DNA from: Patescibacteria group bacterium
GTDB lineage: Bacteria; Patescibacteriota; Patescibacteriia; Patescibacteriales; JBAZCA01
Reading direction: 5' to 3'
Length of the DNA: 64,000 nt
Assembly: GCA_041671125.1 (NCBI GenBank)
Contig: JBAZCA010000005.1
Coordinates: 85,864-149,863 of the forward strand
The notes beneath the pieces are model-generated. The model did no database searches. It was not told the DNA's origin and saw only the letters and a list, made by a program, of their open reading frames with translations. How positions within the stretch are numbered: position 1 is the first letter of the stretch; the number at the start of each line of letters is the position of its first letter. The translations under genes were made by a program, and so were the position numbers. Positions 1 to 64,000 of the stretch are shown piece by piece.

Positions 1-1
1 A

Positions 2-115
2 GATATTTATCAGAATTGCTTTATGCCGTGCGACGGGCCGGCCTGTTCCGGAGAAAATAAACAGGCGCCTTCCTGTTGCGGCGGGACGCTGACGGATAAA
101 GAGCTTTGTGAATAA
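2..115 (+). CDS. 3' end of an upstream Cys-rich protein (partial, runs off the window start)
   Basis: The frame is open from nt 2 to the TAA at 113-115. The translation DIYQNCFMPCDGPACSGENKQAPSCCGGTLTDKELCE is Cys-rich, like the giant ORF that follows. Confidence 0.35.
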   Translation, partial: DIYQNCFMPCDGPACSGENKQAPSCCGGTLTDKELCE

Positions 116-123
116 ATAAAGAC

Positions 124-3100
124 ATGAGAAAATATTTTAAAGCCACAATCATAATATTATTTTTTCTTGCTGTTATTCTCGGGACAGCTCATTTTGTTTT
201 GGCTCAGTCGGATTTGGATTTGGGATTGTCAGCCGGTGAACAAATCGGCCTTTCGTCGGCCTCGCCCAAAACCGTGATCGTTAATGTTGTCCGGGTTCTG
301 CTCGGATTCTTGGCGCTAGTCGCCGTAATTATAATTATGTACGGCGGTTTTATCTGGATGACGGCCGGCGGCAACGCGGAAAAAATTGAAAAAGCGAAAA
401 AAATCCTGAGAAACGCGGCTATCGGACTCTTAATTATTCTTTCGGCGTTCGCTATTGTGAGCTTTTTAATGACCAAGCTGATACCGCCTACACCCTGCGT
501 CGGGCCTGATTGTCCGGGAAATTGCGAGCCACCGTGCGGTGATGGACTTACCTGCTGTCCCGGAGATTTTTGCGCCGAAAGCTGCGGCACTCCTCCGCCG
601 GACGGTTCATTTCTTATTAACAGAACAGTACCAGGGAACAATGACGTGAATGTTATAAGGAATGTCGTTATCAGGGCGTTTTTTAACGAGCAGATTGACA
701 ATTCCACAGATCAGACGACCCTGACGGATAATTTTATTGTAGAAGATTTGGGTACGATTGCGAAAAATGGCGAGTTTATAGCGAAAAATTATCCGCCGAA
801 AATTATTGTCATGGAAGCTCATGCCCAATCCGGAATAACCGGAAGCGTGGCGACTTCTTCGGCCTGGCAGGAAATTAATTTTCGGCCGTTAGCGGAATGC
901 GGCGACGAAAAAGATACGCCTAACTGCCTGCCGGGCAGCCGGCGGATTCAGGTAACAGTAAACGGCGCGAGCGGGATTTTTTCAGTAGGACATCAGTCGC
1001 TTTCCTGCGCCGGAACCAGTTGCCGTTTTATTTTTACGACCGGAGAGTTAATTGATACCGAGGGGCCGATGTCCGGAATTATTCCGGCCCAGATGTGTAA
1101 AGACGACGGAACCTTAAAGCCTGACGCCAATACCGTCGGCGGCTGGGGCAGGGATGATATCGCCATTGCCAAGTTGGAATTTTTTTCGGAAAAATCAGGC
1201 GGTCCGGAGAATCTCGCCCATCTTGAGCCCGGTAATTCGGAAAAATACCAGTATTTAGACTGGAAATATGATACTTCCGCGATGAACGTCGGCGACAGCT
1301 ATACTTTTAAAGTTAGAGCAGAAGATTTAGCCGCGTCGTCTTCGGTCGCCAGTTTTAGTACAACCATAAAATCCGGCCACTGTTGTAACGGCATTAAGGA
1401 CGCCGGCGAAGAAGAAGTTGATTGCGGCGGAGCCGACTGCCTCGCCTGCGAAGGCGGAGCCTGCAATAGATCAGAGCCGAATTTATGCGGTGTCGAAAAC
1501 TCTAACTGTGCCGATGAGCTATGTTCAACCAGTTATTGTCAGTGTGATACGCCAGAGGGATGCATCTGCAAAAAGCGGCCGATTATTTACGGGATATCGC
1601 CATATGGCGGATTTTGCGACGGCAATATTAATAAATTTTGCCGCCTTGACGGCGATTGCGCAGGACTAAATCCCGCAACCTGCAATAAAGACGCGCCAAA
1701 CGGAGCGCCGGAAAATTTTTTGACGATTTATGGGAAGAATTTTGGCGTGGTTAATAATCTTTTGGAGAATGTTTTGACCAATATCAATTTTGAGCAGGGA
1801 GCACTCGGAGGGGTGCCGAAAGACTGGACGAGCAGCTATCAGGGTCATTCCTGGGTCGGAATCGTGAGCGAAGCCGGTAACTATGTTTCGCCTTCAAGAA
1901 GCGTTAAACTGCACCAAGACTCCGGTCAGTCCTACCCCGGGGTTTGTAGCGAAGAATTATGTAAACATCAAGGGATTTATGATAAATTCCCTCATGCCTG
2001 CCAATGGAGGAATGAGGGTGGGACGAATAAGTGCGTTTTTCCTCATGACGCTTACTGCGGGGAAGGGGAATGCAAAATTAACGAAGGACAAGATTTGGAG
2101 TGGCCGTACACTAACCGGGTGATGTGGTTTAAGCTTGTTTATGATATTTCAAAATTGGATTTTACAGTCGGAGATAGGTATGTCTTAAGGTTTAAATATA
2201 AAGGCCATACTTCGACGAGTGTTAACGTCCAGTCCGGTTACAGTCTAGGCTGGAACAGTCAGGCATGGCTAAAAGCCGATTACAACGATCCAACCTGCGT
2301 TACCCAGGGCGGTACATACTGTTCCGACAGTCCGGGAAAATGCCAATGCTCTGAAGCGCCGGATTATTGCTGTTACGATGCGCCGGCGCAAACCAAGCCT
2401 TATTTGTCTTTTTCATTTTCCGGCATACCCCCCGGCGATTATAGTGACTGGCGCAGTTATGAATCATTTTTTACATATACGGATGAAATGGACCGATTGA
2501 AAAACCGGACGGGAAAAAAAACATTTGAGGTTGGCCTGACCGTCGGCTATAATGCTACTGATTCCTTAGACACGGATATATACGTTGATGATTTCATGTT
2601 CGCCAGGGTCGCTTCAAAAGCCGGCGTAAATTTTGTCGGAGCAAAGGGCGATCCGGCTGATGATAGAACAGGAGTCTTTCCTACGGACCTGAATCCTAAT
2701 TGTATAAGCAGCTGGATTGATAATCAGATTATAATAGCAATCCCTCAAGAGGTGGTTAGCGGTAGCATCGCGGTTACTGGAGAAAACGGCTTAGCTGACG
2801 CTACTGATGACCAATACGGGCCGGTGTTAAAAGATTTTACCGCCAATACGATTATAAGGCCTGGAATTTGCCGGCTGGTGAATGATAAATGCGCCGGTAA
2901 TCCCGCTTGTCAGGCGGATCACGGATTGATAGGAGATACGCTTACTTATTATGGCCTCAATCTGCCTCTCGGATCCAGCGCTTATTTCGGCGACTGGCAG
3001 GGAAATAATGTCCCGGGCACAAATTCTTTATTCGGCGCGGATATTAATAGGCAGGGAATATCCGGGGTAGCGAATATTTACCCGGGGCTTACAACAAGTT

Positions 3101-6100
3101 TTGTTGTTAAAGATAATATAAATAGCAATTATTTAAATTTTACCAAAGATCCGGAACCCTATTCGGGGCCGCTTATTGAATCTTTTGACCCGCAAACCGG
3201 AACTTCCACCCAATATGTTACGATCCGGGGCCGCGGTTTTGGCAACGCGCGGGGAGAGAGTCAGGTATTTTTCGGGAACGAGAGCGGTATAGAAGCCGGT
3301 TATGATTTTCCGAAAGTCTGCGCCGACAGTGTCTGGACCGATAATCAGGTAATTATAAAAGTCCCGGCAGGAATCGCCGACGGATTATATTTATTAACTA
3401 TGAAAATCGGGACGGTGGTTATTAATACTTCGGAACTAGCGATGCCAAAATTCATGGTTGACAGCTCAGAACCGCTTAAACCGAGCCTTTGCAAAATTCA
3501 GCCGGTGATGGGGCTAATTGGTCAGCCGGTGAGCTTTTGGGGCGAATACTTTGGTGCGAAAGATGCTAATAGTAAAATAAAATTTTATTTGAATAAATAC
3601 CAGCCGGGATCTTCAGGCTATTGGGGAAAGGATAATTCTACGACAAGCGGAATAATTCCGGATATGGCGACAACGACGGTTCCGGCCAGAGCCATAAGCG
3701 GGCCGGTTAAAATGATAAAAAACAAGCCGGAATTAGAAGGAAACGGATTAAATTTTAAAGTCGGGGAATGTTCCAAATCCGAAGAGTGCGGAGGCGGGGC
3801 AGTCTGTTGCCCTTCCGGTTCCCAACATCAGGGTCGTTGTATGTTCGGCGATAATGTTGAAGAAGCCTGCTATGACGTTTTTAAATCCTGCGTTTATGAA
3901 TGGGATTTTTCAACCGGAGCAAAAATCGGCGACCCTTGCGATAAGGATAAAGATAAAGCAAAATGTCAGCCGGATCAGGACGTTTGCGGTGATGAGCTGG
4001 TTTGTTATGTGGACGAAGAAAATCCGGATCTTAACTGCACCTGTCAAATGCCCTGTGATTTGAAACCTGGCGATGAGCCCGGAAATGAGGGTTGCCAGAA
4101 AGATGATGACAAGTGCCAAAGCGAACTTGGTGAAGATTATATTTGTGATCCGGAGAGCGATTGCACCTGCCAGCCGACTTATACCGAGTCATGCTCCGGC
4201 TACGATATAAACCAATGTGTCTATAATTATTGTTCCGGCCCAAAAAAGCCGGGAGAGTGCAGCGTTAATACAGAGCCGAAAGAAGGAAATAAATGCAACA
4301 GCAAATATTGCAAAGACCTTTGCGGAGGCAAAGCCTGCGAGTATAACGAAACACTGGACAAATGCGCGGAAAATACTTTAATTTGTGGATTGTCCCACGC
4401 GGAAACCCGTAATATTGGAGGCAAGGACGTTCAGCTCGATGAATATTGTGCTTTGTATAACAAAAAATACCGTTGGCATGTTAAAAATTTTGAAAACTGC
4501 AATCTACTGGGCGGTTCCTGGCGGAATGCCGGCGGAAGCGTTTGTGCCGATGTCGGTTCTGAATGTGGTGGAGTTTGCGAAGCCGGACTGAATTGCGTCG
4601 GAGAAAATGGCAAAGACAATAACGGCGACGGGGCGCTTGACGCATCGTGGATAGGAGTTTGCGGAGTTGACCGGGCGGTTTGCGGTTTGGATTATGAATG
4701 CAAGAATGGCACTTGCAAGCAGAAAATCGCCGGCATTTGCGAATGTTGCTGCCAAAAAAGCGAAAATAAATATGATTTGGACGGAATTTTTAAATATAAT
4801 CCCCAGTGTTGTGCGCCGCTAAAATGCGGAAGCGAATGCGGGGAAAGTGTCGGCAAACCGGAAAAAGTCTGTAAAAAAACTGATAGCGTACTTACAAAGA
4901 AAAAATGCGATACTGAAGCCGACTGCGACACCGGTTCCGGAGAAACCTGTGTGGAAAATTTACCTACAGCCGATTTCGGGCTTTGCTCGGGTTGCCGGGT
5001 TGACAGCGACAATAACGGCGGAATATCGGAAGAGGAGCAGGAAAAATCCGATCAGGCCTGCAACTGCGCCGGTTCAGCCGGAAAATACTGCGACGTTAAC
5101 ACTGACGCCAATTCTGACGGAAAACTGGACAACCAAGACGGAGTCTGCCGCGAATGCGGAGAGCTAAGCTATTATCCGGCTAAGTGCACCGAGCATGACG
5201 CTTCTTGTTGCGTTGACGGTCAAGAAGGTAGCGTCTGTCGGGGAATAACATCCGGCGGGAGCACGGTAAAAGAAGACAATTTAGCCTATTGCGCTTACTA
5301 TAAGTGCGGCACCTCGGAAGACCAATACCAATGCGACAGCGAAAATCCGAGCCCCGGTTTAATTAATCCGGACAGCTATCCTTACGATAAACCTAATTGC
5401 GACGGAGCTTGCGGATCTCCGCCCGGCGGATCATGTTATAATGAAAAACAGGAACTTTGCTCGCTTAATTGCTGGATGTCGGAAGCGTATAAGTGTCTTG
5501 GGTATGGCGATTATGGGGAAAACGATACGCCGGGAATTTGCTGGGATTGGAATAAAAATCCGGAAACCGAAGTGCCCAAATGCGATGCCGGAGACGGATC
5601 GTGCCTTTGTTGCTGCGACCCGGGTAAAACCGGAATTGACCCGACTGATCCCGCGACTTATGACGCCTGTCAGGCGCTGGATAATAAAAAATTAAAATGT
5701 CAGCCAGATAAAGAACCTTGCACCTCGGATAAAAGAGGTCTTTGTTGCGGCTGTGAGGCTGATGTGGACTGCGTTATTCCCAGTGAACAGCCCGATCTTG
5801 TCGGTTGCGGATTTGACGCCTGTTGCCGGGCCCGGCCGGATGTAGAAAGGGATAGCGAAATACCAAAAAATGGCCAGACTGACGCCTGCCGGAACGGGCA
5901 AATCAGCGCGGTATTCAGTGAAAGAATGGATATTCAAAGTTTCCCGAGCAATATTATCGTGGCCGGAGAATATAGCGGGAAATGTCCGGACGGAACGGTT
6001 TATGTCGCTATTAACGGCGAAGAACCGGGATTTTTTAAGCGGATAATCGCGAAAATTTCAGGGCTGGTAAAAAAAATAATCCATTTCCGGTCTAAAGAAG

Positions 6101-8043
6101 CCATGGCTTTAGCGCCCGAGCCAGGAAAAAATTATTGCGCTGTTCCAGGAAGCGTTAGCGGTTATCAGACCGCCGGCAAAAAAACCGAAATCATTTTTTC
6201 CGTTAGTAAACTTTTAGATCCGGGTCGGCAGTATTATGTGATCATAAAAGGCGATGAAAATTTTGACAGCCGCTCGGGTGTTTTAAGTTTCTGGAAAATC
6301 GGCATGAACGGCAAAGGTTATAATAACCCCGACACTCCGGCTGACGATTGGAATGAGCTGGAATCCGTAATTTTTAACGGCAAAACCTACAAGAACGCCC
6401 ATGTTTGGACTTTTAAAACCATGGATAGCAAATCGGAAAATAAAGGCGTTTGCACGGTAAAAGACGTTGCCATTGACCCTAATTCATACTTATATAATAC
6501 CAATATAGACGACCTCGCGGAAAATGATACTAACCAGAATGACCGCACTTTTGATACGGCTTATGACATTGATAAAGTTTTTCTTTCCAAAGCCCTGTCA
6601 AAAGACGGCCAGGTATTAGTTCCGGTGGAGGGTTATAGCTGGAACTGGACATGGCTGACTGATAATCCCCGGGTGGCAAATATTTCCATTGCCCCGGACC
6701 ATGTATTTTCCAACGGCGCGCCCGAAAGCGATCGTCAGTTAATCCGGGCTAACGAAAAAATAACCGACGGGGAAACTTTCGTCAAGGCAACGGTAAGTTT
6801 TAATTCGCAAAATACGGTCGGGCAAAAATCCGGCTCAGTTTCCGGCAAAGCGAATATTTGGGTTTTTATCTGCAAAAACCCCTGGCCGGCGATCAAAACA
6901 AATGGAACTTGGACGCCGTGGATTGACAGCGGAGCGGAAGAGTTTTGCAACGCTGGAAAAACCGGCGCCGGCGCTTCGTGCCAGAATACCAATTATGAAC
7001 TTTATTACTGCCGCGACTCGGGCGGGGAAGGAACCGCCGACGATTTGCCGGTGATTGACGCGGCTTCAATATTCAGGCGCGACCCGGACACAAAAATTCT
7101 CAAAGAAGTTTATTACCTAAGGGGTCAGTTGCCGGCCGGAGGGTATGACTTATTCGGTTTAACAGGCGAATCATCTGATTCCGGAAATGAGGTTGCGCTC
7201 CGTTGGAATCCACAGAGCTACGTTGACAGCTATAAAATTTATTACGGCGTGAGTCCGGCTGAGTATATTTTTAACAAAACGATTGATATAATTACTTCGG
7301 GAACGCCGGACGGTAAACAAGCGCTATGCCAAAGCGGGCATTGCGAATACGCGGTTTCCGGCCTGCAAAGCGGCCAAACTTATTATTTTACCATAACTTC
7401 CTATAATAAGGAGACCGGCGCCGAAAGCGGTTATTCAAAGGAAGTAAGTGCAAAGGCTGAGGATACTACTGGACCGGAAGCGGTTGACGATGCCAAAGCC
7501 GAGCCGTCCGATAAGCAGGTAAAACTGGAATATACACTGGCGAACGACGCAGTGAGTTCGGAAGTATTCTATAAAGCCGTGGCCGACGAGGACGGTTGTA
7601 AAGAGAATATTGTCTTCGGCGGTTCGGTAAAGAGTACGCAAAAAGACGGTAAAGGAACCGCGACTATTAAGTCTCTGACCAATGGCAACCGTTACTGTTT
7701 TGGCATAGCCTCTTATGACTCCTCAATGAACCCGAGCGCGACGACTACGGTTTCGGCCGTTCCGTTTTCAAACCTGGGCAACCTGAAAGCCGAGTCAGCC
7801 GCGGAGGGCAAAGCGCGTTTGAGCTGGGACGCGGCCGAGGGAATAGCCGGTTATGATATTTATCAGAAGAAAGACGGCAGCGCGGAATACACCGAAGCCG
7901 CCAGGGACGTTTCTTTTGATTATACTTTTTACAACCTCGACAGCCTTTTAAGTGGAGAAAAATATTATTTTAAGGTTGAACCGAAGAATATTGACGGAGT
8001 TAAAGATGTTTATTTAAACGAAGCGAGCGTTGTTATAAAATAA
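124..8043 (+). CDS. Giant (2639 aa) Cys-rich surface protein with a TrbC/VirB2-type (T4SS-pilin-like) N-terminal membrane anchor, IPT/TIG-like domains and C-terminal FN3 repeats
   Basis: A single 7.9-kb ORF. The N-terminus has a signal/TM segment followed by MYGGFIWMTAGGNAEKIEKAKKILRNAAIGLLIILSAFAIV, a two-helix pilin-like hairpin. The core is extremely Cys-rich (e.g. CCNGIKDAGEEEVDCGGADCLAC). IPT-like segments are present (GPLIESFDPQTGTSTQYVTIRGRGFG). Three FN3-like repeats sit at the C-terminus (LRWNPQSYVDSYKIYYG...YYFTITSYN; GYDIYQKK...KYYFKVEPKN). Confidence 0.85.
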   Translation: MRKYFKATIIILFFLAVILGTAHFVLAQSDLDLGLSAGEQIGLSSASPKTVIVNVVRVLLGFLALVAVIIIMYGGFIWMTAGGNAEKIEKAKKILRNAAIGLLIILSAFAIVSFLMTKLIPPTPCVGPDCPGNCEPPCGDGLTCCPGDFCAESCGTPPPDGSFLINRTVPGNNDVNVIRNVVIRAFFNEQIDNSTDQTTLTDNFIVEDLGTIAKNGEFIAKNYPPKIIVMEAHAQSGITGSVATSSAWQEINFRPLAECGDEKDTPNCLPGSRRIQVTVNGASGIFSVGHQSLSCAGTSCRFIFTTGELIDTEGPMSGIIPAQMCKDDGTLKPDANTVGGWGRDDIAIAKLEFFSEKSGGPENLAHLEPGNSEKYQYLDWKYDTSAMNVGDSYTFKVRAEDLAASSSVASFSTTIKSGHCCNGIKDAGEEEVDCGGADCLACEGGACNRSEPNLCGVENSNCADELCSTSYCQCDTPEGCICKKRPIIYGISPYGGFCDGNINKFCRLDGDCAGLNPATCNKDAPNGAPENFLTIYGKNFGVVNNLLENVLTNINFEQGALGGVPKDWTSSYQGHSWVGIVSEAGNYVSPSRSVKLHQDSGQSYPGVCSEELCKHQGIYDKFPHACQWRNEGGTNKCVFPHDAYCGEGECKINEGQDLEWPYTNRVMWFKLVYDISKLDFTVGDRYVLRFKYKGHTSTSVNVQSGYSLGWNSQAWLKADYNDPTCVTQGGTYCSDSPGKCQCSEAPDYCCYDAPAQTKPYLSFSFSGIPPGDYSDWRSYESFFTYTDEMDRLKNRTGKKTFEVGLTVGYNATDSLDTDIYVDDFMFARVASKAGVNFVGAKGDPADDRTGVFPTDLNPNCISSWIDNQIIIAIPQEVVSGSIAVTGENGLADATDDQYGPVLKDFTANTIIRPGICRLVNDKCAGNPACQADHGLIGDTLTYYGLNLPLGSSAYFGDWQGNNVPGTNSLFGADINRQGISGVANIYPGLTTSFVVKDNINSNYLNFTKDPEPYSGPLIESFDPQTGTSTQYVTIRGRGFGNARGESQVFFGNESGIEAGYDFPKVCADSVWTDNQVIIKVPAGIADGLYLLTMKIGTVVINTSELAMPKFMVDSSEPLKPSLCKIQPVMGLIGQPVSFWGEYFGAKDANSKIKFYLNKYQPGSSGYWGKDNSTTSGIIPDMATTTVPARAISGPVKMIKNKPELEGNGLNFKVGECSKSEECGGGAVCCPSGSQHQGRCMFGDNVEEACYDVFKSCVYEWDFSTGAKIGDPCDKDKDKAKCQPDQDVCGDELVCYVDEENPDLNCTCQMPCDLKPGDEPGNEGCQKDDDKCQSELGEDYICDPESDCTCQPTYTESCSGYDINQCVYNYCSGPKKPGECSVNTEPKEGNKCNSKYCKDLCGGKACEYNETLDKCAENTLICGLSHAETRNIGGKDVQLDEYCALYNKKYRWHVKNFENCNLLGGSWRNAGGSVCADVGSECGGVCEAGLNCVGENGKDNNGDGALDASWIGVCGVDRAVCGLDYECKNGTCKQKIAGICECCCQKSENKYDLDGIFKYNPQCCAPLKCGSECGESVGKPEKVCKKTDSVLTKKKCDTEADCDTGSGETCVENLPTADFGLCSGCRVDSDNNGGISEEEQEKSDQACNCAGSAGKYCDVNTDANSDGKLDNQDGVCRECGELSYYPAKCTEHDASCCVDGQEGSVCRGITSGGSTVKEDNLAYCAYYKCGTSEDQYQCDSENPSPGLINPDSYPYDKPNCDGACGSPPGGSCYNEKQELCSLNCWMSEAYKCLGYGDYGENDTPGICWDWNKNPETEVPKCDAGDGSCLCCCDPGKTGIDPTDPATYDACQALDNKKLKCQPDKEPCTSDKRGLCCGCEADVDCVIPSEQPDLVGCGFDACCRARPDVERDSEIPKNGQTDACRNGQISAVFSERMDIQSFPSNIIVAGEYSGKCPDGTVYVAINGEEPGFFKRIIAKISGLVKKIIHFRSKEAMALAPEPGKNYCAVPGSVSGYQTAGKKTEIIFSVSKLLDPGRQYYVIIKGDENFDSRSGVLSFWKIGMNGKGYNNPDTPADDWNELESVIFNGKTYKNAHVWTFKTMDSKSENKGVCTVKDVAIDPNSYLYNTNIDDLAENDTNQNDRTFDTAYDIDKVFLSKALSKDGQVLVPVEGYSWNWTWLTDNPRVANISIAPDHVFSNGAPESDRQLIRANEKITDGETFVKATVSFNSQNTVGQKSGSVSGKANIWVFICKNPWPAIKTNGTWTPWIDSGAEEFCNAGKTGAGASCQNTNYELYYCRDSGGEGTADDLPVIDAASIFRRDPDTKILKEVYYLRGQLPAGGYDLFGLTGESSDSGNEVALRWNPQSYVDSYKIYYGVSPAEYIFNKTIDIITSGTPDGKQALCQSGHCEYAVSGLQSGQTYYFTITSYNKETGAESGYSKEVSAKAEDTTGPEAVDDAKAEPSDKQVKLEYTLANDAVSSEVFYKAVADEDGCKENIVFGGSVKSTQKDGKGTATIKSLTNGNRYCFGIASYDSSMNPSATTTVSAVPFSNLGNLKAESAAEGKARLSWDAAEGIAGYDIYQKKDGSAEYTEAARDVSFDYTFYNLDSLLSGEKYYFKVEPKNIDGVKDVYLNEASVVIK

Positions 8044-8131
8044 ATTTAATTTTGATTGCGTAACGCGGAGCGCGCAACCTGTAACGAACCCGGAATAACA
8101 TAAGTTCAGTATTCGTTGCGAGTTATGAGTT

Positions 8132-8983
8132 ATGCGATTTAATCGTATGTTTGAAAACACGAATCAGAACAATCAAAATTCGGGGGGGCAGGACCCTGCC
8201 CTGAGTCCGCCGGACGCGGGAGGATTTAAACCTAGCGCGCCTTATCAGGGTCAGGGGAATTTTTCCGTCAATCCTCAGGCTCCCGGTCTTCCGCAAAAAG
8301 CGGCGGTAGAAGACATTTTTTCCCAGATGGACGGCGGAGCAAAATCCCGGCCGGAAATTTTAGGGCCCAAAAAGTCGGGTTTACCCGGTGAAACCGGTGG
8401 TGAAGGTGATGTGTTTAAAAAATCAATGGATTCAAAAAGGATAGTTTTGGCCGGCATCGGACTCGGCGGAATAATTTTAATTTTTATTGGCGCGTGGTAT
8501 AGTTATAATATCTTTTTACCCAAACGGCAGGAAGCCAAAGAAAATTCGCCCTTGGTAGAAGAGAACGCAGTTAACCAGCCTGCCGTAAATACCGCTAATA
8601 CCGCGGTCGGTAATGAGGCGGCCAGTGAAGAGGAATCCAAAGAGCCGGAGGAAGCCGCTGGAACGCTTTTGGGGACTGATGTGCTGGAAAGCCCGCTTCA
8701 GCCCGGCGAAGAAAGAACAGGTGAAGCGACGGCGGTTGATTCCGGGCGCGATAGCGATAATGACGGTTTAAAAGATTTGGAAGAGGCGGAGTTAGGCACT
8801 GACCCGGAAAAAATTGATACTGACGGCGATGGCCTTTTTGATAACGAAGAGGTAGCGGTCTATAAGACTGATCCCTTGAATCAAGATACTGACGGCGACA
8901 GCTACCCGGACGGCAGTGAAGTAAAGAATGGCTATGACCCAAAGGGCCCGGGTAAATTATTTAAAGTAATACCAACAGAATAG
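8132..8983 (+). CDS. Membrane-anchored protein with thrombospondin type-3-like Ca-binding repeats
   Basis: One TM segment (IVLAGIGLGGIILIFIGAWY). The C-terminus carries D-rich repeats: DSDNDGLKDLEEAELGTDPEKIDTDGDGLFDNEEVAVYKTDPLNQDTDGDSYPDGSEV. Confidence 0.7.
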   Translation: MRFNRMFENTNQNNQNSGGQDPALSPPDAGGFKPSAPYQGQGNFSVNPQAPGLPQKAAVEDIFSQMDGGAKSRPEILGPKKSGLPGETGGEGDVFKKSMDSKRIVLAGIGLGGIILIFIGAWYSYNIFLPKRQEAKENSPLVEENAVNQPAVNTANTAVGNEAASEEESKEPEEAAGTLLGTDVLESPLQPGEERTGEATAVDSGRDSDNDGLKDLEEAELGTDPEKIDTDGDGLFDNEEVAVYKTDPLNQDTDGDSYPDGSEVKNGYDPKGPGKLFKVIPTE

Positions 8984-8986
8984 CTT

Positions 8987-10363
8987 ATGTTTGAATTTTT
9001 TAGTAAATTTATTGGTAAAAATAATCCGGTCAATCCTCTGGCGTCGGTTAAGGATGATTTTAAAAATCAAATCACCGACGAGTCGCTTAATATTTCCGTC
9101 CATGTAATGCCTAAGCGCTTTCGGGTCGCCGCCCATTTGGCGAAAAAATCTAGAAGCGCCGGGACGGCCATTCTTTTTGGCGGAATCGTTTTGCTTTTTT
9201 TGTTGGGCGGCGCCGGCTATTACTATATTTTTGTTAAACAAGCGGCCCGGACGGGAAAAGAACCGCTGGCCGATGAAACCGAAAACCAGAACGAAACCGT
9301 TCCGGCGACTGATGATGAAAATGTCCAGAAAGAAAAGGAAAAAGCTGAAGCCGAAATGATTGAAGACGCGAAACAGAATTATTTAAGTTATAAGAAAAGT
9401 CTCGCTGAAGCCGACACCTTAGACGATTATGAACGCGCTTTCGCGAGTCTGGCCGGCGCAGATCTCTTGGCGGATTGGCAGGACTTAAAAGTAAAGGCTG
9501 ATAAATTGGGGGAAGATAAAAAAGAAGAATTTTTAGCGTTGCTAAAAAATTTCCGCCCGTTAGCCGCAGAAATTGAATCGGTTATGTCCGGAGCGGTAAA
9601 AGATAACGGAGTGAGCCTTTCGGCCGGCGCAACCGGTTTTACAGTCGCGGCCGATCTTGCTGGCTCTAACGGAAGCTGGAAACTTACGGAAGAGTCGGGT
9701 TTTGAATATCTCGACGCCGATAACGCCACGACAACTCCGGACGGCTGGCTCAACGCCAACGAAACGCCTAAACTGCCGGAAAACGAAATTGAATATAAGC
9801 CCGGAAGCGATGCGGATGCGGACGGTTTGACTGATAAGGAAGAGGAGATTCTCGGGACGAATTTTGAGAGCAATGATTCCGACGCTGACGGCTATCCTGA
9901 TTTAAGCGAACTTAATAATTATTACAATCCGGCCGGCGCCGGCCGGTTGGCTGAAAATCCGGGAATAAAGAAGTATTCTGATATTGCTTTAAGTTTTGAA
10001 ATTTTGTATCCGGCCGGCTGGAGCGAAGAAAAATCGGGCGGTGAAGCCATAATTTTGCGCTCCTCGGATAACCAGTTTTTGCAGGCCCTGATCCAGCCGA
10101 ATCCCGATAAAGAAGATATTGAAGCGTGGTACTTAAAGCAATTTGATATTACCGCGGTTCCGGATGACTGGAAGACGGAAAAAGAGACGCTTGACGGCCA
10201 GACGGTCTGGCAGGGGATAAAAAGTCCGGACGGGCTGACGATGTACCTTACGGACGCTGACAAAGAATACATTTATGTTTTAACTTACAGCCCGGGAGAG
10301 GGGCGGACGCTTGATTACCAAAATATTTTTAACATGGTAATCGCCAGCTTTACTTTGCTTTGA
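8987..10363 (+). CDS. Membrane-anchored protein with TSP3-like repeats and an unknown C-terminal domain
   Basis: TM segment AILFGGIVLLFLLGGAGYYYIF. Repeat DADADGLTDKEEEILGTNFESNDSDADGYPDLSELNNYYNP. The start lies 4 nt after the previous stop, and the stop overlaps the ybeY start (TGATG). Confidence 0.7.
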   Translation: MFEFFSKFIGKNNPVNPLASVKDDFKNQITDESLNISVHVMPKRFRVAAHLAKKSRSAGTAILFGGIVLLFLLGGAGYYYIFVKQAARTGKEPLADETENQNETVPATDDENVQKEKEKAEAEMIEDAKQNYLSYKKSLAEADTLDDYERAFASLAGADLLADWQDLKVKADKLGEDKKEEFLALLKNFRPLAAEIESVMSGAVKDNGVSLSAGATGFTVAADLAGSNGSWKLTEESGFEYLDADNATTTPDGWLNANETPKLPENEIEYKPGSDADADGLTDKEEEILGTNFESNDSDADGYPDLSELNNYYNPAGAGRLAENPGIKKYSDIALSFEILYPAGWSEEKSGGEAIILRSSDNQFLQALIQPNPDKEDIEAWYLKQFDITAVPDDWKTEKETLDGQTVWQGIKSPDGLTMYLTDADKEYIYVLTYSPGEGRTLDYQNIFNMVIASFTLL

Positions 10364-10800
10364 TGGTGGAAATAAATAACCAAACGAAAAGCAAGATAGA
10401 TGAGTTGTTGATTAGAAAGGTTGCCGAAGCGTTCTTAAAATCCCACCATAAAATTGGCCATGAGCTTTCCATTGCCATTATCGGCGACGCGGCCATGAGA
10501 AAAATAAACCGCGAGCGCAGGCGGATTGACTCTCCGACCGATGTATTATCTTTTAGGGGCGAGGGCGGATTTTTTGGCGAAATTATCCTTGACTATAGCC
10601 AGATTAAAAAGCAGGCTCGGGAACTAAAGAAGAGCGCCGGTGACGAGCTGGTTTTTATCCTGGTCCACGGCTTACTGCATTTGGCCGGATACGACGACCG
10701 GACGGAAAAAGAAAGGCTTAAGATGATAAGGCTGGGGGGGGAGTTTATAAAAATGCAAAAATTAAAAATAAAAATGCAAAATGACAAAGATAAAATTTAA
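10360..10800 (+). CDS. ybeY: Endoribonuclease YbeY (rRNA maturation factor)
   Basis: Zn-binding motif HGLLHLAGYDD within FILVHGLLHLAGYDDRT, and a typical size. The last ~16 codons (MQKLKIKMQNDKDKI) are encoded by the left arm of a spacer palindrome. Confidence 0.85.
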   Translation: MMVEINNQTKSKIDELLIRKVAEAFLKSHHKIGHELSIAIIGDAAMRKINRERRRIDSPTDVLSFRGEGGFFGEIILDYSQIKKQARELKKSAGDELVFILVHGLLHLAGYDDRTEKERLKMIRLGGEFIKMQKLKIKMQNDKDKI

Positions 10801-10868
10801 AATTAGTATAGTTCTTTATTCATTTTAACTTTTTGCATTGTCATTTTGCATTTTGATTTTTACATTTT
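10750..10868. repeat. AT-rich spacer palindrome (tgcaaaat / attttgca family) overlapping the ybeY 3' end
   Basis: ATGCAAAATGACAA at 10774-10787 is the exact reverse complement of TTGTCATTTTGCAT at 10838-10851. The arms extend imperfectly on both sides. Confidence 0.7.
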
Positions 10869-10877
10869 AATTTATCT

Positions 10878-11243
10878 ATGATTCGCGTAAAACGACTGGC
10901 AAAAAGCTTCACCTACGCTTTTAAGGGGCTGGAAAAAATTTTCAGGGAAGAGCAGAACATAAGAATTATTCTTTTTCTCGCCCTGGGGGCGATAGTTTTA
11001 GGGGTTTATCTTCGGATTAGCCGGATTGAATGGTGCGTCCTGGTTATCGCTCTTACGTTGCCTCTGCTGATGGAAATAATTAATAGCGCCGTGGAAAGGG
11101 TGGCTGACGTTTTAAAGCCCCGGATTGATAAATACGTAAAAGAGGTGAAGGATATAATGGCCGCCGCGGTCCTTTTTGCCTCCATCTCCGCCCTGGTTAT
11201 CGGAGTGATAATATTTTTGCCGCATATCCTTGGCGGAAAGTAA
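10878..11243 (+). CDS. dgkA: Diacylglycerol/undecaprenol kinase family membrane protein
   Basis: 121 aa with 3 TM segments and the motif EIINSAVERVADV (E..NSA.E..VD). Confidence 0.75.
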   Translation: MIRVKRLAKSFTYAFKGLEKIFREEQNIRIILFLALGAIVLGVYLRISRIEWCVLVIALTLPLLMEIINSAVERVADVLKPRIDKYVKEVKDIMAAAVLFASISALVIGVIIFLPHILGGK

Positions 11244-11356
11244 AATTTTTGGTATAATAAATAAAACTATAGCGTTTAGCGTATAGTGGGTAGAGTCAGT
11301 TTTAACGACGGAAATTTCTAAACGCTAAACCCTATACCCTAACCCCTAAATTATAT

Positions 11357-12622
11357 ATGAGAGAAAACATCATCGCCGGACTGGATATCGGATCCTCAAA
11401 GATACGCCTCGTCATCGGCCAGAAAAGCTTAAACCGCGAGGAGCGGGGATTTCAGGTAATCGGCGCCGTTGAAACGCCGACCGAAGGGCTTTCCCGCGGA
11501 ATAGTGAACAGCATAGAAGACGCGACATCTTCAATTTCATCGTGCCTGGAAAAAGCCGAGCGGCTTACCGGCGCGCCGGTAAAAAGCGTCTGGGTGGGAA
11601 TTAATTTTCCCAACGTTAAATGCGAAAAAAGCCGGGGAGTGGTCGCGGTCGGAAAATCGGATGGCGAAATAACGCCGGACGACGTGGAGCGGGCTTTAGA
11701 AGCGGCTCGGGCTTTGTCAGTTCCGCCGAATTACGAAATCCTCCATGTTATTCCGGTAAAATTCACGGTTGACAACCAGGAAGAGATAAAAGACCCGATC
11801 GGCATGACCGGAGTCCGGCTTGAAGTTGAAACCCTTATAATCCAGGGACTTTCATCCCAGATAAAAAACCTTACCAAAGCCATTTACCGGACCGGCCTGG
11901 AAATTGAAGACCTGGTTCTATCGCCTTTAGCCGCCGCCGAAGCAGTTATCAGCGCCAAGCAGAAAGAACTCGGAGCGGCGCTTATAAATATCGGTTCTTC
12001 TACTACCAGCCTCGCCGTTTTTGAAGAGGGCGAGCTTTTGCATACCGCGGTTTTACCGGTCGGCTCTGAACATATTACCGCCGATATCGCCATCGGGCTC
12101 CGCTGTCCCATCAACCTGGCCGAAAAGATAAAGATTGAATACGGCAGCGCCAAACCGGACCAGTTCTCAAAAAAAGACGAAATTGATTTAAGCCTCATGG
12201 CCGAAGAAGGGGAGAGCGCTGAAGACAGCCAGGTTTCCCAAAAATACATTTCCGAAATAATTGAGGCCCGGGTTGAGGAAATTTTTGAAAAGATCGACGC
12301 TGAATTTAAAAAGATTGACCGCTCGGGAATGCTCCCGGCCGGAGTTTTTCTAGTCGGCGGCGGCGCCAAGCTTGCCCATATAACCGAGATTGCCAAGAAA
12401 AAATTAAGGCTTCCGGCCTGCCTCGGCGCCAACAAGGCGGCGCGGACCGTTATAGATAAAGTTGACGACCCAACCTACCTGACGGCACTCGGCCTTTCTA
12501 TCTGGGGCAACCAGGCTTTAGACCATGAAAGCGTCCGAAAAGTTGACTGGATTCGGGGAACCGCGGCCGTTAACAAGTCGGTGGACAGAATTAAGAAGTG
12601 GATATCGTCGCTCATGCCGTAA
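11357..12622 (+). CDS. ftsA: Cell division protein FtsA
   Basis: Actin-fold N-terminus IIAGLDIGSSKIRLVIGQ, GGGAKL near the C-terminus, and a position immediately upstream of ftsZ. Confidence 0.9.
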   Translation: MRENIIAGLDIGSSKIRLVIGQKSLNREERGFQVIGAVETPTEGLSRGIVNSIEDATSSISSCLEKAERLTGAPVKSVWVGINFPNVKCEKSRGVVAVGKSDGEITPDDVERALEAARALSVPPNYEILHVIPVKFTVDNQEEIKDPIGMTGVRLEVETLIIQGLSSQIKNLTKAIYRTGLEIEDLVLSPLAAAEAVISAKQKELGAALINIGSSTTSLAVFEEGELLHTAVLPVGSEHITADIAIGLRCPINLAEKIKIEYGSAKPDQFSKKDEIDLSLMAEEGESAEDSQVSQKYISEIIEARVEEIFEKIDAEFKKIDRSGMLPAGVFLVGGGAKLAHITEIAKKKLRLPACLGANKAARTVIDKVDDPTYLTALGLSIWGNQALDHESVRKVDWIRGTAAVNKSVDRIKKWISSLMP

Positions 12623-12630
12623 TTATAGCC

Positions 12631-12720
12631 GAAAAGTCTTTAAGTCCGAAAGTCTGGAAAAAAGCGCAAAATTATTTTTATTCCGGGCTTTAGACTTTTT
12701 TAACTAGGGACTTTAGGACT
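12631..12720. repeat. Spacer palindrome built from AAGTC / GACTT units
   Basis: The left arm is aaagtctttaagtccgaaagtctgg. The right arm is gggctttagacttttttaactagggactttaggactt. Unit polarity is inverted between the arms. Confidence 0.6.
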
Positions 12721-12802
12721 TATCCTTATAGGGTCTTGCAAAAATTCGGGCAATACTATAAACTTATTTTACTAAAACATTACTCATAAAATCTCAATAA
12801 AT

Positions 12803-13987
12803 ATGCCTGAAATAAAACCGGCGATTGAGACAATCGCCAAAATCAAGGTAATCGGCGTGGGCGGCGGCGGCGGAAGCGTTGTTAATCGGATGGTTGACGC
12901 CGGCGTCAAAGGCGTTGAATTTATCGCCGTAAATACCGATGTTCAGGCGTTGCATTACAATAAAGCCTCAAAAAAGCTCCATATCGGCAAAGCCGTAACC
13001 CGGGGTCTCGGCGCGGGGATGAATCCTGAACTGGGGCGGAACGCGGCCGAAGAATCCCAAAACGAGATCAGGGACCTTTTAAAAGATTCGGATATGGTCT
13101 TTATCACTTGCGGGTTAGGCGGCGGAACCGGAACCGGAGCCGCTCCGGTCGTTGCCGAATTGGCTAAAGACATCGGCGCTTTAACCATCGCCGTTGTTAC
13201 TAAGCCGTTCGCTTTTGAGGGATCGCAGAGGAAAAATATCGCCGAGCGCGGACTCTCCGAATTGATTGATAAAGTGGATACCATAATAACCATCCCGAAC
13301 GATAAACTGCTCCAGGTGATTGATAAAAAAACTTCACTACTTGACGCTTTTAACGTAGTGGATGACGTCCTCCGCCAGGGCGTCCAGGGAATTTCCGAAC
13401 TGATAACTGTGCCGGGGCTTATAAACGTTGACTTTGCCGATGTTAAGGCCGTCATGTCCAACGCCGGATCGTCCCTGATGGGCATCGGGCTCGCCAGCGG
13501 CGAAAATAAAGCCATTGAAGCGGCCAAGATGGCCATCAATTCGCCCCTCTTAGAGATGTCCATTGAAGGCGCCCGCGGCATCCTTTTCACCATCACCGGC
13601 GGACCGTCCCTTAGCATGGCCGAAGTTTCCGAGGCGGCCAAGGTAATCACCGCGTCGGCTGACGAAGAAGCAAAAATCATTTTCGGCGCCGTGATTGACG
13701 AAAAAATGAAAGACGAAGTTAAAATAACCGTAGTCGCCACCGGCTTTGATTTTAAATCCGGCAAAAGGGAAGAGGCTGGCAAAGAGCGTTCCTACACACC
13801 GAGCTCGTTTATCGCGGCCGAAGAACGGAAAGACGAAATGAAAGAATTTTCCATGCCCGAGCGGAAGAAATCCAAAGTTTCCTCCTTAAAAGCCGCCCAG
13901 GCCGAACCGGCGAAGAAAAAGTCCGATTATGCCGAAGAAGATGACGAACTTTCCATCCCGGCATTTATTCGGAAAAAAATGATGTAA
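12803..13987 (+). CDS. ftsZ: Cell division GTPase FtsZ
   Basis: [13 protein letters not shown] and the tubulin signature [13 protein letters not shown]. The C-terminal peptide is [12 protein letters not shown]. Confidence 0.95.
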
Positions 13988-14012
13988 AATTAGCTAAAAA
14001 TTGTTTTATAAG

Positions 14013-14040
14013 AAATGAGGCCATTTTGGCCTCATTTTTG
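14013..14040 (+). terminator. Rho-independent terminator after ftsZ
   Basis: Stem AATGAGGCC (14014-14022) pairs with GGCCTCATT (14028-14036). The loop is ATTTT and a T-run follows. Confidence 0.7.
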
Positions 14041-14052
14041 TGTATAATGGAT

Positions 14053-14082
14053 GCGCGATTCTTGCGCGATTCTTGCGCGATT
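14053..14082 (+). repeat. Tandem 11-nt repeat GCGCGATTCTT (about 2.7 copies) between two -10-like boxes upstream of fic
   Basis: gcgcgattctt gcgcgattctt gcgcgatt is read directly from the sequence. TATAAT lies at 14043-14048 and TGcTATTAT at 14093-14101. Confidence 0.8.
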
Positions 14083-14107
14083 ATTTAAAATATGCTATTA
14101 TTAAAAT

Positions 14108-15169
14108 ATGTTTAAGCCACAATACAATTTAACCGATTCCATCGTTAAAAAGCTTACCGAAATAGCCGAGGCCAAGGCCATTATTGAGGGTGCAAAAATT
14201 TTACCGCAACAGGAGTTAAAGCTACGAAGACAGGCCATAATCAGGATGTCGCAAAGCTCTACGGCGATTGAAGGCAATATGTTGAATATTGCTCAAGTTG
14301 GAGCCTTGTACGCCAACAAAAAAATTGACGCGCCAGAAAGGGATATCTATGAAGTGGAGAATTACTTAAAGGCCTTGAAGTATATTGATGAAGTAGTGAA
14401 GAAAAAACTGCCGATTTCCGAAAAGGTTATTTTGCATATACATAAGCTTGTTACCGATAAAACATTAGCCAAAGAAAAAAGCGGCTTTTATCGCAAGACA
14501 CCGGTCTATGTAGTCAAATCAATGCTAGGTCGCGTTACCGAAGTCGTCTATACCGGGCCGGAGGCTTCCAAAGTAAAAAAATTATGCGCAGATTTGGTTC
14601 AATGGATAGAGCAAAGCGAAAAAGAATCCATTAATCCAGTTATTGTGGCTGGTATAGTCCATCAAGAAATTGCCGCTATTCATCCCTTTGCTGATGGCAA
14701 TGGTAGAACAGCGCGTGCTTTGGCTACGCTAATTCTTTATCAGCGGGGCTATGATTTCAGGCGTTTATTTGCCTTGGAGGATTATTACAATCGCGAACGC
14801 CAAGATTATTATAATGCAATTAATATCGGTAAAAAATACGAAGAAAGAAAAGTTGATTTTACTCCTTGGCTTGAATATTTCGTTCTAGGATTCAGAGAGG
14901 AAATTGAGAATGTCAAAGCCAAAATAAAATCATTATCCAGGAAAGCAGTGGGCGACCATATTAACGAGCAAGTATATTTAGATCCGGATCAATTGAAGAT
15001 TTTGGATTTTATTGATCAAGTGAGCCGAATTACGACCAAGGATGTCGAGGATATTCTGAAATGCCCGAAAAGAACCGCCCAGCTTTATTTGCAGAAGCTG
15101 AAGAAAATGAAAATGATTCGGCAAGTCGGCAAAGGTCCGGCGAGCGCGTATATTTTAGAAGAAAAGTAG
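14108..15169 (+). CDS. fic: Fic family protein (AMPylase-type) with an N-terminal autoinhibitory helix and a C-terminal winged-helix region
   Basis: Fic motif HPFADGNGRTARAL. Inhibitory motif (S/T)xxxE(G/N) present as STAIEGN. The C-terminal tail is HTH-like (ITTKDVEDILKCPKRTAQLYLQKLKKMKMI). Confidence 0.9.
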   Translation: MFKPQYNLTDSIVKKLTEIAEAKAIIEGAKILPQQELKLRRQAIIRMSQSSTAIEGNMLNIAQVGALYANKKIDAPERDIYEVENYLKALKYIDEVVKKKLPISEKVILHIHKLVTDKTLAKEKSGFYRKTPVYVVKSMLGRVTEVVYTGPEASKVKKLCADLVQWIEQSEKESINPVIVAGIVHQEIAAIHPFADGNGRTARALATLILYQRGYDFRRLFALEDYYNRERQDYYNAINIGKKYEERKVDFTPWLEYFVLGFREEIENVKAKIKSLSRKAVGDHINEQVYLDPDQLKILDFIDQVSRITTKDVEDILKCPKRTAQLYLQKLKKMKMIRQVGKGPASAYILEEK

Positions 15170-15170
15170 T

Positions 15171-15341
15171 ATGAAACGAAAAAATAAAATTGAAACGAAT
15201 AATAGCAAGCTAATCTCAGCCTATTTAGATATGCTTAGAAAAAGAGCTTTAATTGAAAGTACCGGCGCGTCGCTTCGGCTTTCTGGGCGGAATATTACGA
15301 ATGAGCAGGTCGCGGAGATTTTGAAGAAGATGGGAGAATAA
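15171..15341 (+). CDS. Small ORF (56 aa) resembling a Fic N-terminal/alpha-inh segment
   Basis: The ATG lies 1 nt after the fic stop. The segment ALIESTGASLRLSGRNITNEQVAEIL parallels the Fic N-terminal pattern SSxIEGxxLTxxEV, but Ser replaces the Glu. It is too short to be sure it is expressed. Confidence 0.3.
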   Translation: MKRKNKIETNNSKLISAYLDMLRKRALIESTGASLRLSGRNITNEQVAEILKKMGE

Positions 15342-15394
15342 GTTTTGGGGATGAGGAGGTGGGGGGTGAGGCTGACTAAAACTCCGATTAATAA

Positions 15395-15505
15395 TGTAAA
15401 CTTAAAGAAGAAATCGCCCGAACCGATAAAAAGATTGACGAGGAGGTTTTTGGGCTTTATGGGTTGGGGGAAATTAAGATTGTGAAAAAATTAAGTAAAA
15501 AATAA
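15395..15505 (+). pseudogene. Remnant C-terminus of an N6-adenine DNA methyltransferase / type IIG-like restriction-modification gene
   Basis: A short open frame translates as ...EEIARTDKKIDEEVFGLYGLGEIKIVKKLSKK*. This matches the characteristic ID..VY.LYGLT.EEI.IV tail of such enzymes, and no upstream body is present. Confidence 0.45.
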
Positions 15506-15506
15506 A

Positions 15507-16151
15507 ATGATCAAAAACAGGCTATTAAAAACCGAGAATGCAATAATGAGAGAAGCGTTGCTATATAAAATCGTTTCCTTGAATGAGATTATTAAACCTG
15601 GATTTAATTTTGGGAGTGTGACAAAAAAAGATAACCTAAAAGAATATTTTGCAGGGCTAATTTTGAGTAAGATATATTCCTTAGTTGTTTCTATGAATAA
15701 CAGTATTTTTGCGAATGACGTTTTTATATCCATATATCTTTATAGATATATTTATGAGTTGTCTATAAAAGTTTTCTATATTTTCTCTGGCTCTCCCGAA
15801 GATCAAATCTTATCGAGATTGAACGAATTTTTTGATAACAAAAAATGGAACCTTGCAGAGATTAAAGATGCGATAGACATTAATTTATCGTCACCAGAAC
15901 TATTCAGAAATCATAAAAAAAGCTATGAAAGCATTTGTAAGTTTGTTCATCCTAATATTGATAGCCTTAATCTGCATCTTAATCGGACGGACGATCAGCA
16001 ATTTGAATTTATATGCCCAAACATTAATTTGACTATTTGGTACATAGTCGAGATTATGAGACTTTTTATGAATTTTAAAATATTAAATTTGAATACGAAT
16101 ATAGACCAGAAAAAGTTAAGATTTCTACAATCTTTTGAAGTTCATCCTTAA
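15507..16151 (+). CDS. Hypothetical protein (214 aa), markedly AT-rich and probably acquired
   Basis: A long ORF in a locally AT-rich segment. I see no recognisable motif. It sits in the Fic/RM-scar islet. Confidence 0.55.
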   Translation: MIKNRLLKTENAIMREALLYKIVSLNEIIKPGFNFGSVTKKDNLKEYFAGLILSKIYSLVVSMNNSIFANDVFISIYLYRYIYELSIKVFYIFSGSPEDQILSRLNEFFDNKKWNLAEIKDAIDINLSSPELFRNHKKSYESICKFVHPNIDSLNLHLNRTDDQQFEFICPNINLTIWYIVEIMRLFMNFKILNLNTNIDQKKLRFLQSFEVHP

Positions 16152-16369
16152 TAGATAAAATTCAATTTAAAAGCCCGCCGAAAGACGATATTTGCCAGAA
16201 AATAAAAAAAGTCTTCCATGACGGAGACTTGGAAACCCAGTAGAAAACTTTTTTTATCCTGATATTTGTCTGCGGTTTTAAGAGTTTAGCCGCGGGAGAG
16301 CCGAAGCCCTCACAAATATCATTAATACTATAATAGCACAAAGGCCATGAGAATTTATAGCCCAACCCA

Positions 16370-17596
16370 ATGAACCAATCCCAAGCCATGAAAATTTTAG
16401 AGTCGGGAGAGAATGTCTTTTTGACCGGGTCGGCCGGAACAGGCAAGACTTTTTTGATAAATGAATTTATCGGCCGTTTAAAAGAGAAAAAAATTAAAGT
16501 TGGGATTACCGCCTCAACCGGAATCGCCGCCACCCATATCGGCGGCCGGACCATCCACTCCTGGGCGGGAATCGGCATTGAAAAAAAGTTAAGCCCGAAA
16601 AAAATAAATAAAATTCTCAGGAATAAAAAAGTCCGGCAAAGGATAGAAGAGGCGCGAGTTCTTATTATTGACGAAATATCAATGTTGGACGCTGACCGGC
16701 TTAATCTTACGGACGAGATATGCAAAGCGATTAAAAATCCGTTTTTGCCGTTCGGCGGAATCCAGATTGTCCTCTCCGGCGATTTTTTTCAGCTCCCGCC
16801 GGTTGAAAAGGGCGCGAAGTTCGCTTATGAATCCTTAGCCTGGAAAGAAGCCAAAGTAAAAGTCTGCTATCTTGACGAACAGTTCCGGCAGGATGACGCG
16901 ACTTTTACGGATCTTTTAAATAAAATCAGGAGTAATTCCGCCGGAACGGACGAAATGAATTCCTTAAAGTCGCGCCTTTTTAGATCCATAGTCGGTTTTA
17001 AAAAGCCCACCAAGCTTTATACCCATAACGCCGACGTTGATGCCGTAAACAGCTACGAATTATCGCGCGTCCCCGGGAAAGAGTCGGTTTACCCGATGAC
17101 CGAGCGCGGCCCGCGGGAGCTCGTAAATTTTTTAAAGAAATCCTGCCTGGCGCCCGAAGAACTGAAGCTGAAAATTGGCGCCATGGTTATGTTCGTAAAA
17201 AATAATTTTGAGGCCGGTTACGTGAACGGCACGCTGGGGACGGTAGTTGGTTTTAATGAAGATGAATATCCTGTCGTAAAAATTAGGTCAGGCAGTGAAA
17301 TTACGGCTGTTTCTTCCGGCTGGGAAATTGAAGAAGACGAAAAAGTCATAGCGGCCATCAGTCAGATTCCTCTGCGCCTCGCCTGGGCCATTACGGTCCA
17401 TAAAAGCCAGGGCATGAGCCTTGACGCGGCGGAAATAGATTTATCGCGATCTTTTGAGTACGGCATGGGGTATGTAGCGCTCTCAAGGGTGAGGACTTTG
17501 GCGGGCATGCGGCTTATAGGAATAAATGAAGAGGCTTTGCGGGTTGATCCGAAAGTTCTCCTAAAAGATTTGGAATTTAAAAATTTATCAAAATAA
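16370..17596 (+). CDS. PIF1/RecD-like SF1 DNA helicase
   Basis: Walker A GSAGTGKTF, Walker B LIIDEISML, and the C-terminal motifs AITVHKSQGMS and YVALSRV. Confidence 0.85.
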   Translation: MNQSQAMKILESGENVFLTGSAGTGKTFLINEFIGRLKEKKIKVGITASTGIAATHIGGRTIHSWAGIGIEKKLSPKKINKILRNKKVRQRIEEARVLIIDEISMLDADRLNLTDEICKAIKNPFLPFGGIQIVLSGDFFQLPPVEKGAKFAYESLAWKEAKVKVCYLDEQFRQDDATFTDLLNKIRSNSAGTDEMNSLKSRLFRSIVGFKKPTKLYTHNADVDAVNSYELSRVPGKESVYPMTERGPRELVNFLKKSCLAPEELKLKIGAMVMFVKNNFEAGYVNGTLGTVVGFNEDEYPVVKIRSGSEITAVSSGWEIEEDEKVIAAISQIPLRLAWAITVHKSQGMSLDAAEIDLSRSFEYGMGYVALSRVRTLAGMRLIGINEEALRVDPKVLLKDLEFKNLSK

Positions 17597-17716
17597 GGTA
17601 TTATTATTAAATCTTCAATTATCAATTTATCCCAAAGGGATCCCTTCGGGACAATTTTCAATTCACGTAAATAAATTTATATCAGCGCATTATAATTGAT
17701 AATTTATAATAAACTT

Positions 17717-18424
17717 ATGCCTAAACTAATTTTTGACATTGAAACCGTAGGGGAAAATTACGACGAGCTGGATGGGACAACGCAAGATGTCCTAACGCGC
17801 CGGATTAAAGGTGAAGAAGGAAGCGGGGAATATGACGCCGAGCTGGAGGAGATAAAAGGAACGCTCGGGCTCTCGCCCTTAACCGGCGAAATCGTTGCTA
17901 TCGGAGTTCTTGACGGCGACAAAGACAAAGGCGCGGTTTATTACCAGGCGCCAGGCGCGAAGGAAAAAGATTCGGAAGAAGGCGGAATTAAATTTCGGCC
18001 CATGAGCGAAAAGGAAATGCTTGAACACTTTTGGGACGTCGCGGAAAAATATGATGAATTCGTAAGTTTTAACGGCCGCGGTTTTGACGCCCCGTATATG
18101 ATGATCCGTTCGGCTATCCACGGCATCCGGCCGAGCCGCGATCTTATGTTTAACCGTTATTTGTCCAGCCAAAAATATGTTAACGCCAAGCATATTGACT
18201 TAATGGACCAACTTTCTTTTTACGGCGCCACCCGGAATAAAAGCCTGCATCTTTACTGCCGGGCGTTCGGCATAAAAAGCCCTAAGGCCGGCGGAGTTTC
18301 CGGCGATGACGTAGGCGCTCTCTTTAAAGCCGGCCGGTTTTTAGATATCGCCCGCTATAATGTCGGCGATTTAATCGCGACCAAAGCTCTATATGAATAT
18401 TGGGAGAATTATTTGAGGTTTTAG
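17717..18424 (+). CDS. Predicted 3'-5' exonuclease (RNase H-like fold, PolB-exonuclease-related)
   Basis: ExoI-like LIFDIETVG, then FNGRGFDAPY and YNVGDL. I chose the ATG at 17717 because TATAAT (17705-17710) sits 6 nt upstream of it. The ORF-track start at 17696 lies upstream of that box. Confidence 0.65.
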   Translation: MPKLIFDIETVGENYDELDGTTQDVLTRRIKGEEGSGEYDAELEEIKGTLGLSPLTGEIVAIGVLDGDKDKGAVYYQAPGAKEKDSEEGGIKFRPMSEKEMLEHFWDVAEKYDEFVSFNGRGFDAPYMMIRSAIHGIRPSRDLMFNRYLSSQKYVNAKHIDLMDQLSFYGATRNKSLHLYCRAFGIKSPKAGGVSGDDVGALFKAGRFLDIARYNVGDLIATKALYEYWENYLRF

Positions 18425-18486
18425 GCGGTAAATTTAAGGATTTCTTAATCTTTTTAACGCTATAATAATATAGTTTTTTGACCGGC

Positions 18487-18524
18487 TTATCCACAGTTTG
18501 GAACAAAAATTTCAGTTATCCACA
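18487..18524 (+). promoter_or_regulatory. Two perfect consensus DnaA boxes (TTATCCACA) in direct orientation
   Basis: TTATCCACA occurs at 18487-18495 and at 18516-18524, both in the spacer upstream of the nrd promoter. Confidence 0.5.
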
Positions 18525-18620
18525 GGGTAAAAAAGTTAAAATTTTTAAAGCCGCGAGGGTCTTTGTTGGACTCTTATTTTTTTCTCTAACCTTAAATTAA
18601 ATTTTTCCGGTTAAAGAGGC

Positions 18621-18648
18621 TTGACGGGTTTAAGGGGAATGCTATAAT
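18621..18648 (+). promoter_or_regulatory. Sigma70-type promoter of the nrdR-nrdD-nrdG operon
   Basis: -35 TTGACG (18621-18626), a 16-nt spacer, and an extended -10 TGcTATAAT (18640-18648). Confidence 0.6.
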
Positions 18649-18663
18649 TAAATTAACGACAAA

Positions 18664-18712
18664 ATACTATATATTGTGCCACAGATAAAAAGTGAGACCC
18701 AATATATTGATT
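18664..18712 (+). promoter_or_regulatory. Tandem NrdR boxes
   Basis: ATACTATATATTGTGC (18664-18679) matches 14 of 16 positions of the acaCwAtATaTwGtgt consensus. ACCCAATATATTGATT (18697-18712) has a perfect CwAtATaTwG core. The cores are 33 nt apart. Confidence 0.65.
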
Positions 18713-18815
18713 AGACTAACTTCTGACAGGATTATTGGATTTAGTCAAATAACGAACTTTGTCCGCCCGAAGAAGGCGGACAAGGAGGGAAAAACTTTAT
18801 TGGATTAAGGTAATT

Positions 18816-19292
18816 ATGAAATGCCCCATCTGCTATTACGAGGATACTAAAGTGGTGGATTCAAGGGTGGCTTCGGACGGATTCTCCATAAGAAGACGGA
18901 GAGAATGCTTAAAATGCGGCTTCCGGTTTTCTACCTATGAAGAGCTGGAAATCCTTGAGCTTACAATTATTAAGCGGGACAGCCGGAAAGAAGCCTATCA
19001 GCGGGAAAAATTGGAGAGAGGCCTTAAAAAAGCTCTGGAAAAACGCCCCATAACCAAGGAAAATTTTAAGAAGCTGGTTAACCTTATAGAACGGGATTTG
19101 CAAAAACTCCGGAAAAGCGAAATCACCTCCAACCAGATCGGCCTCTTCATCATGAAGCACCTGAAAAAAATGGATAAAGTCGCTTATATCCGTTTTGCGA
19201 GTGTTTATCAGTCCTTTAAGGACGTGGAAGAATTTTCGGAAGAGCTGGATAAGTTGCTCGCAGGAAAAGACCGAAAAAAAATTAAAAATTAA
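18816..19292 (+). CDS. nrdR: Transcriptional repressor NrdR
   Basis: Zn-ribbon MKCPICYYEDTKVVDSR...CLKCGFRF followed by an ATP-cone. The start is taken at MKCPIC rather than the upstream TTG of the ORF track. Confidence 0.9.
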   Translation: MKCPICYYEDTKVVDSRVASDGFSIRRRRECLKCGFRFSTYEELEILELTIIKRDSRKEAYQREKLERGLKKALEKRPITKENFKKLVNLIERDLQKLRKSEITSNQIGLFIMKHLKKMDKVAYIRFASVYQSFKDVEEFSEELDKLLAGKDRKKIKN

Positions 19293-19367
19293 AAATTATC
19301 CGCCAGAGTATCTTGCGCCAGTCAGAGGCTGGTCCGCCTCTGGCGGAAAAATTAATACATATTCCCC

Positions 19368-21518
19368 ATGCAACCCCTTAAAGAAATAAAAAACAGCATA
19401 ACCCAGATTTTAAAGCGCTCGGGAGAAATCGCGCCTTTTTTGCCGGAAAAAATTGTTGAAGCGATTTTTAAGGCGACCGAAGCCGTTGGCCAGCCTGATC
19501 GCCAGCTCGCGGAAAAATTAACCAACGAAGTAATCGCCGCGGTAGCCGCAAAGTTTCACGAAAGATCCATTCCGGCGGTTGAGGAAATCCAGGACATGGT
19601 GGAAGAAGTCCTTATCGCCAACCGGCAGATTAAAGCCGCCAAATCCTACATCCTTTACCGGGATCAGCGAGCCCGCTTAAGGGATATGCGGTCTTTAATT
19701 GATTACGCTTCGCTCGTTGAATCTTACATTAATAATAGCGACTGGCGGGTCAAGGAAAACTCCAACATGAGTTACAGCCTCCAGGGTTTAAATAACCACA
19801 TCGCTTCGGATATTTCTTCTAACTACTGGCTTAATAAAATTTACACGGCTAATATCCGTGAAGCCCATAAAGACGGCGATTTGCATTTGCATGATTTACA
19901 GATCATCGCCCCTTACTGCGCCGGCTGGGATTTAAAGGATTTGTTGATGCGCGGTTTTGGCGGAGTTTCGGGGAAAATTGAATCCGGGCCGGCCAAACAT
20001 TTCCGCACGGCGCTCGGGCAGGTGATAAATTTTTTCTATACCGTGCAGGGCGAGGTGGCCGGAGCCATGGCCTTTTCCAACTTTGATACCTATCTTGCGC
20101 CTTTTATTCGCTACGACAGCATGACCAAAAAGGAAGTCCGTCAGAGCCTGCAGGAATTTTTATTCAACATTAATGTCCCGACCCGGGTCGGATTCCAGAC
20201 GCCTTTTACCAACATTACTTTGGATTTGGTAGTAAGCGGAGCCTTAAAGGACGAGCATGTAGTTATCGGCGGAAAACACCAGCTTGAAACCTACAAGGAA
20301 TTCCAGAAAGAAATGGACATGTTTAACGAGGTTTTTGCCGAGCTGATGATGGAAGGCGACGCCAAAGGGCGGGTCTTTACCTTTCCGATCCCGACCTACA
20401 ATATTACCCGGGATTTTGACTGGGATTCGCCAGTCTCCATGAAAGTTTTTGACATGACCGCCAAATACGGCATCCCTTATTTTTCCAACTTCGTCAATTC
20501 AGACATGAGCCCGGATGACGCCCGCTCAATGTGTTGCCGTTTGCGGCTTGATAATCGGGAATTAAGAAAGCGCGGCGGCGGACTTTTCGGCGCCAACCCT
20601 TTAACCGGCTCCATCGGCGTCGTAACGATAAACCTTCCCCGGATCGGCTACCTCGCTAAAACCGAAGAGGAATTCTTTGACCGGTTGTCAGGCCTCATGC
20701 AAATCGCCCGCGAGAGCCTTGAAGTGAAAAGAAAAGTACTTGAAGATTTAACCGACGGCGGGCTCTATCCTTACGCCCGGCATTATTTAGATAATATCAA
20801 AGCGCGCTTCGGCGGCTATTGGAACAACCATTTTTCAACCATCGGCATTATCGGCATGAACGAGGCGCTTCTTAATTTCGCTCCGGTCAGCGCCAATATT
20901 TCCTCGCCAGCCGGCCGGGCTTTTGCCGAAAAAGTTCTTACTTTTATTCGGGAGAAAATGATGGATTACCAGAATTCAACCAACCATTTATATAATCTTG
21001 AAGCCACGCCGGCGGAAGGAACAACCAGGCGCCTCGCTAATCTTGATAAAAAGAAATACGCGGATATTATCGTGGCCAACAACGAAGAAGTAATAACCAG
21101 GGAAGCCGCCCCTTTCTATTCTAATTCCACCCAGCTTCCGGTCGGTTTTACCGATGATATGTTTATGGCCTTGGATTTGCAGGACGGTTTGCAAACTCGC
21201 TATACCGGCGGAACCGTATTTCATGGTTTTATCGGCGAAGCCCTGCCTTCGGCCGAATCGGTAAAAAACCTGGTCCGGAAAATCGCCTACAACTACAAAC
21301 TGCCTTACTTTACTGTTACTCCGACTTTTTCTATCTGCCCGAAACACGGCTATCTGGCCGGCGAGCACCACTACTGCCCAAAATGCGACGAGGAAAACGG
21401 AACCGGCGGAATACCGGCGGCGGGGAAGAAGGCCGAAAAAAAGCCTGAAGCGCCGGATAAACCGGACAGGGCGATAGAGAGTAATTTAGAAAGGGATTTA
21501 ATAACATTGTTAGCTTAG
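19368..21518 (+). CDS. nrdD: Anaerobic ribonucleoside-triphosphate reductase (class III), truncated before the glycyl-radical motif
   Basis: N-terminal ATP-cone, a class III core and the Zn-site region FSICPKHGYLAGEHHYCPKC. The ORF then continues into a low-complexity tail (TGGIPAAGKKAEKKPEAPDKPD...) and stops without any RVxGY motif. Confidence 0.9.
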   Translation: MQPLKEIKNSITQILKRSGEIAPFLPEKIVEAIFKATEAVGQPDRQLAEKLTNEVIAAVAAKFHERSIPAVEEIQDMVEEVLIANRQIKAAKSYILYRDQRARLRDMRSLIDYASLVESYINNSDWRVKENSNMSYSLQGLNNHIASDISSNYWLNKIYTANIREAHKDGDLHLHDLQIIAPYCAGWDLKDLLMRGFGGVSGKIESGPAKHFRTALGQVINFFYTVQGEVAGAMAFSNFDTYLAPFIRYDSMTKKEVRQSLQEFLFNINVPTRVGFQTPFTNITLDLVVSGALKDEHVVIGGKHQLETYKEFQKEMDMFNEVFAELMMEGDAKGRVFTFPIPTYNITRDFDWDSPVSMKVFDMTAKYGIPYFSNFVNSDMSPDDARSMCCRLRLDNRELRKRGGGLFGANPLTGSIGVVTINLPRIGYLAKTEEEFFDRLSGLMQIARESLEVKRKVLEDLTDGGLYPYARHYLDNIKARFGGYWNNHFSTIGIIGMNEALLNFAPVSANISSPAGRAFAEKVLTFIREKMMDYQNSTNHLYNLEATPAEGTTRRLANLDKKKYADIIVANNEEVITREAAPFYSNSTQLPVGFTDDMFMALDLQDGLQTRYTGGTVFHGFIGEALPSAESVKNLVRKIAYNYKLPYFTVTPTFSICPKHGYLAGEHHYCPKCDEENGTGGIPAAGKKAEKKPEAPDKPDRAIESNLERDLITLLA

Positions 21519-21520
21519 AA

Positions 21521-21595
21521 TAAGTCATCAAGTCAAAATAGTCATAAAGTCGGACGGTTTGTTATTCTGACTTCGGACTTTTGGACTTTAGACTA
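21521..21595. repeat. AAGTC/GACTT-unit palindrome between the two nrdD pieces
   Basis: The left arm is aagtcatcaagtcaaaatagtcataaagtcgga. The right arm is tctgacttcggacttttggactttagact. Confidence 0.65.
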
Positions 21596-21603
21596 AAAAA
21601 TAT

Positions 21604-21750
21604 ATGAGTCCAGTTGAAACAAAAAGACAGCCATGCGAAGTTTACAGCCGGGTTTGCGGTTATCTCCGGCCGGTCAGCCAGTGGAACGATTCAAAGCAGG
21701 CGGAATTCGCCAGCCGGAAAATGTATAAAACCGAAAATAGCGAGAAATAA
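21604..21750 (+). CDS. Stand-alone glycyl-radical peptide (the detached C-terminal module of NrdD), 48 aa
   Basis: The translation is MSPVETKRQPCEVYSRVCGYLRPVSQWNDSKQAEFASRKMYKTENSEK. It contains the class III RNR glycyl-radical signature (CEVYSRVCGYLRPV..WN). It is in a different frame from nrdD. Its stop overlaps the nrdG start (TAATG). It is absent from the ORF track because it is under 60 aa. Confidence 0.75.
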   Translation: MSPVETKRQPCEVYSRVCGYLRPVSQWNDSKQAEFASRKMYKTENSEK

Positions 21751-22547
21751 TGAAAATCGGCGGTTTGCAAAAATTCAGCCTTCTTGATTATCCGGGAAAA
21801 ATTTCCGCCATCATATTCACGAAAGGTTGCAATTTCCGCTGTCATTATTGCTATAATCCCATGCTTGTTGAGCCTAAAGGCGGACGTGTCCTGACCCGAC
21901 GGCAAGGCAAGGTAGTATATTCTTCGCCTGATCCGGCTGAACCGGAGGAACTTTCTTCCGATAACGCCGGAAAGGGCGAAGGGCAGGAAGGTCATCCCCT
22001 AAAAGAGGGTGATCTTTTTGTTTTTTTAAAAAAGCGGATCGGGAAGCTGGACGCCGTAGTTATAACCGGAGGCGAGCCGACCATCCAACCGGATTTGCCC
22101 GAGTTCCTCGCGAAAATCAAGGAGCTTGGATTCCTTATAAAACTGGACACGAACGGATCCAGTCCGGAAATGCTTAAAAAAATATTGGACAAAAACTTAG
22201 CGGATTATATTGCCATGGATTTAAAAACTTCTCTGCCGGCTTATGAAAAAGCCTGCGGAGTTAAGTTTGACTTGGAAAAACTGAAAAAAAGTATTAAAAT
22301 GATTAAAGAAAGTTCTTTGCCGCGCGAGTGGCGGACGACCTTAGTTCCGGGAATCGTGGAGGCGGATGATATTTCCGCCTTGGGGAAATTAATCAAGGGC
22401 GAGTCCGTCTGGTATTTGCAGGGGTTTAAAAGCCAGACCCCTTTGGTTAATAATGAATTTCAGGGGAAAAACGGGTACAGCGCGATTGACATGGAAAAGA
22501 TGCGGAAGATTGCCTTGGGATATGTAAAAAAGTGTGAGATAAGATGA
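21750..22547 (+). CDS. nrdG: Anaerobic RNR activating enzyme (radical SAM)
   Basis: CxxxCxxC motif GCNFRCHYCYNP, plus VVITGGEPT. It lies directly downstream of nrdD. Confidence 0.85.
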   Translation: MKIGGLQKFSLLDYPGKISAIIFTKGCNFRCHYCYNPMLVEPKGGRVLTRRQGKVVYSSPDPAEPEELSSDNAGKGEGQEGHPLKEGDLFVFLKKRIGKLDAVVITGGEPTIQPDLPEFLAKIKELGFLIKLDTNGSSPEMLKKILDKNLADYIAMDLKTSLPAYEKACGVKFDLEKLKKSIKMIKESSLPREWRTTLVPGIVEADDISALGKLIKGESVWYLQGFKSQTPLVNNEFQGKNGYSAIDMEKMRKIALGYVKKCEIR

Positions 22548-22649
22548 AAGAATAAAAAAATTTTTAATTTTTAAATTTTGTAATTTTTAAAATTTAGACA
22601 TTTAAAAATTGTTTAAAAATTAAAAATTATAAAATTAAAAATTTTATCT

Positions 22650-22961
22650 ATGGACGGCGAAAAATCAAAGGAGGAAAGGTTGGAAGAGCTTTTGGAAAGG
22701 AACCTCGCGTTAACCGAGGAAATCTATAAGATGACCAAAAGCGTAAAGAATTATATAAATTTCCAAAAGGTTATGAGCGTGATTTATTTCCTTTTGATTG
22801 TCGTGCCGATAATCCTTAGCGTCATTTACCTCCCGCCGCTATTAAAGGGAATTTTCAGCCAGTATGAATCAGTGCTCGGCGGAGATGATTTTTTAAAGAC
22901 CGTGAATCCTTCTGACGCAAGGAATATGTCGCCGGAAATCAGGGGATTTTTTGAGAACTAG
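22650..22961 (+). CDS. Hypothetical small membrane protein
   Basis: 103 aa with one TM segment (VMSVIYFLLIVVPIILSVIYL). I see no recognisable motif. Confidence 0.5.
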   Translation: MDGEKSKEERLEELLERNLALTEEIYKMTKSVKNYINFQKVMSVIYFLLIVVPIILSVIYLPPLLKGIFSQYESVLGGDDFLKTVNPSDARNMSPEIRGFFEN

Positions 22962-22981
22962 AAATTAGGAAGCTTAATTAT

Positions 22982-23302
22982 ATGGAAAAAGATATTAACC
23001 TGACCGCTTTTGAAAAACGGGTTTTAAGCGCGATTAAAGCCATAAAAAAAGGCCGGGTTAGCACCTATAAAGAGGTAGCGAAAAAAATCGGAGCGCCGGG
23101 AGCCGGGCGGGCCGTCGGGAACACATTAAATAAAAACCCCTGGGCGCCGGAAGTTCCTTGTCATAGAATTGTGCGATCTGACGGCCGGATCGGCGGGTAT
23201 GCCGGAGGAAAAAGGAAGAAAATAAAGCTTTTAAAAGAAGAAGGGGTTATTGTGCGTAATAATAAGATTGAGGGGTTTAATGCCGTTTTAATGAGGCTGT
23301 GA
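22982..23302 (+). CDS. MGMT-family DNA-binding/alkyltransferase domain protein
   Basis: Active-site motif VPCHRIV followed by GGYAGG. At 106 aa it is the C-terminal Ogt-like domain only. Confidence 0.8.
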   Translation: MEKDINLTAFEKRVLSAIKAIKKGRVSTYKEVAKKIGAPGAGRAVGNTLNKNPWAPEVPCHRIVRSDGRIGGYAGGKRKKIKLLKEEGVIVRNNKIEGFNAVLMRL

Positions 23303-23445
23303 TTATGATAAGAATGCAAAATTTTTTTGTCGTCATTCTGACCCGCCGAATCGGCGGGGAAGAATCTCGTGGTAATAGCTCTGTTCACGGGATCCTTCGC
23401 TACGCTCAGGATGACGAATTGATTTTTACATTTTAATTTAACTAT

Positions 23446-24669
23446 ATGCATAATGATCACAAAAAATTATTAATTACCGTTGTAATAACTTCCATTGTCG
23501 TAAGTTCCTTATTCGGCGGGGTGGTCGGATTTTGGGCCGGGGTGGCTTCGCGGGAGGCCGATTTTAGCGCGCTTAGGGGTAATATGTTCGGCGCCGGTAA
23601 AGTCGTAAAAGTTGAGGAAGAATCGTCGGTTATTTCAGCGGTGGAAAAAGTTTCGCCGGCTGTCGTAAGTATAATTATCTCCAAAGACCTACCGATTATT
23701 GAAGAATTCCGGGACGCTCCGCTCGGGTCGGATTTTTTTCGCCAGTTTTTCGGGGAAGATTTTAATTTAGGCGTTCCTCAATTCCGGCAGAACGGGACTG
23801 AAAGGCGGGAAATCGGCGGCGGAAGCGGATTCATAATTTCGCCTGACGGATATGTCGTAACCAACCGGCATGTTGTTTCGGACGAAGCGGCTGATTACAC
23901 GGTTTTAACCAACAGCGGAAAAAAATATTCGGCCAAAGTACTCGCCCGGGATACGGTTAATGACCTCGCGGTTTTAAAAGTTGACGCCTCGGGATTGCCG
24001 GCTGTTGAATTTGGCGACAGCGCGGGTCTTAAAGCTGGCCAGTCAGTCATCGCCATCGGCAACGCGCTCGGGGAATTTCGCAATACGGTTTCGGTTGGCG
24101 TTATTTCCGGCCTGGCAAGATCAGTCGTCGCGAGCGGCGGGCTTTCCGGAAGCGAGCAACTGTCCAACGTTATCCAGACCGACGCGTCTATCAATCCCGG
24201 CAACTCCGGCGGGCCGCTCCTAAATCTCGCCGGCCAGGTAATCGGCATCAATACGGCTATTGTTGCCGGAGCGCAGAATATCGGCTTTGCTCTGCCGATT
24301 AACGAAGTCCGGCCTTCAATTGAAAGCGTTCGGCAGACCGGAAAAATCGTCCGGCCCTGGCTCGGAGTGCGTTATGTTTTAATTAATGACGCCCTGGCGG
24401 AAACGCGGAAACTGCCGGTAAAAAGCGGCGCGCTCGTCATTAAAGGAGAAAATGAAAACGAATTGGCAATTGTTCCCGGTTCACCGGCCGACAAAGCAGG
24501 CTTAAAAGAAAATGATATTATTTTAAAACTTGATGGAACCGATATCAATGAAGCCAACCCGCTCGCTAACGCCCTTGGCCGCCATAAGCCGGGCGACGAG
24601 GTAACCCTTAAAATCCGGAGCGGGGAAAGCGAGAAGGAGGTGAAAGTTAAATTGGAAGAGTTAAAATAG
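23446..24669 (+). CDS. HtrA/DegP-type serine protease with a PDZ domain
   Basis: N-terminal TM segment. Catalytic triad contexts VTNRHVV, NDLAVLKV and GNSGGPLLN. The PDZ tail includes GSPADKAGLKENDIILKLDG. Confidence 0.85.
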   Translation: MHNDHKKLLITVVITSIVVSSLFGGVVGFWAGVASREADFSALRGNMFGAGKVVKVEEESSVISAVEKVSPAVVSIIISKDLPIIEEFRDAPLGSDFFRQFFGEDFNLGVPQFRQNGTERREIGGGSGFIISPDGYVVTNRHVVSDEAADYTVLTNSGKKYSAKVLARDTVNDLAVLKVDASGLPAVEFGDSAGLKAGQSVIAIGNALGEFRNTVSVGVISGLARSVVASGGLSGSEQLSNVIQTDASINPGNSGGPLLNLAGQVIGINTAIVAGAQNIGFALPINEVRPSIESVRQTGKIVRPWLGVRYVLINDALAETRKLPVKSGALVIKGENENELAIVPGSPADKAGLKENDIILKLDGTDINEANPLANALGRHKPGDEVTLKIRSGESEKEVKVKLEELK

Positions 24670-24791
24670 GTATGAAATGTCGCTAATTTTTTTTAAAGCT
24701 ACCCGGAAGTACGGGTAGTTTTTCGTTTTCAGAGGGTTGTCCCAATCCCGACGATGGGCTATAATATGAACAATGCGGTAATAAAACCCGT

Positions 24792-25844
24792 TTGAATATG
24801 CGAAAAAACATGAGAAAGAAAAAAATTATTAAACAAGATAGTTTTACCGAATTTTTGCTATACACCGCGCCAAACGGCAAAGTAAAGGTAGAGATATTTC
24901 TTCATAATGAAAGTATTTGGCTGACACAGGCCAGAATCGCCGAGCTTTTTGGGGTTGACAGAAGCGTTGTAACGAAACATTTGCAAAATATCTTTAGCGA
25001 AGGGGAATTGGATAAAAATTTAACTAGTGCAAAAATTGCACAAGTTCAAAAAGAAGGACAGCGAGAAGTATCCAGGGACGTAGAATTTTATAATCTAGAC
25101 GCAATTATATCCGTTGGTTATCGGGTGAATAGTATTTATGCTACGCAGTTTCGAATTTGGGCGACGGAAAGACTGAAAGAGTATATTATCAAGGGCTTTA
25201 CGATGGACGACGAAAAGCTGAAAGATCCGTATAATGTTTTTGGCAAAGACTACTTTGAAGAACAACTGGCGCGAATCAGGAACATTCGTTCCAGCGAGCG
25301 GAGATTCTATCAAAAAGTTACCGATATATACGCGCAGTGCAGTATTGATTACAACCCGAATGAGGAAATAACCAGGCAATTTTTCGCCACCGTGCAGAAT
25401 AAATTGCATTTCACTATATCCGGCCAGACCGCGGCGGAAATTATTCATAGCCGAGTTGGAAATTCAAAGCCGAATATGGGTCTGACAAATTGGAAATACT
25501 CGCCCCGGGGGCCAATCAGGAAAACGGACGTGGCGATTGCTAAAAATTATTTGGATGAAAAGGAGTTGGACGAGCTTAACAGAATTGTGACAATGTACCT
25601 TGATTACGCCGAAATGCAGGCGAAAAAGGGCATAGCGATGCGGATGAAAGACTGGGTAAAGAAGTTAGATGCGTTTCTTAAATTCAATGAAAGGGAAATT
25701 TTGAAAGATAATGGTGATATTTCGCACGAAGTGGCGGTTGCGTTAGCGGAGAGCGAATACGAAAAATATCGCAAAAAACAGGACAAGAATTATATCTCCG
25801 ATTTTGACCGGGAGGTGAAGAAACTTTTGGAGAAGAAAAAATAA
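24792..25844 (+). CDS. RhuM-family protein
   Basis: The N-terminus FLLYTAPNGKVKVEIFLHNESIWLTQARIAELFGVDRSVVTKHLQNIF is typical of the RhuM family. The exact start (24792, 24798 or 24810) is uncertain. Confidence 0.7.
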   Translation: MNMRKNMRKKKIIKQDSFTEFLLYTAPNGKVKVEIFLHNESIWLTQARIAELFGVDRSVVTKHLQNIFSEGELDKNLTSAKIAQVQKEGQREVSRDVEFYNLDAIISVGYRVNSIYATQFRIWATERLKEYIIKGFTMDDEKLKDPYNVFGKDYFEEQLARIRNIRSSERRFYQKVTDIYAQCSIDYNPNEEITRQFFATVQNKLHFTISGQTAAEIIHSRVGNSKPNMGLTNWKYSPRGPIRKTDVAIAKNYLDEKELDELNRIVTMYLDYAEMQAKKGIAMRMKDWVKKLDAFLKFNEREILKDNGDISHEVAVALAESEYEKYRKKQDKNYISDFDREVKKLLEKKK

Positions 25845-25858
25845 ATATTTTTATTATC

Positions 25859-27061
25859 ATGGAAAACCTCCTAAAACAGCTGGAAGAGTTAAGGGAAAAA
25901 ATCGCTCAAACGGCGGGGATTTTGGATATTGAAAAAAAGAAAGTTGAAGCCCGGGAGCTTAAAATGGAAACAGGCAAACCCGGATTCTGGAACGACCGGG
26001 AGCGAGCCGTTTTAGCCGGAAAAAGGCTGGAAAGTCTGGAAAGCGAAACGCGGGAATGGGATGAGCTGGAAAAAGAGGCGAGAGAGTTAGAAGAATTCGC
26101 GGCTCTGGCGGAAAAGGAAGCCGGGGAAAACGTTAGTGAAAAAAGCGGCAAAGCTGAAAAAGATAAAGTGAAAGGCGCGAAAGATAAAGATGTTAAAAAC
26201 GACAGGCCGGTTGACGGGAACGGGATTGAAGAGGGGCTGGCCGAAGAAGTGCATAAGAAGTTTGAAGAGCTGAAAAATAAATTTGAGGCGCTGGAATTCA
26301 TGGTTTTATTTTCCGGAAAATACGACCGCCAGAACGCCATCCTTTCTATTCACGCCGGAACCGGCGGAACCGACGCGCAGGACTGGGCGCAGATTTTAGA
26401 GAGAATGTATTTGCGCTTTAGCGAGAAAAAACGCTGGAAAGCGGAAATTCTTGATACTACTTACGGGGGAGAGGCCGGAATAAAAAGCGCCACTCTGCGG
26501 ATAAAAGGCGACTGGGCTTACGGTTATCTTCGTTCGGAAAACGGGGTGCATCGCCTCGTCCGTATTTCGCCTTTTGACGCCGAAGCCATGCGCCACACTT
26601 CCTTCGCTTTAATAGAAGTAATACCCGAACTGCCGGAGACTGAAGATTTAGAATTAAAAGACGAGGATTTAAGGGTTGATGTTTTCCGCTCTTCCGGGCC
26701 GGGCGGACAAAGCGTTAATACGACTGATTCGGCGGTCAGGATTACCCATCTCGCGACCGGACTCGTAGCGACCTGCCAGACCGAGCGCTCCCAGCACCAA
26801 AACCGGGAGAACTGCTTAAAAATTTTAAAATCAAAACTCGCAAAACTGGCCGAAGACGAGCGGCGGGCTGAAGAATTAAAACTCCGGGGCGAAGCGCAAA
26901 AGGCGGAATGGGGAAAGCAGATCCGCTCTTACGTCATGCAACCCTATAAAATGGTAAAAGACCACCGCACAAAGCATGAAACCCAGGACGTGGACGGGGT
27001 TTTAGATGGCAAGCTGGAAGAATTTATGGAGAGTTATCTGAGGGTGGCGCGAAATGTGTAA
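25859..27061 (+). CDS. prfB: Peptide chain release factor 2
   Basis: SPF tripeptide (RISPFDA) and GGQ (SGPGGQSVNTT). It is a single uninterrupted ORF with no +1 frameshift site. A lineage-specific K/E-rich insert is present. Confidence 0.9.
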   Translation: MENLLKQLEELREKIAQTAGILDIEKKKVEARELKMETGKPGFWNDRERAVLAGKRLESLESETREWDELEKEARELEEFAALAEKEAGENVSEKSGKAEKDKVKGAKDKDVKNDRPVDGNGIEEGLAEEVHKKFEELKNKFEALEFMVLFSGKYDRQNAILSIHAGTGGTDAQDWAQILERMYLRFSEKKRWKAEILDTTYGGEAGIKSATLRIKGDWAYGYLRSENGVHRLVRISPFDAEAMRHTSFALIEVIPELPETEDLELKDEDLRVDVFRSSGPGGQSVNTTDSAVRITHLATGLVATCQTERSQHQNRENCLKILKSKLAKLAEDERRAEELKLRGEAQKAEWGKQIRSYVMQPYKMVKDHRTKHETQDVDGVLDGKLEEFMESYLRVARNV

Positions 27062-28749
27062 TGTGGAACACGGGTTATGCGAAAGGTATGATCAAGGGGG
27101 AATTTTTTACCAAATCAAAAATATTATTGGTAAGCTGTCTTAGTTTTATCGCCGGAATCGGGCTAGGGTCGTATTTTTCAGAAGAATGGCTTTTAAAAGA
27201 TTTATGGTGGTTTGGGATATTTGCGGCTGGCGCGCTGGCCTTGATAATAATTTGGAATGTTAACCTAAAAGAAGGGTCTCGCTTTTCGGAAAGATGGAAG
27301 GCAATATCGCGCCTTCTTTTTTTGTTTCTAACTTTTTTCTTTTTCGGAATCTGGCGCTACTCGCTTGCCGCGCCAAAAGATTATCCGGATCAGGTCAGGC
27401 ATTATAATGGTCAAAGAGTAAAAATTATCGGAAGAGTGGCGGACGAAGCCGATACGCGGGAGGCTAGCATGAAATTAAAAATTGACGCCAAGTATCTGTT
27501 GATTAGCGCGGAGAATGTTAATAGCGAAAAAGACGGTGATGAAATTGGAACCGGAGCCAGGGAAAGGAACGCGGAGGACGCGGGTCGGGAAATAAAAATG
27601 CCGGTTAGGGGAAGAATCCTTACGACCGTAAATATTTTTCCCGAATACGGTTTTGGCGACCGGCTGGAACTCTCCTGCGATTTAAAAAAACCCGAACCGG
27701 TTGAAGATTTTTCCTACGACCGCTACCTTTCGCGCTATGACATTTATTCGCTTTGCTATTACCCGAAAATAAAATTTTTGGGAAAAGAAAATTTTAGGTT
27801 TTTTTCCGTTGGCCGGCTTTATGAAAAAGTTCTTGCCGTAAGAAAAAAGATAAAGACAGTTTCTGATCTCGGAATGGGCGATCCGGAAAGCTCAATCGCT
27901 CAGGCGATAACTTTCGGTTTAAGAAATTATTTGCCCCAGGAATTAAAAGACGTATTTTCCCAAACCGGCCTTACCCATATCATGGCGGTTTCCGGCGCGA
28001 ACATCAGCATCCTGACGATGATTGTCATGAATTCGCTTTTAGCCCTCGGCGCGAAGCGGAAGCTGGCTTTTCGGATAACCGTTGCCTGGATAATATTTTT
28101 TGTTATCCTTGTCGCCGCCCCGGCCTCGGCTATCCGGGCCGGAGTGATGGGTTTTATCGTGCTTTGGGCGTTAAATCTCGGTCGGCTAAATAAAACTATT
28201 GGCGCCATAGTTCTCGCCGCGGCCGTCATGCTCCTTTTTAATCCTAAAATCCTCCGGGATGATCTTGGTTTTCAGCTTTCTTTTCTCGCGACTTTAAGCC
28301 TCGTTTATTTTTATCCGATTTTTAGCGCCTGGTTCGCGCGCAGGGAAGCGTTAAGCCGCGCCCCGAAAATTATTAGCGAAACGCTCCTGATCACTCTCGC
28401 CGCCCAGGTCCTTACCACTCCGGTGCTGGTTTACAATTTTCATTTTATTTCGCTTTCCGCTCCGCTTGCGAACCTGCTCGCGCTTTGGGCGATACTGCCG
28501 ATTACTTTTTTCACTTTTTCCGGCCTGGTTTTTTCTTTAATCTTTGCCGGATACGAAAACCTGATTTTTTTTCCGGCCTGGATTTTTGTTAAATACCTTT
28601 CAATACTCGCTAAAAATCTAGCCTGCCTGCCTTTTTCCCACCCTGAAACCGGCCAGATCAGCGGTTTTATTTTCTTAATATATTACTTAATGTTAGCAAA
28701 ATTTTTAAAAAAGCGAAAAAACACTCCAATTTCTATTGACTTCTCATGA
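27061..28749 (+). CDS. comEC: ComEC/Rec2-family DNA internalisation channel protein
   Basis: Polytopic membrane protein with an OB-like N-terminal region and the competence-domain motif FSQTGLTHIMAVSGANISIL. Confidence 0.8.
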   Translation: MWNTGYAKGMIKGEFFTKSKILLVSCLSFIAGIGLGSYFSEEWLLKDLWWFGIFAAGALALIIIWNVNLKEGSRFSERWKAISRLLFLFLTFFFFGIWRYSLAAPKDYPDQVRHYNGQRVKIIGRVADEADTREASMKLKIDAKYLLISAENVNSEKDGDEIGTGARERNAEDAGREIKMPVRGRILTTVNIFPEYGFGDRLELSCDLKKPEPVEDFSYDRYLSRYDIYSLCYYPKIKFLGKENFRFFSVGRLYEKVLAVRKKIKTVSDLGMGDPESSIAQAITFGLRNYLPQELKDVFSQTGLTHIMAVSGANISILTMIVMNSLLALGAKRKLAFRITVAWIIFFVILVAAPASAIRAGVMGFIVLWALNLGRLNKTIGAIVLAAAVMLLFNPKILRDDLGFQLSFLATLSLVYFYPIFSAWFARREALSRAPKIISETLLITLAAQVLTTPVLVYNFHFISLSAPLANLLALWAILPITFFTFSGLVFSLIFAGYENLIFFPAWIFVKYLSILAKNLACLPFSHPETGQISGFIFLIYYLMLAKFLKKRKNTPISIDFS

Positions 28750-28764
28750 ATTTTGTGTTATATT
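28736..28764 (+). promoter_or_regulatory. Near-consensus sigma70 promoter firing into the comEC-downstream spacer
   Basis: -35 TTGACT (28736-28741), a 17-nt spacer, and an extended -10 TGtTATATT (28756-28764). The predicted start is about 28771. Confidence 0.55.
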
Positions 28765-28770
28765 AGCCAG

Positions 28771-28955
28771 ACTAGAATGTGTTTAAAAACCATTTCGTCG
28801 CGAGACTTTATCCGCTTTGAGCGAGACGAGGAAGACGAGTAAAACAATACGAGGCGTAGCCTAAGCTACGGTGAGTATTATTTTGCGAAGTCTGACGAAG
28901 TCGAAGCCGAAGCGGTAAAGCCGCAGTAGAAAGGGTTTTTAAACACATTCTAAAA
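28771..28955 (+). ncRNA. Candidate structured RNA of about 185 nt with a 6S-RNA-like hairpin and large central bubble
   Basis: A perfect 19-bp closing stem (28773-28791 with 28934-28952). An 11-bp stem with one bulge (28806-28817 with 28910-28920). A purine-rich internal loop of 23 nt (28818-28840) against 25 nt (28885-28909). A 9/10 stem (28841-28850 with 28875-28884). An apical hairpin CGTAGC-cuaa-GCTACG (28855-28870). Confidence 0.35.
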
Positions 28956-29026
28956 CAATACGGTCATCCCCATGGCAAGGTGGCGCTAATCCCGCTCACT
29001 TTTATTAATTAACGCTTAAACACCCA

Positions 29027-30283
29027 ATGGGGAAAATTTTTCGTATGGAAACCGTAAACGAAAATCTTAGCATCGCTAATCTGGCCGACATAAAACCGTC
29101 GGAAATAATTGAAGAATTGCTTTCCCGGCTCAAGGAGCGGGAAAGGGATATTATTATTCGCCGGCACGGCCTCAGAGGGACGGAAAAGGAAATATTGGAA
29201 GGAATCGGCAAAGCCCATAACTTAACCCGGGAAAGGGTGAGGCAGATTGAGTCGGTCGGGCTGAAAAAAATCAGGGAAGCGAGGCAAAAAGAAATTTTAG
29301 TCGGAATCGGGAAACTTATCCGCGAGCTTATTGAAAGCCACGGCGGCATTATGGAAAAAGAGCATCTTTTTGAGGTGCTTTCACATTTCGGCCTGAATGA
29401 AGCTTCTCCCGCGGATCGGGCGGTTTTCAGGAATTTTTATAACTTCATTATACTTAAAATATTGGATGGATTTTCCGAAGTCAATAAATCGGATGAATTT
29501 TTAAGTCATGTAAAGCTGGCTGATAAGGAAACCGGCCATCTTGACGAGCTTATCCGCGCCATAAAAAAAGCGGTTTCGGAAAAAGGTAAAATTTTAACCA
29601 CCGAAGAACTCTTAAGCCTGGCCGAAGAAGCGGCTCGGGATTGCGGGATAACAATCGTGGATTCCAGCGATCCGAATCTTAACCATTATTATGAAAAGCG
29701 TTTTAGCGGGGAAGAGTCCGGGTTGTTAAAGGAAAAGAAATATTTATACTCAATAATCAAAGCGGCTAAATCTCTCGGCCAGAACGTTTTTGGCCACTGG
29801 GGGCTTTCCGGCTGGCCGGAAATTAAGCCGAAGAATTTAAACGAAAAAATTTACCTGGTTTTAAAAAATACGGGCAAGCCGCTCCATTTCTCCGATATCG
29901 CCAAAAAGATTGATGATGTGCTTTTTGACCGGACGCCTGCCGCCGTCCGCCTGCCGGAGAGGCAGGGACGGGAAGGCAAAAAGACTAACGTAGCCTCGGC
30001 TCATAACGAACTCATACTTGATGAAAAGTTCGTTTTAGTCGGCAGGGGAATGTACGGTCTTTCCGAATGGGGATTAAAAGAGGGCACGGTCGCCGAAATC
30101 ATCACCGAAATTATGAAATCGGTCGGTTCTCCGCTTACGAGGGAAGACGTAATTGAGCGGGTGCTCCAGGAACGGATGGTAAAGAAAACTACTATCGCCC
30201 TGGCGCTGTCCAATAAAGATAAATTCGCGAAAAACGGCAATGCTTTCTTTATCAGGGCTGATAACGTTGAAGCGGCCGGATAA
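29027..30283 (+). CDS. Transcription-associated protein with a sigma-70 region-4-like HTH and a C-terminal HARE-HTH (RNAP delta-like) domain
   Basis: IIRRHGLRGTEKEILEGIGKAHNLTRERVRQIESVGLKKIRE resembles sigma region 4. GKPLHFSDIAKKI...FVLVGRGMYGLSEWG resembles HARE-HTH. Confidence 0.7.
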   Translation: MGKIFRMETVNENLSIANLADIKPSEIIEELLSRLKERERDIIIRRHGLRGTEKEILEGIGKAHNLTRERVRQIESVGLKKIREARQKEILVGIGKLIRELIESHGGIMEKEHLFEVLSHFGLNEASPADRAVFRNFYNFIILKILDGFSEVNKSDEFLSHVKLADKETGHLDELIRAIKKAVSEKGKILTTEELLSLAEEAARDCGITIVDSSDPNLNHYYEKRFSGEESGLLKEKKYLYSIIKAAKSLGQNVFGHWGLSGWPEIKPKNLNEKIYLVLKNTGKPLHFSDIAKKIDDVLFDRTPAAVRLPERQGREGKKTNVASAHNELILDEKFVLVGRGMYGLSEWGLKEGTVAEIITEIMKSVGSPLTREDVIERVLQERMVKKTTIALALSNKDKFAKNGNAFFIRADNVEAAG

Positions 30284-30310
30284 TACGGATAGCAAAAAAT
30301 TATAAACACA

Positions 30311-30366
30311 ACACCCCGTTAACGCGGGGTTTTTGTTTATTCCGGCGAATTATGGTAAAATAATAA
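30311..30366 (+). promoter_or_regulatory. Terminator plus promoter module (copy 1 of a 56-nt exact direct repeat)
   Basis: Hairpin CCCCG-ttaacg-CGGGG (30314-30329) followed by a T-run. Then -35 TTGTTT (30333-30338), a 17-nt spacer, and an extended -10 TGgTAAAAT (30353-30361). It is identical to 43146-43201. Confidence 0.65.
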
Positions 30367-30424
30367 GTAGTAAAATTTCAAATTATTCGTGATATAGTTG
30401 TGTTATCAAAAATAAGATGATTAT

Positions 30425-33400
30425 ATGCGTAAACTAAAAAAATTTTTTGCGCCAATATTTATTTTCGCCCTTATTTTTCCTTTCGGCGCTTTCGGACAGG
30501 AGGGAAGACTTGAGGCTTCGGTGAGCGCTGAATCGTTGGGCGCTCACGCTACGGCCAGCAAAGCAGAACCGGCAGATAGCGGTCAAAATCAGTCAGGTCC
30601 TCTAAGATCAAAACAAAACCCGTTTTTTAACGATGATTTTAGTATAGCAGTTGAAGCTGATAAAACTGAAGCTCAGGATGGAATTGATACATCCGGCATA
30701 ACGACTGAATCGGAGAGCCAGGCTCCGGAGAGCGGCGAGGAAGAATCCGCGCCGATGACGCTTACCGAAGATCCGCCAGTTTACGAAGGAGAAAAAAAAT
30801 TATTGGAAGAAAAAAAACCGACTGACCCGGACTCTTCGTCCGGTTCTTTTATTTTTAATTTTCCCATTGAAGTTCCGCCGGGACGGAACGGCTTAGAACC
30901 CGATCTTAAACTTACCTATGACAGCGGCAATTCTGATAATAGCGGTGTTTTTGGTTATGGCTGGTCAGCGAATATTCCTTATATAGAAAGGATAAACCGG
31001 GAAGGCGCGGAAAGTTTATATTCTGACGATTATTTTTATTCTTCTCTTGACGGTGAACTAAAAGCATCCGAAGGCGAAGGAGAAGGTTTATTGGGACTAG
31101 GGGAAAAAGAAACTTTAATTGAGGAAAACGGCGAAAAAAAAGTTGAGTACGCCCCGTTATCACCTCTTGATTTAACAGCCGAGGAATGGGTGAAACATGG
31201 GTTAGCCGAGAAAAAAGATGACGGCAGGATTATGCTAGTTACCCCCGAGGAAGAGGAAGGCAGAAGGACATTAAAAAGCAAGGTATATTTGATGGGCAGG
31301 GAAGCTAATGGAAAAAATATTTATAGTACCAAAATTTACGGCAGGGATATCCATTTTTTAAACAACAAGACAGGCAAAAATGAGGATATTGTATTGGATT
31401 TATCATATGGCGAGGAAAGCTGGCAAACTGAAAAAACCCCTTATAAATTAACAGTTTCAGAGTTTATTGAAAATAGCATTTTCGAGTTTACAAATAAAAA
31501 TCAGAAACTAAATTTTTCGTTAGCCGATGAGTTAGGAAATTTAAGTAAAGGCTTAAAGGGAGAAAAAAAAGAAAAGGCGGACAATAGTGTTATTTTCAAG
31601 GATATTTTAGGACAGGGGGTAGATATTTCGATTGAACCGGAGAATACCGGGGTTGTTAAGGATGTTATTATTAAAGATTTTGATGCGTTAAAAAATTTCA
31701 TTACCGACGAAGAGGGCAATATCGGATTTACATTTAAACTAACTTCAAATAAAAAAATAGATATTAGAGCCGGAGACAAACATTTAAGCCAGTTAGGCAA
31801 ACTTACCTCAGGGGAAACCGTGGAGGTAATAGATGATGAAGGAACCGCTTCCTATATTTTGGCTCCAAGAGCAATAGATTCTAAAGAAGGATTATTAAAC
31901 CTGGAAATAGAATACGAATTAAAAAAAGACGGAATTTATTTAACTAAAAAAATTCCATTAGACTGGCTGGAAAACGCGAACTATCCGGTCAGAGCCGATA
32001 CGGTAGTGAGCCTATATGGCAGTAGCGGTGATGGATGGGTGATGAATTCGGGAACTGGGGCAGGATTTAGTAATTTAAGGGACGCGCAAACCGGTACGGC
32101 TAGCTATTATACTTACTCAACGGCATGGGTTAACGTGCAAAATGAAGTAAATGGATACCAAGAAATTAGAAGAGGCTTTTTTTCCTTTAATACTTCTTCA
32201 CTCGGTTACGCGGCCTTAATATCGTCAGCCGCCTTAGTCATAACATCCGTGAGTTCTAGCAACTCGTTGGGAAATTACGGCATGACTGTGGCTGCAGGAA
32301 CTCAAAGCAGTACCAGCACCCTGTCAAATGGCGATTTCGGTTCAGTCGGTTCTACGGCATTGAGCGATTCATTTTATGAGTGGAGCGTTTTTAATCTAAA
32401 TACCGACGGGAGAAACCATATTAATCCTGTCGGCTGGACTAAATTTTCCGTTAGAGAAAATTATTATGATTTATTAAATCATAATCCCGGCGCGGTTTAT
32501 GGCCAAAATGTCTTAGGTTATAAAACATCAGAAGAAGCAGGCTCGGATTATGATCCGTATCTTTATATAGAATATACGGTCAATACTGGTCCCAGATCAC
32601 CAGAAGACTTATTAACTGAAGCCCAAACCAACCCGACCAGCGTTTCCGACAGTGAGCCTGAATTCAGCGCTATATACGACGATCCCGATCTCGGAGATTA
32701 CGCCGCTTATTATCAGATTGAGATTTCCACCTCTTCGGTTGATTGGTCCAATCCTGTCTGGGATTCTAATAAAACCGCTTTCGCGACTTCAACGCCCGAA
32801 GGATCTAGATGTAACGATATAAGTTACGGCGGAACAGAGCTTGACCTTAACGGAACTACATATTATTGGCGGATTAAGTTTTGGGATGATGAGGACGCGG
32901 AAGGTCTTTGGAGCGATGGCACCGATTATTTTTCCATGTTCGGCTCGGCTCCGAACGGGCTAAGAGTTGAAGGAAATGAAAATCCTTTAAACATTGACGA
33001 TGATAAACCGGAGTTTTCCGCCGTTTTTAATGATCCCGACGACGGCGATTTGGCCGTGAATTATCAAATTCAGGTTTCTCAAATGAACAATAACTGGGAA
33101 AATCCTGTCTGGGACTCGGAAAAAATCGCGCTAGCCAGCTCAACCCCGGAAAGCGGGAGGTGTCCCGATATTTCTTATGGCGGATCATCCTTGCCGATGG
33201 ATGGCTCGACTTATTATTGGCGGATTAAATTTTGGGATGATTCGGATGTTGCGAGCGTTTGGAGCGACACTAATTATTTTATAACCGCGACAACGACGCT
33301 GTTCGGCGCCAAGATTGAAAATGGCAATTTTATTAAATACGAAAAATTAAGCGGCGGAAGCTGGCGGGCGTATGATAAAAAAGGGACCAGTTATAAATTC

Positions 33401-35464
33401 GGCTACGAAAGCGCTACCAGGCAAGATGATCCTGGGGATAACACAAAAGTATTTAAATGGATGCTTGAAGAAATCCGCGACACTAACGATAATTACATCA
33501 AATACGAGTATTATAAAGACAACGGCCAGATTTATCCCTCTAAAATTACTTATACGGGTCATATTAATACTGACGGTATTTTTGAAATAGAGTTTTTGCG
33601 CGAAGCGCGAAACGATACCGCCACCTCAACCAAAACCGGATTCGCAGTCCGGACTATGGAGCGGATTAATGAGATAAGGATTAAGGTTAATGGGACTTGG
33701 GTAAAAAAATATCAGCTTAATTACACGACCGGTAATAACGGCTACCGCTCTCTTGTAAATACCATTACCGAAATAGGTCAGGACGAACAGGCGAATACGA
33801 TTACCTTGCCGGTCAATGATTTTGATTATCAGTCAATAAGAAGCGGGTGGACTTATGATTCTAGTTACGATTTTATCGTCGGCTACGAAATGCCGATGAT
33901 CATCGGTGATTTTAACGGAGATGGGCTTAGCGATATTTTGAATTTTGGAGGCCCAAGTACATTAATAAATGACGGCGACGGCACTGGCTGGACTTATGAT
34001 ACTAATTATTCGGTACCGGCCGGAGTCAGTAAATATGCCCACGCGGCGGACGTTAACGGAGACGGGTTTAGCGATTTATTGCAGATTTATAATTCATCCG
34101 AAAGCTACGTAAAAGTCTATATCAACGACGCTGACGGCACCGGCTGGACGTATAATTCAAATTATGATCAAAGCATAACCAATCCCTATCATCCTCTTGA
34201 ATTTAATTTACTGCCAATTGGCGATTTTAACGGCGACGGACTGCCGGACTTTATTAATTGCGCCGGATCTTGTACCGCTTATATTAATGACGGCGACGGG
34301 ACAGGCTGGAGTGGGGATGGTAATTATGATTTTCCCGCCAGTGTAAGCGTTGACTCCCATGTCGTTGACGTTAATGGCGACGGTTTTGATGATTTTGCCG
34401 AGAAGGATGATAATAACTTAAAAATTTACATTAATAACGGCGACGGGACGGGCTGGACTTACGATTCTAATTACGATTTTTCTGCCAGCAATGATAATCC
34501 AGTCCCTTTCGGCGACTTTAATGGCGACGGTTTGCCCGATTTATTAAGCGGAAGCACGGGGTGTAACGCATATATTAATAAAGGAAACGGGACTGGTTGG
34601 AGCGCGGACGCGACAAACTATACGGTACCGAATGAAGCTGGTTGTAGCGCTTCGCCCGTGGATGTTGACGGTGACGGTTTATCAGATCTGGTTAATAAAT
34701 TGAATGAGACAATCAAGGTATTTATCAACAACGGCAATAAAACCGATTTAATTTCTAAAGTAAAATTAAGCGAAGGCGCTGAAACGAGCGTTATATATAA
34801 AGGAACGCCGGAATACATTGACGGATCAAATAATTTATTAAACCCCAACCTGCCTTACGGTTTTCAGACGGTTTATCAGCTAATTGCTAACGACGGCCTC
34901 GGCAATATTGCCACTTCTACTTACTCATATATCGGCGGGGATTTTTATTATGCCGATGAATATGATAAGCGGTCGGCCGGGTTTAACCGAATTGAAAGGA
35001 CTGATCCATTGGGCAATATAACTAAAACTTACTACCATCAGGGCAACGCGACCGCCTCTTCAACCGGCGAATATATTGATCATCAGTCAAAAATCGGCAA
35101 ACCATACCGGACGGAAATTTATGACGGCTCGGGAAATCTCTATTCCAAAGCGATCAATAAATGGGAAAATTACGACCTGGGGAATGAACGGGATTTCGTT
35201 AAACTGACGAGAAAGACCGATTTTAGTTATGACGGCGACGCGGATCATAAAGAAAAAGCCGAAACCTACGCGTATAATAATACTTACGGGAATCTAACGG
35301 AAAAGGTGATCTGGGGCGAGGTAAGCGGAGCGGATGACGGCTCGTTTACGGATATCGGAACCGATATCGCGTCGTCAACAATAGAATATATCGCGAGCAC
35401 AACGCCTTATATTGTTGGTCTGCCGAAAATTGAAACCCTAGCAAACCAATCCGGAGTAAGGTGA
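30425..35464 (+). CDS. TcB-like toxin-complex subunit (signal peptide, SpvB-like domain, FG-GAP/VCBS beta-propeller, first RHS/YD repeats)
   Basis: Signal peptide MRKLKKFFAPIFIFALIFPFGAFG. SpvB/TcB N-terminal motif PPGRNGLEPDLKLTYDSGNSDNSGVFGYGWS. Six FG-GAP-like units (GDFNGDGLSDIL, DVNGDGFSDLL, GDFNGDGLPDFI, and others). Two tandem ~110-aa modules end in YYWRIKFWDD. YD-type repeats lie near the C-terminus. Confidence 0.8.
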   Translation: MRKLKKFFAPIFIFALIFPFGAFGQEGRLEASVSAESLGAHATASKAEPADSGQNQSGPLRSKQNPFFNDDFSIAVEADKTEAQDGIDTSGITTESESQAPESGEEESAPMTLTEDPPVYEGEKKLLEEKKPTDPDSSSGSFIFNFPIEVPPGRNGLEPDLKLTYDSGNSDNSGVFGYGWSANIPYIERINREGAESLYSDDYFYSSLDGELKASEGEGEGLLGLGEKETLIEENGEKKVEYAPLSPLDLTAEEWVKHGLAEKKDDGRIMLVTPEEEEGRRTLKSKVYLMGREANGKNIYSTKIYGRDIHFLNNKTGKNEDIVLDLSYGEESWQTEKTPYKLTVSEFIENSIFEFTNKNQKLNFSLADELGNLSKGLKGEKKEKADNSVIFKDILGQGVDISIEPENTGVVKDVIIKDFDALKNFITDEEGNIGFTFKLTSNKKIDIRAGDKHLSQLGKLTSGETVEVIDDEGTASYILAPRAIDSKEGLLNLEIEYELKKDGIYLTKKIPLDWLENANYPVRADTVVSLYGSSGDGWVMNSGTGAGFSNLRDAQTGTASYYTYSTAWVNVQNEVNGYQEIRRGFFSFNTSSLGYAALISSAALVITSVSSSNSLGNYGMTVAAGTQSSTSTLSNGDFGSVGSTALSDSFYEWSVFNLNTDGRNHINPVGWTKFSVRENYYDLLNHNPGAVYGQNVLGYKTSEEAGSDYDPYLYIEYTVNTGPRSPEDLLTEAQTNPTSVSDSEPEFSAIYDDPDLGDYAAYYQIEISTSSVDWSNPVWDSNKTAFATSTPEGSRCNDISYGGTELDLNGTTYYWRIKFWDDEDAEGLWSDGTDYFSMFGSAPNGLRVEGNENPLNIDDDKPEFSAVFNDPDDGDLAVNYQIQVSQMNNNWENPVWDSEKIALASSTPESGRCPDISYGGSSLPMDGSTYYWRIKFWDDSDVASVWSDTNYFITATTTLFGAKIENGNFIKYEKLSGGSWRAYDKKGTSYKFGYESATRQDDPGDNTKVFKWMLEEIRDTNDNYIKYEYYKDNGQIYPSKITYTGHINTDGIFEIEFLREARNDTATSTKTGFAVRTMERINEIRIKVNGTWVKKYQLNYTTGNNGYRSLVNTITEIGQDEQANTITLPVNDFDYQSIRSGWTYDSSYDFIVGYEMPMIIGDFNGDGLSDILNFGGPSTLINDGDGTGWTYDTNYSVPAGVSKYAHAADVNGDGFSDLLQIYNSSESYVKVYINDADGTGWTYNSNYDQSITNPYHPLEFNLLPIGDFNGDGLPDFINCAGSCTAYINDGDGTGWSGDGNYDFPASVSVDSHVVDVNGDGFDDFAEKDDNNLKIYINNGDGTGWTYDSNYDFSASNDNPVPFGDFNGDGLPDLLSGSTGCNAYINKGNGTGWSADATNYTVPNEAGCSASPVDVDGDGLSDLVNKLNETIKVFINNGNKTDLISKVKLSEGAETSVIYKGTPEYIDGSNNLLNPNLPYGFQTVYQLIANDGLGNIATSTYSYIGGDFYYADEYDKRSAGFNRIERTDPLGNITKTYYHQGNATASSTGEYIDHQSKIGKPYRTEIYDGSGNLYSKAINKWENYDLGNERDFVKLTRKTDFSYDGDADHKEKAETYAYNNTYGNLTEKVIWGEVSGADDGSFTDIGTDIASSTIEYIASTTPYIVGLPKIETLANQSGVR

Positions 35465-43861: not shown

Positions 43862-45358
43862 ATGGACATAGTCATTAATTTAACCCCATTTATTAATTTT
43901 ACCCAGCTTCCGGCCGATCAGATGTTCCTGACCGTCTTTTTTACGGTTGGCTGGCTTCCGCTTTTTATCCTCTATTTATACGCGTCCAAAGAGCTTTGGC
44001 TTTATTACATCCAGATGAAATGGGGCGGAAAGCAAAGGTATATTTTTCTCGCCATTGACGTGCCGCGCGGCAATGAGCAGTCGCCGAGGGCGGTGGAAAA
44101 TATTTTTTCCTACCTCGCCGGCGGGCACATGAGCATTAATTTTTTTGAAAGATGGTGGCTCGGCGAGTGGCAGGTCCGTTTTTCGCTGGAAGTCGTTTCC
44201 ATTGAAGGCTATATTCAGTACATCATAAGGAGTCCGATTAAGTACCGGGATCTTACCGAAGCGGCGATTTATTCGCAATATCCGGACGCGGAAATTACCG
44301 AGATAAACGACTACTCCAAAGATCCGTCTTTGCCGGAGCGTTTTCCCGACGAGAATTGGGATTTAAATGGCGGGGAATTCACCTACACCAACCCTATGGC
44401 CTATCCGATTAAAACTTACCGCCAATTTGAAATCCAGAACGCCGGAGAAAATGAAGCGGTTTTTAAGGATCCGAACGCGGCCCTGATGGCGCTTTTATCA
44501 AGCCTCGGTCCGGGCGAACAGCTTTGGTATCAGATCCTTATCCAGCCGATCGGTTTTGACTGGATGGGCATGGCCGATGACGAGATAAAAAAAATATTCG
44601 GCGAAGCCATAGCGAAGAAAAAAGGCGCGCTGGAGAGCCTGGCCGATCTGCTCTTGCAGGCTCTGCATGATTTAAGCGAAGCGATTTACCAGCTCTGGGG
44701 TGATATTAAGGACGAAGAGAAAAAGACCGAAGAAAAAAAACCAAAGACCATGATAGAGCTTAATCCGGCGGAAAAGAAAAAGGTGGAAGCGATCCAGGAA
44801 AAAGTTTCCAAAGTTGCTTTTAACGTCAAAATCAGGTATATTTATCTCGCCAAAAAAGAAGTATTCAATAAAGGAAAAGCTTTTGGCGGGTTCGTCGGTT
44901 ACATGAAGCAATTTATTGATCTTGACTTAAATTCCATTAAGCCGGACATGGAACAGACCGTAACCCGGGCGCATTATTTCTATATTGAGTCGCGGAGAAA
45001 CTCTAAAAAAAACAACATATACAGGGGGTACCGGGGCCGGGACGGAGTTATTGGGAAACTGCCGGTAATCATGAACGTGGAAGAGCTGGCTACCCTCTGG
45101 CACTTCCCGCTTGAGAGCGCGGTTAAAGTTCCGCTACTCCAAAAAGCGCCGGGCCGCAAAGCCGAAGCGCCGATGAGCCTGCCGGTTCCGGCCGAAGCCC
45201 GGACCGAAGAATTTTCCGCGTTTTTTGAGGATATCCGGCCTGCTTTTATTTCTTCTTCGCCAAAACCGGCGGAAAGTGGTAAGACGGAAAAAGCTGAAAT
45301 CCCTTCAGGGAAATCCGGCTTAAAAGGTCAGGCGCCGGAGAACCTGCCTTTTGCTTAA
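43862..45358 (+). CDS. Membrane protein (2 N-terminal TM segments plus a large soluble domain), partner of the downstream ATPase
   Basis: 498 aa with TM segments MFLTVFFTVGWLPLFILYLY. I see no recognisable catalytic motif. Confidence 0.6.
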   Translation: MDIVINLTPFINFTQLPADQMFLTVFFTVGWLPLFILYLYASKELWLYYIQMKWGGKQRYIFLAIDVPRGNEQSPRAVENIFSYLAGGHMSINFFERWWLGEWQVRFSLEVVSIEGYIQYIIRSPIKYRDLTEAAIYSQYPDAEITEINDYSKDPSLPERFPDENWDLNGGEFTYTNPMAYPIKTYRQFEIQNAGENEAVFKDPNAALMALLSSLGPGEQLWYQILIQPIGFDWMGMADDEIKKIFGEAIAKKKGALESLADLLLQALHDLSEAIYQLWGDIKDEEKKTEEKKPKTMIELNPAEKKKVEAIQEKVSKVAFNVKIRYIYLAKKEVFNKGKAFGGFVGYMKQFIDLDLNSIKPDMEQTVTRAHYFYIESRRNSKKNNIYRGYRGRDGVIGKLPVIMNVEELATLWHFPLESAVKVPLLQKAPGRKAEAPMSLPVPAEARTEEFSAFFEDIRPAFISSSPKPAESGKTEKAEIPSGKSGLKGQAPENLPFA

Positions 45359-45360
45359 AT

Positions 45361-45393
45361 AATTACAAATTAAGAATTACGAATTAAAAATTA
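45361..45393. repeat. Left inverted repeat flanking the four-helix-bundle gene
   Basis: aattacaaattaagaattacgaattaaaaatt differs at 2 of 32 positions from the reverse complement of 45751-45784. Confidence 0.85.
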
Positions 45394-45759
45394 ATGAAAG
45401 ATAATGTAATTAAACATAAAAGTTACAAGTTTGCGTTAAGAATAATTGGATTGTATAAATATCTTGTTTCAAATAAAAAAGAATTTGTTATCGCAAAACA
45501 AGTATTAAGAAGCGGAACTTCTATAGGAGCAAACGTTGAAGAAGCGATTGGCGGTCAATCGGATAAGGACTTTATTTCCAAGATGTCTATCGCTTATAAA
45601 GAAGCAAGAGAAACTAATTATTGGATTAATTTGCTGGAAGATTCCGGATATATAGATGTTAAAGCGGCGGAATCAATTAAGAAAGATTGCATTGAGTTAT
45701 GCAGAATAATTGCCAGAATAAAAATGACAATGAAAAGTAAAAATAAAAACAATTCTTAA
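45394..45759 (+). CDS. Four-helix-bundle protein (family formerly called 23S rRNA intervening-sequence protein)
   Basis: YKFALRIIGLYKYL...QVLRSGTSIGANVEEAIGGQSDKDFISKMSIAYKEARETNYWINLL matches the family pattern (..RS.TSIGANI.EA..A.S..DF..K..IA.KEA.ET.YWL.LL). Confidence 0.8.
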   Translation: MKDNVIKHKSYKFALRIIGLYKYLVSNKKEFVIAKQVLRSGTSIGANVEEAIGGQSDKDFISKMSIAYKEARETNYWINLLEDSGYIDVKAAESIKKDCIELCRIIARIKMTMKSKNKNNS

Positions 45760-45784
45760 TTCGTAATTTTTAATTTGTAATTTA
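45751..45784. repeat. Right inverted repeat flanking the four-helix-bundle gene
   Basis: The sequence is aattcttaattcgtaatttttaatttgtaattta. It includes the last 3 codons of the gene and fills the gap up to the next ATG. Confidence 0.85.
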
Positions 45785-47851
45785 ATGAGTAGTAACGACA
45801 TAACATTATTCGGCATCACTACGTTCCGCAATAAGAACCGCGCTTTTGGCATCAAACTCGATGACCGGCGGCGGCATATGTATGTTATTGGAAAGACCGG
45901 AATGGGAAAGTCTACCCTTTTGGAAAATATGATTGTCGGTGATATCCGGGCCGGCCGGGGGGTAGCGGTGGTTGATCCGCACGGCGACCTCGCGGAAAAG
46001 GTGATTGACTTTATTCCGAGCGACCGGATTAACGATGTAATATATTTTAATCCGTCCGACATGGAATTTCCAATCGCTTTTAACATCCTGGAACGGGTGG
46101 AGCCGCATCTGCGGCATCTCGTCGCTTCCGGATTGATCGGAGTTTTTCAGAAACTCTGGGCCGACTCCTGGGGGCCGCGGCTGGAATATATTTTAAGGAA
46201 TACTATCCTCGCGGTTTTAGATTATCCGGGCGCGACTCTTTTAGCCGTCACCCGGATGCTTTCCGACAAAGATTTCAGGAAAAAGGTGGTGGATAAAACA
46301 TTAGATCCGGTAGTGAAAACTTTTTGGACCAAAGAATTCGCCGGTTACGCCGACAAGTTCGCTTCAGAAGCCGTTTCCCCGATCCAAAACAAAGTCGGCC
46401 AATTTTTATCCAGTTCGCTCATAAGAAATATTATCGGTCAGGTTAAATCTTCCATAGACGTCCGAAAAATTATGGACGAAGGGAAAATTTTAATCATGAA
46501 CCTTTCTAAAGGCCGCATCGGCGAAGATAATTCGGCTTTGCTCGGGAGCATGATGATCACGAAAATCCAGCTGGCGGCCATGAGCCGGGTTGACGTGCCC
46601 GAAGCCGAGCGCCACGATTTTTATCTTTACGTTGATGAATTCCAGAATTTCGCCACTGACAGTTTTGCCAATATTTTATCCGAAGCCCGGAAATACCACC
46701 TTAACTTAATTATGGGCCACCAATACGTTGAACAGCTCGGAGATGTCGTAAAAGCCGCGGTTTTCGGTAATGTCGGAACTTTAGTAGTCTTCCGCGTCGG
46801 CGCCATTGACGCCGAAGAGTTAGTAAAAGAATTTACCCCGACTTTTACCGAAGAAGATTTAGTTAACCTGCCAAAATACGAAATGTATTTAAAGCTGATG
46901 ATTGACGGAGTGTCTTCGGATCCTTTTTCCGCCCGGGGTCTTCCGCCGATCGGGGAGGAAATAAAAACCGACAGCGCCGAAAAAGTTATTAAAGTTTCCC
47001 GGGAGCGCTACGCCAGGAAAAAAGACGAAGTTGAGGAAAAAATAATGAAATGGCACGCCATTGACGAGGTGATAAATAAGGCGCCGGATAAAACCGGCGC
47101 GAGGAACGCTTCGGCCGGGAAAAACGCGCCTTCCGGAAAAAACGCGGGGCAGGGAAAAGAGGGCGGAAAAAAAGATAAAAAAACATTTACCGCCCTAGCC
47201 TCAAAGGCTTCAGAAACTCGTGGTAAAATTTACAGCAAGCCGGATGATAAGCTCCGATCCGTTCCTGTTGCGCTTCGCCAGCCGGCGGATATGGAAAATA
47301 AATCGGACAATGAGCCGTTTATTGTTTCGTCCCGTGAAGACATGGAAATCAAGAAAGCTTTGGAGGGTAAACCCGGGGATAGCGAGACGTATAAATATGA
47401 AGCTGTTTGTTCAAGATGCGCCGGCGCGGCTCGGATCTCCTTTCCGCCGGACGGCATCCGACCGATTTTTTGCAAGAACTGCCTGACGGAAATTAAAAAG
47501 GAAAAAGTCAGCGAAATGGAAGAACGGAAAAAAAATAAGCGCGAAGAGCTGGAAAAGCTCGCCAGAAAAGAACTGGAGAAAGAGAAAGCCCGGTCTGCCC
47601 GGCGGACCGGCGGCGACAGTCCTTCGCGGGAAAAAAATGTTTTGGACGGAAATAAAACCGAAGCCGAAAAAAAGAGCTTATTCACCAATAAAGAATTTGA
47701 AAAAGACTGGAAAGAAATTTCCTTAAGCGAGCTTGCCAGCTTTGTTCCGGTTAAGTTCGGAGACCTGAAAAAAGAAAAAGTTAACGATGAAAAAGGCGGC
47801 AACGGAGCGAAAAATATGGTTCCCGGAAAACCGGTTAAGATCGGATTATAA
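45785..47851 (+). CDS. VirD4/TraD-like (FtsK/HerA superfamily) P-loop ATPase without a TM domain, with a C-terminal zinc ribbon
   Basis: Walker A GKTGMGKST and Walker B FYLYVDEFQNF. The C-terminal part is K/E-rich and carries CSRCAGAARISFPPDGIRPIFCKNC. Confidence 0.75.
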   Translation: MSSNDITLFGITTFRNKNRAFGIKLDDRRRHMYVIGKTGMGKSTLLENMIVGDIRAGRGVAVVDPHGDLAEKVIDFIPSDRINDVIYFNPSDMEFPIAFNILERVEPHLRHLVASGLIGVFQKLWADSWGPRLEYILRNTILAVLDYPGATLLAVTRMLSDKDFRKKVVDKTLDPVVKTFWTKEFAGYADKFASEAVSPIQNKVGQFLSSSLIRNIIGQVKSSIDVRKIMDEGKILIMNLSKGRIGEDNSALLGSMMITKIQLAAMSRVDVPEAERHDFYLYVDEFQNFATDSFANILSEARKYHLNLIMGHQYVEQLGDVVKAAVFGNVGTLVVFRVGAIDAEELVKEFTPTFTEEDLVNLPKYEMYLKLMIDGVSSDPFSARGLPPIGEEIKTDSAEKVIKVSRERYARKKDEVEEKIMKWHAIDEVINKAPDKTGARNASAGKNAPSGKNAGQGKEGGKKDKKTFTALASKASETRGKIYSKPDDKLRSVPVALRQPADMENKSDNEPFIVSSREDMEIKKALEGKPGDSETYKYEAVCSRCAGAARISFPPDGIRPIFCKNCLTEIKKEKVSEMEERKKNKREELEKLARKELEKEKARSARRTGGDSPSREKNVLDGNKTEAEKKSLFTNKEFEKDWKEISLSELASFVPVKFGDLKKEKVNDEKGGNGAKNMVPGKPVKIGL

Positions 47852-47868
47852 TTAGACCCCCTCCCTAA

Positions 47869-47901
47869 CCCTCCCCCTATCGCTATCGCTCAGGGGGAGG
47901 G
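47869..47901. repeat. GC-rich palindromic element, copy A (CCCTCCCCCT...AGGGGGAGGG)
   Basis: The sequence is ccctccccctatcgctatcgctcagggggaggg, with a 10-bp perfect stem. Confidence 0.85.
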
Positions 47902-47949
47902 TATAATAAGGAGCCCGGGGTGAGGGTTAACAGAATTATTTTTTAAAAT

Positions 47950-48702
47950 ATGCATTTAAAAACCAGCCTGCACATCCACACCAAAGAGGACGTTTCGGAC
48001 GGACACGCCATAAGCTACGATGTTTACGGCCTTATTGACCGGGCGAGCGAGCTCGGGTTTGACGTTTTGGGGCTGACCTGCCACCGGAAATTCGTTTATA
48101 AGAAAGAGCACGGCGAGTATGCCCAGAAAAAGGGAATCACGCTCATACCGGGAATTGAGCTGGCGCTAAATTTTTTTTTCCGCCAAAATCATGTCCTCGT
48201 GTTAAACTGCGACCGGTCGGCCGAAGAAATAAAAAGTTTCGCCGAATTGTCGCGTTATAAGAAAGACAATCCACATGTTTTTGTAATCGCTCCGCATCCG
48301 GCCTCGGCTTCCGGAATTCTCGGTTCAATCGGCAAAAGAAAACTGAAAAAGTTCATTCATATTTTTGACGCCGTTGAACACTCCTGGCTTTATACCCGCC
48401 GGTTTAACCAGAATCGCAAAGCCGAAAAAATCGCCAGAGGGCGCGGACTGCCGTTTATCGCCACTTCCGATATTCATACCATGAAATATTTTAATACCGA
48501 CTACCTTATCGTTGACTCGCCCGATAAGGAGGTTGCTTCGGTTTTTAGCGCGATTCGGACGGGGAAATATATAAGCTGTACCCGGCCAAAAAGAGTTTTA
48601 AGCGTCTTTTTCATGCTTTCGTTTTTCTATCTTATATACATACTTAAAATTCCTTTGAAATTTTACCGCCAGAAGAATCTTAGCGTTACGGCCCACGAAT
48701 GA
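47950..48702 (+). CDS. PHP-domain phosphoesterase with a C-terminal TM segment
   Basis: N-terminal LHIHTKEDVSDGH and later ATSDIH. Confidence 0.65.
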   Translation: MHLKTSLHIHTKEDVSDGHAISYDVYGLIDRASELGFDVLGLTCHRKFVYKKEHGEYAQKKGITLIPGIELALNFFFRQNHVLVLNCDRSAEEIKSFAELSRYKKDNPHVFVIAPHPASASGILGSIGKRKLKKFIHIFDAVEHSWLYTRRFNQNRKAEKIARGRGLPFIATSDIHTMKYFNTDYLIVDSPDKEVASVFSAIRTGKYISCTRPKRVLSVFFMLSFFYLIYILKIPLKFYRQKNLSVTAHE

Positions 48703-50228
48703 ATAAAAATGATTACCTAAAAATAGGCAAGGCGACTGATCTTACCGGATCGGATCGAAAACTCTACCGGGCATTTGAGATGTTGCCGGGCATTCTCTCT
48801 TGGGGGACTCTTTCAGGCTTGGTATTATTTTCTTTTTTAAAGCCCGTTTGGGTGGCTTATTTTATTATCGCGTTTGACGTTTACTGGCTCCTTCTCGTTG
48901 TTTACCTTGGCATCCATCTTTTTATTTCTTACCGTAAAATGAAAGAAAATCTTAGGGTTGACTGGCGGGCCGAATGCCAAAAAATTTCCGGCTGGAACGA
49001 AATTTACCATCTTATCATACTGCCTACCTATAATGAATCTTACGAGATTATCCGGCCGGGCATTGAGGCGCTTTCAGCCGAGGGCTATCCGCGCGAAAAG
49101 ATGATCGTGGTATTAGCTATTGAAGAGCGGGAGGGGCCGGCCGGAGAAGAAAAAGCCCGCCGCCTGGAAAAAGAGTATGGCAATTCGTTCATGAAATTTT
49201 TCATTACCCGCCATCCGGACAACATTCCCGGCGAGTTGAAAGGCAAAGGCGCTAACCAGTCGTTCGCCGCTCGCGAAGCCAAGGAAAAAATAATTGACGC
49301 CGAAAAGATTGATTATGATAAAATACTGGTAAGCGTTTTTGACATTGACACTATTATTTATTCGGGGTATTTTTACCGGCTGACGCACGCCTTTTTAACT
49401 GTTCCCGACCCTTACCGGGCAAGTTACCAGCCAATTCCGCTTTACCATAATAATGTCTGGCGGGCGCCGTTTTTCGCCCGGGTGGCGGCGTCGTCCAATA
49501 CTTTTTGGCAGATGATGCAACAGGTGCGGCAGGAAAAATTAGCCACTTATTCTTCTCATTCCATGACTTGGCGAGCGCTTTACGAGATGGGGTTCTGGTC
49601 GATCAGCATGGTTTCGGAAGATTCGCGGATTTTTTGGCATGGGTTCTGTCATTACAACGGCGATTACCGGGTAGAGCCGCTTTATTTTCCCCTGTCCATG
49701 GATGTTACTATGGATAAAAGCCCCATCGCCACCATGAAAAGCCTTTACCGCCAGCAACGGCGCTGGGGCTGGGGAGTGGAAAACGTGCCTTATCTCTGTT
49801 TTAATTTCATTAAAAATTTTAAAACCGCCCCCAAGGGAAAATATTTGGGTCGGATTTTCGTCCAAGTTTACGGGTTCCATTCTTGGGCGACCAACGCCCT
49901 TATCATCGGCGTTATCGGCTGGCTGCCGGTTTTAATTGGCGGCCGGGATTTTAATGCCATGGTTATATCATCCAACCTGCCGTTCGTTACCCGGATGCTG
50001 ATGACTTTCGCCATGATCGGCCTCGTATTTTCCGCCGTCATCTCAACCCTGCTTCTTCCGTCGCGCCCGAAAAATTACGGTTTTGGCAAGAGCCTCTCCA
50101 TGTTTTTGCAGTGGCTGGTTTTACCGGTGAGCATTATTGTTTTCGGCTCCATCCCGGGCATAGAGGCCCAGACCCGCCTCGCGCTCGGAAAGTATCTCGG
50201 GTTTTTCGTAACGCCGAAGGAAAGATAA
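48699..50228 (+). CDS. Membrane-embedded family-2 glycosyltransferase (processive type)
   Basis: ILPTYNESYEII, a DxD-type context (VFDIDT) and QQRRWGWG (QxxRW). Multiple TM segments flank the catalytic domain. Confidence 0.75.
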   Translation: MNKNDYLKIGKATDLTGSDRKLYRAFEMLPGILSWGTLSGLVLFSFLKPVWVAYFIIAFDVYWLLLVVYLGIHLFISYRKMKENLRVDWRAECQKISGWNEIYHLIILPTYNESYEIIRPGIEALSAEGYPREKMIVVLAIEEREGPAGEEKARRLEKEYGNSFMKFFITRHPDNIPGELKGKGANQSFAAREAKEKIIDAEKIDYDKILVSVFDIDTIIYSGYFYRLTHAFLTVPDPYRASYQPIPLYHNNVWRAPFFARVAASSNTFWQMMQQVRQEKLATYSSHSMTWRALYEMGFWSISMVSEDSRIFWHGFCHYNGDYRVEPLYFPLSMDVTMDKSPIATMKSLYRQQRRWGWGVENVPYLCFNFIKNFKTAPKGKYLGRIFVQVYGFHSWATNALIIGVIGWLPVLIGGRDFNAMVISSNLPFVTRMLMTFAMIGLVFSAVISTLLLPSRPKNYGFGKSLSMFLQWLVLPVSIIVFGSIPGIEAQTRLALGKYLGFFVTPKER

Positions 50229-50237
50229 GGGAGCCGA

Positions 50238-50386
50238 AAGCCGCGAAGCATTCGCTTTTCTCACTGCGGAAATCTTCGCATTCACACGTAAGATAGAATT
50301 ATGCTTAATGGCCTTTTTTGTCAAAATGATTAGCTGGTCAGCGCGATACATGTCCTCGTTTCAAAAAGCGAATGCTTCGCGGCTTT
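50238..50386. repeat. Long palindrome: 23-nt perfect inverted repeat around a ~104-nt centre
   Basis: aaagccgcgaagcattcgctttt (about 50238-50260) is the reverse complement of aaaagcgaatgcttcgcggcttt (about 50364-50386). A T-run follows the right arm. Confidence 0.8.
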
Positions 50387-50395
50387 TTAAAAAAA

Positions 50396-51436
50396 ATGAT
50401 ATTAAGATTTACTAAAATACTCATTGCTCTCGCCTGGTTTTTATTGGTTTTACGGCTGGTAACCATGCCAATGCCGTATTACCCGGAGGCGATTGAAAGG
50501 ATTACTTTGGCCGATAAGCTGGTTCATTTTATTTTGTTCGGGGGCCTTTTTTATTTCCTCGCGGACGCGTTTTTAAAAAAGGGTTTTTCCGGCTCGCTTA
50601 ACCGGGCTTTGGTAGGCTCAGCCGAATCGCTGGCTGGCTGGCGATGGGCAGTTTATCCGAGCCTGGGGTTTAGCGTTATTTTTTCTTTTTTTACCGAATA
50701 CCTTCAGCTTTATATCCCGAGCCGCACCTCTTCTTTGTATGACACCGTTGCTGGACTGGTTGGTATCGCTTTTTTCACCCTGGCATTTTGGAAAGTTAAA
50801 CAGCCGAAAAAGCCAACATTGCTTTTACACGTCTGCTGTATCGGCTGTGGGGCTTACGTGAGCCGGACACTGAAAAATGAATTTAAAGTCAGCCTGCTTT
50901 ATTATAACCCCAACATTTTTCCGGCTGAAGAATATAAAAAAAGATTGGAAGAAACCAAAAGGATCGCGAAAAAATTTCGCCTGCCACTTTTAACGGAAGA
51001 ATACGACCATAAAAAATGGCTAAAAAAAGTTAAGGGTTTGGAAAAAGAGCCGGAAAAAGGGAAGCGCTGTCTCGTCTGCTATGAAGACCGGCTAACCGCC
51101 GCCGCCCGCCTGGCTAAAGAAAAGAAATTGGAATACTTCACTTCCACCCTCACCGTCAGTCCCTATAAAGACGCCAAAGCTATTAATGAAATCGGAAAAA
51201 AGCTGGAAAAAAAATACAAAGTGAAATTTTACCAGGCCGATTTTAAGAAGAATGACGGTTTTAAAAAGTCCTGCGCCCTGTCGCGCGAACTAAACCTTTA
51301 CCGCCAGGATTATTGCGGGTGCGATTTTTCGAGGAGAAATTTTACCGGAAAAGTCCAGGCTTCTTCCGGAAGGCTGCCGGACAAAACGTCGGAAAAGGCG
51401 GATAGGTTTACCAAGCCATTGAAAAATAAAGAATAA
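50396..51436 (+). CDS. queH: Fusion of a VanZ-like membrane domain with epoxyqueuosine reductase QueH (DUF208)
   Basis: The N-terminus has LADKLVHFILFGGLFYFL (VanZ-like). The C-terminus has LLLHVCCIGCGAYV...YYNPNIFP...RCLVCYEDRL...TLTVSPYKD...YRQDYCGCDFS (QueH Cys pattern). I prefer the ATG at 50396 because the ORF-track start at 50372 lies inside the palindrome arm. Confidence 0.7.
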   Translation: MILRFTKILIALAWFLLVLRLVTMPMPYYPEAIERITLADKLVHFILFGGLFYFLADAFLKKGFSGSLNRALVGSAESLAGWRWAVYPSLGFSVIFSFFTEYLQLYIPSRTSSLYDTVAGLVGIAFFTLAFWKVKQPKKPTLLLHVCCIGCGAYVSRTLKNEFKVSLLYYNPNIFPAEEYKKRLEETKRIAKKFRLPLLTEEYDHKKWLKKVKGLEKEPEKGKRCLVCYEDRLTAAARLAKEKKLEYFTSTLTVSPYKDAKAINEIGKKLEKKYKVKFYQADFKKNDGFKKSCALSRELNLYRQDYCGCDFSRRNFTGKVQASSGRLPDKTSEKADRFTKPLKNKE

Positions 51437-51475
51437 GGGGATATAATTTAACTGTGAGCGTAACCCAATAATTTT

Positions 51476-52519
51476 ATGGACATAGCTAAATATTTTCAGG
51501 AGGCGATTGACAACAAAGCGTCGGATATCCATCTCGTAGCCGGAAGCATACCGGCTCACAGGATTAACGGCGAGCTTGTTAAATTAAACCATCATCCGCT
51601 GGACGGGGGAGAGCTTGAGAAGGCTATTTATTCGCTTATTGACAATGAGACTATGGAGAGATTTAAGCGAAAGAAAGAACTGGATTTTTCCCGGGAATTT
51701 TTCGGTTCCCGCTTCCGCCTGAACCTCCATTTTCAGGAAGGGAAAATCGCCCTGGCCGGCCGGCTGGTTCCTAAATATGTTCCCAAGCCGGAAGAGATTG
51801 ATTTTAGTGAGGTGATATATAAACTCACCCATCTCCAGGACGGGCTGATTCTCGTTACCGGACCTTCGGGCAACGGAAAGTCCACGACTCTCGCTACCAT
51901 GATTGATATTATCAACCAGGAACGGAAATCGCATATCATCACCATTGAAGACCCGATTGAATACATGTTTGAGGAAAAGCAAAGCATAATTGAGCAGCGG
52001 GAAGTCGGCTCAGACACCAACAGTTTTGCCCGGGCGCTGAAATACGCCCTAAGGGAAGATCCGAATGTTATTATGGTGGGAGAAATGCGGGATCTTGAAA
52101 CGATTTCCGCCTGCCTCACGGCGGCCGAGACCGGCCACCTTGTATTATCAACCCTCCATACATCAACGGCGCCGGAAACTATTTCAAGAATCGTTGATGT
52201 TTTTCCGGCCCATCAGCAGCAGGAAGTTTTAAACATGCTTTCAACCGTTCTGCGCGCTATAATCACCCAGCAGCTTTTGCCGAAAAAGGGCGGCGGGAGA
52301 GTCGTTGCCCGAGAGTTATTATTAAACAATCAGGCAGTCTCCAGCTTAATCAGAAGGAACCAGATTGGTCAAATTTTAACTGTTATTCAGACCAGCCATC
52401 AGGACGGCATGGTTACCATGAATAAATCCATTGACCGGCTTTACGACCAGGGCAAGATTACCGAGGAAACAGCCAATAATCGGAAAAGAAACCTGGAAAC
52501 CCAGGCGGTGTATTATTAG
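51476..52519 (+). CDS. pilT: Type IV pilus retraction ATPase PilT
   Basis: ASDIHL, Walker A GPSGNGKST, IITIEDPIE, REDPNVIMVGEMRD and TGHLVLSTLHT. Confidence 0.9.
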   Translation: MDIAKYFQEAIDNKASDIHLVAGSIPAHRINGELVKLNHHPLDGGELEKAIYSLIDNETMERFKRKKELDFSREFFGSRFRLNLHFQEGKIALAGRLVPKYVPKPEEIDFSEVIYKLTHLQDGLILVTGPSGNGKSTTLATMIDIINQERKSHIITIEDPIEYMFEEKQSIIEQREVGSDTNSFARALKYALREDPNVIMVGEMRDLETISACLTAAETGHLVLSTLHTSTAPETISRIVDVFPAHQQQEVLNMLSTVLRAIITQQLLPKKGGGRVVARELLLNNQAVSSLIRRNQIGQILTVIQTSHQDGMVTMNKSIDRLYDQGKITEETANNRKRNLETQAVYY

Positions 52520-52636
52520 AATTTTTAATTTTGTAATTTTTAATTTTTAAAGCTCGGTACTAAACAATAAACCGGCTATTTAAAAATAAGGCTCATACAT
52601 TAAAAATTCAAAAATTCAAAATTAAAAATTCTATCT

Positions 52637-52966
52637 ATGACTCCTGAACGCTGGAAAGACATTCTCGGCAATGTCAAAGACAATTTTGAAGTGGAAGAAG
52701 AGGGGAATTTTCATGATGATGAAGAAGGCGGGATTGACGGGGAATTCATCATTTTTGCCGGACCGCTTGGGCAAATGAAGCTTGAATATTCGGAAAAACC
52801 GGCGGTGGTTGACAAAAAAGTGAGTTTTTCTAACCGCATTGGCGCGAGAAGCGAAGTAAAATATATTTACAGCGAAAAGGAGAAAGTCCGCAAAATGAAA
52901 GCCTATAAATGGGACGACGCTGACGAGCGCTGGGTGGAAATGGAAGCGAAGAACTTTAATTTATAG
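52637..52966 (+). CDS. Hypothetical acidic protein (109 aa)
   Basis: An ORF with coding-like composition and no recognisable motif. Confidence 0.5.
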   Translation: MTPERWKDILGNVKDNFEVEEEGNFHDDEEGGIDGEFIIFAGPLGQMKLEYSEKPAVVDKKVSFSNRIGARSEVKYIYSEKEKVRKMKAYKWDDADERWVEMEAKNFNL

Positions 52967-53039
52967 CCAATACATTATTTGCGAATGAGGAAATCGTTTT
53001 TTTGAATTCGTAATTCTGCATTCGTAATTCGTAAATCTT

Positions 53040-53453
53040 ATGACAAGGAGATATAAACTGGTAAGTTATACTTTGATTGTCGGCTTTCTGGTCGTGATTT
53101 CGGCCGTTGTCCTCACTTCGCAGGACAGTTTTAAAGGCCCGGAAAGTGTTGTTCCCGCTGTAAGCTATGAAAAACTCACCGCTGATGTTTACAAAGAAAA
53201 AGCCCGGGCCGCTTTGGCCGGATACTCGGCAATCGCGGCAAAAGAAAATTTTACCGCCGATGATATAAGGACAATAAAAGACGTCTTTCTGGCCATTAAA
53301 GGAATGCCGGGAGAGTATAAAGATATTCACGTCCGATTAGTCATGGCTCTGATTCAAATAGAAGACTCTTTAATAAGCGGTAACCAAAAAGCCCTGGAAG
53401 AAGGACAAAATAAAATTAACGAGGCCAAAGCGGCTAATATATGGCTGGAATAA
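53040..53453 (+). CDS. Hypothetical membrane-anchored protein (137 aa)
   Basis: One N-terminal TM segment (LVSYTLIVGFLVVISAVVL). Confidence 0.5.
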   Translation: MTRRYKLVSYTLIVGFLVVISAVVLTSQDSFKGPESVVPAVSYEKLTADVYKEKARAALAGYSAIAAKENFTADDIRTIKDVFLAIKGMPGEYKDIHVRLVMALIQIEDSLISGNQKALEEGQNKINEAKAANIWLE

Positions 53454-53454
53454 A

Positions 53455-54213
53455 ATGATCAAACCCTACTATCTACTGATAATAACCCCGGTCTTTCTTT
53501 TTTTTTCGGCGGAGTTCATTGATTATTACCCCGGTTCCCTTTATTATCTGCTACCGCTGGCGAACGCCTTGCTGATCTTTACCGTTTATAATCTCATAAA
53601 AAAAACATCATTTTTAGGCAGTCTGGATTTTTTTATTTTTCCGCTGGTATTTTTTAACAGTTCCCTCGCCAACCTGGTGGTGCTTAATAATGAATTCTTT
53701 GTTCAGGGATTGATTTTTTTTTCCATCGGCATGGTTTGGTATTATCTCAAAGCCGTTTATTTTTTCCATTATGAGCCGCTTTTTTATAAGAGTTTTCAGA
53801 TAAGAAACATTTCTGTTTATGGAAATTTTCTCGCGGTTTTTTTCTTTTCTTCGGCTCTTTTCGGAATGCGGTCTTTCCTTAACTGGCCGGTTTGGGGGAT
53901 TGTCCTGGTTTTGACATTTCTTTTTCTTCTTGTTATATATCAGCTTAGCTGGGCTCATAAAATTCCGCCGGTCGATTCGGGCGTCCATATCTTCGTGGAT
54001 TCTTTAATCCTTATTGAAATAGCCTGGTCGCTTTCTTTTTTGCCACTCCGTTTTTACATTCTCGGCCTGCTTCTTTCCGCCGCTTACTACGTAATTACCG
54101 GGCTTACCCGGCATTATCTTCTCGGGTCGCTGGAGGCGAAAAACGTCAAAACTTATATCGGTATTGGATTGTTTAGCGTAATAATAATTCTTTTATCCTC
54201 CAGGTGGATTTAA
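53455..54213 (+). CDS. Hypothetical polytopic membrane protein (252 aa)
   Basis: About 8 hydrophobic segments. The start lies 2 nt after the previous stop. Confidence 0.55.
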   Translation: MIKPYYLLIITPVFLFFSAEFIDYYPGSLYYLLPLANALLIFTVYNLIKKTSFLGSLDFFIFPLVFFNSSLANLVVLNNEFFVQGLIFFSIGMVWYYLKAVYFFHYEPLFYKSFQIRNISVYGNFLAVFFFSSALFGMRSFLNWPVWGIVLVLTFLFLLVIYQLSWAHKIPPVDSGVHIFVDSLILIEIAWSLSFLPLRFYILGLLLSAAYYVITGLTRHYLLGSLEAKNVKTYIGIGLFSVIIILLSSRWI

Positions 54214-54264
54214 AAAACCAATGCTTACGCGTTCGGCGTAAAAATTATTTATATTTACGACACT

Positions 54265-55401
54265 ATGCTTAAAAAAATATTAGAAAATAAAAATTTTATA
54301 ATCTTAATTTTTATCTCGCTGTTTTCCGGGGCGGCGGGCGGACTGGGGATAATTATTATTTTTCAGAATTACCTCTCCGGCGGAATCGGCCTGCCTTTCA
54401 GCTCTGTTGATATTTCGTCAAGGCTTGATGACGGCCGGGTAATAATCCGCGAACCGAAAAATTTAATTGTCCAGGAGAACGTCAAAATCAAAGAAACCGC
54501 GGATTCGGCGACCGGAAGCCTCGTGGGAATATTTAAAAAGAAAGATATTTCAAAAACCGCTTCAGCGGCCGGAAATTACGCTGATTATTATGTTTTGCAA
54601 GGGGACGCGCCCGAAGGCCTCATTATAACCGGAGACGGCTGGATTATCGCGAAGACTTTTGAGGCGAGCGAAAAAAATATTGTGAGCGGATACGCTGTAA
54701 TCACCAGCGATAAAAAGATTTTTTCCGTTGAATCGGCGGTAATGGATAAAGTGAGCGGTTATACATTTTTAAAAATCAAAGCTAACGGTCTGCCGGTTAA
54801 AAGTTTTTCTCCTCTCGCCGGAATTTATCCCGGGCTTTCGGTTCTGGCGGTTGGCCGATCCGGAGAAGTTTTTCCCGCTTACGTGACTGAAATAAGAATC
54901 CCGTCCGGATCGATAATGTCAAGCGACTACAACCCCAGGGAAATATCAGTCAATTCCCCGATAAAAGACGGACCGAAGGGATCTTTCCTTTTTACTTTCG
55001 GAGGTGGGACGGCGGGTTTTGTTAATCAGGACGGAAAAATTGAGCATGTTAATAATTTTTTGCCGGCTATAGAAAGCTTACTCAAGAACGGAATTGTTAA
55101 AAGGCCGTTTTTCGGTGTGAGTTATATTAATTTAAAAGATTTAGCGGGCTTTCCGGAAGAAAAGGGAGCGCTCCTGGCGAAGCCGACCGGCGGCGAGGCG
55201 ATAAAAAAAGACAGCCCGGCGGCTAAAGCCGGACTGCTGGAAGGCGATATAATACTGGCGATAAACGGGCTGGAAATTGACAAGAATAACGATTTGGAAG
55301 CGGTTCTGGCCCAGTATAAGACCGGCGATAGAATAAAAGTGAAATTTAAGAGGAGCGCGGAAATCAGGGAAACTGAAGCAATAATCGGGGAACTGAAATA
55401 A
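54265..55401 (+). CDS. HtrA-like pseudoprotease with a PDZ domain (catalytic triad not conserved)
   Basis: It is collinear with the HtrA at 23446. His context: TNRHV becomes IAKTF. Asp context: DLAVLKV becomes GYTFLKI. Ser context: GNSGGPL becomes PKGSFLF. The PDZ domain is retained (SPAAKAGLLEGDIILAINGLEI). Confidence 0.65.
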   Translation: MLKKILENKNFIILIFISLFSGAAGGLGIIIIFQNYLSGGIGLPFSSVDISSRLDDGRVIIREPKNLIVQENVKIKETADSATGSLVGIFKKKDISKTASAAGNYADYYVLQGDAPEGLIITGDGWIIAKTFEASEKNIVSGYAVITSDKKIFSVESAVMDKVSGYTFLKIKANGLPVKSFSPLAGIYPGLSVLAVGRSGEVFPAYVTEIRIPSGSIMSSDYNPREISVNSPIKDGPKGSFLFTFGGGTAGFVNQDGKIEHVNNFLPAIESLLKNGIVKRPFFGVSYINLKDLAGFPEEKGALLAKPTGGEAIKKDSPAAKAGLLEGDIILAINGLEIDKNNDLEAVLAQYKTGDRIKVKFKRSAEIRETEAIIGELK

Positions 55402-55548
55402 TTTTTAATAGCGCCGGTTTAAAAATCAGTCCCGGATGTCGGCGGCTGATTTTTTTATATAAGCAGATGTGTTATAATAGTAAATAGACAAAAAATAAAT
55501 AAATTTTGTTTACTGTTTACTATTTTCTATTTACTTAATTCCTTTTTT

Positions 55549-56772
55549 ATGAAAATAAAATCTATCCGTAAATTAAAAAATATCAGGAATAAGGCTGTGT
55601 TTTTAAGATCAGACCTGAATGTTCCGTTAAAAAAAGGCAAAGTGCTTGACGATTTTAAAATCGCGGCCAGCTTGCCGACTATCCGCTATCTTTTACGCTA
55701 TAACTGTCGGATAATAATCGCGAGTCATCTTGAGCCGGTGGGCGGAGAAAAAAATGCTTCATTAAAAGGCGTGGCCAAGCGGCTTTCGGAAATGCTCGGC
55801 AAAAAAGTCGTTTTCGCGTCGGACTGTATCGGGGAAATAGCCGAAAAAGCCGCGGAAAAACTCCGGCCGGGGGAAATCCTTCTCCTTGAAAACCTTAGAG
55901 CGCATAAAGGCGAAAAAGCCGATGATAAGGTCTTTGCCCGATCCCTGGCAAAATTGGTATGTAAAGACTGCGGATTTAGGACAAAGAGAATATTAAATAA
56001 ACTGTCGGGAAAAGAAAGCGAAGGGATTTATGTCAATGATTCTTTCGGGGTTGACCACCGCAAGCACGCTTCGGTTTCGGCCATAAAAAAATATTTACTT
56101 TCTTACGCCGGCCTGCTGGTTGAAAAGGAAGTAGAAAATCTTAATAAGGCCATGCATCCGGCCCGTTCGGCCGTGGCGATTGTCGGCGGCGCCAAGATTT
56201 CAACCAAGATCGCCCTGATAAAAAGCCTTTTACCGAAATACGACGCCATCCTGATCGGCGGCGCCATGGCTAATAATTTTTTCGCGGCCTGCGGCCTGGA
56301 GGTGGGAAAATCACTCGTGTCCAAAGAAGATATCGCCCTGGCCGGAAAATTAAAAGACAAAAAAATAATCCTGCCGGTTGACGTTATAACATCTTCGGGA
56401 AAAACCAAAAAAATAATCAGGAGTTCGGCTCCGGACAAGGTAAAAAAGAGCGAATGCATTTTTGATATCGGCCCGGAAACCATCAAGCTTTACGCGAAGC
56501 ATATCCGTTCGGCCAAAACCATCATGTGGAACGGTCCGATGGGAAAGTTTGAAGAAAAATCTTTTTCACACGGCACTATGGCCGTCGCCCGCCTCGTCGG
56601 CAGCCGGTCGGGCGGACAGGCTTTTGGCGTGGCCGGCGGGGGCGAAACCATGGATGCTTTAAAAAAGAGCCAGATGGTAGAATACCTTGATTGGGCATCA
56701 ACCGGCGGCGGAGCTATGCTCTCTTATCTTGGCCGGGAAAAAATGCCCGGGCTTAAGGGGATCGTATCATGA
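55549..56772 (+). CDS. pgk: Phosphoglycerate kinase
   Basis: RSDLNVPL, NDSFGVDHRKHAS, GGAKISTKI and WNGPMGKFE. It carries a lineage-specific ~22-aa insert (VCKDCGFRTKRILNKLSGKESE). Confidence 0.9.
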   Translation: MKIKSIRKLKNIRNKAVFLRSDLNVPLKKGKVLDDFKIAASLPTIRYLLRYNCRIIIASHLEPVGGEKNASLKGVAKRLSEMLGKKVVFASDCIGEIAEKAAEKLRPGEILLLENLRAHKGEKADDKVFARSLAKLVCKDCGFRTKRILNKLSGKESEGIYVNDSFGVDHRKHASVSAIKKYLLSYAGLLVEKEVENLNKAMHPARSAVAIVGGAKISTKIALIKSLLPKYDAILIGGAMANNFFAACGLEVGKSLVSKEDIALAGKLKDKKIILPVDVITSSGKTKKIIRSSAPDKVKKSECIFDIGPETIKLYAKHIRSAKTIMWNGPMGKFEEKSFSHGTMAVARLVGSRSGGQAFGVAGGGETMDALKKSQMVEYLDWASTGGGAMLSYLGREKMPGLKGIVS

Positions 56773-56796
56773 AAATTTATTTTAATTAAACATTTT

Positions 56797-58101
56797 ATGC
56801 CAGAAATAAAAATCATTATCGCCAGGGAAATTCTTGATTCCCGGGGCAACCCGACGGTGGAAGTGAATATAACCCTGGATAACGGGATAGCGGTTCGAGC
56901 CAGCGCGGCTTCGGCCGGTTCTTTTAGCGCACATGAAGCAGTGGAATTAAGGGATGGTGATAAAAAAAGATTTAACGGGATGGGGGTGTTAAAAGCCGTG
57001 GAAAATGTCAATAAAATTATCAGTTCAAAACTGGCCGGCATGCAGGCGGAAGATCAGAAAAAAATTGACGCCATGATGATTGAACTGGACGGGACCGAGA
57101 ATAAGAAAAAACTGGGAGCCAACGCGATACTGCCCGTATCATTGGCATGCGCCAGGGCGGTTGCTGTTAGCCGCGGACAAGAATTGTATGAATATATGGC
57201 TGAAAATTACGAATTAAAAATTAAAAATTACAAATTACCTGTTCCGTGCTTTAATATGTTTAACGGAGGGGAACACGGCGACACCAATCTGGATTTTAAG
57301 GAATACATGGTAATACCGCTTGCCCACAAAAACTCCCTCCCCTTGAGCGAAGCGATAGGGGGAGGGTCGGGGAGGGGGTTTTCCGATATGGTTCGGATGG
57401 GTGCGGAAATTTATCATGAGCTTGGTTGGGTTTTAAAAGAGGCGGGATATGACACGGACACCGGAACCGAAGGCGGTTACGCGCCGGGTATGCATTCTTC
57501 AATCCAGGCCATGGAATTAATTATGGCCGCCGGAGTCCGCGCCGGATATAAGCCGGGAAAAGATTTTGGCTTAGGGATTGATATCGGATCCTCTGACCTG
57601 TATAATAAGGAAACCGGAAAATATGTTTTTAAGCTGGATCAGTCCCATTTTACGAGCGCCAGCCTGGTTGGATTATATTATGAGTGGTTCCGAAAATACC
57701 CGGTCGTTTATCTTGAAGACGGGCTCTCGGCGGATGATTTTTCCGGTTGGCGGGAATTAACCCGTTCGCTCGGGCCGGAAATCGCCTTGGCGGGCGACAA
57801 ACTTTTTGCCACCCGCGTAAAACGGGTAAGGGAGGCGTTAAAAGAAAAAGCCGCCAATACGGTTGTAATAAAACCGGGTCAGGCCGGTACCCTGACCGAA
57901 ACTATGGAATGTGCCTTGCTCGCGAAAAAACATGGCTATAAAATAGCCGTATCGGCGCGCGGAGGCGAAACAAACGATGATTTTATTTCCGACCTCGCCG
58001 TTGCCCTCGGCGCGGAATATATTAAAGCCGGATCATTGTCAAGAGGGGAGAGGGTGGCGAAGTATAACAGGCTGATGGAAATAGAGAAAGACTTAAAGTA
58101 A
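56797..58101 (+). CDS. eno: Enolase carrying two repeat-derived segments
   Basis: ILDSRGNPTVEV, FNGGEHG, IKPGQAGTLTE and SARGGETNDDFISDLAV. See the findings for the embedded palindrome. Confidence 0.9.
   Translation: MPEIKIIIAREILDSRGNPTVEVNITLDNGIAVRASAASAGSFSAHEAVELRDGDKKRFNGMGVLKAVENVNKIISSKLAGMQAEDQKKIDAMMIELDGTENKKKLGANAILPVSLACARAVAVSRGQELYEYMAENYELKIKNYKLPVPCFNMFNGGEHGDTNLDFKEYMVIPLAHKNSLPLSEAIGGGSGRGFSDMVRMGAEIYHELGWVLKEAGYDTDTGTEGGYAPGMHSSIQAMELIMAAGVRAGYKPGKDFGLGIDIGSSDLYNKETGKYVFKLDQSHFTSASLVGLYYEWFRKYPVVYLEDGLSADDFSGWRELTRSLGPEIALAGDKLFATRVKRVREALKEKAANTVVIKPGQAGTLTETMECALLAKKHGYKIAVSARGGETNDDFISDLAVALGAEYIKAGSLSRGERVAKYNRLMEIEKDLK
57335..57366. repeat. GC-rich palindromic element inside the eno reading frame (reverse orientation relative to copies A and B)
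   Basis: The sequence is ccctccccttgagcgaagcgatagggggaggg. Its reverse complement differs from copy A by one indel and one substitution. It is translated as part of SLPLSEAIGGGSGRG. Confidence 0.85.
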
Positions 58102-58254
58102 TTTAAAATTTTCATTTTTCAATTTTTAAACAATTTTCAATGACTCAATTTTCAATTAAGAAATTGAAATATTTTAATCATTGTTTAGAAATTGATTGCC
58201 TGTCCGGCAGGCAGGAAAATTAAAAATTGAAAATTTTTGTTTAAGTAATTTTGT

Positions 58255-59838
58255 ATGGCAAATAAAGAAAATTTGAATAAAAATAATTTACCCATGATAC
58301 TTGTTATCCTTGACGGCTGGGGCATCGCGCCCCCTTCCAAGGGCAACGCCGTTACCCTTTCCCGGACGCCGGTTATGGACGCCATAACAAAAAAATACCC
58401 TTACACCCTCCTTAAAGCCAGCGGCCGGTCAGTCGGTCTTCCCTTAAAACAGCCCGGCAATTCGGAAGCCGGACACATGAACCTCGGCGCCGGCAGGGTC
58501 GTTGATCAGGACGCAGTGATAATTACAAAAAGCATAAATGACGGCACATTTTTTAAAAACCCGGCTTTTCTCGCCGCAATAAAAAATGTTCGGGAAAAAA
58601 AATCCAACCTCCATATTATGGGCATGCTTTCCAACGGAGAGAGCGCCCACAGCGACCCGGATCATCTTCTCGCGCTTCTTACCCTGGCTCGCCTGCAAAA
58701 AATTCATAATGTCTATCTGCATTTGTTTACCGACGGCAGGGACTCGCCGAGATACGACGGCTTAAAACTGGTGCAGGATATTAAAAAAGGCTTTAAGAAC
58801 GGCGAGGCGATAGCGACTATAATGGGCCGTTATTACGCTATGGATCGGAGAAAAAAATGGTTCAATACGGAAAAAGCTTTTAACGCCCTGGTTTTAGGAA
58901 AAGGCCGGAAATCCGAATCAGTCGAAGCGGCCATCACCGAAAGCTATAACCGGGGGGATTCGGATGAGTTTATTGAACCTTACGTTATCATCCGCAAAGG
59001 CAAGCCCTTACCGAGGATAAGTAACAACGACAGCGTTATTTTCTTTAACCTCCGATCGGACCGGGCGCGCCAGCTCGCTAAGACTTTCGTCCAGAAAAAT
59101 TTTTGTGAGAAAAACGCCGCCTGTTTTATTCCGGCGAAAAGGCTGAAAAATATCGTTTTTATCGCCATGACTGATTTTGGTCCGGATTTAGGAAATATTA
59201 TTTCGGCTTTTCCGAGCGCCGACATCAAAGACACTCTTCCTATGGTATTAAAGGATGTGAGTCAGGCCTATATCGCCGAGACGGAAAAGTATGCCCATGT
59301 CACTTATTTTTTTAACGGCGGTTATGCGGGCCGGGTCAACGGGGAAGAGCAGTTTATGATTCCGTCGCCTGACGTTAAATCTTATGATGAGACTCCGCTT
59401 ATGAGCTCCGCGGCGCTTGCTGATGCCGTGATTTTAAACCTGAAAGAAAAAAAATACGATTTTACCGTCCTGAATCTGGCGGCTCCGGACATGATCGGAC
59501 ATACCGGCAACCTGAAAGCCGGAATTGAGTGCGTTGCCGGCGTGGATAAATGCCTCGGAAAAATCATTGACGCTTATAAGAAAGCCGGCGGCACGATTCT
59601 CGTTACCGCTGATCACGGCAATATTGAGGAAATGATAAACCTCGCGACCGGAGAGATTAATACCGAACATAGTTCCAACCCCGTCCCTTTTGTGCTGGTT
59701 AATGACAGCCTGAAAAAGATAGCGCTCCGGTCCGGCCGGGTGCTTTCCGACGTCGCCCCGACCGCACTTGCGCTTTTAGGGATAAAAAAACCCCCTTTAA
59801 TGAAAGGGGAGAGCCTTATAAAATCACATAACACATAA
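58255..59838 (+). CDS. gpmI: 2,3-bisphosphoglycerate-independent phosphoglycerate mutase, copy 1
   Basis: ILDGWG, GNSEAGHMNLGAGR (catalytic Ser), ETEKYAHVTYFFNGG, PDMIGHTGN and TADHGN. Confidence 0.9.
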   Translation: MANKENLNKNNLPMILVILDGWGIAPPSKGNAVTLSRTPVMDAITKKYPYTLLKASGRSVGLPLKQPGNSEAGHMNLGAGRVVDQDAVIITKSINDGTFFKNPAFLAAIKNVREKKSNLHIMGMLSNGESAHSDPDHLLALLTLARLQKIHNVYLHLFTDGRDSPRYDGLKLVQDIKKGFKNGEAIATIMGRYYAMDRRKKWFNTEKAFNALVLGKGRKSESVEAAITESYNRGDSDEFIEPYVIIRKGKPLPRISNNDSVIFFNLRSDRARQLAKTFVQKNFCEKNAACFIPAKRLKNIVFIAMTDFGPDLGNIISAFPSADIKDTLPMVLKDVSQAYIAETEKYAHVTYFFNGGYAGRVNGEEQFMIPSPDVKSYDETPLMSSAALADAVILNLKEKKYDFTVLNLAAPDMIGHTGNLKAGIECVAGVDKCLGKIIDAYKKAGGTILVTADHGNIEEMINLATGEINTEHSSNPVPFVLVNDSLKKIALRSGRVLSDVAPTALALLGIKKPPLMKGESLIKSHNT

Positions 59839-59940
59839 CACATTTTTTCAGTTCGCCTTAATTAAAGGAAGAGATTATAAAAAAGTCAATTTGTTCCACG
59901 TTATACGTTACGCGCGATATTTTTAATCAGGTATTGGTTT

Positions 59941-61545
59941 ATGTTAAATAACGACAATAAAAAAATAATCAGGCCTAAACCGGTTGTTCTTTGCGTTCTG
60001 GACGGCTGGGGAATAAATCAACCTTACAGCGGCAATGCAATTACCCAGGCGAAACTTCCTACTTATAATGAACTGGTCGCCCACTATCCATCCCTAACTC
60101 TTATGGCTTCCGGCGAGGCAGTCGGCCTTCCCTGGGGAGAAGCTGGAAATTCGGAAGTCGGCCATCTTAACCTCGGGCTAGGAAAAGTAGTTTATCAGGA
60201 TTTGCCGCGGATAAACAAAGCTATCAGTGATAACAGTTTTTTTGAAAATAAGGCTTTGCTCGGCGCTGTTGAACACGCGCGAAAAAATGGATCCGCCCTT
60301 CACCTCATAGGTCTTCTTTCCAACGGCGGAGTCCACGCTTCAATCGACCACGTTACGGCGCTTCTCGCTCTGGCCCGGGAAAAGAAGTTTGACCGGGTTT
60401 TTATCCACGCCTTTCTTGATGGCCGGGATACGGTTTATAACGGCGGAATCGGGTTTATAGAAGATTTGGAGCGCGCCATCAATGAATACGGCCGGGGAAA
60501 AATAGCAAGCCTTTCCGGCCGTTTTTACGCCATGGATCGGGACAATCACTGGGACCGGGTTGAAAAAGCTTACGCGACCATGGTTTTTGGACGGGGAAAA
60601 ATCGCGGCAGATCCGGTAGAGGCTGTTTCCGAAAGTTATGATAATAAAATATATGACGAAGAATTTTTGCCGGTCGCGATTGTTGACGATAAAGGTGTTC
60701 CATTAGGGATGATAAGTGACAATGACGCGGTGATATTTTTTAATTTCCGACCTGACCGGGCGCGCGAACTTACCAAAGCGCTTATTCTTCCCTCTTTTGA
60801 CAAATTTCAGCGCGGGTCGGCGGTAAAAAATTTATTTTTCACCTGTTTTACTGAATACGAAAAAGGTCTGCCCGTTGAAATCGCTTTTTCCGAAGAACCG
60901 GTTAAAAACACTCTGGGAGAAATCATATCCAAGGCTGGACTGAAGCAGCTCCGAATCGCTGAAACGGAGAAGTACGCCCATGTCACTTATTTTTTTAACG
61001 GCGGCAAAGAAGAAAAAAACGATGGCGAAGATCATATCATCGTCCCTTCGCCGCGGATTGACTCATATGATTTAAAGCCGGAGATGTCGGCTAATGAGGT
61101 GACAAAAAAAATTGAAGAAGCCATTCGCAAGAACTTATATGATTTTATTATGGTTAATTACGCCAATGCCGACATGGTTGGCCACACAGGGAACCTGAAA
61201 GCGGCGGTAAAAGCTGTTGAGACGATTGACAAATGCCTTTCCCGCCTTTGTCGGGTCACGCTCCAGTCAGGCGGCGTAGTAGTTATTACGGCTGATCACG
61301 GCAACGCCGAATCCATGTTCAACATGCAGACTGGAACAATTGAAAAAGAGCACAGCGTTAATCCGGTGCCCTTGATACTGGTCGGCAAAGAATTTGAAGG
61401 CAAAGCTCTTTATGGCTCCAATGCTATTGGTTCAGACCTTACTCTTTCCCGACCGGCCGGAATTTTGTCCGATGTCGCTCCGACCATCCTGAAAATTATG
61501 GGGCTCGCAAAGCCCAAAGAAATGACGGGGAGATCGCTAATATAA
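59941..61545 (+). CDS. gpmI: 2,3-bisphosphoglycerate-independent phosphoglycerate mutase, copy 2
   Basis: VLDGWG, GNSEVGHLNLGLGK, ETEKYAHVTYFFNGG, ADMVGHTGN and TADHGN. Confidence 0.9.
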   Translation: MLNNDNKKIIRPKPVVLCVLDGWGINQPYSGNAITQAKLPTYNELVAHYPSLTLMASGEAVGLPWGEAGNSEVGHLNLGLGKVVYQDLPRINKAISDNSFFENKALLGAVEHARKNGSALHLIGLLSNGGVHASIDHVTALLALAREKKFDRVFIHAFLDGRDTVYNGGIGFIEDLERAINEYGRGKIASLSGRFYAMDRDNHWDRVEKAYATMVFGRGKIAADPVEAVSESYDNKIYDEEFLPVAIVDDKGVPLGMISDNDAVIFFNFRPDRARELTKALILPSFDKFQRGSAVKNLFFTCFTEYEKGLPVEIAFSEEPVKNTLGEIISKAGLKQLRIAETEKYAHVTYFFNGGKEEKNDGEDHIIVPSPRIDSYDLKPEMSANEVTKKIEEAIRKNLYDFIMVNYANADMVGHTGNLKAAVKAVETIDKCLSRLCRVTLQSGGVVVITADHGNAESMFNMQTGTIEKEHSVNPVPLILVGKEFEGKALYGSNAIGSDLTLSRPAGILSDVAPTILKIMGLAKPKEMTGRSLI

Positions 61546-61593
61546 TTTTTTAATTTTTTAAAATTTTGTTTAAAAATTATAAAATTAAAAATT

Positions 61594-62055
61594 TTATATT
61601 ATATAGTATCCAATCAGGCTAACAAACAAACCAATAACTGCTCCGGCTAAAACTTGAGCCGGGGTGTGGCCGATTTTTTCCAAAAGCCTCGGATAGTGCC
61701 GGTCCAGGAGGTCATCTTCTTTTAAATCCCGAACTAAAACGTTTAAGACTTTTCCCTGGTCGCCGAGATACTGCCGGAGGCCGAACGCGTCCCGGATAAT
61801 GAAAATCGCCAGAAAAAAACTCAGGGTGAATGACGGCGAATAAAACCCCTGCTCCAGCCCCATGATGGTTGCGAGAGAAACAACTATGGCCGAATGCATG
61901 GAAGGCATTCCGGAATAAGCGACCAGACTACGCCAGTTCCATTTGTAATGGTTGGAGGGGATGAATAACTTCGCCAGCTGGGCGATTGTGCCGGCGATAA
62001 TGGGAATTAGCAGGATGTTATACATAAGATAGGAATTAATTATTACGCTTTCCAT
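61594..62055 (-). CDS. Divergent PAP2-family membrane protein (YuiD/DUF212-like)
   Basis: IIAGTIAQLAKLFI and SGMPSMHSAIVVSLAT. It is the only well-supported minus-strand gene in the window. Confidence 0.7.
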   Translation of the reverse strand: MESVIINSYLMYNILLIPIIAGTIAQLAKLFIPSNHYKWNWRSLVAYSGMPSMHSAIVVSLATIMGLEQGFYSPSFTLSFFLAIFIIRDAFGLRQYLGDQGKVLNVLVRDLKEDDLLDRHYPRLLEKIGHTPAQVLAGAVIGLFVSLIGYYII

Positions 62056-62129
62056 AATTATATCATATATCCATAAAAAAACGCCATGCCCTTAATTGAA
62101 GATTTAATAAAGTTTGGTATAATGTGATT

Positions 62130-64000: not shown

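Follow-up and report, generated by a model that had tools for sequence, protein, structure and literature searches.

To our knowledge, every glycyl-radical enzyme characterised so far has its radical glycine and its catalytic barrel within one polypeptide, and we know of no trans-acting glycine loop other than that of the repair protein GrcA. GrcA (YfiD) is a PFL-family domain of ~127 aa that replaces the oxygen-cleaved C-terminus of a pyruvate formate-lyase (PFL) bearing a loop of its own. It is described as being able to provide PFL with the glycine loop in trans (PMC8683613). Class III (anaerobic) ribonucleotide reductase (RNR), or NrdD, is an oxygen-sensitive enzyme that supplies the building blocks of DNA. 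In its one-piece form, the glycyl-radical domain is a highly mobile unit (PMC11226230).

RNRs in pieces are found in both cells and phages. In the class II enzyme NrdJa/NrdJb of Pseudomonas aeruginosa and other Proteobacteria, the C-terminal module is encoded by an adjacent second ORF, and both pieces are required and form a 1:1 complex; a 2015 paper described it as the sole split RNR known outside viruses (PMC4520616). Phage RNR genes can be interrupted by group I introns, inteins or homing endonuclease genes while the enzyme still works, as with T4 I-TevII, nrdA-a/nrdA-b of Aeromonas phage Aeh1, and Lactococcus phage 949 (PMC3653736).

The locus analysed here lies in a 64-kb stretch of DNA (the window) from a Patescibacteria group bacterium. 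In family, fold, domains and adjacent activase it is the same as the one-piece NrdD/NrdG systems of phage T4, E. coli, Thermotoga maritima and Prevotella copri. The break, however, falls within the glycyl-radical domain, after the Zn ribbon and before the glycine loop, and the loop forms a 48-aa protein of its own; the larger piece has a C-terminal extension, of 5–77 aa among split forms. The likeness to GrcA/YfiD lies in a small stand-alone glycine-radical loop protein that would work in trans with a large barrel, but the peptide found here belongs to the NrdD family (it has no Gly_radical match) and is much smaller. NrdJa/NrdJb, on the other hand, is B12-dependent, and NrdJb (229 aa) holds a Zn finger and redox cysteines rather than the radical site, so that with the present class III system only the principle of C-terminal fission is common. 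The phage splits are the work of mobile elements, at other positions and in single phages, whereas here there is no mobile element, intron signature or intein, and the split is fixed in a large cellular clade. A full-text literature search, which included exact phrases and covered subscription journals thinly, returned no description of a two-piece class III RNR.

Organization of the locus

The genes nrdR, large nrdD, the small ORF and nrdG form one string on one strand:

18816..19292, + strand: nrdR, transcriptional repressor of RNR genes (Pfam Zn_ribbon_NrdR, E 1.5e-20; ATP-cone, E 4e-18)
19368..21518, + strand: nrdD large subunit, 716 aa, stop codon TAG (Pfam NRDD; NCBIfam NF006126)
21336..21386, + strand: Zn-ribbon ligands C657-x2-H660-x9-C670-x2-C673 (ICPKHGYLAGEHHYCPKC), on the large subunit
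21387..21482, + strand: variable linker, aa 674–705, beginning DEENG and rich in E, K, P, G and A
21483..21518, + strand: C-terminal motif NLERDLITLLA, then TAG; predicted amphipathic helix
21519..21603, + strand: intergenic spacer of 85 nt from the large-ORF stop to the small-ORF ATG, mostly an imperfect hairpin
21604..21750, + strand: small subunit, a 48-aa glycyl-radical peptide (MSPVETKRQPCEVYSRVCGYLRPVSQWN...; Pfam NRDD)
21750..22547, + strand: nrdG, radical-SAM activase (TIGR02495 NrdG2; Pfam Radical_SAM)

The layout of the original prediction, with a 716-aa ORF followed after 85 nt and in a different frame by a 48-aa ORF at 21604–21750, holds in every coordinate. This includes the TAATG junction, where the ATG of nrdG shares one base with the TAA of the small ORF (21748–21750). 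NrdG scores 198.8 bits against TIGR02495 (cutoff 131) and E 4e-22 against Pfam Radical_SAM. The likely start of nrdR is ATG 18816, within a mechanical ORF of 18759–19292; the product in relatives is 146–162 aa long.

The large subunit

The large ORF contains an ATP-cone (aa 13–102), the catalytic barrel and the Zn ribbon. Residues 130–677 correspond to positions 1–531 of the 562 of Pfam NRDD (E 2e-177), and the match to NCBIfam NF006126 covers model positions 3–650 of 684 with 1047 bits, against a cutoff of 548. The RVxGY glycyl-radical motif was not found on the 716-aa ORF. AF2, applied to the large subunit without its partner, models the core well and leaves the tail disordered; the best PDB matches of this model (9d3x, 8p2c, 4u3e, 4coi and 1h79; E 1e-28 to 1e-19) are all class III RNRs.

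The ATP-cone, catalytic residues and Zn ribbon are invariant across the best 120 homologues of the large ORF (70–100% identity, 683–734 aa). The same is true of C389/C390 in SMCCRLRLD, a loop that we take, by analogy with the family, to be the active-site cysteine and radical loop of class III RNR. This double-cysteine loop and the C-x2-H...C-x2-C ribbon resemble those of the T. maritima-type NrdD subgroup, and the Zn region aligns with that of T. maritima NrdD. C657, H660, C670 and C673 are present in 120/120 homologues, which places all four canonical Zn-ribbon positions on the large ORF; the second of them is a His, not a Cys, and this also holds for unsplit relatives. It is therefore doubtful that the small peptide supplies a fourth Zn-site Cys, as had been proposed. 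Its Cys11, which is conserved and occurs in unsplit relatives too, would be an additional cysteine, given that the four ribbon positions are invariant on the large ORF.

Immediately after the Zn ribbon, all split forms read CP(K/I)CDEE(I/L), in contrast to CPKC-TIEQP-CEVYSR in unsplit relatives. The linker that follows (aa 674–705) differs in length between close relatives (32–54 aa) with the reading frame preserved, and its AF2 pLDDT is below 50. The last 11 residues form a conserved motif (…LERDLIxxLA-stop), found at the extreme C-terminus of 57/120 homologues; members of the short-tail class end in a related hydrophobic stretch. Across the terminal motif of five relatives there are 35 synonymous versus 24 non-synonymous codon differences, the latter at 3 positions only. 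AF2 places a helix at 707–715, with low confidence (pLDDT ~40) and without confident docking. Archaeal tails are 5–10 aa long and lack the motif. The tail of the large subunit is translated and under protein-level selection. Its earlier description as a low-complexity tail suits the composition of the linker, but the last 11 residues are conserved and selected, and look functional rather than like junk.

The small glycyl-radical peptide

Residues 8–41 of the small ORF match Pfam NRDD positions 531–562 of 562 (E 8e-11), and its match to NF006126 covers positions 649–683 of 684. On the family model the two ORFs fit exactly end to end, and each has its own conserved stop or start. No Pfam family other than NRDD was found for the small ORF at E up to 0.1, and in NCBIfam it hit only NrdD equivalogs. 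RVCGY occupies aa 16–20, with the codon of the radical glycine, G19, at 21658–21660; the invariant residues are E12, V13, S15, R16, G19, Y20, P23, N28, K31, E34 and R38.

The ATG is conserved, and in close relatives the first 11 codons show 24 synonymous versus 4 non-synonymous differences. The leader before the conserved part is only 4–13 aa long in most cases. Stand-alone homologues of 39–84 aa form at least 124 clusters. In a library of 1.84 billion representatives, 5126 proteins match the small ORF, and 148 of the best 150 are 48–115 aa long. An identical protein (P0001) is present in the protein collection, although an exact look-up of the small ORF in the contig index gave no match. The closest relative is represented by two assemblies, one of which lacks a gene call for the small ORF. 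No Shine-Dalgarno site precedes the small ORF of the window. Such sites are rare in this genome (1/34 long ORFs), where starts are AT-rich, as is that of the small ORF.

The spacer and its palindrome

Alignment to the family model puts the extra DNA between the two conserved parts at ~226 nt (21399–21624), close to but somewhat below the ~240 nt first estimated. The AAGTC/GACTT palindrome that had been noted in the spacer, and assigned to the same family as those of other spacers, is real: four AGTC followed by four GACT lie between 21520 and 21609 and make up the imperfect hairpin (21520–21598), with a sister element at 12631–12720 and a partial one at 62551–62600. The spacer folds with −21.7 kcal/mol (z = −1.7). 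The hairpin is absent from the closest relative (L081, 91% identical), the spacer of which is 11 nt long; by this comparison, the palindrome was inserted recently, in this genome only, and is unrelated to the split.

A consensus scan of 21519..21603 revealed no promoter or terminator. In five close relatives the spacers are 85, 11, 101, 80 and 102 nt long and defy alignment, whereas the flanking codons, ending at the stop and resuming at the ATG, are conserved with many synonymous changes. The spacer is unconstrained in length, sequence and frame.

Distribution of the split

The split recurs in related genomes: none of the best 120 homologues of the large ORF carries RVxGY (0/120), and 37 split loci were compared. 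In these loci the ORF-to-ORF gap ranges from −29 to +355 nt with all three frame offsets, and the small ORF begins with ATG in 33/37. Wherever the large ORF, small ORF and nrdG of a split locus are linked, they are neighbours in an unchanged order. This genome shares the two-piece arrangement with a large group of relatives among bacteria and archaea; the same architecture recurs in dozens of independent assemblies from differing samples and lineages, with divergence to ~60% identity. In a neighbour-joining tree, the split clade of the window is monophyletic. The split is conserved throughout this clade and also outside it.

In archaeal split loci, Shine-Dalgarno sites of the GGAGGTGA type stand ahead of the small ORF. 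A clade labelled 'Thermotogae/Acetothermia' (L018, L022, L023 and L030) has overlapping frames without an ATG. Frameshifting was considered for this clade and rejected, as there is no slippery site; instead, AAGGAGG-8 nt-TTG is conserved before the small ORF, although the 8 nt themselves differ. We therefore regard these loci as also split, with overlapping genes. Stand-alone NrdD-type glycine-loop proteins that are not linked to nrdD occur in Desulfobacterales MAGs (for example L039), and also in L066.

Alternative explanations

Our preferred reading, to which we assign a high probability on the comparison of sequences, is that an old, stably inherited fission of nrdD has given rise to two separately translated polypeptides of a class III RNR. 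The original prediction, in which the glycyl-radical enzyme is naturally in two pieces and the glycine loop has a translated ORF to itself, is strongly supported by the comparative evidence: the clade-wide split, the position of stop and start where conservation ends and begins, the unconstrained spacer and the Shine-Dalgarno sites.

Of the alternatives, the one that survives best, though we consider it improbable, is that the small ORF is a GrcA-like spare part for an intact NrdD encoded elsewhere, and that the 716-aa ORF is decaying or non-catalytic. Our view of the genome spans 64 kb, and the unlinked glycine-loop proteins of Desulfobacterales and L066 demonstrate that NrdD-type loops can be encoded apart from nrdD. 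However, no second nrdD was found within the 64-kb window, and a decaying gene is difficult to reconcile with the strong conservation of the large ORF, including the invariance of its catalytic residues, Zn ribbon and ATP-cone. Moreover, the 120 best homologues all likewise lack the glycine motif, and large ORF, small ORF and nrdG keep their adjacency and order in all linked split loci.

Removal of the intervening DNA from the RNA, by a group I, group II or other intron, would restore one continuous NrdD, and had been offered as the alternative to a two-piece enzyme. There is precedent in phage nrdD genes interrupted by introns, such as the group I intron of phage T4 nrdD (PMC3653736), and the spacer of the window is able to fold into a hairpin. 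Nevertheless, covariance models found no Rfam family, and no group I intron, in 21200–21900 even in a permissive scan (E up to 10), nor was there any match at gathering score in 20 related loci. A gap of 11 nt in the closest relative, and elsewhere of anything from a 29-nt overlap to 355 nt, unconserved in sequence, is not what an intron would leave. The part to be excised would include a tail with a frame conserved at the protein level and a terminal motif, and the small ORF retains its ATG, plus Shine-Dalgarno sites in the lineages that use them. We thus hold an intron to be very unlikely.

Equally slight is the chance that programmed frameshifting or bypassing carries ribosomes from one ORF into the other, yielding a single chain with a long insert. 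Bypassing in T4 gene 60 uses nascent-peptide and stem-loop signals, and the conserved …LERDLIxxLA before the stop and the hairpin after it are superficially like these. The hairpin, however, is missing from the closest relative, the short archaeal tails are without the motif, and no matching take-off and landing codons are seen in the window sequence. The three frame relations, with spacers of −29 to +355 nt among the split loci, also speak against recoding, as does the overlapping clade, which conserves a Shine-Dalgarno site 8 nt from TTG in place of a slippery sequence.

An error of assembly or sequencing, or a pseudogene that arose recently in one genome, might be suspected in a metagenome-assembled genome with a repeat-like insertion in the spacer, but is effectively refuted by the recurrence of the architecture in dozens of independent assemblies diverged to ~60% identity.

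A split intein was also considered and rejected. Split inteins need an N-intein of ~100 aa and a C-intein of ~35 aa ending in HN before Cys, Ser or Thr; here the tail is 5–77 aa long and starts with Asp, the leader is mostly 4–13 aa long, and no Pfam intein domains are present.

A probable two-polypeptide class III RNR

Under the fission of nrdD that we favour, the large subunit keeps the ATP-cone, the barrel with its active-site cysteines and the whole Zn ribbon, and has gained a C-terminal extension that opens with DEExG, continues as a flexible linker and ends in a hydrophobic helix that is conserved. The 48-aa subunit would be the rest of the glycyl-radical domain, that is, the buried RVxGY loop and the C-terminal tail, which in one-piece enzymes runs over the protein surface after the glycine loop. 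We suggest that the peptide binds non-covalently, such that its glycine loop enters the barrel beside C389/C390, and that NrdG takes the hydrogen from G19 of the peptide. The assembled enzyme would then work as a one-piece NrdD does. The terminal helix of the large subunit may serve to latch or dock either the peptide or NrdG. In an AF2 model of an artificial fusion of large and small subunits, residues 681–764 (tail and peptide) have pLDDT below 50, with no alignment depth for the peptide.

GrcA/YfiD had been cited as precedent. The analogy of mechanism stands, but the families differ (NrdD as opposed to PFL/GrcA), and the partner here has no loop of its own. For that reason, the peptide would be an obligate subunit and not a repair part. 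Oxygen cleaves glycyl-radical proteins at the glycine, so the cost to the split enzyme would be no more than an inexpensive 5-kDa peptide; the fission may confer an advantage for that reason, or be neutral.

More speculatively, and with a probability that we put well below even, the ~48-aa peptide could be an exchangeable 'radical cartridge', activated by NrdG while free or loosely tethered, plugged in, and swapped after oxygen damage or loss of the radical. The Zn-ribbon region and the conserved latch helix at the C-terminus would keep the peptide in place, and the glycyl radical would become a replaceable, separately made, cofactor-like subunit. This would be the normal form of class III RNR in a large part of Patescibacteria and DPANN archaea, and the unlinked glycine-loop proteins of Desulfobacterales and Elusimicrobia MAGs might represent a related trans-acting system.

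If real, an obligate two-chain class III RNR would show that the covalent tether is dispensable, and would suggest a cheap way of surviving oxygen exposure. The peptide would be the smallest natural glycyl-radical carrier, and at 5 kDa convenient for studies of activase recognition and loop entry. The system would also be the second split cellular RNR beside NrdJa/NrdJb, and a far more widespread one. Because the large subunit resembles a truncated protein and the small ORF is easy to overlook, RNR could be scored as broken when the metabolism of Patescibacteria and DPANN is reconstructed.

Upstream region

Two further elements were located ahead of the gene string:

18621..18648, + strand: promoter-like site, TTGACG-16 nt-TATAAT with an upstream TG (consensus scan, 11/12 matches; putative function)
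18663..18712, + strand: two AT-rich palindromes, ATACTATATATTGTG and CCCAATATATTGATT, ~32 bp apart (read from the sequence)

The first is a candidate promoter upstream of the nrdR–nrdD–small ORF–nrdG string. The palindromes lie immediately 3' of it; they resemble the NrdR-box consensus, and are candidate NrdR boxes.

A class III ribonucleotide reductase encoded in two pieces

The class III ribonucleotide reductase (RNR) of the window is encoded by a large nrdD ORF and a separate small ORF, which stand within a string of four consecutive genes:

18816-19292 (likely extent), + strand: nrdR
19368-21518, + strand: nrdD large ORF, 716 aa, with ATP-cone, barrel and Zn ribbon
21604-21750, + strand: small ORF, 48 aa, with RVCGY; G19 at 21658-21660
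21750-22547, + strand: nrdG, its ATG sharing one base with the small-ORF stop (TAATG)

Pfam NRDD (562 positions) matches the large ORF over its positions 1-531 and the small ORF over 531-562, while NCBIfam NF006126 (684 positions) matches them over 3-650 and 649-683, respectively. This tiling, together with the TAATG overlap confirmed from the coordinates, bears out the original prediction of a split nrdD whose glycyl-radical motif lies on its own ORF, coupled to nrdG. All class III RNR features tested are present, except for the glycine motif on the catalytic chain, which continues for 43 residues beyond the Zn ribbon and ends at TAG. No further nrdD-like sequence was found in the 64-kb window.

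A promoter-like site near consensus (TTGACG and TATAAT, 16 nt apart, the latter preceded by TG) lies at 18621-18648, and 3' of it, at 18663-18712, is a pair of AT-rich palindromes spaced about 32 bp from each other that resemble NrdR boxes; these suggest that NrdR may regulate the whole gene string, its own gene included. The gap that separates nrdR from nrdD contains an inverted repeat (CCGCCAGAG ... CTCTGGCGG, 29-nt loop) at 19300-19346, and there is a second, GC-rich hairpin (TTGTCCGCC...GGCGGACAA) in the nrdR leader (18759-18783). NrdG carries a P/E/G/S-rich insertion of about 50 aa directly after the CxxxCxxC cluster motif (21860-22015, aa ~38-88), which is flanked by the two stretches that match TIGR02495. 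The NrdG proteins of relatives are 245-257 aa long, and thus the insert is variable in length.

Position of the cut

One-piece NrdDs, in which the glycine motif is on the same chain, have four Zn ligands, arranged as two pairs that precede the glycine loop; in T4 NrdD these are C543, C546, C561 and C564, and the radical glycine is G580. In the P. copri enzyme, the glycyl-radical domain runs from the Zn site through a buried glycine loop to a surface tail (PMC11226230). The corresponding positions in the window, C657, H660, C670 and C673, are all on the large subunit and all invariant among 120 homologues, with His at the second position being common to unsplit relatives. Of 116 small ORFs, 113 keep the Cys11 of the small peptide, as do almost all unsplit relatives in the subgroup; its position is occupied by Ala in a clade where the two ORFs overlap, and by Asp in T. 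maritima. The proposal that this Cys is the fourth Zn ligand, which would bridge the two chains, is doubtful. The cut divides the glycyl-radical domain itself, falling after the Zn ribbon and before the glycine loop, rather than at the junction of barrel and domain.

Evidence for separate translation of the two ORFs

The spacer between the ORFs, the start codon, ribosome-binding sites, Rfam searches and the large-subunit tail all point to separate translation. In four close relatives, with NrdD identities of 91, 85, 83 and 81%, the spacers are 11, 101, 80 and 102 nt long, respectively, against 85 nt in the window. They are mutually unalignable, while the codons up to the large-ORF stop and those from the small-ORF ATG onward are conserved. 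Across 37 split loci, the spacer ranges from -29 nt (an overlap) to +355 nt, with each of the three possible frame relations represented; in L050 it is 0 nt, with TAA followed immediately by ATG.

The small ORF begins with ATG in 33 of these 37 loci, mostly 4-13 codons 5' of the invariant CEVYSR, where one-piece relatives read CPKC-TIEQP-CEVYSR and the residue matching the start is not Met. Where a lineage uses Shine-Dalgarno sites, one stands 5' of the small ORF (GGAGGTGA in L063, GAGGTG in L052). The small ORF of the overlapping clade, which consists of MAGs labelled Thermotogae/Acetothermia (L018, L022, L023, L030), is about 65 aa long, starts LNYKEDxDGNL... and overlaps the final ~9 codons of the large ORF (~3420-3465 in both L018 and L022, ~2040-2085 in L030). 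Here a conserved AAGGAGG is followed after exactly 8 nt by the TTG at which the small ORF starts, and because the 8 nt differ between members, we argue that this is an initiation site and not a slippery site. Shine-Dalgarno sites are rare in the window's own genome (one in 34 long ORFs); AT content 5' of starts is 74%, compared with 56% overall, and reaches 87% in the 15 nt 5' of the small ORF.

The original prediction also raised the alternative that the insert is removed as an intron at the RNA level, giving one continuous NrdD. We consider this highly improbable: even at E = 10 the region matched nothing in Rfam, not even a group I intron, which answers the proposed covariance-model test in the negative, and at gathering scores none of 20 related loci had a hit. 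Besides having to accommodate spacers so variable, an intron would have to excise a tail that is itself conserved coding sequence. Translation of the small ORF as a piece of its own, in contrast, agrees with the conserved start, the Shine-Dalgarno sites where these are used, and the unconstrained spacer. The locus, as computed, holds two conserved, separately initiated coding sequences that jointly make up one NrdD and adjoin the activase gene.

The tail of the large subunit has three parts. Directly after the Zn ribbon stands DEEIGY in 50 of 120 homologues and DEENG in the window, the Asp being invariant. An E/K/P/G-rich linker of variable length follows (32-54 residues among five close relatives), and the C-terminus is either …(L/I)(E/D)R(D/N)(L/I)IxA(L/I/M)A, in the long-tail class to which the window belongs (NLERDLITLLA), or …EKEVEQILI, in the short-tail class. 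In the five close relatives the frame is always open through the terminal motif, where codon differences are 35 synonymous versus 24 non-synonymous, the latter at three positions only, which argues that the tail is translated and its end selected. The earlier description of the tail as low-complexity leaves out its nearly fixed start and its conserved C-terminal motif. An AF2 model of the large subunit (mean pLDDT 75.8; best PDB matches, class III RNRs) has a disordered linker and a terminal helix at 707-715 that is not docked with any confidence. Archaeal split forms have tails as short as 5-10 residues (L063, L050), so the helix is a clade-specific addition that the split does not require.

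The palindrome in the spacer

The 85-nt spacer is almost wholly an imperfect hairpin, with four AGTC followed by four GACT (folding energy -21.7 kcal/mol, z = -1.7). As originally noted, the same AAGTC/GACTT family occurs elsewhere in the window:

12631-12720: full copy, after an ORF ending at 12622 (z = -2.6)
21520-21609: full copy, in the nrdD spacer
62551-62600: half copy, AGTC half only

Full copies have three or four AAGTC and an equal number of GACTT, form a long imperfect hairpin, and lie immediately 3' of a stop codon. The hairpin is absent from the 91%-identical relative, in which the ORFs are 11 nt apart. We regard the palindrome as one copy of a short intergenic repeat in this genome, which happened to insert between the ORFs and has no bearing on how the split arose. 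Folded back on itself, it would hold the stop and start close together in the RNA.

Distribution and origin of the split

RVxGY is absent from all 120 of the closest large-ORF homologues (683-734 aa, 70-100% identity), which come from MAGs of Patescibacteria, Falkowbacteria and Parcubacteria from many samples. Searches with the small ORF retrieved at least 124 clusters, each a stand-alone protein of 39-84 aa, including one that is identical to that of the window and that NCBI labels as a protein of Patescibacteria. The peptide profile matched 5126 proteins among 1.84 billion cluster representatives; 148 of the 150 best matches are 48-115 aa long, though some may be calls truncated at contig ends. 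The suggested survey of related genomes found the same split: in 80 species-representative genomes, each encoding a relative of the peptide, the order large nrdD, small ORF, nrdG is present in 31-36, a one-piece nrdD in 29 and other arrangements in 14. Split forms occur in Patescibacteria, in the clade labelled Thermotogae/Acetothermia, and in DPANN and other archaea (Micrarchaeota, Woesearchaeota, one Thermoplasmatota MAG). Judged from these homologues, the split evidently extends well beyond this assembly.

In every split form the ribbon is followed by CP(K/I)CDEE(I/L), a motif missing from unsplit ones. This points to a single old fission, probably inherited vertically since then apart from some exchange between Patescibacteria and DPANN. 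A neighbour-joining tree shows the split clade of Patescibacteria to which the window belongs as a monophyletic group, internally diverged to ~60% identity, with an unsplit Patescibacteria clade as its sister; the deep nodes are unreliable, and we claim no count of fission events.

The small peptide is not covered by any NCBIfam model, and such peptides are already in databases, unremarked, under 'fragment' annotations. In one assembly of the closest relative (L082, 3306-3464) no gene is called for the 48-aa ORF, whereas the identical DNA is called as a gene in the other (L081, 4666-4812); the small subunit is thus easily missed in annotation.

Proposed mechanism and comparison with known systems

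By analogy with the family, the peptide would bind the large subunit non-covalently, placing its RVxGY loop next to C389/C390 inside the barrel; NrdG would make the radical on G19, and catalysis would then proceed as in one-piece enzymes. The large subunit's terminal helix may serve as a latch or docking site. The activase of pyruvate formate-lyase (PFL) accepts short peptides with the motif. In one-piece NrdD, the glycyl-radical domain is mobile and has to move out of the barrel to be activated (PMC11226230), and GrcA gives PFL a glycine loop in trans (PMC8683613). Together, these three precedents make a two-chain mechanism plausible. Oxygen cleaves such proteins at the radical glycine, so that in a split enzyme the loss would be limited to a 5-kDa peptide; this may be the reason that the split persists, or the split may be neutral.

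The likeness to GrcA/PFL lies in the way of working, and the peptide is not a member of that family. A parallel is offered by the split class II NrdJa/NrdJb, described in 2015 as the sole split RNR of a cellular organism (PMC4520616). Split nrdD genes of phages are interrupted by introns, inteins or homing endonuclease genes (PMC3653736), at sites other than the window's cut. A review of glycyl-radical enzymes from 2026 names the spare-part protein alone, and we found no description of a split NrdD in the full-text literature searched. As far as could be established, a two-piece NrdD has not previously been described.

Stand-alone proteins of ~115 aa that combine a CxxC...CxxC ribbon of their own with an NrdD-type CEVYSRVVGY glycine loop are encoded in Desulfobacterales and deltaproteobacterial MAGs (L039, 3279-3635; also L011, L013, L026, L027, L031, L041, L048, L051, L055-L057, L073, L078). 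Their neighbour genes are unrelated, with no nrdD or nrdG within 3.5 kb, and these proteins may act as spare parts for NrdD in the manner of GrcA. In an Elusimicrobiaceae MAG, a 56-aa ORF with an NrdD-type glycine loop (L066, 3456-3626) lies among unrelated genes, which seem to encode a DsbA-like protein, an MBL-fold hydrolase and an HxlR-type regulator; as neither nrdD nor nrdG is nearby, it would be an unlinked small subunit or a spare part. Several related nrdD genes (L019, L025, L033, L050, L052, L058, L067, L068, L080) contain in-frame inserts of ~1 kb that break the tblastn alignment with the NrdD of the window after query residues ~277/278, ~389 or ~620-644. These inserts look like inteins, and some of the genes that carry them are also split at the glycine loop.

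Follow-up and report, generated by a model that had tools for sequence, protein, structure and literature searches.

A four-helix-bundle protein gene between inverted heptamer arrays interrupts a Patescibacteria operon and has counterparts across bacterial phyla

The cassette and the operon junction it occupies

We analyzed a 64,000-nucleotide (64-kb) stretch of DNA from a Patescibacteria group bacterium, referred to here as the window. Two host genes frame the locus of interest. Upstream lies a gene for a 498-aa membrane protein (43862..45358, +), assigned to DUF8128 in an orthologue and the operon partner of the ATPase in relatives. Downstream is the gene for this ATPase, a VirD4/TraD-like coupling ATPase with a CxxC-x17-CxxC zinc finger (45785..47851, +). 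Between the upstream stop at 45358 and the ATPase ATG at 45785, a gene for a 121-aa four-helix-bundle (4HB) protein (45394..45759, +) fills the gap, as had been claimed in the original prediction made from the sequence. The further claim that this gene is bounded by 32-nt inverted repeats with two mismatches was also borne out: the arms occupy 45361-45392 and 45751-45782, are 32 nt each with 358 nt between them, and are complementary at 30/32 positions (94%), giving an inverted-repeat score of z = 19.7 against shuffled flanks.

Both arms have a period of 7 (repeat families D2 and D3, with a spacing of 14), with head-to-tail units at an intergenic position, as in STRR-like repeats. The left arm (45361..45392, +) comprises 4.5 tandem heptamers (AATTACA, AATTAAG, AATTACG, AATTAAA, and a final AATT), starting 2 nt past the upstream stop codon and ending 1 nt short of the 4HB ATG. 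The right arm (45751..45782, +) is the inverted heptamer array (AATTCTT, AATTCGT, AATTTTT, AATTTGT, and AATT); the stop codon of the 4HB gene falls within it, and 2 nt separate its end from the ATPase ATG. The arms are AT-rich, as originally described, but their defining trait is the tandem heptamer (AATTAnn) rather than AT-richness.

The 4HB protein has a pI of 9.6 and scores 97.4 bits against PF05635 (cut-off 33.8), covering profile positions 1-105 of 106, and 107.1 bits against TIGR02436 of NCBIfam (cut-off 24). These scores uphold its earlier placement in the four-helix-bundle family known from 23S rRNA intervening sequences (IVSs). Its closest solved structure is 2RLD, a full-length match (E = 6.8e-34) whose entry has five chains. 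The GC content of the gene is 0.30, against 0.47 in its flanks and ~47% in the Patescibacteria genome. The 64-kb window holds this single cassette, with no near-identical copies, and no direct repeats involving the cassette were found within it. Samples SRR18595301 and SRR6484324 contain the locus in identical form.

Synteny with related genomes, the check proposed with the original prediction, revealed the cassette-free state. In the closest syntenic relative (L164, with an ATPase 80% identical), the junction consists only of an 8-nt spacer, TAA-TTAAAATT-ATG, and the sequence is collinear with the window on both sides at 88-94% nucleotide identity. The comparison identifies the cassette as an insertion into a gap that measures only 8 nt in L164. 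Across 80 related species the membrane-protein and ATPase genes are neighbors, in most cases overlapping or separated by 0-30 nt. In the regions retrieved from these 80 species-level relatives no close 4HB homologue was present, and by profile and Pfam searches 78 of the 80 lack a 4HB gene there altogether, so that relatives do not always have the gene at this position without inverted repeats. Divergent 4HB genes are present in the other two, at the same membrane-protein/ATPase junction in L070 and 4 kb downstream in L072. The L070 gene is 34% identical to that of the window. With a chance expectation of ~0.18 for such cases, this second occupancy is not above chance and gives no evidence for site targeting, and independent re-use of the junction was rejected on this ground. 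Gene-less hairpins with a left-loop-right layout were observed at the membrane-protein/ATPase junction in three further relatives (L004, L045, and L063).

Homologues and their flanking arrays

The cassette architecture holds well beyond the window. We scored the flanks of 72 4HB homologues from metagenomes, using 872 neighboring genes of related loci as controls and taking a score of ≥15 as a strong flanking inverted repeat. Fifty-six of the 72 homologues (78%; median 19.5) reached this threshold, compared with 1.4% of the 872 controls (median 7.5; Mann-Whitney p = 1e-36). The arms of the homologues are heptamer arrays with a median length of 31 nt, and the commonest unit is AATTACG, found in 20 of the 56 armed homologues. 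Cassettes sit flush between co-directional genes, the left arm beginning a median of 0 nt past the upstream stop and the right arm ending a median of 5 nt before the downstream ATG, and they are co-oriented with these genes in 39 cases versus 3. In all but 1 of the 72 loci, the GC content of the gene is no higher than that of its flanks. AATTACG arms accompany the 4HB gene across hosts with flank GC from 0.31 to 0.57, and GC-rich arm units such as GGAGGTC and TGGTCAC occur in other hosts.

Curated plasmids of Nostoc, Euhalothece, Planktothrix, Gloeocapsa, and Bernardetia have the same design with other heptamers (z = 9-20). These cyanobacterial and Bacteroidota plasmid cassettes often lie within defense operons, and the operons split by cassettes include cas2|cas1 and hsdS|hsdR. 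Cultivable carriers include Bacteroides thetaiotaomicron (the 2RLD locus), Nostoc punctiforme (NPUN_RS34315 on pNPUN01), and Gloeocapsa, where a cassette occupies the DUF1156|Swt1 junction. Collectively, these data show that the gene-plus-arms unit is conserved across bacterial phyla, extending the original cassette proposal to most homologues scored and to plasmids. PF05635/TIGR02436 proteins form a very large family, one search returning ~8,000 scored candidates at E ≤ 1e-3. With the patterns used, 2.9 million viral contigs yielded three homologues, two of them with arms, and phages were rejected as habitat or vector on this count. A PDDEXK_3 gene in L142, considered as an alternative cargo, scored as having inverted repeats on both sides, but these flanks proved to be directly repeated copies of a palindromic element of ~90 nt instead of heptamer arms, and the gene was not counted. 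None of 20 cassette loci tested had an rRNA location, the window had no Rfam rRNA match, and no Rfam family matched the arms.

The original prediction named ubiquitous low-complexity sequence, with no association to gene boundaries, as the observation that would count against it. Related loci contained 102 arrays of period 7, compared with at most 5 for each of periods 5, 6, and 8-11 (at least 20-fold), and these heptamer arrays were concentrated at gene ends and around 4HB genes, 64 of the 102 lying within 130 nt of one. Scanning IMG/VR for (AATTACG)3 gave a different picture for viral contigs, in which 3 of 76 arrays adjoin a 4HB gene. Arrays are therefore independent of a neighboring gene copy, and we rejected the notion that they are simply cassette markers. 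Gene-less left-loop-right hairpins were also seen in two viral contigs (L191 and L204).

Arm unit and protein vary together. Protein identity correlates with arm-unit distance (Spearman -0.40, permutation p = 5e-4), and because heptamer sequence tracks protein sequence, the cassette appears to be inherited as a unit; this link is a correlation, and the relatedness of hosts could account for part of it. At dS ~1, dN/dS is ~0.3 (range 0.07-0.45) and the arm unit is retained. The 4HB protein is therefore under purifying selection, and the arm unit is conserved where synonymous sites are saturated.

At the RNA level, the minimum-free-energy fold has the arm stem closing the whole cassette (z = -5.1). 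Mismatches between arms, read on the sense strand, comprised 43 G-U and 41 A-C; selection on a sense-strand RNA stem is not supported, as this ratio shows no G-U bias. The complementarity of the arms may instead be maintained in the DNA, or it may simply be of recent origin. The cassette contains no terminator-like site, and its six promoter-like sites (4.7 expected) are not above background, so we rejected a promoter or terminator role. No RNase III gene lies within the 64-kb window.

Related repeats elsewhere in the window

Arrays of both arm types recur in the window. A left-arm-type array lies inside eno (57205..57238, +; AATTACG, AATTAAA, AATTAAA, AATTACA, and AATTAC) and encodes the surface loop NYELKIKNYKL. 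The original prediction had noted here an exact recurrence of a 19-mer encoding ENYELKIKNYK; match and peptide are right, with the position being 57205-57223 rather than 57207-57225. Relatives also have a perfect heptamer array in this loop, which is conserved both as peptide and as array; a recent arm copy or insertion was accordingly rejected, the array being instead a resident feature of this loop throughout the clade. In addition, eno holds in-frame palindromic inserts. A solo right-arm-type array (53005..53035, +; AATTCGT, AATTCTGC, ATTCGT, AATTCGT, and AA) stands just 5' of a gene starting at 53040. Three unit copies had been placed at 53008-53030; the recurrence is real, though it consists of one exact AATTCGTAATT and two partial units across 53005-53035. 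The sequence AATTACGAATT occurs 4 times, against 0.23 expected.

The AT-rich palindromes described earlier in four spacers are genuine, with arms 77-91% complementary. Two are gene-less heptamer palindromes of one dispersed family, at 22552..22651 (80% over 40 nt) and at 52517..52633 (34-nt arms, 91% complementary); 22612-22646 is 94% complementary to 52517-52551, 30 kb away. The layout of 52517..52633 is stop codon, T-rich arm, 49-nt loop, A-rich arm, and ATG. A third palindrome occupies the eno-gpmI spacer (58105..58237; 91% over 22 nt), its loop holding a 20-nt GC palindrome at 58197-58216, and a fourth, also of heptamers, lies between convergent genes (61538..61601; 77% over 30 nt). A further palindrome without a gene (10757..10868), with 55-nt arms and a 2-nt loop, overlaps the 3' end of ybeY and has the cassette-type order of A-rich then T-rich arm. 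The ordinary spacer palindromes run T-rich, loop, A-rich, the reverse of the cassette, and are tied to it by shared motifs only. The earlier proposal that a family of AT-rich hairpins accompanies the 4HB gene is supported by the clustering of arrays at 4HB genes; for the spacer palindromes of the window, the connection goes no further than these motifs. A shared TATCTATG junction at three gene starts (10878, 22650, and 52637) is present as described but marginal, with 4 sites against 1.15 expected, a number matched by 5 of 100 shuffles.

Interpretation and comparison with known systems

On balance, and with moderate confidence, we favor the view that the segment 45361-45782 was acquired horizontally as a selfish gene cassette of the 23S rRNA IVS kind, placed at an intercistronic junction of a protein operon. 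The cassette consists of a promoter-less, co-oriented 4HB gene between inverted arrays of ~4.5 heptamers. In a read-through transcript the arms would pair, looping the cassette out so that the stop codon upstream and the start codon downstream meet at the foot of a stem with ~27 continuous pairs (~34 with a short outer helix), and it may be because of this looping that the cassette is tolerated. By analogy with the IVSs of Coxiella, Leptospira, and Salmonella, the arm stem is a candidate RNase III substrate. The basic, probably pentameric 4HB protein may recognize its own heptamer arms sequence-specifically, which would be the only dedicated function of the element. Spread would most likely proceed via the arms, which may recombine with heptamer arrays or hairpins already resident or be used in staggered cutting at AATT. 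We infer mobility only from the empty site, the base composition, and the patchy distribution. As a tentative extension that we consider rather unlikely, 4HB proteins could be the sequence-specific recognition or propagation factor of tandem heptamer arrays, a five-subunit ring reading ~4-5 heptamers; cassettes would then be autonomous "master copies," and solo or inverted arrays (including cyanobacterial STRR and Xanthomonas GGGAATC) their gene-less derivatives.

It is possible, though we would not expect it, that the arrays came before the gene. Heptamer arrays and hairpins would then be autonomous components of intergenic DNA, arising through slippage, made uniform by template switching, and dispersed by recombination. 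Existing left-loop-right hairpins would have captured the 4HB gene via arm homology, and instead of being selfish it might benefit the host, perhaps by acting as a regulator that binds arrays genome-wide. Arrays do far outnumber 4HB genes, and the gene-less left-loop-right hairpins (at 10757-10868, at the junction in L004, L045, and L063, and in L191 and L204) and the cassette-free eno arrays across the whole clade fit such an origin, as do the host-typical unit AATTAAA within the window arms and the abundance in the literature of heptamer arrays and inverted pairs with unexplained function (PMC4692102; 10.1101/309039). Against it, the junction in the closest relative is free of arrays, which implies that array and gene came together or in quick succession; AATTACG arms also keep company with the gene across the wide range of flank GC given above, and the co-variation of arm unit and protein argues that arms travel with the gene and are not host-supplied. 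The strand symmetry of the arm mismatches, expected of DNA-level homogenization, would equally suit a non-autonomous DNA transposon (MITE) with cargo, whose arms would be terminal inverted repeats for a transposase encoded elsewhere, with AATT as the duplicated target. Such an element would account for the terminal inverted repeats, the clean insertion, and the empty site. No target-site duplication was visible in 56 cassettes; AATT stands at the beginning or end of both arms, and a 4-bp duplication of it would blend into them and be invisible. We nonetheless regard a MITE as unlikely, since no transposase occurs in the window or beside any of ~80 cassettes, and the 39-to-3 co-orientation with host operons is unexpected from transposase targeting alone. 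To our knowledge, tandem-heptamer termini that vary with the cargo protein are atypical of any transposase family.

Kinship to Avd, a binder of structured RNA that is obligatory for the reverse transcriptase activity of diversity-generating retroelements (DGRs), raises the idea of a retroelement accessory, and some homologues also match PF22296 bAvd. The 4HB protein would then be an Avd-like cofactor, and the arm-closed cassette RNA would be copied by a reverse transcriptase in trans; the heptamers could stem from reiterative, telomerase-like synthesis, and the inverted tandem arrays at both ends may be likened to the ends of linear replicons. This seems improbable to us: the 64-kb window lacks both a reverse transcriptase and a template/variable repeat pair, on which grounds the cassette was rejected as a DGR, the plasmid copies have neither as a neighbor, and the arms bear no G-U signature of RNA selection. 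Finally, the gene might be an ordinary resident whose AT-rich low-complexity or terminator-like flanks are complementary by chance, given that similar motifs occur in other AT-rich palindromic spacers of the genome. We give this very little credence in view of the arm score against shuffles, the gulf between homologues and controls, the empty site in relatives, the conservation of the architecture across phyla, and the lack of terminator features in the cassette.

We know of no function assigned to PF05635/TIGR02436 proteins since rRNA IVSs were described in the early 1990s. The favored cassette reading links this function-less family to the unexplained 7-base repeats of bacteria and offers a hypothesis of protein-heptamer recognition combined with looping-out or RNase III processing. 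It also makes the "intervening sequence" of rRNA a special case, by habitat, of a far broader cassette class. Annotators who meet a split cas2|cas1 or hsdS|hsdR operon, for instance, could recognize the cassette in it as an insertion, and in-frame arrays as in eno illustrate how heptamer repeats can be recruited into protein loops. If 4HB proteins were indeed recognition or propagation factors of arrays, the period of seven would be explained, and the master copies would constitute an unrecognized class of mobile DNA without a transposase, integrase, or reverse transcriptase of known type.

The cassette resembles an integron cassette as a promoter-less, single, co-oriented ORF that depends on read-through and is bounded by imperfect palindromic DNA. 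It differs in having two inverted arrays instead of one 3' attC, no integrase, cassette array, or GTTRRRY core sites, and conserved operon genes as neighbors. MITEs, REP/BIME, and Rickettsia palindromic elements occur at gene boundaries, those of Rickettsia in frame inside genes, as are the palindromic inserts in eno. All are likewise small, non-autonomous, and defined by inverted repeats; compared with them, the window cassette encodes a conserved protein, has tandem-heptamer arms in place of a unique terminal inverted repeat, and was seen with no RAYT- or IS-type cognate transposase.

Avd of DGRs, described as "similar to S23 ribosomal proteins," forms a basic barrel of five subunits and binds structured RNA (10.1101/2023.10.23.563531). 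The two are homologous small basic four-helix-bundle proteins; the window gene, in contrast, stands alone with its heptamer arms, free of the reverse transcriptase and repeats of a DGR.

Tandem heptamers are the commonest prokaryotic intergenic tandem repeat, with "no clear clue" to function (10.1101/309039). STRR of cyanobacteria, GGGAATC of Xanthomonas, and TAACTGA of Beggiatoaceae have period 7, are mostly intergenic, and in most cases have ~4 units; such repeats often stop a few nucleotides ahead of a start codon and frequently form convergent (inverted) pairs (PMC4692102; PMC4679880; 10.1101/309039). Cyanobacterial plasmid 4HB genes are flanked by arrays of this type. Those reports treat them as simple repeats with no 4HB link, whereas the window arrays are cassette arms whose unit co-varies with the protein. 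In a literature search mostly outside subscription journals, we found no earlier description of two-arm heptamer arrays and flush, co-oriented operon placement as family traits, apart from a single-species note on Coxiella.

The closest likeness is to the ORF-bearing 23S rRNA IVSs of Leptospira and Coxiella burnetii, which share the protein family and the absence of a recombinase within the element. The IVS of Coxiella combines a terminal stem of 28 bp with an S23p ORF whose ATG is preceded by tandem GACAGAT heptamers, and RNase III excises it (PMC4990558). Both elements are thus closed by a long terminal stem (28 bp in Coxiella, 32 nt in the window cassette), with tandem heptamers directly 5' of the ATG. 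The two also share a sporadic distribution that suggests horizontal spread, and they differ in habitat, the window cassette residing between protein genes and not in helix 25 or 45 of 23S rRNA.

A gene cassette at a membrane-protein/ATPase junction

The four-helix-bundle (4HB) gene of the window (45394-45759, 121 aa) matches PF05635/TIGR02436 over its full length and sits between a membrane-protein gene and a VirD4/TraD-like ATPase gene. The 32-nt inverted repeat originally predicted around it was present, with 2 mismatches in 32 nt. The left arm (45361-45392) consists of the tandem heptamers AATTACA AATTAAG AATTACG AATTAAA AATT, and the right arm (45751-45782) is its inverted repeat and contains the 4HB stop codon; that each arm is a tandem heptamer run had been missed in the first reading. 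The arms abut the neighboring genes, with the upstream stop ending at 45358 and the downstream ATG at 45785. The window is a piece of a Patescibacteria (CPR) genome, its genes almost all on the + strand, at a GC of ~0.45-0.49; the GC of the 4HB gene is 0.30, compared to 0.47-0.48 in both neighbors. The encoded protein is basic (pI 9.6, net charge +9), and its closest solved relative is 2RLD, an entry with five chains. An identical protein is on record from a "Patescibacteria group bacterium" MAG, and the nearest orthologues of the ATPase are Falkowbacteria-like.

We then compared this junction across 80 species-level genomes with an orthologue of the window ATPase. The membrane-protein gene lay directly upstream of the ATPase in ~70 of the 80, usually with a gap of 0-30 nt or a 4-nt overlap, and none of the 80 had a close 4HB homologue at the locus. 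L164, the closest relative with synteny (80% identity in the ATPase, 77% in enolase), aligns collinearly with the window at a nucleotide identity of 82-94%, and only two window-specific insertions were found in this region, a 12.8-kb block and the ~420-nt cassette. The empty junction in L164 reads TAA-TTAAAATT-ATG. The window cassette is an insertion between the two genes. The original cassette reading is both supported and considerably extended. The distant relative L070 (Portnoybacteria) also has a 4HB gene in this junction, of 34% identity and between weak A-rich and T-rich arms; because ~0.18 such coincidences are expected from cassette density, we do not count it as a sign of site targeting.

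The 12.8-kb block (about 30364-43142; GC 0.37-0.43, lower than its surroundings) lies between two direct copies of a 59-nt repeat (30308-30366 and 43143-43201; 98% identity), which looks like a terminator hairpin plus promoter. It encodes giant surface-type proteins of 1679 and 1007 aa, a trypsin-like protease, an ORF6N fragment, and two very AT-rich small membrane ORFs. Three further genes with a GC as low as that of the 4HB gene (0.27-0.29), at 15507-16151 (with a Fic gene on one side and a gene for a PIF1-like helicase on the other), 38462-38836, and 40254-40583, are probably also foreign. Mobile- or defense-type genes elsewhere in the window were RhuM and the ORF6N fragment.

Heptamer arms across the 4HB family

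Both flanks were present in 72 of 80 metagenomic loci with 4HB homologues (51-70% identical), and 65 of these 72 had a flanking inverted repeat at z > 4.8 against shuffles. The inverted-repeat score was at least 15 in 56 of the 72 (median 19.5), compared to a median of 7.5 in 872 other genes from the same and related loci, 1.4% of which reached 15 (Mann-Whitney p = 1e-36). The arms were heptamer arrays in nearly all cases, with a median length of 31 nt; the commonest unit was (AATTACG)n in left arms and (CGTAATT)n in right arms, with variants AATTAGG, AATTAAG, AATTATG, and AATTGAT. Across 1.25 Mb of fetched loci, we counted 102 period-7 arrays; none of the other periods (5, 6, and 8-11) gave more than 5. 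A 4HB gene was no more than 130 nt away from 64 of the 102. The left arm began a median of 0 nt past the upstream stop codon, and the right arm ended a median of 5 nt ahead of the downstream start codon. Where the neighbors were co-directional, 39 cassettes were co-oriented with them and 3 opposed. None of the 20 loci tested lay in rRNA. At locus L106 (3396-3502), the right arm stops 3 nt before a tRNA gene, and flush placement therefore extends beyond protein-coding neighbors. L072, another candidate-phyla (CPR) genome, has a truncated 4HB gene between AGAAAAT-type arms that are perfect over 34 nt. In L142, a contig that also holds a heptamer-armed 4HB cassette, there is a small-gene cassette of another kind (60-680): a small PDDEXK_3 (GxxExxY-type) gene lies between two direct copies of a ~90-nt palindromic element.

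Curated plasmids, examined as an independent sample, showed the same arm design with lineage-specific heptamers (z = 9-20): GGAGGTC in Nostoc punctiforme, TGGTCAC in Euhalothece, AATCCCC/AATCGTA in Planktothrix, ATTTTAG in Gloeocapsa, and GATTAGT in Bernardetia. Some plasmid 4HB genes split defense operons, with defense-system neighbors on both sides: cas2/cas1 in Anabaena (L235), DISARM drmD/BREX pglX in Planktothrix (L239), a DUF1156 methylase/Swt1-HEPN in Gloeocapsa (L240), and type I hsdS/hsdR in Monoglobus (L241), the 4HB gene at hsdS/hsdR being a pseudogene. Either defense islands tolerate 4HB insertions, or the cassettes are somehow linked to defense.

Arrays with and without the gene

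Gene and arms vary together. Cassette pairs that share a heptamer unit have a protein identity of 0.61 versus 0.55 for others, and unit distance correlates with protein identity (Spearman -0.40, permutation p = 5e-4). AATTACG arms accompany the 4HB gene in hosts of flank GC 0.31-0.57; the arms are therefore brought by the gene and not provided by the host. Purifying selection acts on the protein (dN/dS ~0.3, minimum 0.07, at dS ~1), and the heptamer unit is kept between cassettes with saturated synonymous sites, so the unit sequence itself is constrained. As the only factor common to all hosts, the encoded 4HB protein is the best candidate recognizer of its arms. The main rival is that arrays precede the gene. 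Nearly all 4HB genes in this subfamily come with arrays, but arrays mostly occur alone: a search of viral contigs starting from the arrays found 76 (AATTACG) arrays of at least three units, 90% of them intergenic and tight to gene ends, and only 3 of the 76 adjoin a 4HB gene. At the membrane-protein/ATPase junction itself, several other CPR genomes have heptamer arrays or inverted pairs of arrays but no gene, and the unit is different in each (AACTAAG, AGTACTT, AATCCTC, AAGTAGC, AATTTCT, and ACGAGTT in L004, L039, L040, L045, L055, and L063, respectively).

The AT-rich spacers of the window are, as predicted, true palindromes, and form a dispersed family with AATTTTT/AAAAATT units. Most run from stop codon through T-rich arm, loop, and A-rich arm to ATG, the reverse of the cassette arm order. 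One, at 10757-10868, has the arms in cassette order but contains no gene. A junction motif had been proposed at three gene starts; TATCTATG does directly follow an A-rich heptamer arm there (10873, 22645, 52632), but with 4 sites versus 1.15 expected, matched by 5 of 100 shuffles, it represents a weak common leader at best.

Minor corrections were made to the predicted coordinates in eno (enolase) and at 53005. The arm 19-mer is indeed matched exactly inside eno, but not as a recent arm copy: the loop NYELKIKNYKL (array at 57205-57238) is conserved in related enolases, each with a heptamer array in its loop DNA (near position 906 in L167, L168, and L169). The array is AATTATG AATTAGG AATTAAG AATTACG in L167, (AATTACA)x4 in L168, and (AAATTCC)2, a 20-nt GC palindrome, and (AAATTCC)3 in L169. 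As the surface-loop unit varies by lineage within the Patescibacteria clade (AATTACG, AATTACA, AAATTCC), the NYELxIx peptide is set by DNA-repeat dynamics, not vice versa. All three frames of (AATTACG)n are open, reading NYELRIT, and every frame of its complement contains TAA; only left-type arrays are therefore found inside genes, and 4HB ORFs end within the right arm.

Two further palindromes were noted. TGCCTGTCCGGCAGGCAGG (20 nt) lies in the eno-gpmI spacer (58197-58216) and, in L169 (~930-950), is inserted in frame midway in the eno-loop array (…KFQIPCLSGRQANSKFQIP…); apparently it is a mobile palindrome of very small size with heptamer arrays as its target. Another palindromic repeat, 45 nt long and GC-rich (CCCCCTCCC...GGGGGAGGG), occupies spacers at 47857-47901 and 63235-63279, with a third copy inverted and in frame in eno (57339-57379). 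This copy encodes a 15-aa insert, SLPLSEAIGGGSGRG, in a loop that is filled in some related enolases and empty in others, and resembles Rickettsia palindromic elements in being an in-frame insertion into a gene. Following eno are two tandem paralogues of cofactor-independent phosphoglycerate mutase (58255-59838 and 59941-61545), sharing a 50-nt stretch at 92% identity.

Proposed working and relation to intervening sequences

When the read-through transcript was folded as RNA, the arm stem closed the entire cassette (z = -5.1), and outside it the upstream gene's 3' end formed a short helix with the downstream start region. Neither promoter nor terminator signals in the cassette exceeded background. 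The Coxiella 23S rRNA intervening sequence (IVS) has a 28-bp terminal stem and an S23p (4HB) ORF, carries tandem GACAGAT heptamers ahead of the ATG, and is excised by RNase III (PMC4990558). From the arm-closed fold and this precedent, we therefore read the window element as a putative IVS-type cassette living in mRNA. The arms would loop the cassette out of the transcript, allowing insertion into a tight junction to be tolerated, and the stem would probably also allow its removal. The evidence supports this mechanism only in part. On the sense strand, G-U pairs are not in excess among arm mismatches (43 G-U versus 41 A-C), and complementarity may therefore be maintained in the DNA, for instance through template switching at quasipalindromes, or simply be recent. 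Among the window genes and repeats, no transposase, integrase, reverse transcriptase, or template/variable repeat pair accompanies the cassette. No target-site duplication is visible at cassettes, and a 4-bp AATT duplication would be hidden within the arms.

Heptamer arrays have been described as over-represented, often inverted, mostly of ~4 units, and unexplained in function (PMC4692102, PMC4679880, 10.1101/309039). Terminal inverted repeats are already known for ORF-bearing rRNA IVSs, and heptamers were noted in Coxiella (PMC4990558). In the literature outside subscription journals, we found no prior description of a family-wide 4HB and inverted-heptamer cassette, nor of flush co-oriented placement at operon junctions or protein-unit covariation. 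Avd, an accessory protein of diversity-generating retroelements and a remote 4HB homologue, forms a pentameric barrel with positive charge, which binds a reverse transcriptase and a structured RNA element (10.1101/2023.10.23.563531). A wider reading, plausible but unproven, makes 4HB proteins the factor that recognizes heptamer-array elements. We file the window element as a likely IVS-type element, of the same type as the rRNA IVSs but located outside rRNA, in an mRNA operon.

Follow-up and report, generated by a model that had tools for sequence, protein, structure and literature searches.

An intergenic hairpin repeat within the enolase gene

The stretch of DNA analysed here (64 kb, referred to as the window) contains a pgk-eno-gpmI-gpmI cluster. 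PDB enolases match the eno product at E 1e-111. Codons 180–194 of eno are a copy of a GC-rich hairpin repeat which also occurs in two spacers of the window (Table 1). This copy is read as SLPLSEAIGGGSGRG, exactly 15 codons, with NSLPLSEAIGGGSGR as the predicted tryptic peptide, and its GC content is 71% compared with 47% in the remainder of the gene. The reading frame stays open because the unit is 45 nt long and contains no stop in the frame used.

The 16-mer CCCTCCCCCTATCGCT is present at exactly three sites in the window, 47869(+), 63247(+) and 57351–57366(−), with an expected count of 0.00 (100 shuffles). All 11 occurrences of the octamer CCCTCCCC (2.2 expected) lie inside the three repeat loci. 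As determined by blastn-short, the eno segment matches 47856–47901 with 91.3% identity over 46 nt (E 2.5e-9) and 63235–63281 with 89.4% over 47 nt (E 1.6e-7). The eno copy scores E 5e-13 in nhmmer with a 47-column profile of the repeat unit.

An earlier reading of the window from its letters (the sequence-only reading) had described a hairpin in two spacers, at 47869–47901 and 63247–63279, and its reverse complement with one indel and one substitution in eno at 57335–57366. The hairpin is indeed present at both spacer positions, each with the exact 16-mer, and comparison of the eno segment with the copy at 47869 gives the same two differences. Two details had to be corrected. The segment behind the eno hairpin, which had been taken for a piece of a second hairpin (63296–63321), is the leader complement TCGGGGAGGGGG. 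As this is the reverse complement of the leader CCCCCTCCCTAA/CCCCCTCCCCAG of the intergenic copies, the unit is about 45 nt long instead of the 32–33 nt originally assigned. It consists of a 12-nt C-rich leader and a 9–10-bp stem with a 13–15-nt loop. The leader motif CCCCCTCCC(Y)NR precedes the stem in every copy.

Table 1. Location of eno, of the repeat copies and of kindred elements in the window.
Feature	Position	Strand	Remarks
eno, enolase, 434 aa, host of the insert	56797–58101	+	ORF listing, Pfam Enolase_N/Enolase_C, synteny
eno site 2, five 7-nt units AAATTAC coding ENYELKIKNYKL	57204–57238	+	TRF period 7, 5.0 copies
In-frame 45-nt hairpin repeat in eno	57334–57378	−	Orientation opposite to intergenic copies
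Hairpin part of eno copy	57335–57366		
Leader complement TCGGGGAGGGGG in eno copy	57367–57378		
Intergenic copy 1, leader CCCCCTCCCTAA (47857–47868) and hairpin (47869–47901)	47857–47901	+	
Intergenic copy 2, leader CCCCCTCCCCAG (63235–63246) and hairpin (63247–63279)	63235–63279	+	
Truncated copy, leader and first 5 nt of stem: CCCCCTCCCCAACCCTC	63202–63218	+	Read from sequence
Second hairpin ACCCTCCCCG-CAAAGT-CGGGGAGGGT (63296–63321) and G-rich tail ending GGGGTGGGGCAGGG	63296–63350	−	
Intergenic hairpin TGCCTG-TCCGG-CAGGCA, within heptad arrays	58197–58213	+	Just downstream of eno

Copy 1 begins 6 nt past the stop codon of a TrwB/DUF87-type ATPase gene (45785–47851), and a PHP-domain gene (47950) starts 49 nt beyond it; its RNA fold has an energy of −25 kcal/mol (z = −3.5). 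Copy 2 (−24.3 kcal/mol) is located downstream of mltG/YceG (62130–63176). The truncated copy, 16 nt upstream of copy 2, contains an CCCTCCCC match at 63204. On the other side, copy 2 forms an inverted cluster with the second hairpin (10-bp stem, −28.4 kcal/mol), which its architecture suggests to be a reverse-oriented relative of the repeat family. Altogether, the 64-kb window and about 4 kb of flank, from a contig of 198 kb, contain one truncated and three full copies; of the latter, two are intergenic and the third is that in eno.

The repeat is also intergenic in a second contig, L123, whose copy is 93.6% identical to that in eno. The RidA protein of L123 clusters at ≥90% with a protein which NCBI names as from Patescibacteria group bacterium. 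Scanning of genome contigs with the 15-mer CCCTCCCCCTATCGC gave at least 118 chance matches in unrelated phyla; the full element was absent among the matches listed.

Position of the insert in the enzyme

In the B. subtilis enolase (4a3r), a gap of exactly 15 residues lies opposite the eno insert. This bears out the proposal that the segment is extra in comparison with canonical enolases and is placed between a conserved strand and helix. The KEYMVIP strand in front of the insert bears the catalytic Glu; the helix behind it is FSDMVRMGAEIYH. In the AlphaFold model of the protein (pLDDT 87.9, pTM 0.90), residues 178–192, between strand and helix, are the sole segment with a pLDDT below 50. The surface loop for which a model had been suggested as a check thus corresponds to the only low-confidence loop predicted. 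The enolase barrel has the topology ββαα(βα)6. Judged from this known topology, the insert loop should be at the barrel end distal to the active site, a position that would account for tolerance of the insert. The enolases of this clade also have unusual SARGGET and flap-loop substitutions.

A further variable position, site 2, is located where the N-terminal domain meets the barrel, 35 residues upstream of the hairpin loop. Its array matches the intergenic heptad arrays at 45368–45394, 45751–45783 and 52520–52550. Relatives have other heptad units and GC hairpins at this site. The TGCCTG-TCCGG-CAGGCA hairpin downstream of eno is found in-frame at site 2 of the syntenic relatives L125 and L129, the L125 site being 96% identical to window positions 58197–58221 over 25 nt.

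The same loop in related enolases

Alignment of related enolases, proposed earlier as a check for presence/absence polymorphism, revealed just that: among the four syntenic relatives, the loop site is empty in L129 and filled in L125, and the two eno genes are 90% identical at the nucleotide level (79–80% to the window gene). L125 carries a diverged forward copy (frame ASPP), while the window insert has the reverse orientation, with the junctions AAAAACT and TTTTCC. In L127, a hairpin of another family (frame LTPD) is found, its position being about 15 nt upstream of the window insertion point. The inserts of the window, L125 and L127 are taken to be independent events in the clade of the window. 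Among L136, L134 and L135, with eno genes 85–88% identical at the nucleotide level, the site is empty, occupied by two GC hairpins and occupied by a 21-nt AT-rich duplication respectively. The hairpin in the eno gene of L133 has an intergenic twin at L133:63–117. Comparison of filled with empty sites shows that a few bases were replaced and that there is no duplication. A hairpin of L133 that differs from the window repeat resembles a bidirectional terminator and is also present inside eno.

Equally long loops of unrelated sequence in relatives had been named as evidence against a mobile element. Taken literally, L125 and L127 have such loops, but their segments are themselves hairpin repeats, with other orientations, frames and insertion points. 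They therefore show that the loop has been colonised repeatedly, with turnover, and is no ordinary loop inherited from an ancestor.

A loop of at least 10 residues was found in 57 of the 120 closest enolase homologs, all of Patescibacteria type, and a canonical loop in 56; among 150 diverse enolase representatives, only five have the long loop. Enolase pairs that are 94–97% identical elsewhere contain unrelated loop inserts. In-frame hairpins are also present in other genes, namely those for RarA/MgsA (L132), a glycosyltransferase (L133), PGK (L125) and in the tail of an ATPase gene (L127). No such inserts were found in the neighbour genes T2SSE, DUF5656, iPGM2, GT and PHP when the same loci were compared. 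Random insertion and tolerance alone do not obviously explain why a single loop should be occupied in roughly every second member of the lineage.

Assignment to known element classes

Several element classes were considered for the repeat. For an intrinsic terminator, a loop of 3–8 nt and an immediate U-run are expected; the loops here have 13–15 nt, and a T-run follows only the copy at 63235, 8 nt away. A scan for terminator and promoter consensus sequences called no repeat copy. With respect to a MITE, the flanks of the four copies have no direct repeat in common and the sole inverted repeat is the hairpin itself. No supporting feature was seen for an intein, an intron, a CRISPR repeat or a tRNA-like element. 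Neither terminal inverted repeats beyond the hairpin nor a target-site duplication were found, and Pfam analysis of ten small ORFs of the window revealed no RAYT/IS200-type Y1_Tnp or other transposase. The argument for mobility is therefore a comparative one throughout.

Origin of the insert

We consider it probable that a dispersed hairpin repeat, similar to REP or RPE elements, was copied into a permissive loop of enolase and is now translated, as predicted, into a disordered loop. The unit would be a short, non-autonomous, GC-rich hairpin repeat normally residing in the spacers of low-GC Patescibacteria genomes. A copy in reverse orientation would have entered the A/T-rich stretch coding for the short loop between the KEYMVIP strand and the FSDMVRMGAEIYH helix, with two codons being swapped for 15. 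Reading through the repeat would yield a Pro/Ser/Gly-rich disordered surface loop. More generally, the loop probably serves as a lineage-wide landing site which unrelated hairpin families and AT-rich heptads have repeatedly entered, and where they have been replaced and lost. Copying would most likely proceed either by hairpin- or single-strand-dependent transposition of the REP/RAYT kind or by recombination or template switching between repeats, as proposed for the GC clusters of yeast mitochondria. The insert is probably translated, and it would be neutral, ‘selfish’ DNA that serves no adaptive purpose. Of the earlier proposal of a mobile palindrome that colonises ORFs, colonisation is supported by the eno copy of an intergenic repeat, by the empty and filled sites of L129 and L125, by the intergenic copy of L123 and by the low-confidence loop of the model; mobility is what the comparisons suggest. 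Elements of L127 and L131 that are better conserved than their host genes also speak for this origin.

The alternative that fares best, although we regard it as improbable, is that the hairpin has been selected at this position of eno as an RNA or DNA structure and is functional, not parasitic. It might make translation pause between two folding units, switch between hairpin and G-quadruplex, or, as an operon-internal signal, govern the processing, stability or attenuation of pgk-eno-gpmI. Such selection would fit the occurrence of unrelated structured inserts at the same place in so many relatives (57/120, compared with 5/150 diverse enolases) and the lack of inserts in the neighbouring genes. 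It would also fit the L125 copy, where, read in register, two double changes from C-G to T-A leave the stem intact, and the elements of L127 and L131, which are far more conserved (90% identity over 51 nt) than the gene (only 63%). Further, the lone stem substitution in the eno copy results in a G·U pair in the sense RNA, and there are four G-tracts on the sense strand at 57358–57378.

However, about half of the lineage has an empty site (including L129, L136 and the 56 canonical homologs of 120), and the inserts, which occur in either orientation, have been copied from intergenic repeats. Fold energies are −22 to −56 kcal/mol for loop inserts and −1 to −5 kcal/mol for empty sites; some AT-rich inserts, those of L132 (−6.9 kcal/mol) and L135 (−11.8 kcal/mol), barely fold. 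Shuffle z-scores of the copies with C- and G-tracts are weak (−1.5 to −1.6; −1.6 for the eno copy). Since shuffled C-runs and G-runs pair anyway, the hairpin was judged from the sequence itself. A formal covariation count over seven family members did not exceed the shuffle and slide controls, the arms being near-homopolymeric and L125 being aligned out of register. A search of the whole window against Rfam 15 gave no match at the gathering thresholds, and permissive scans gave hits only far below threshold.

That the insert remains untranslated, either because the ribosome skips it as in the case of the mitochondrial ‘byp’ elements of Magnusiomyces or because it is removed from the mRNA, is highly improbable. 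Byps are considered derivatives of mitochondrial GC clusters (PMC4464245), close analogues of the eno repeat. On the other hand, each of the nine inserts at the hairpin loop (site 1) that were examined as DNA, including the AT-rich ones, has a length divisible by three and no stop in the frame used, although this tally is biased as the protein database takes in intact ORFs only; stops do occur in 11 of the 18 alternative sense frames. The codons on either side (AAC ... TTT) do not match as a take-off and landing pair would, and no splicing-type structure was recognised.

Even less credible is an ordinary hypervariable loop, generated by local slippage or as a de novo palindrome, whose likeness to the spacer hairpins is a matter of composition. 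The loop does lie within an A/T-rich tract, the L135 insert is a local tandem duplication, and the length of site 2 varies across all bacteria. For the window copy, this explanation is already contradicted by the repeat matches, which extend over 46–47 nt at 89–94% identity, include the non-palindromic leader and loop, and have a chance expectation of 0. In L133, too, in-gene hairpins have intergenic twins, that in the glycosyltransferase gene among them. An assembly chimera or sequencing artefact can practically be dismissed: GC-rich hairpins can cause mis-assembly, but the reading frame is intact, the identical 434-aa protein with identical insert DNA is encoded on contigs of three independently assembled samples (ERZ27249449, SRR6484324 and SRR18595301), and filled loops recur in dozens of independent assemblies.

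A more far-reaching idea, which we put forward only tentatively and think rather unlikely, is that the KEYMVIP loop and the heptads of site 2 are targeted landing pads for the intergenic repeats of Patescibacteria. Hairpin families and 7-nt arrays would then enter, swap and leave far faster than the gene diverges. This would imply exaptation, with the hairpins acting as intragenic regulatory structures of the glycolytic operon, or a mechanism, as yet unrecognised, by which structure or sequence directs insertion. The latter could rely on a transposase acting on single-strand hairpins, or on template switching within A-run/T-run or heptad stretches, and is perhaps favoured by high transcription of the gene.

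Insertion of a hairpin repeat into a permissive loop, our preferred explanation, would extend ‘selfish DNA in protein genes’, classically a curiosity of Rickettsia and organelles, to the Candidate Phyla Radiation, a huge section of the bacterial tree that is uncultured and genome-reduced. The many fillings, swaps and losses at one loop in a conserved glycolytic enzyme are a natural experiment: metagenomes alone would suffice to measure how often insertion occurs, which targets are preferred and how much the protein tolerates. Such inserts make sequences look more divergent than they are and produce Pro/Gly-rich ‘low-complexity’ segments in housekeeping proteins. Pairs of filled and empty sites may also be an entry point to the mobiliser in genomes having very few recognisable mobile-element genes.

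Comparison with known systems

A literature search on CPR/Patescibacteria retrieved no relevant report of REP/REPIN elements, in-frame palindromes or enolase insertions, and in-frame hairpin repeats seem to be without earlier description for this phylum. Similar elements are known from other systems. Like the byp elements, the repeats are short structured inserts in protein genes of a compact genome (PMC4464245, PMC6649704); byps are not read in-frame, whereas the eno-loop inserts are all in-frame and stop-free. The coding palindromes of Nematomorpha are long perfect inverted repeats of which both arms encode conserved protein (PMC6649704) and, unlike the eno insert, they are not copies of intergenic repeats.

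The GC clusters of yeast mitochondria are palindromic, 30–80 bp long and form several families (consensus classes M1–M4, G and V) in an AT-rich genome, often as tandem arrays and at highly polymorphic positions. They are optional in VAR1/rps3 and rRNA genes, where they alter the product size, and their mechanism is linked to recombination but unresolved (PMC4464245). Shared with the eno repeat are the families of GC palindromes scattered through an AT-rich genome, the arrays, the polymorphic positions and the optional insertion into a protein gene. The target, however, is a conserved glycolytic enzyme here and a hypervariable ribosomal protein gene there; the yeast clusters are organellar, have consensus classes of their own and show no sign of an evolutionary relationship to the eno repeat.

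Like REP/REPIN elements, the repeat is an imperfect, GC-rich palindrome, about 35 nt long, with a short conserved motif on the 5′ side of the stem (PMC3184786). Both occur singly, as inverted pairs and in clusters (window positions 63202–63350; L132:3095–3195), with several families per genome group, and are intergenic, often just downstream of genes. The leader is a 12-nt C-tract motif in place of the GTAG of classical REPs, and of the three full copies one, that in eno, lies inside a gene. REPs are extragenic by definition and number tens to hundreds per genome, in-frame intragenic copies being exceptional, and are mobilised by RAYT (IS200/IS605-like Y1) (PMC3184786).

As is the case for Rickettsia palindromic elements (RPEs; Ogata et al., 2000; reviewed in PMC10969869, PMC3184786), the repeat is a dispersed palindrome found both between genes and in-frame in unrelated protein genes. 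Common to both are also fold-compatible sites, the lack of a known transposase and a small reduced host genome. Repeated targeting of one enzyme loop by different families is, to our knowledge, no described property of RPEs. RPEs are about 105–150 bp long (PMC3184786, PMC10969869); every RPE family codes for a conserved peptide. The unit described here, with its single hairpin and leader, has only about 45 nt and resides in a Patescibacteria MAG; it differs from the families RPE-1 to RPE-10 in length and lineage, and sequence kinship with RPEs is not expected. The RPE-like character which the sequence-only reading had attributed to the element thus does not amount to membership, on account of length and lineage; it holds as an analogy, in that both are in-frame elements with intergenic and intragenic copies.

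Anatomy of the repeat unit

The hairpin copies that the sequence-only reading had placed in two spacers and inside the enolase gene (eno) were all found where it located them. The window contains exactly three copies of the 16-mer CCCTCCCCCTATCGCT, at 47869 (+), 63247 (+) and 57351–57366 (−), against an expectation of 0.00 in dinucleotide-preserving shuffles, and the octamer CCCTCCCC occurs 11 times (2.2 expected), always within the three repeat loci. In blastn-short comparisons, identity between the eno copy and the spacer copies is 91.3% (46 nt) for one and 89.4% (47 nt) for the other. The unit of 32–33 nt originally proposed proved too short: in the copy alignment a 12 nt C-rich leader, CCCCCTCCC(T/C)N(A/G), abuts the 5' side of the hairpin in every copy, which extends the full unit to about 45 nt. 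The hairpin itself has the form CCCTCCCCCT-(loop of 13–15 nt starting with ATCGCT)-AGGGGGAGGG. The stretch TCGGGGAGGGGG located 3' of the eno hairpin, which had been likened to another spacer hairpin, is instead the reverse complement of the leader. The spacer after mltG holds a small cluster consisting of a shortened copy, a full copy and a related hairpin (see Table).

A profile built from the known copies revealed no further ones in the window. Neither terminal inverted repeats beyond the hairpin nor a target duplication is visible at the copies, no Rfam family matches the repeat, and the copies were not called by a simple terminator scan. The same family is also intergenic on another contig, L123 (93.6% identity, leader included), where the RidA protein clusters at ≥90% with a protein named as from Patescibacteria group bacterium.

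The mltG/YceG gene (62130–63176) contains, within its coding sequence, a perfect 14 nt tandem repeat (AGTCAGAAGTCCCG, 2.9 units) at 62555–62594, coinciding with a window-specific extra segment in comparison with its orthologs at loci L125 and L130 of relatives.

The insert in the enolase protein

The minus-strand copy sits within a 434-codon ORF, 56797–58101 (+), identified as enolase by its Pfam domains, by synteny (pgk on the upstream side, a pair of iPGM genes on the downstream side) and by a match to solved enolases (E = 1e-111). The unit spans codons 180–194 (TCC CTC CCC TTG AGC GAA GCG ATA GGG GGA GGG TCG GGG AGG GGG), which translate in-frame as SLPLSEAIGGGSGRG; its GC content is 71% versus 47% for the remaining gene. 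HMMER alignment bore out the claim of extra residues: two solved enolases, one of them that of Bacillus subtilis (4a3r), have a gap of exactly 15 residues opposite the insert, with the strand ...EFMIMP before it and the helix ...F(R/H)EA(L/V)RMGA after it. The same protein, with insert-spanning DNA that is likewise identical, was assembled independently from three samples, which rules out an assembly artefact.

AlphaFold2, given 116 homologs, yields a model that is confident as a whole (pLDDT 87.9, pTM 0.90), in which residues 178–192, between strand 169–174 and helix 195–215, are the only segment with pLDDT below 50. The enolase barrel has ββαα(βα)6 topology, with the strand of the catalytic Glu (E169 here) antiparallel to the other strands. 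The loop following it, referred to as site 1, should therefore lie at the barrel end opposite the active site, as judged from textbook topology.

As read from the sequence, the sense strand of the insert carries four G-tracts with 1–2 nt loops at 57358–57378 (+) (GGGGGAGGGTCGGGGAGGGGG), a canonical G-quadruplex-type motif which would compete with the hairpin as a rival structure. GGAGG strings resembling Shine–Dalgarno sequences are also present in the insert, the closest of them 12 nt before the in-frame ATG at 57388.

The window enolase and its small clade (homologs P0002–P0004) depart, at window residues 36–47 and further positions (see Table), from motifs that hardly vary among the remaining 112 homologs. 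In the flap loop, S(V)PSGASTG.HEA is changed to SAASAGSFSAHEA, SHRSGET to SARGGET or SQRGGET, GDDLF to GDKLF or GDNLF, and KPNQ to KPGQ; judged from sequence, this may indicate relaxed or altered catalysis. Downstream of eno are tandem paralogous genes for 2,3-bisphosphoglycerate-independent phosphoglycerate mutase (iPGM; 58255–59838 and 59941–61545), an arrangement kept in L125, L127, L130 and L131.

Filled and empty loops in close relatives

Presence or absence of the insert among relatives, suggested as a check, does vary in a DNA-level comparison of four syntenic loci. In L129, where eno is 80% nucleotide-identical to that of the window, the loop is empty (...CTGGACAGGAAAGTTAAAAGTTTTTCC...). 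In L125, with an eno gene 90% identical to that of L129, it is filled with CCTCACCCCCAACCCTTCTCCATTCGCTGCCGCTCATGGAGAAAGG. This insert has the leader-plus-hairpin architecture and the TCGCT...CGCTCA loop motif of the window unit; relative to the window copy it lies in forward orientation and some 15 nt upstream and is read in a different frame (ASPPTLLHSLPLMEKG), and the window-family profile matches it weakly (E = 0.025). The element in the loop of L127 (eno 84–86% identical to L129 and L125) belongs to another family; its sequence, CTCACCCCCGACCCCTTTCCCGC...GCGGGCGAGGGGAG, translates to LTPDPFP...RARGA. One empty and three different filled states are found in a clade with eno genes at least 79% identical, and over 51 nt the elements of L127 and L131 share 90% identity, while the eno genes of these two share only 63%. 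Simple vertical descent with drift is insufficient to account for this pattern.

A trio of relatives, L136, L134 and L135, with eno genes 85–88% nucleotide-identical, was also compared as DNA and shows three different states (see Table); it exemplifies the enolases, listed below, that carry unrelated loops although 94–97% identical elsewhere. Insert junctions vary by several nucleotides from case to case; the hot spot is therefore the A/T-rich tract encoding the loop and not one phosphodiester bond.

Distribution of loop lengths among enolases

Among the 120 best enolase homologs (60–100% identical to the query; sources, where named, mostly Patescibacteria, Parcubacteria or Falkowbacteria), the loop is canonical, i.e. 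up to six residues by the measure used, in 56, has 7–9 residues in seven and 10–35 residues in 57. At least 25 of the long loops are Pro-rich at first and Gly/Arg-rich towards the end, the pattern that a hairpin with a C-arm and a G-arm should give when read in-frame, and 15 are Asn-rich, of an AT-repeat type. By comparison, 137 of 150 diverse enolase-cluster representatives (39–62% identical) have loops of 4–5 residues, and only five have nine or more. Filled and empty states interleave on a quick neighbour-joining tree computed with the loops masked. Unrelated loops occur in proteins that are 94–97% identical elsewhere (P0022/P0026, P0008/P0019/P0041, P0011/P0013, P0002/P0003 and P0012/P0014). 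Site 1 is a lineage-wide hot spot.

Inserts are copies of spacer repeats

Of nine inserts at site 1 for which DNA was compared, seven form strong hairpins (−22 to −56 kcal/mol), while empty sites fold with −1 to −5 kcal/mol. The eno hairpin of L133 (21 bp stem) has a twin at L133:63–117, which is flanked by T5/A5, adjoins tRNA-like sequence and looks like a bidirectional terminator. A hairpin embedded in eno of L125 and L129 at the junction of the N-terminal and barrel domains (site 2), CCTGCCTG..CAGGCAGG, is intergenic in the window at 58197–58213, just downstream of eno. In each genome, the inserts are copies of its own spacer repeats.

In-frame hairpin inserts also occur in four further genes of relatives (see Table). 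The T2SSE, DUF5656, iPGM2, GT and PHP orthologs at the same loci have none, which marks site 1 of enolase as unusually receptive.

Heptad arrays in spacers and at site 2

Five 7 nt units (AAATTAC) at 57204–57238 of eno are read in-frame as ENYELKIKNYKL. Similar AT-rich arrays of period 7 (AATTNNN-type) fill spacers of the window, often reaching the start codon. The site-2 unit changes even among eno genes 85–87% identical, and a GC hairpin often lies mid-site between repeated peptides, e.g. SIFNL...SIFNL or KFQI...KFQI.

A gene for a 121-residue '23S rRNA-intervening sequence protein' (PF05635, E = 7e-28) at 45394–45759 is flanked by 32 nt inverted heptad arrays (45361–45392 and 45751–45782, 94% complementary), resembling a small cassette. 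A similar gene at 2141–2503 of L123 has heptad arrays on both sides. A 59 nt direct repeat, 98% identical, at 30308–30366 and 43143–43201 comes after two different genes separated by 12.8 kb; made up of the hairpin CACCCCGTTAACGCGGGGT with a T-run and, behind these, TATGGTAAAAT, it looks like a terminator-plus-promoter module.

Table. Repeat copies, in-frame inserts, heptad arrays and departing residues
Feature	Position	Orientation	Description
Full unit, spacer copy	47857–47901	+	Copy alignment
Full unit, spacer copy after mltG	63235–63279	+	Copy alignment
Full unit inside eno	57334–57378	Reverse	Copy alignment
Shortened copy, spacer after mltG	63202–63218		
Related hairpin with G-rich tail, spacer after mltG	63296–63350		Reads as reverse-oriented relative
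Intergenic heptad arrays	45368–45394, 45751–45783, 52520–52550, 52602–52631, 53005–53034, 58107–58157, 58216–58235, 61570–61593		
Further departing eno residues, window	333–336, 359–362, 386–392		
L136, site 1			Empty: ...CCCCCT/AACAAAAATAAG/TTTTGC
L134, site 1			Two tandem GC hairpins, CCCCGCCTCTCGCGAGAGGCGGGG and CCCCCTTTATCAAGGGGG, in place of the A-rich stretch of L136
L135, site 1			AT-rich 21 nt unit ACGAATAGCCACGAATTTAAA, tandem duplication
L132, site 2			AATTTCM, five units
L136, site 2			AAAATTC, five units
L133, site 2			AGCTACA-type units
L134 and L135, site 2			AAGCTAT-type units
L132, RarA/MgsA	3095–3195		Forward-plus-reverse pair, −59 kcal/mol
L133, glycosyltransferase	2410–2440 and 3250–3280		NNPPTPFIKGAS; identical twin 840 nt off, in the next spacer
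L127, TrwB-type ATPase, low-complexity tail	about 450–472		In-frame GC hairpin
L125, PGK	7841–7870		In-frame GC hairpin

Origin of the inserts

The findings are probably best explained by a small, non-autonomous spacer hairpin repeat which is copied into A/T-rich sequence coding for a tolerant loop and is translated, the loop being repeatedly colonised, overwritten and cleared. The insert would survive thanks to a unit length divisible by three and to the lack of stop codons in five of the six frames. Translation would yield a disordered, presumably neutral surface loop. Copying might proceed by REP/REPIN-like movement or by recombination-linked movement as in yeast mitochondrial GC clusters; a scan of ten small ORFs of the window revealed no transposase.

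That the hairpin is functional at its eno position seems unlikely, although the extreme preference for this loop and the higher conservation of the elements relative to the eno gene favour it, since many sites are empty and some inserts are AT-rich and do not fold; a covariation test on the family was uninformative. Bypass or removal of the insert is highly improbable, as all inserts are in-frame and stop-free, although the sample favours intact ORFs. The 16-mer shuffles, the blastn-short identities and the profile search exclude an origin by chance or by composition.

Comparison with known systems

The eno repeat resembles REP/REPIN elements in its leader-plus-hairpin design, inverted pairs and clusters. 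These elements are thought to be mobilised by RAYT transposases. The repeat has the defining architecture of REP but is not strictly 'extragenic', and no RAYT gene appeared among the ten small ORFs scanned. Its functional behaviour is like that of Rickettsia palindromic elements (PMC10969869, PMC3184786) and of yeast mitochondrial GC clusters in VAR1 (PMC4464245), from which it differs in size, sequence families and host; it belongs to neither group. Common to the yeast clusters are an AT-rich genome, several GC-hairpin families, tandem arrays and optional presence in protein genes, and movement of these clusters is linked to recombination (PMC4464245). Full-text literature searches on REP, REPIN, in-frame palindromes or enolase insertions in Patescibacteria or CPR yielded no relevant paper, and in-frame hairpin inserts appear to be undescribed for this phylum. 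New features are the very small unit, the multiple families, the link to 7 nt arrays and, above all, the recurrent reuse of one core-enzyme loop across a large lineage.
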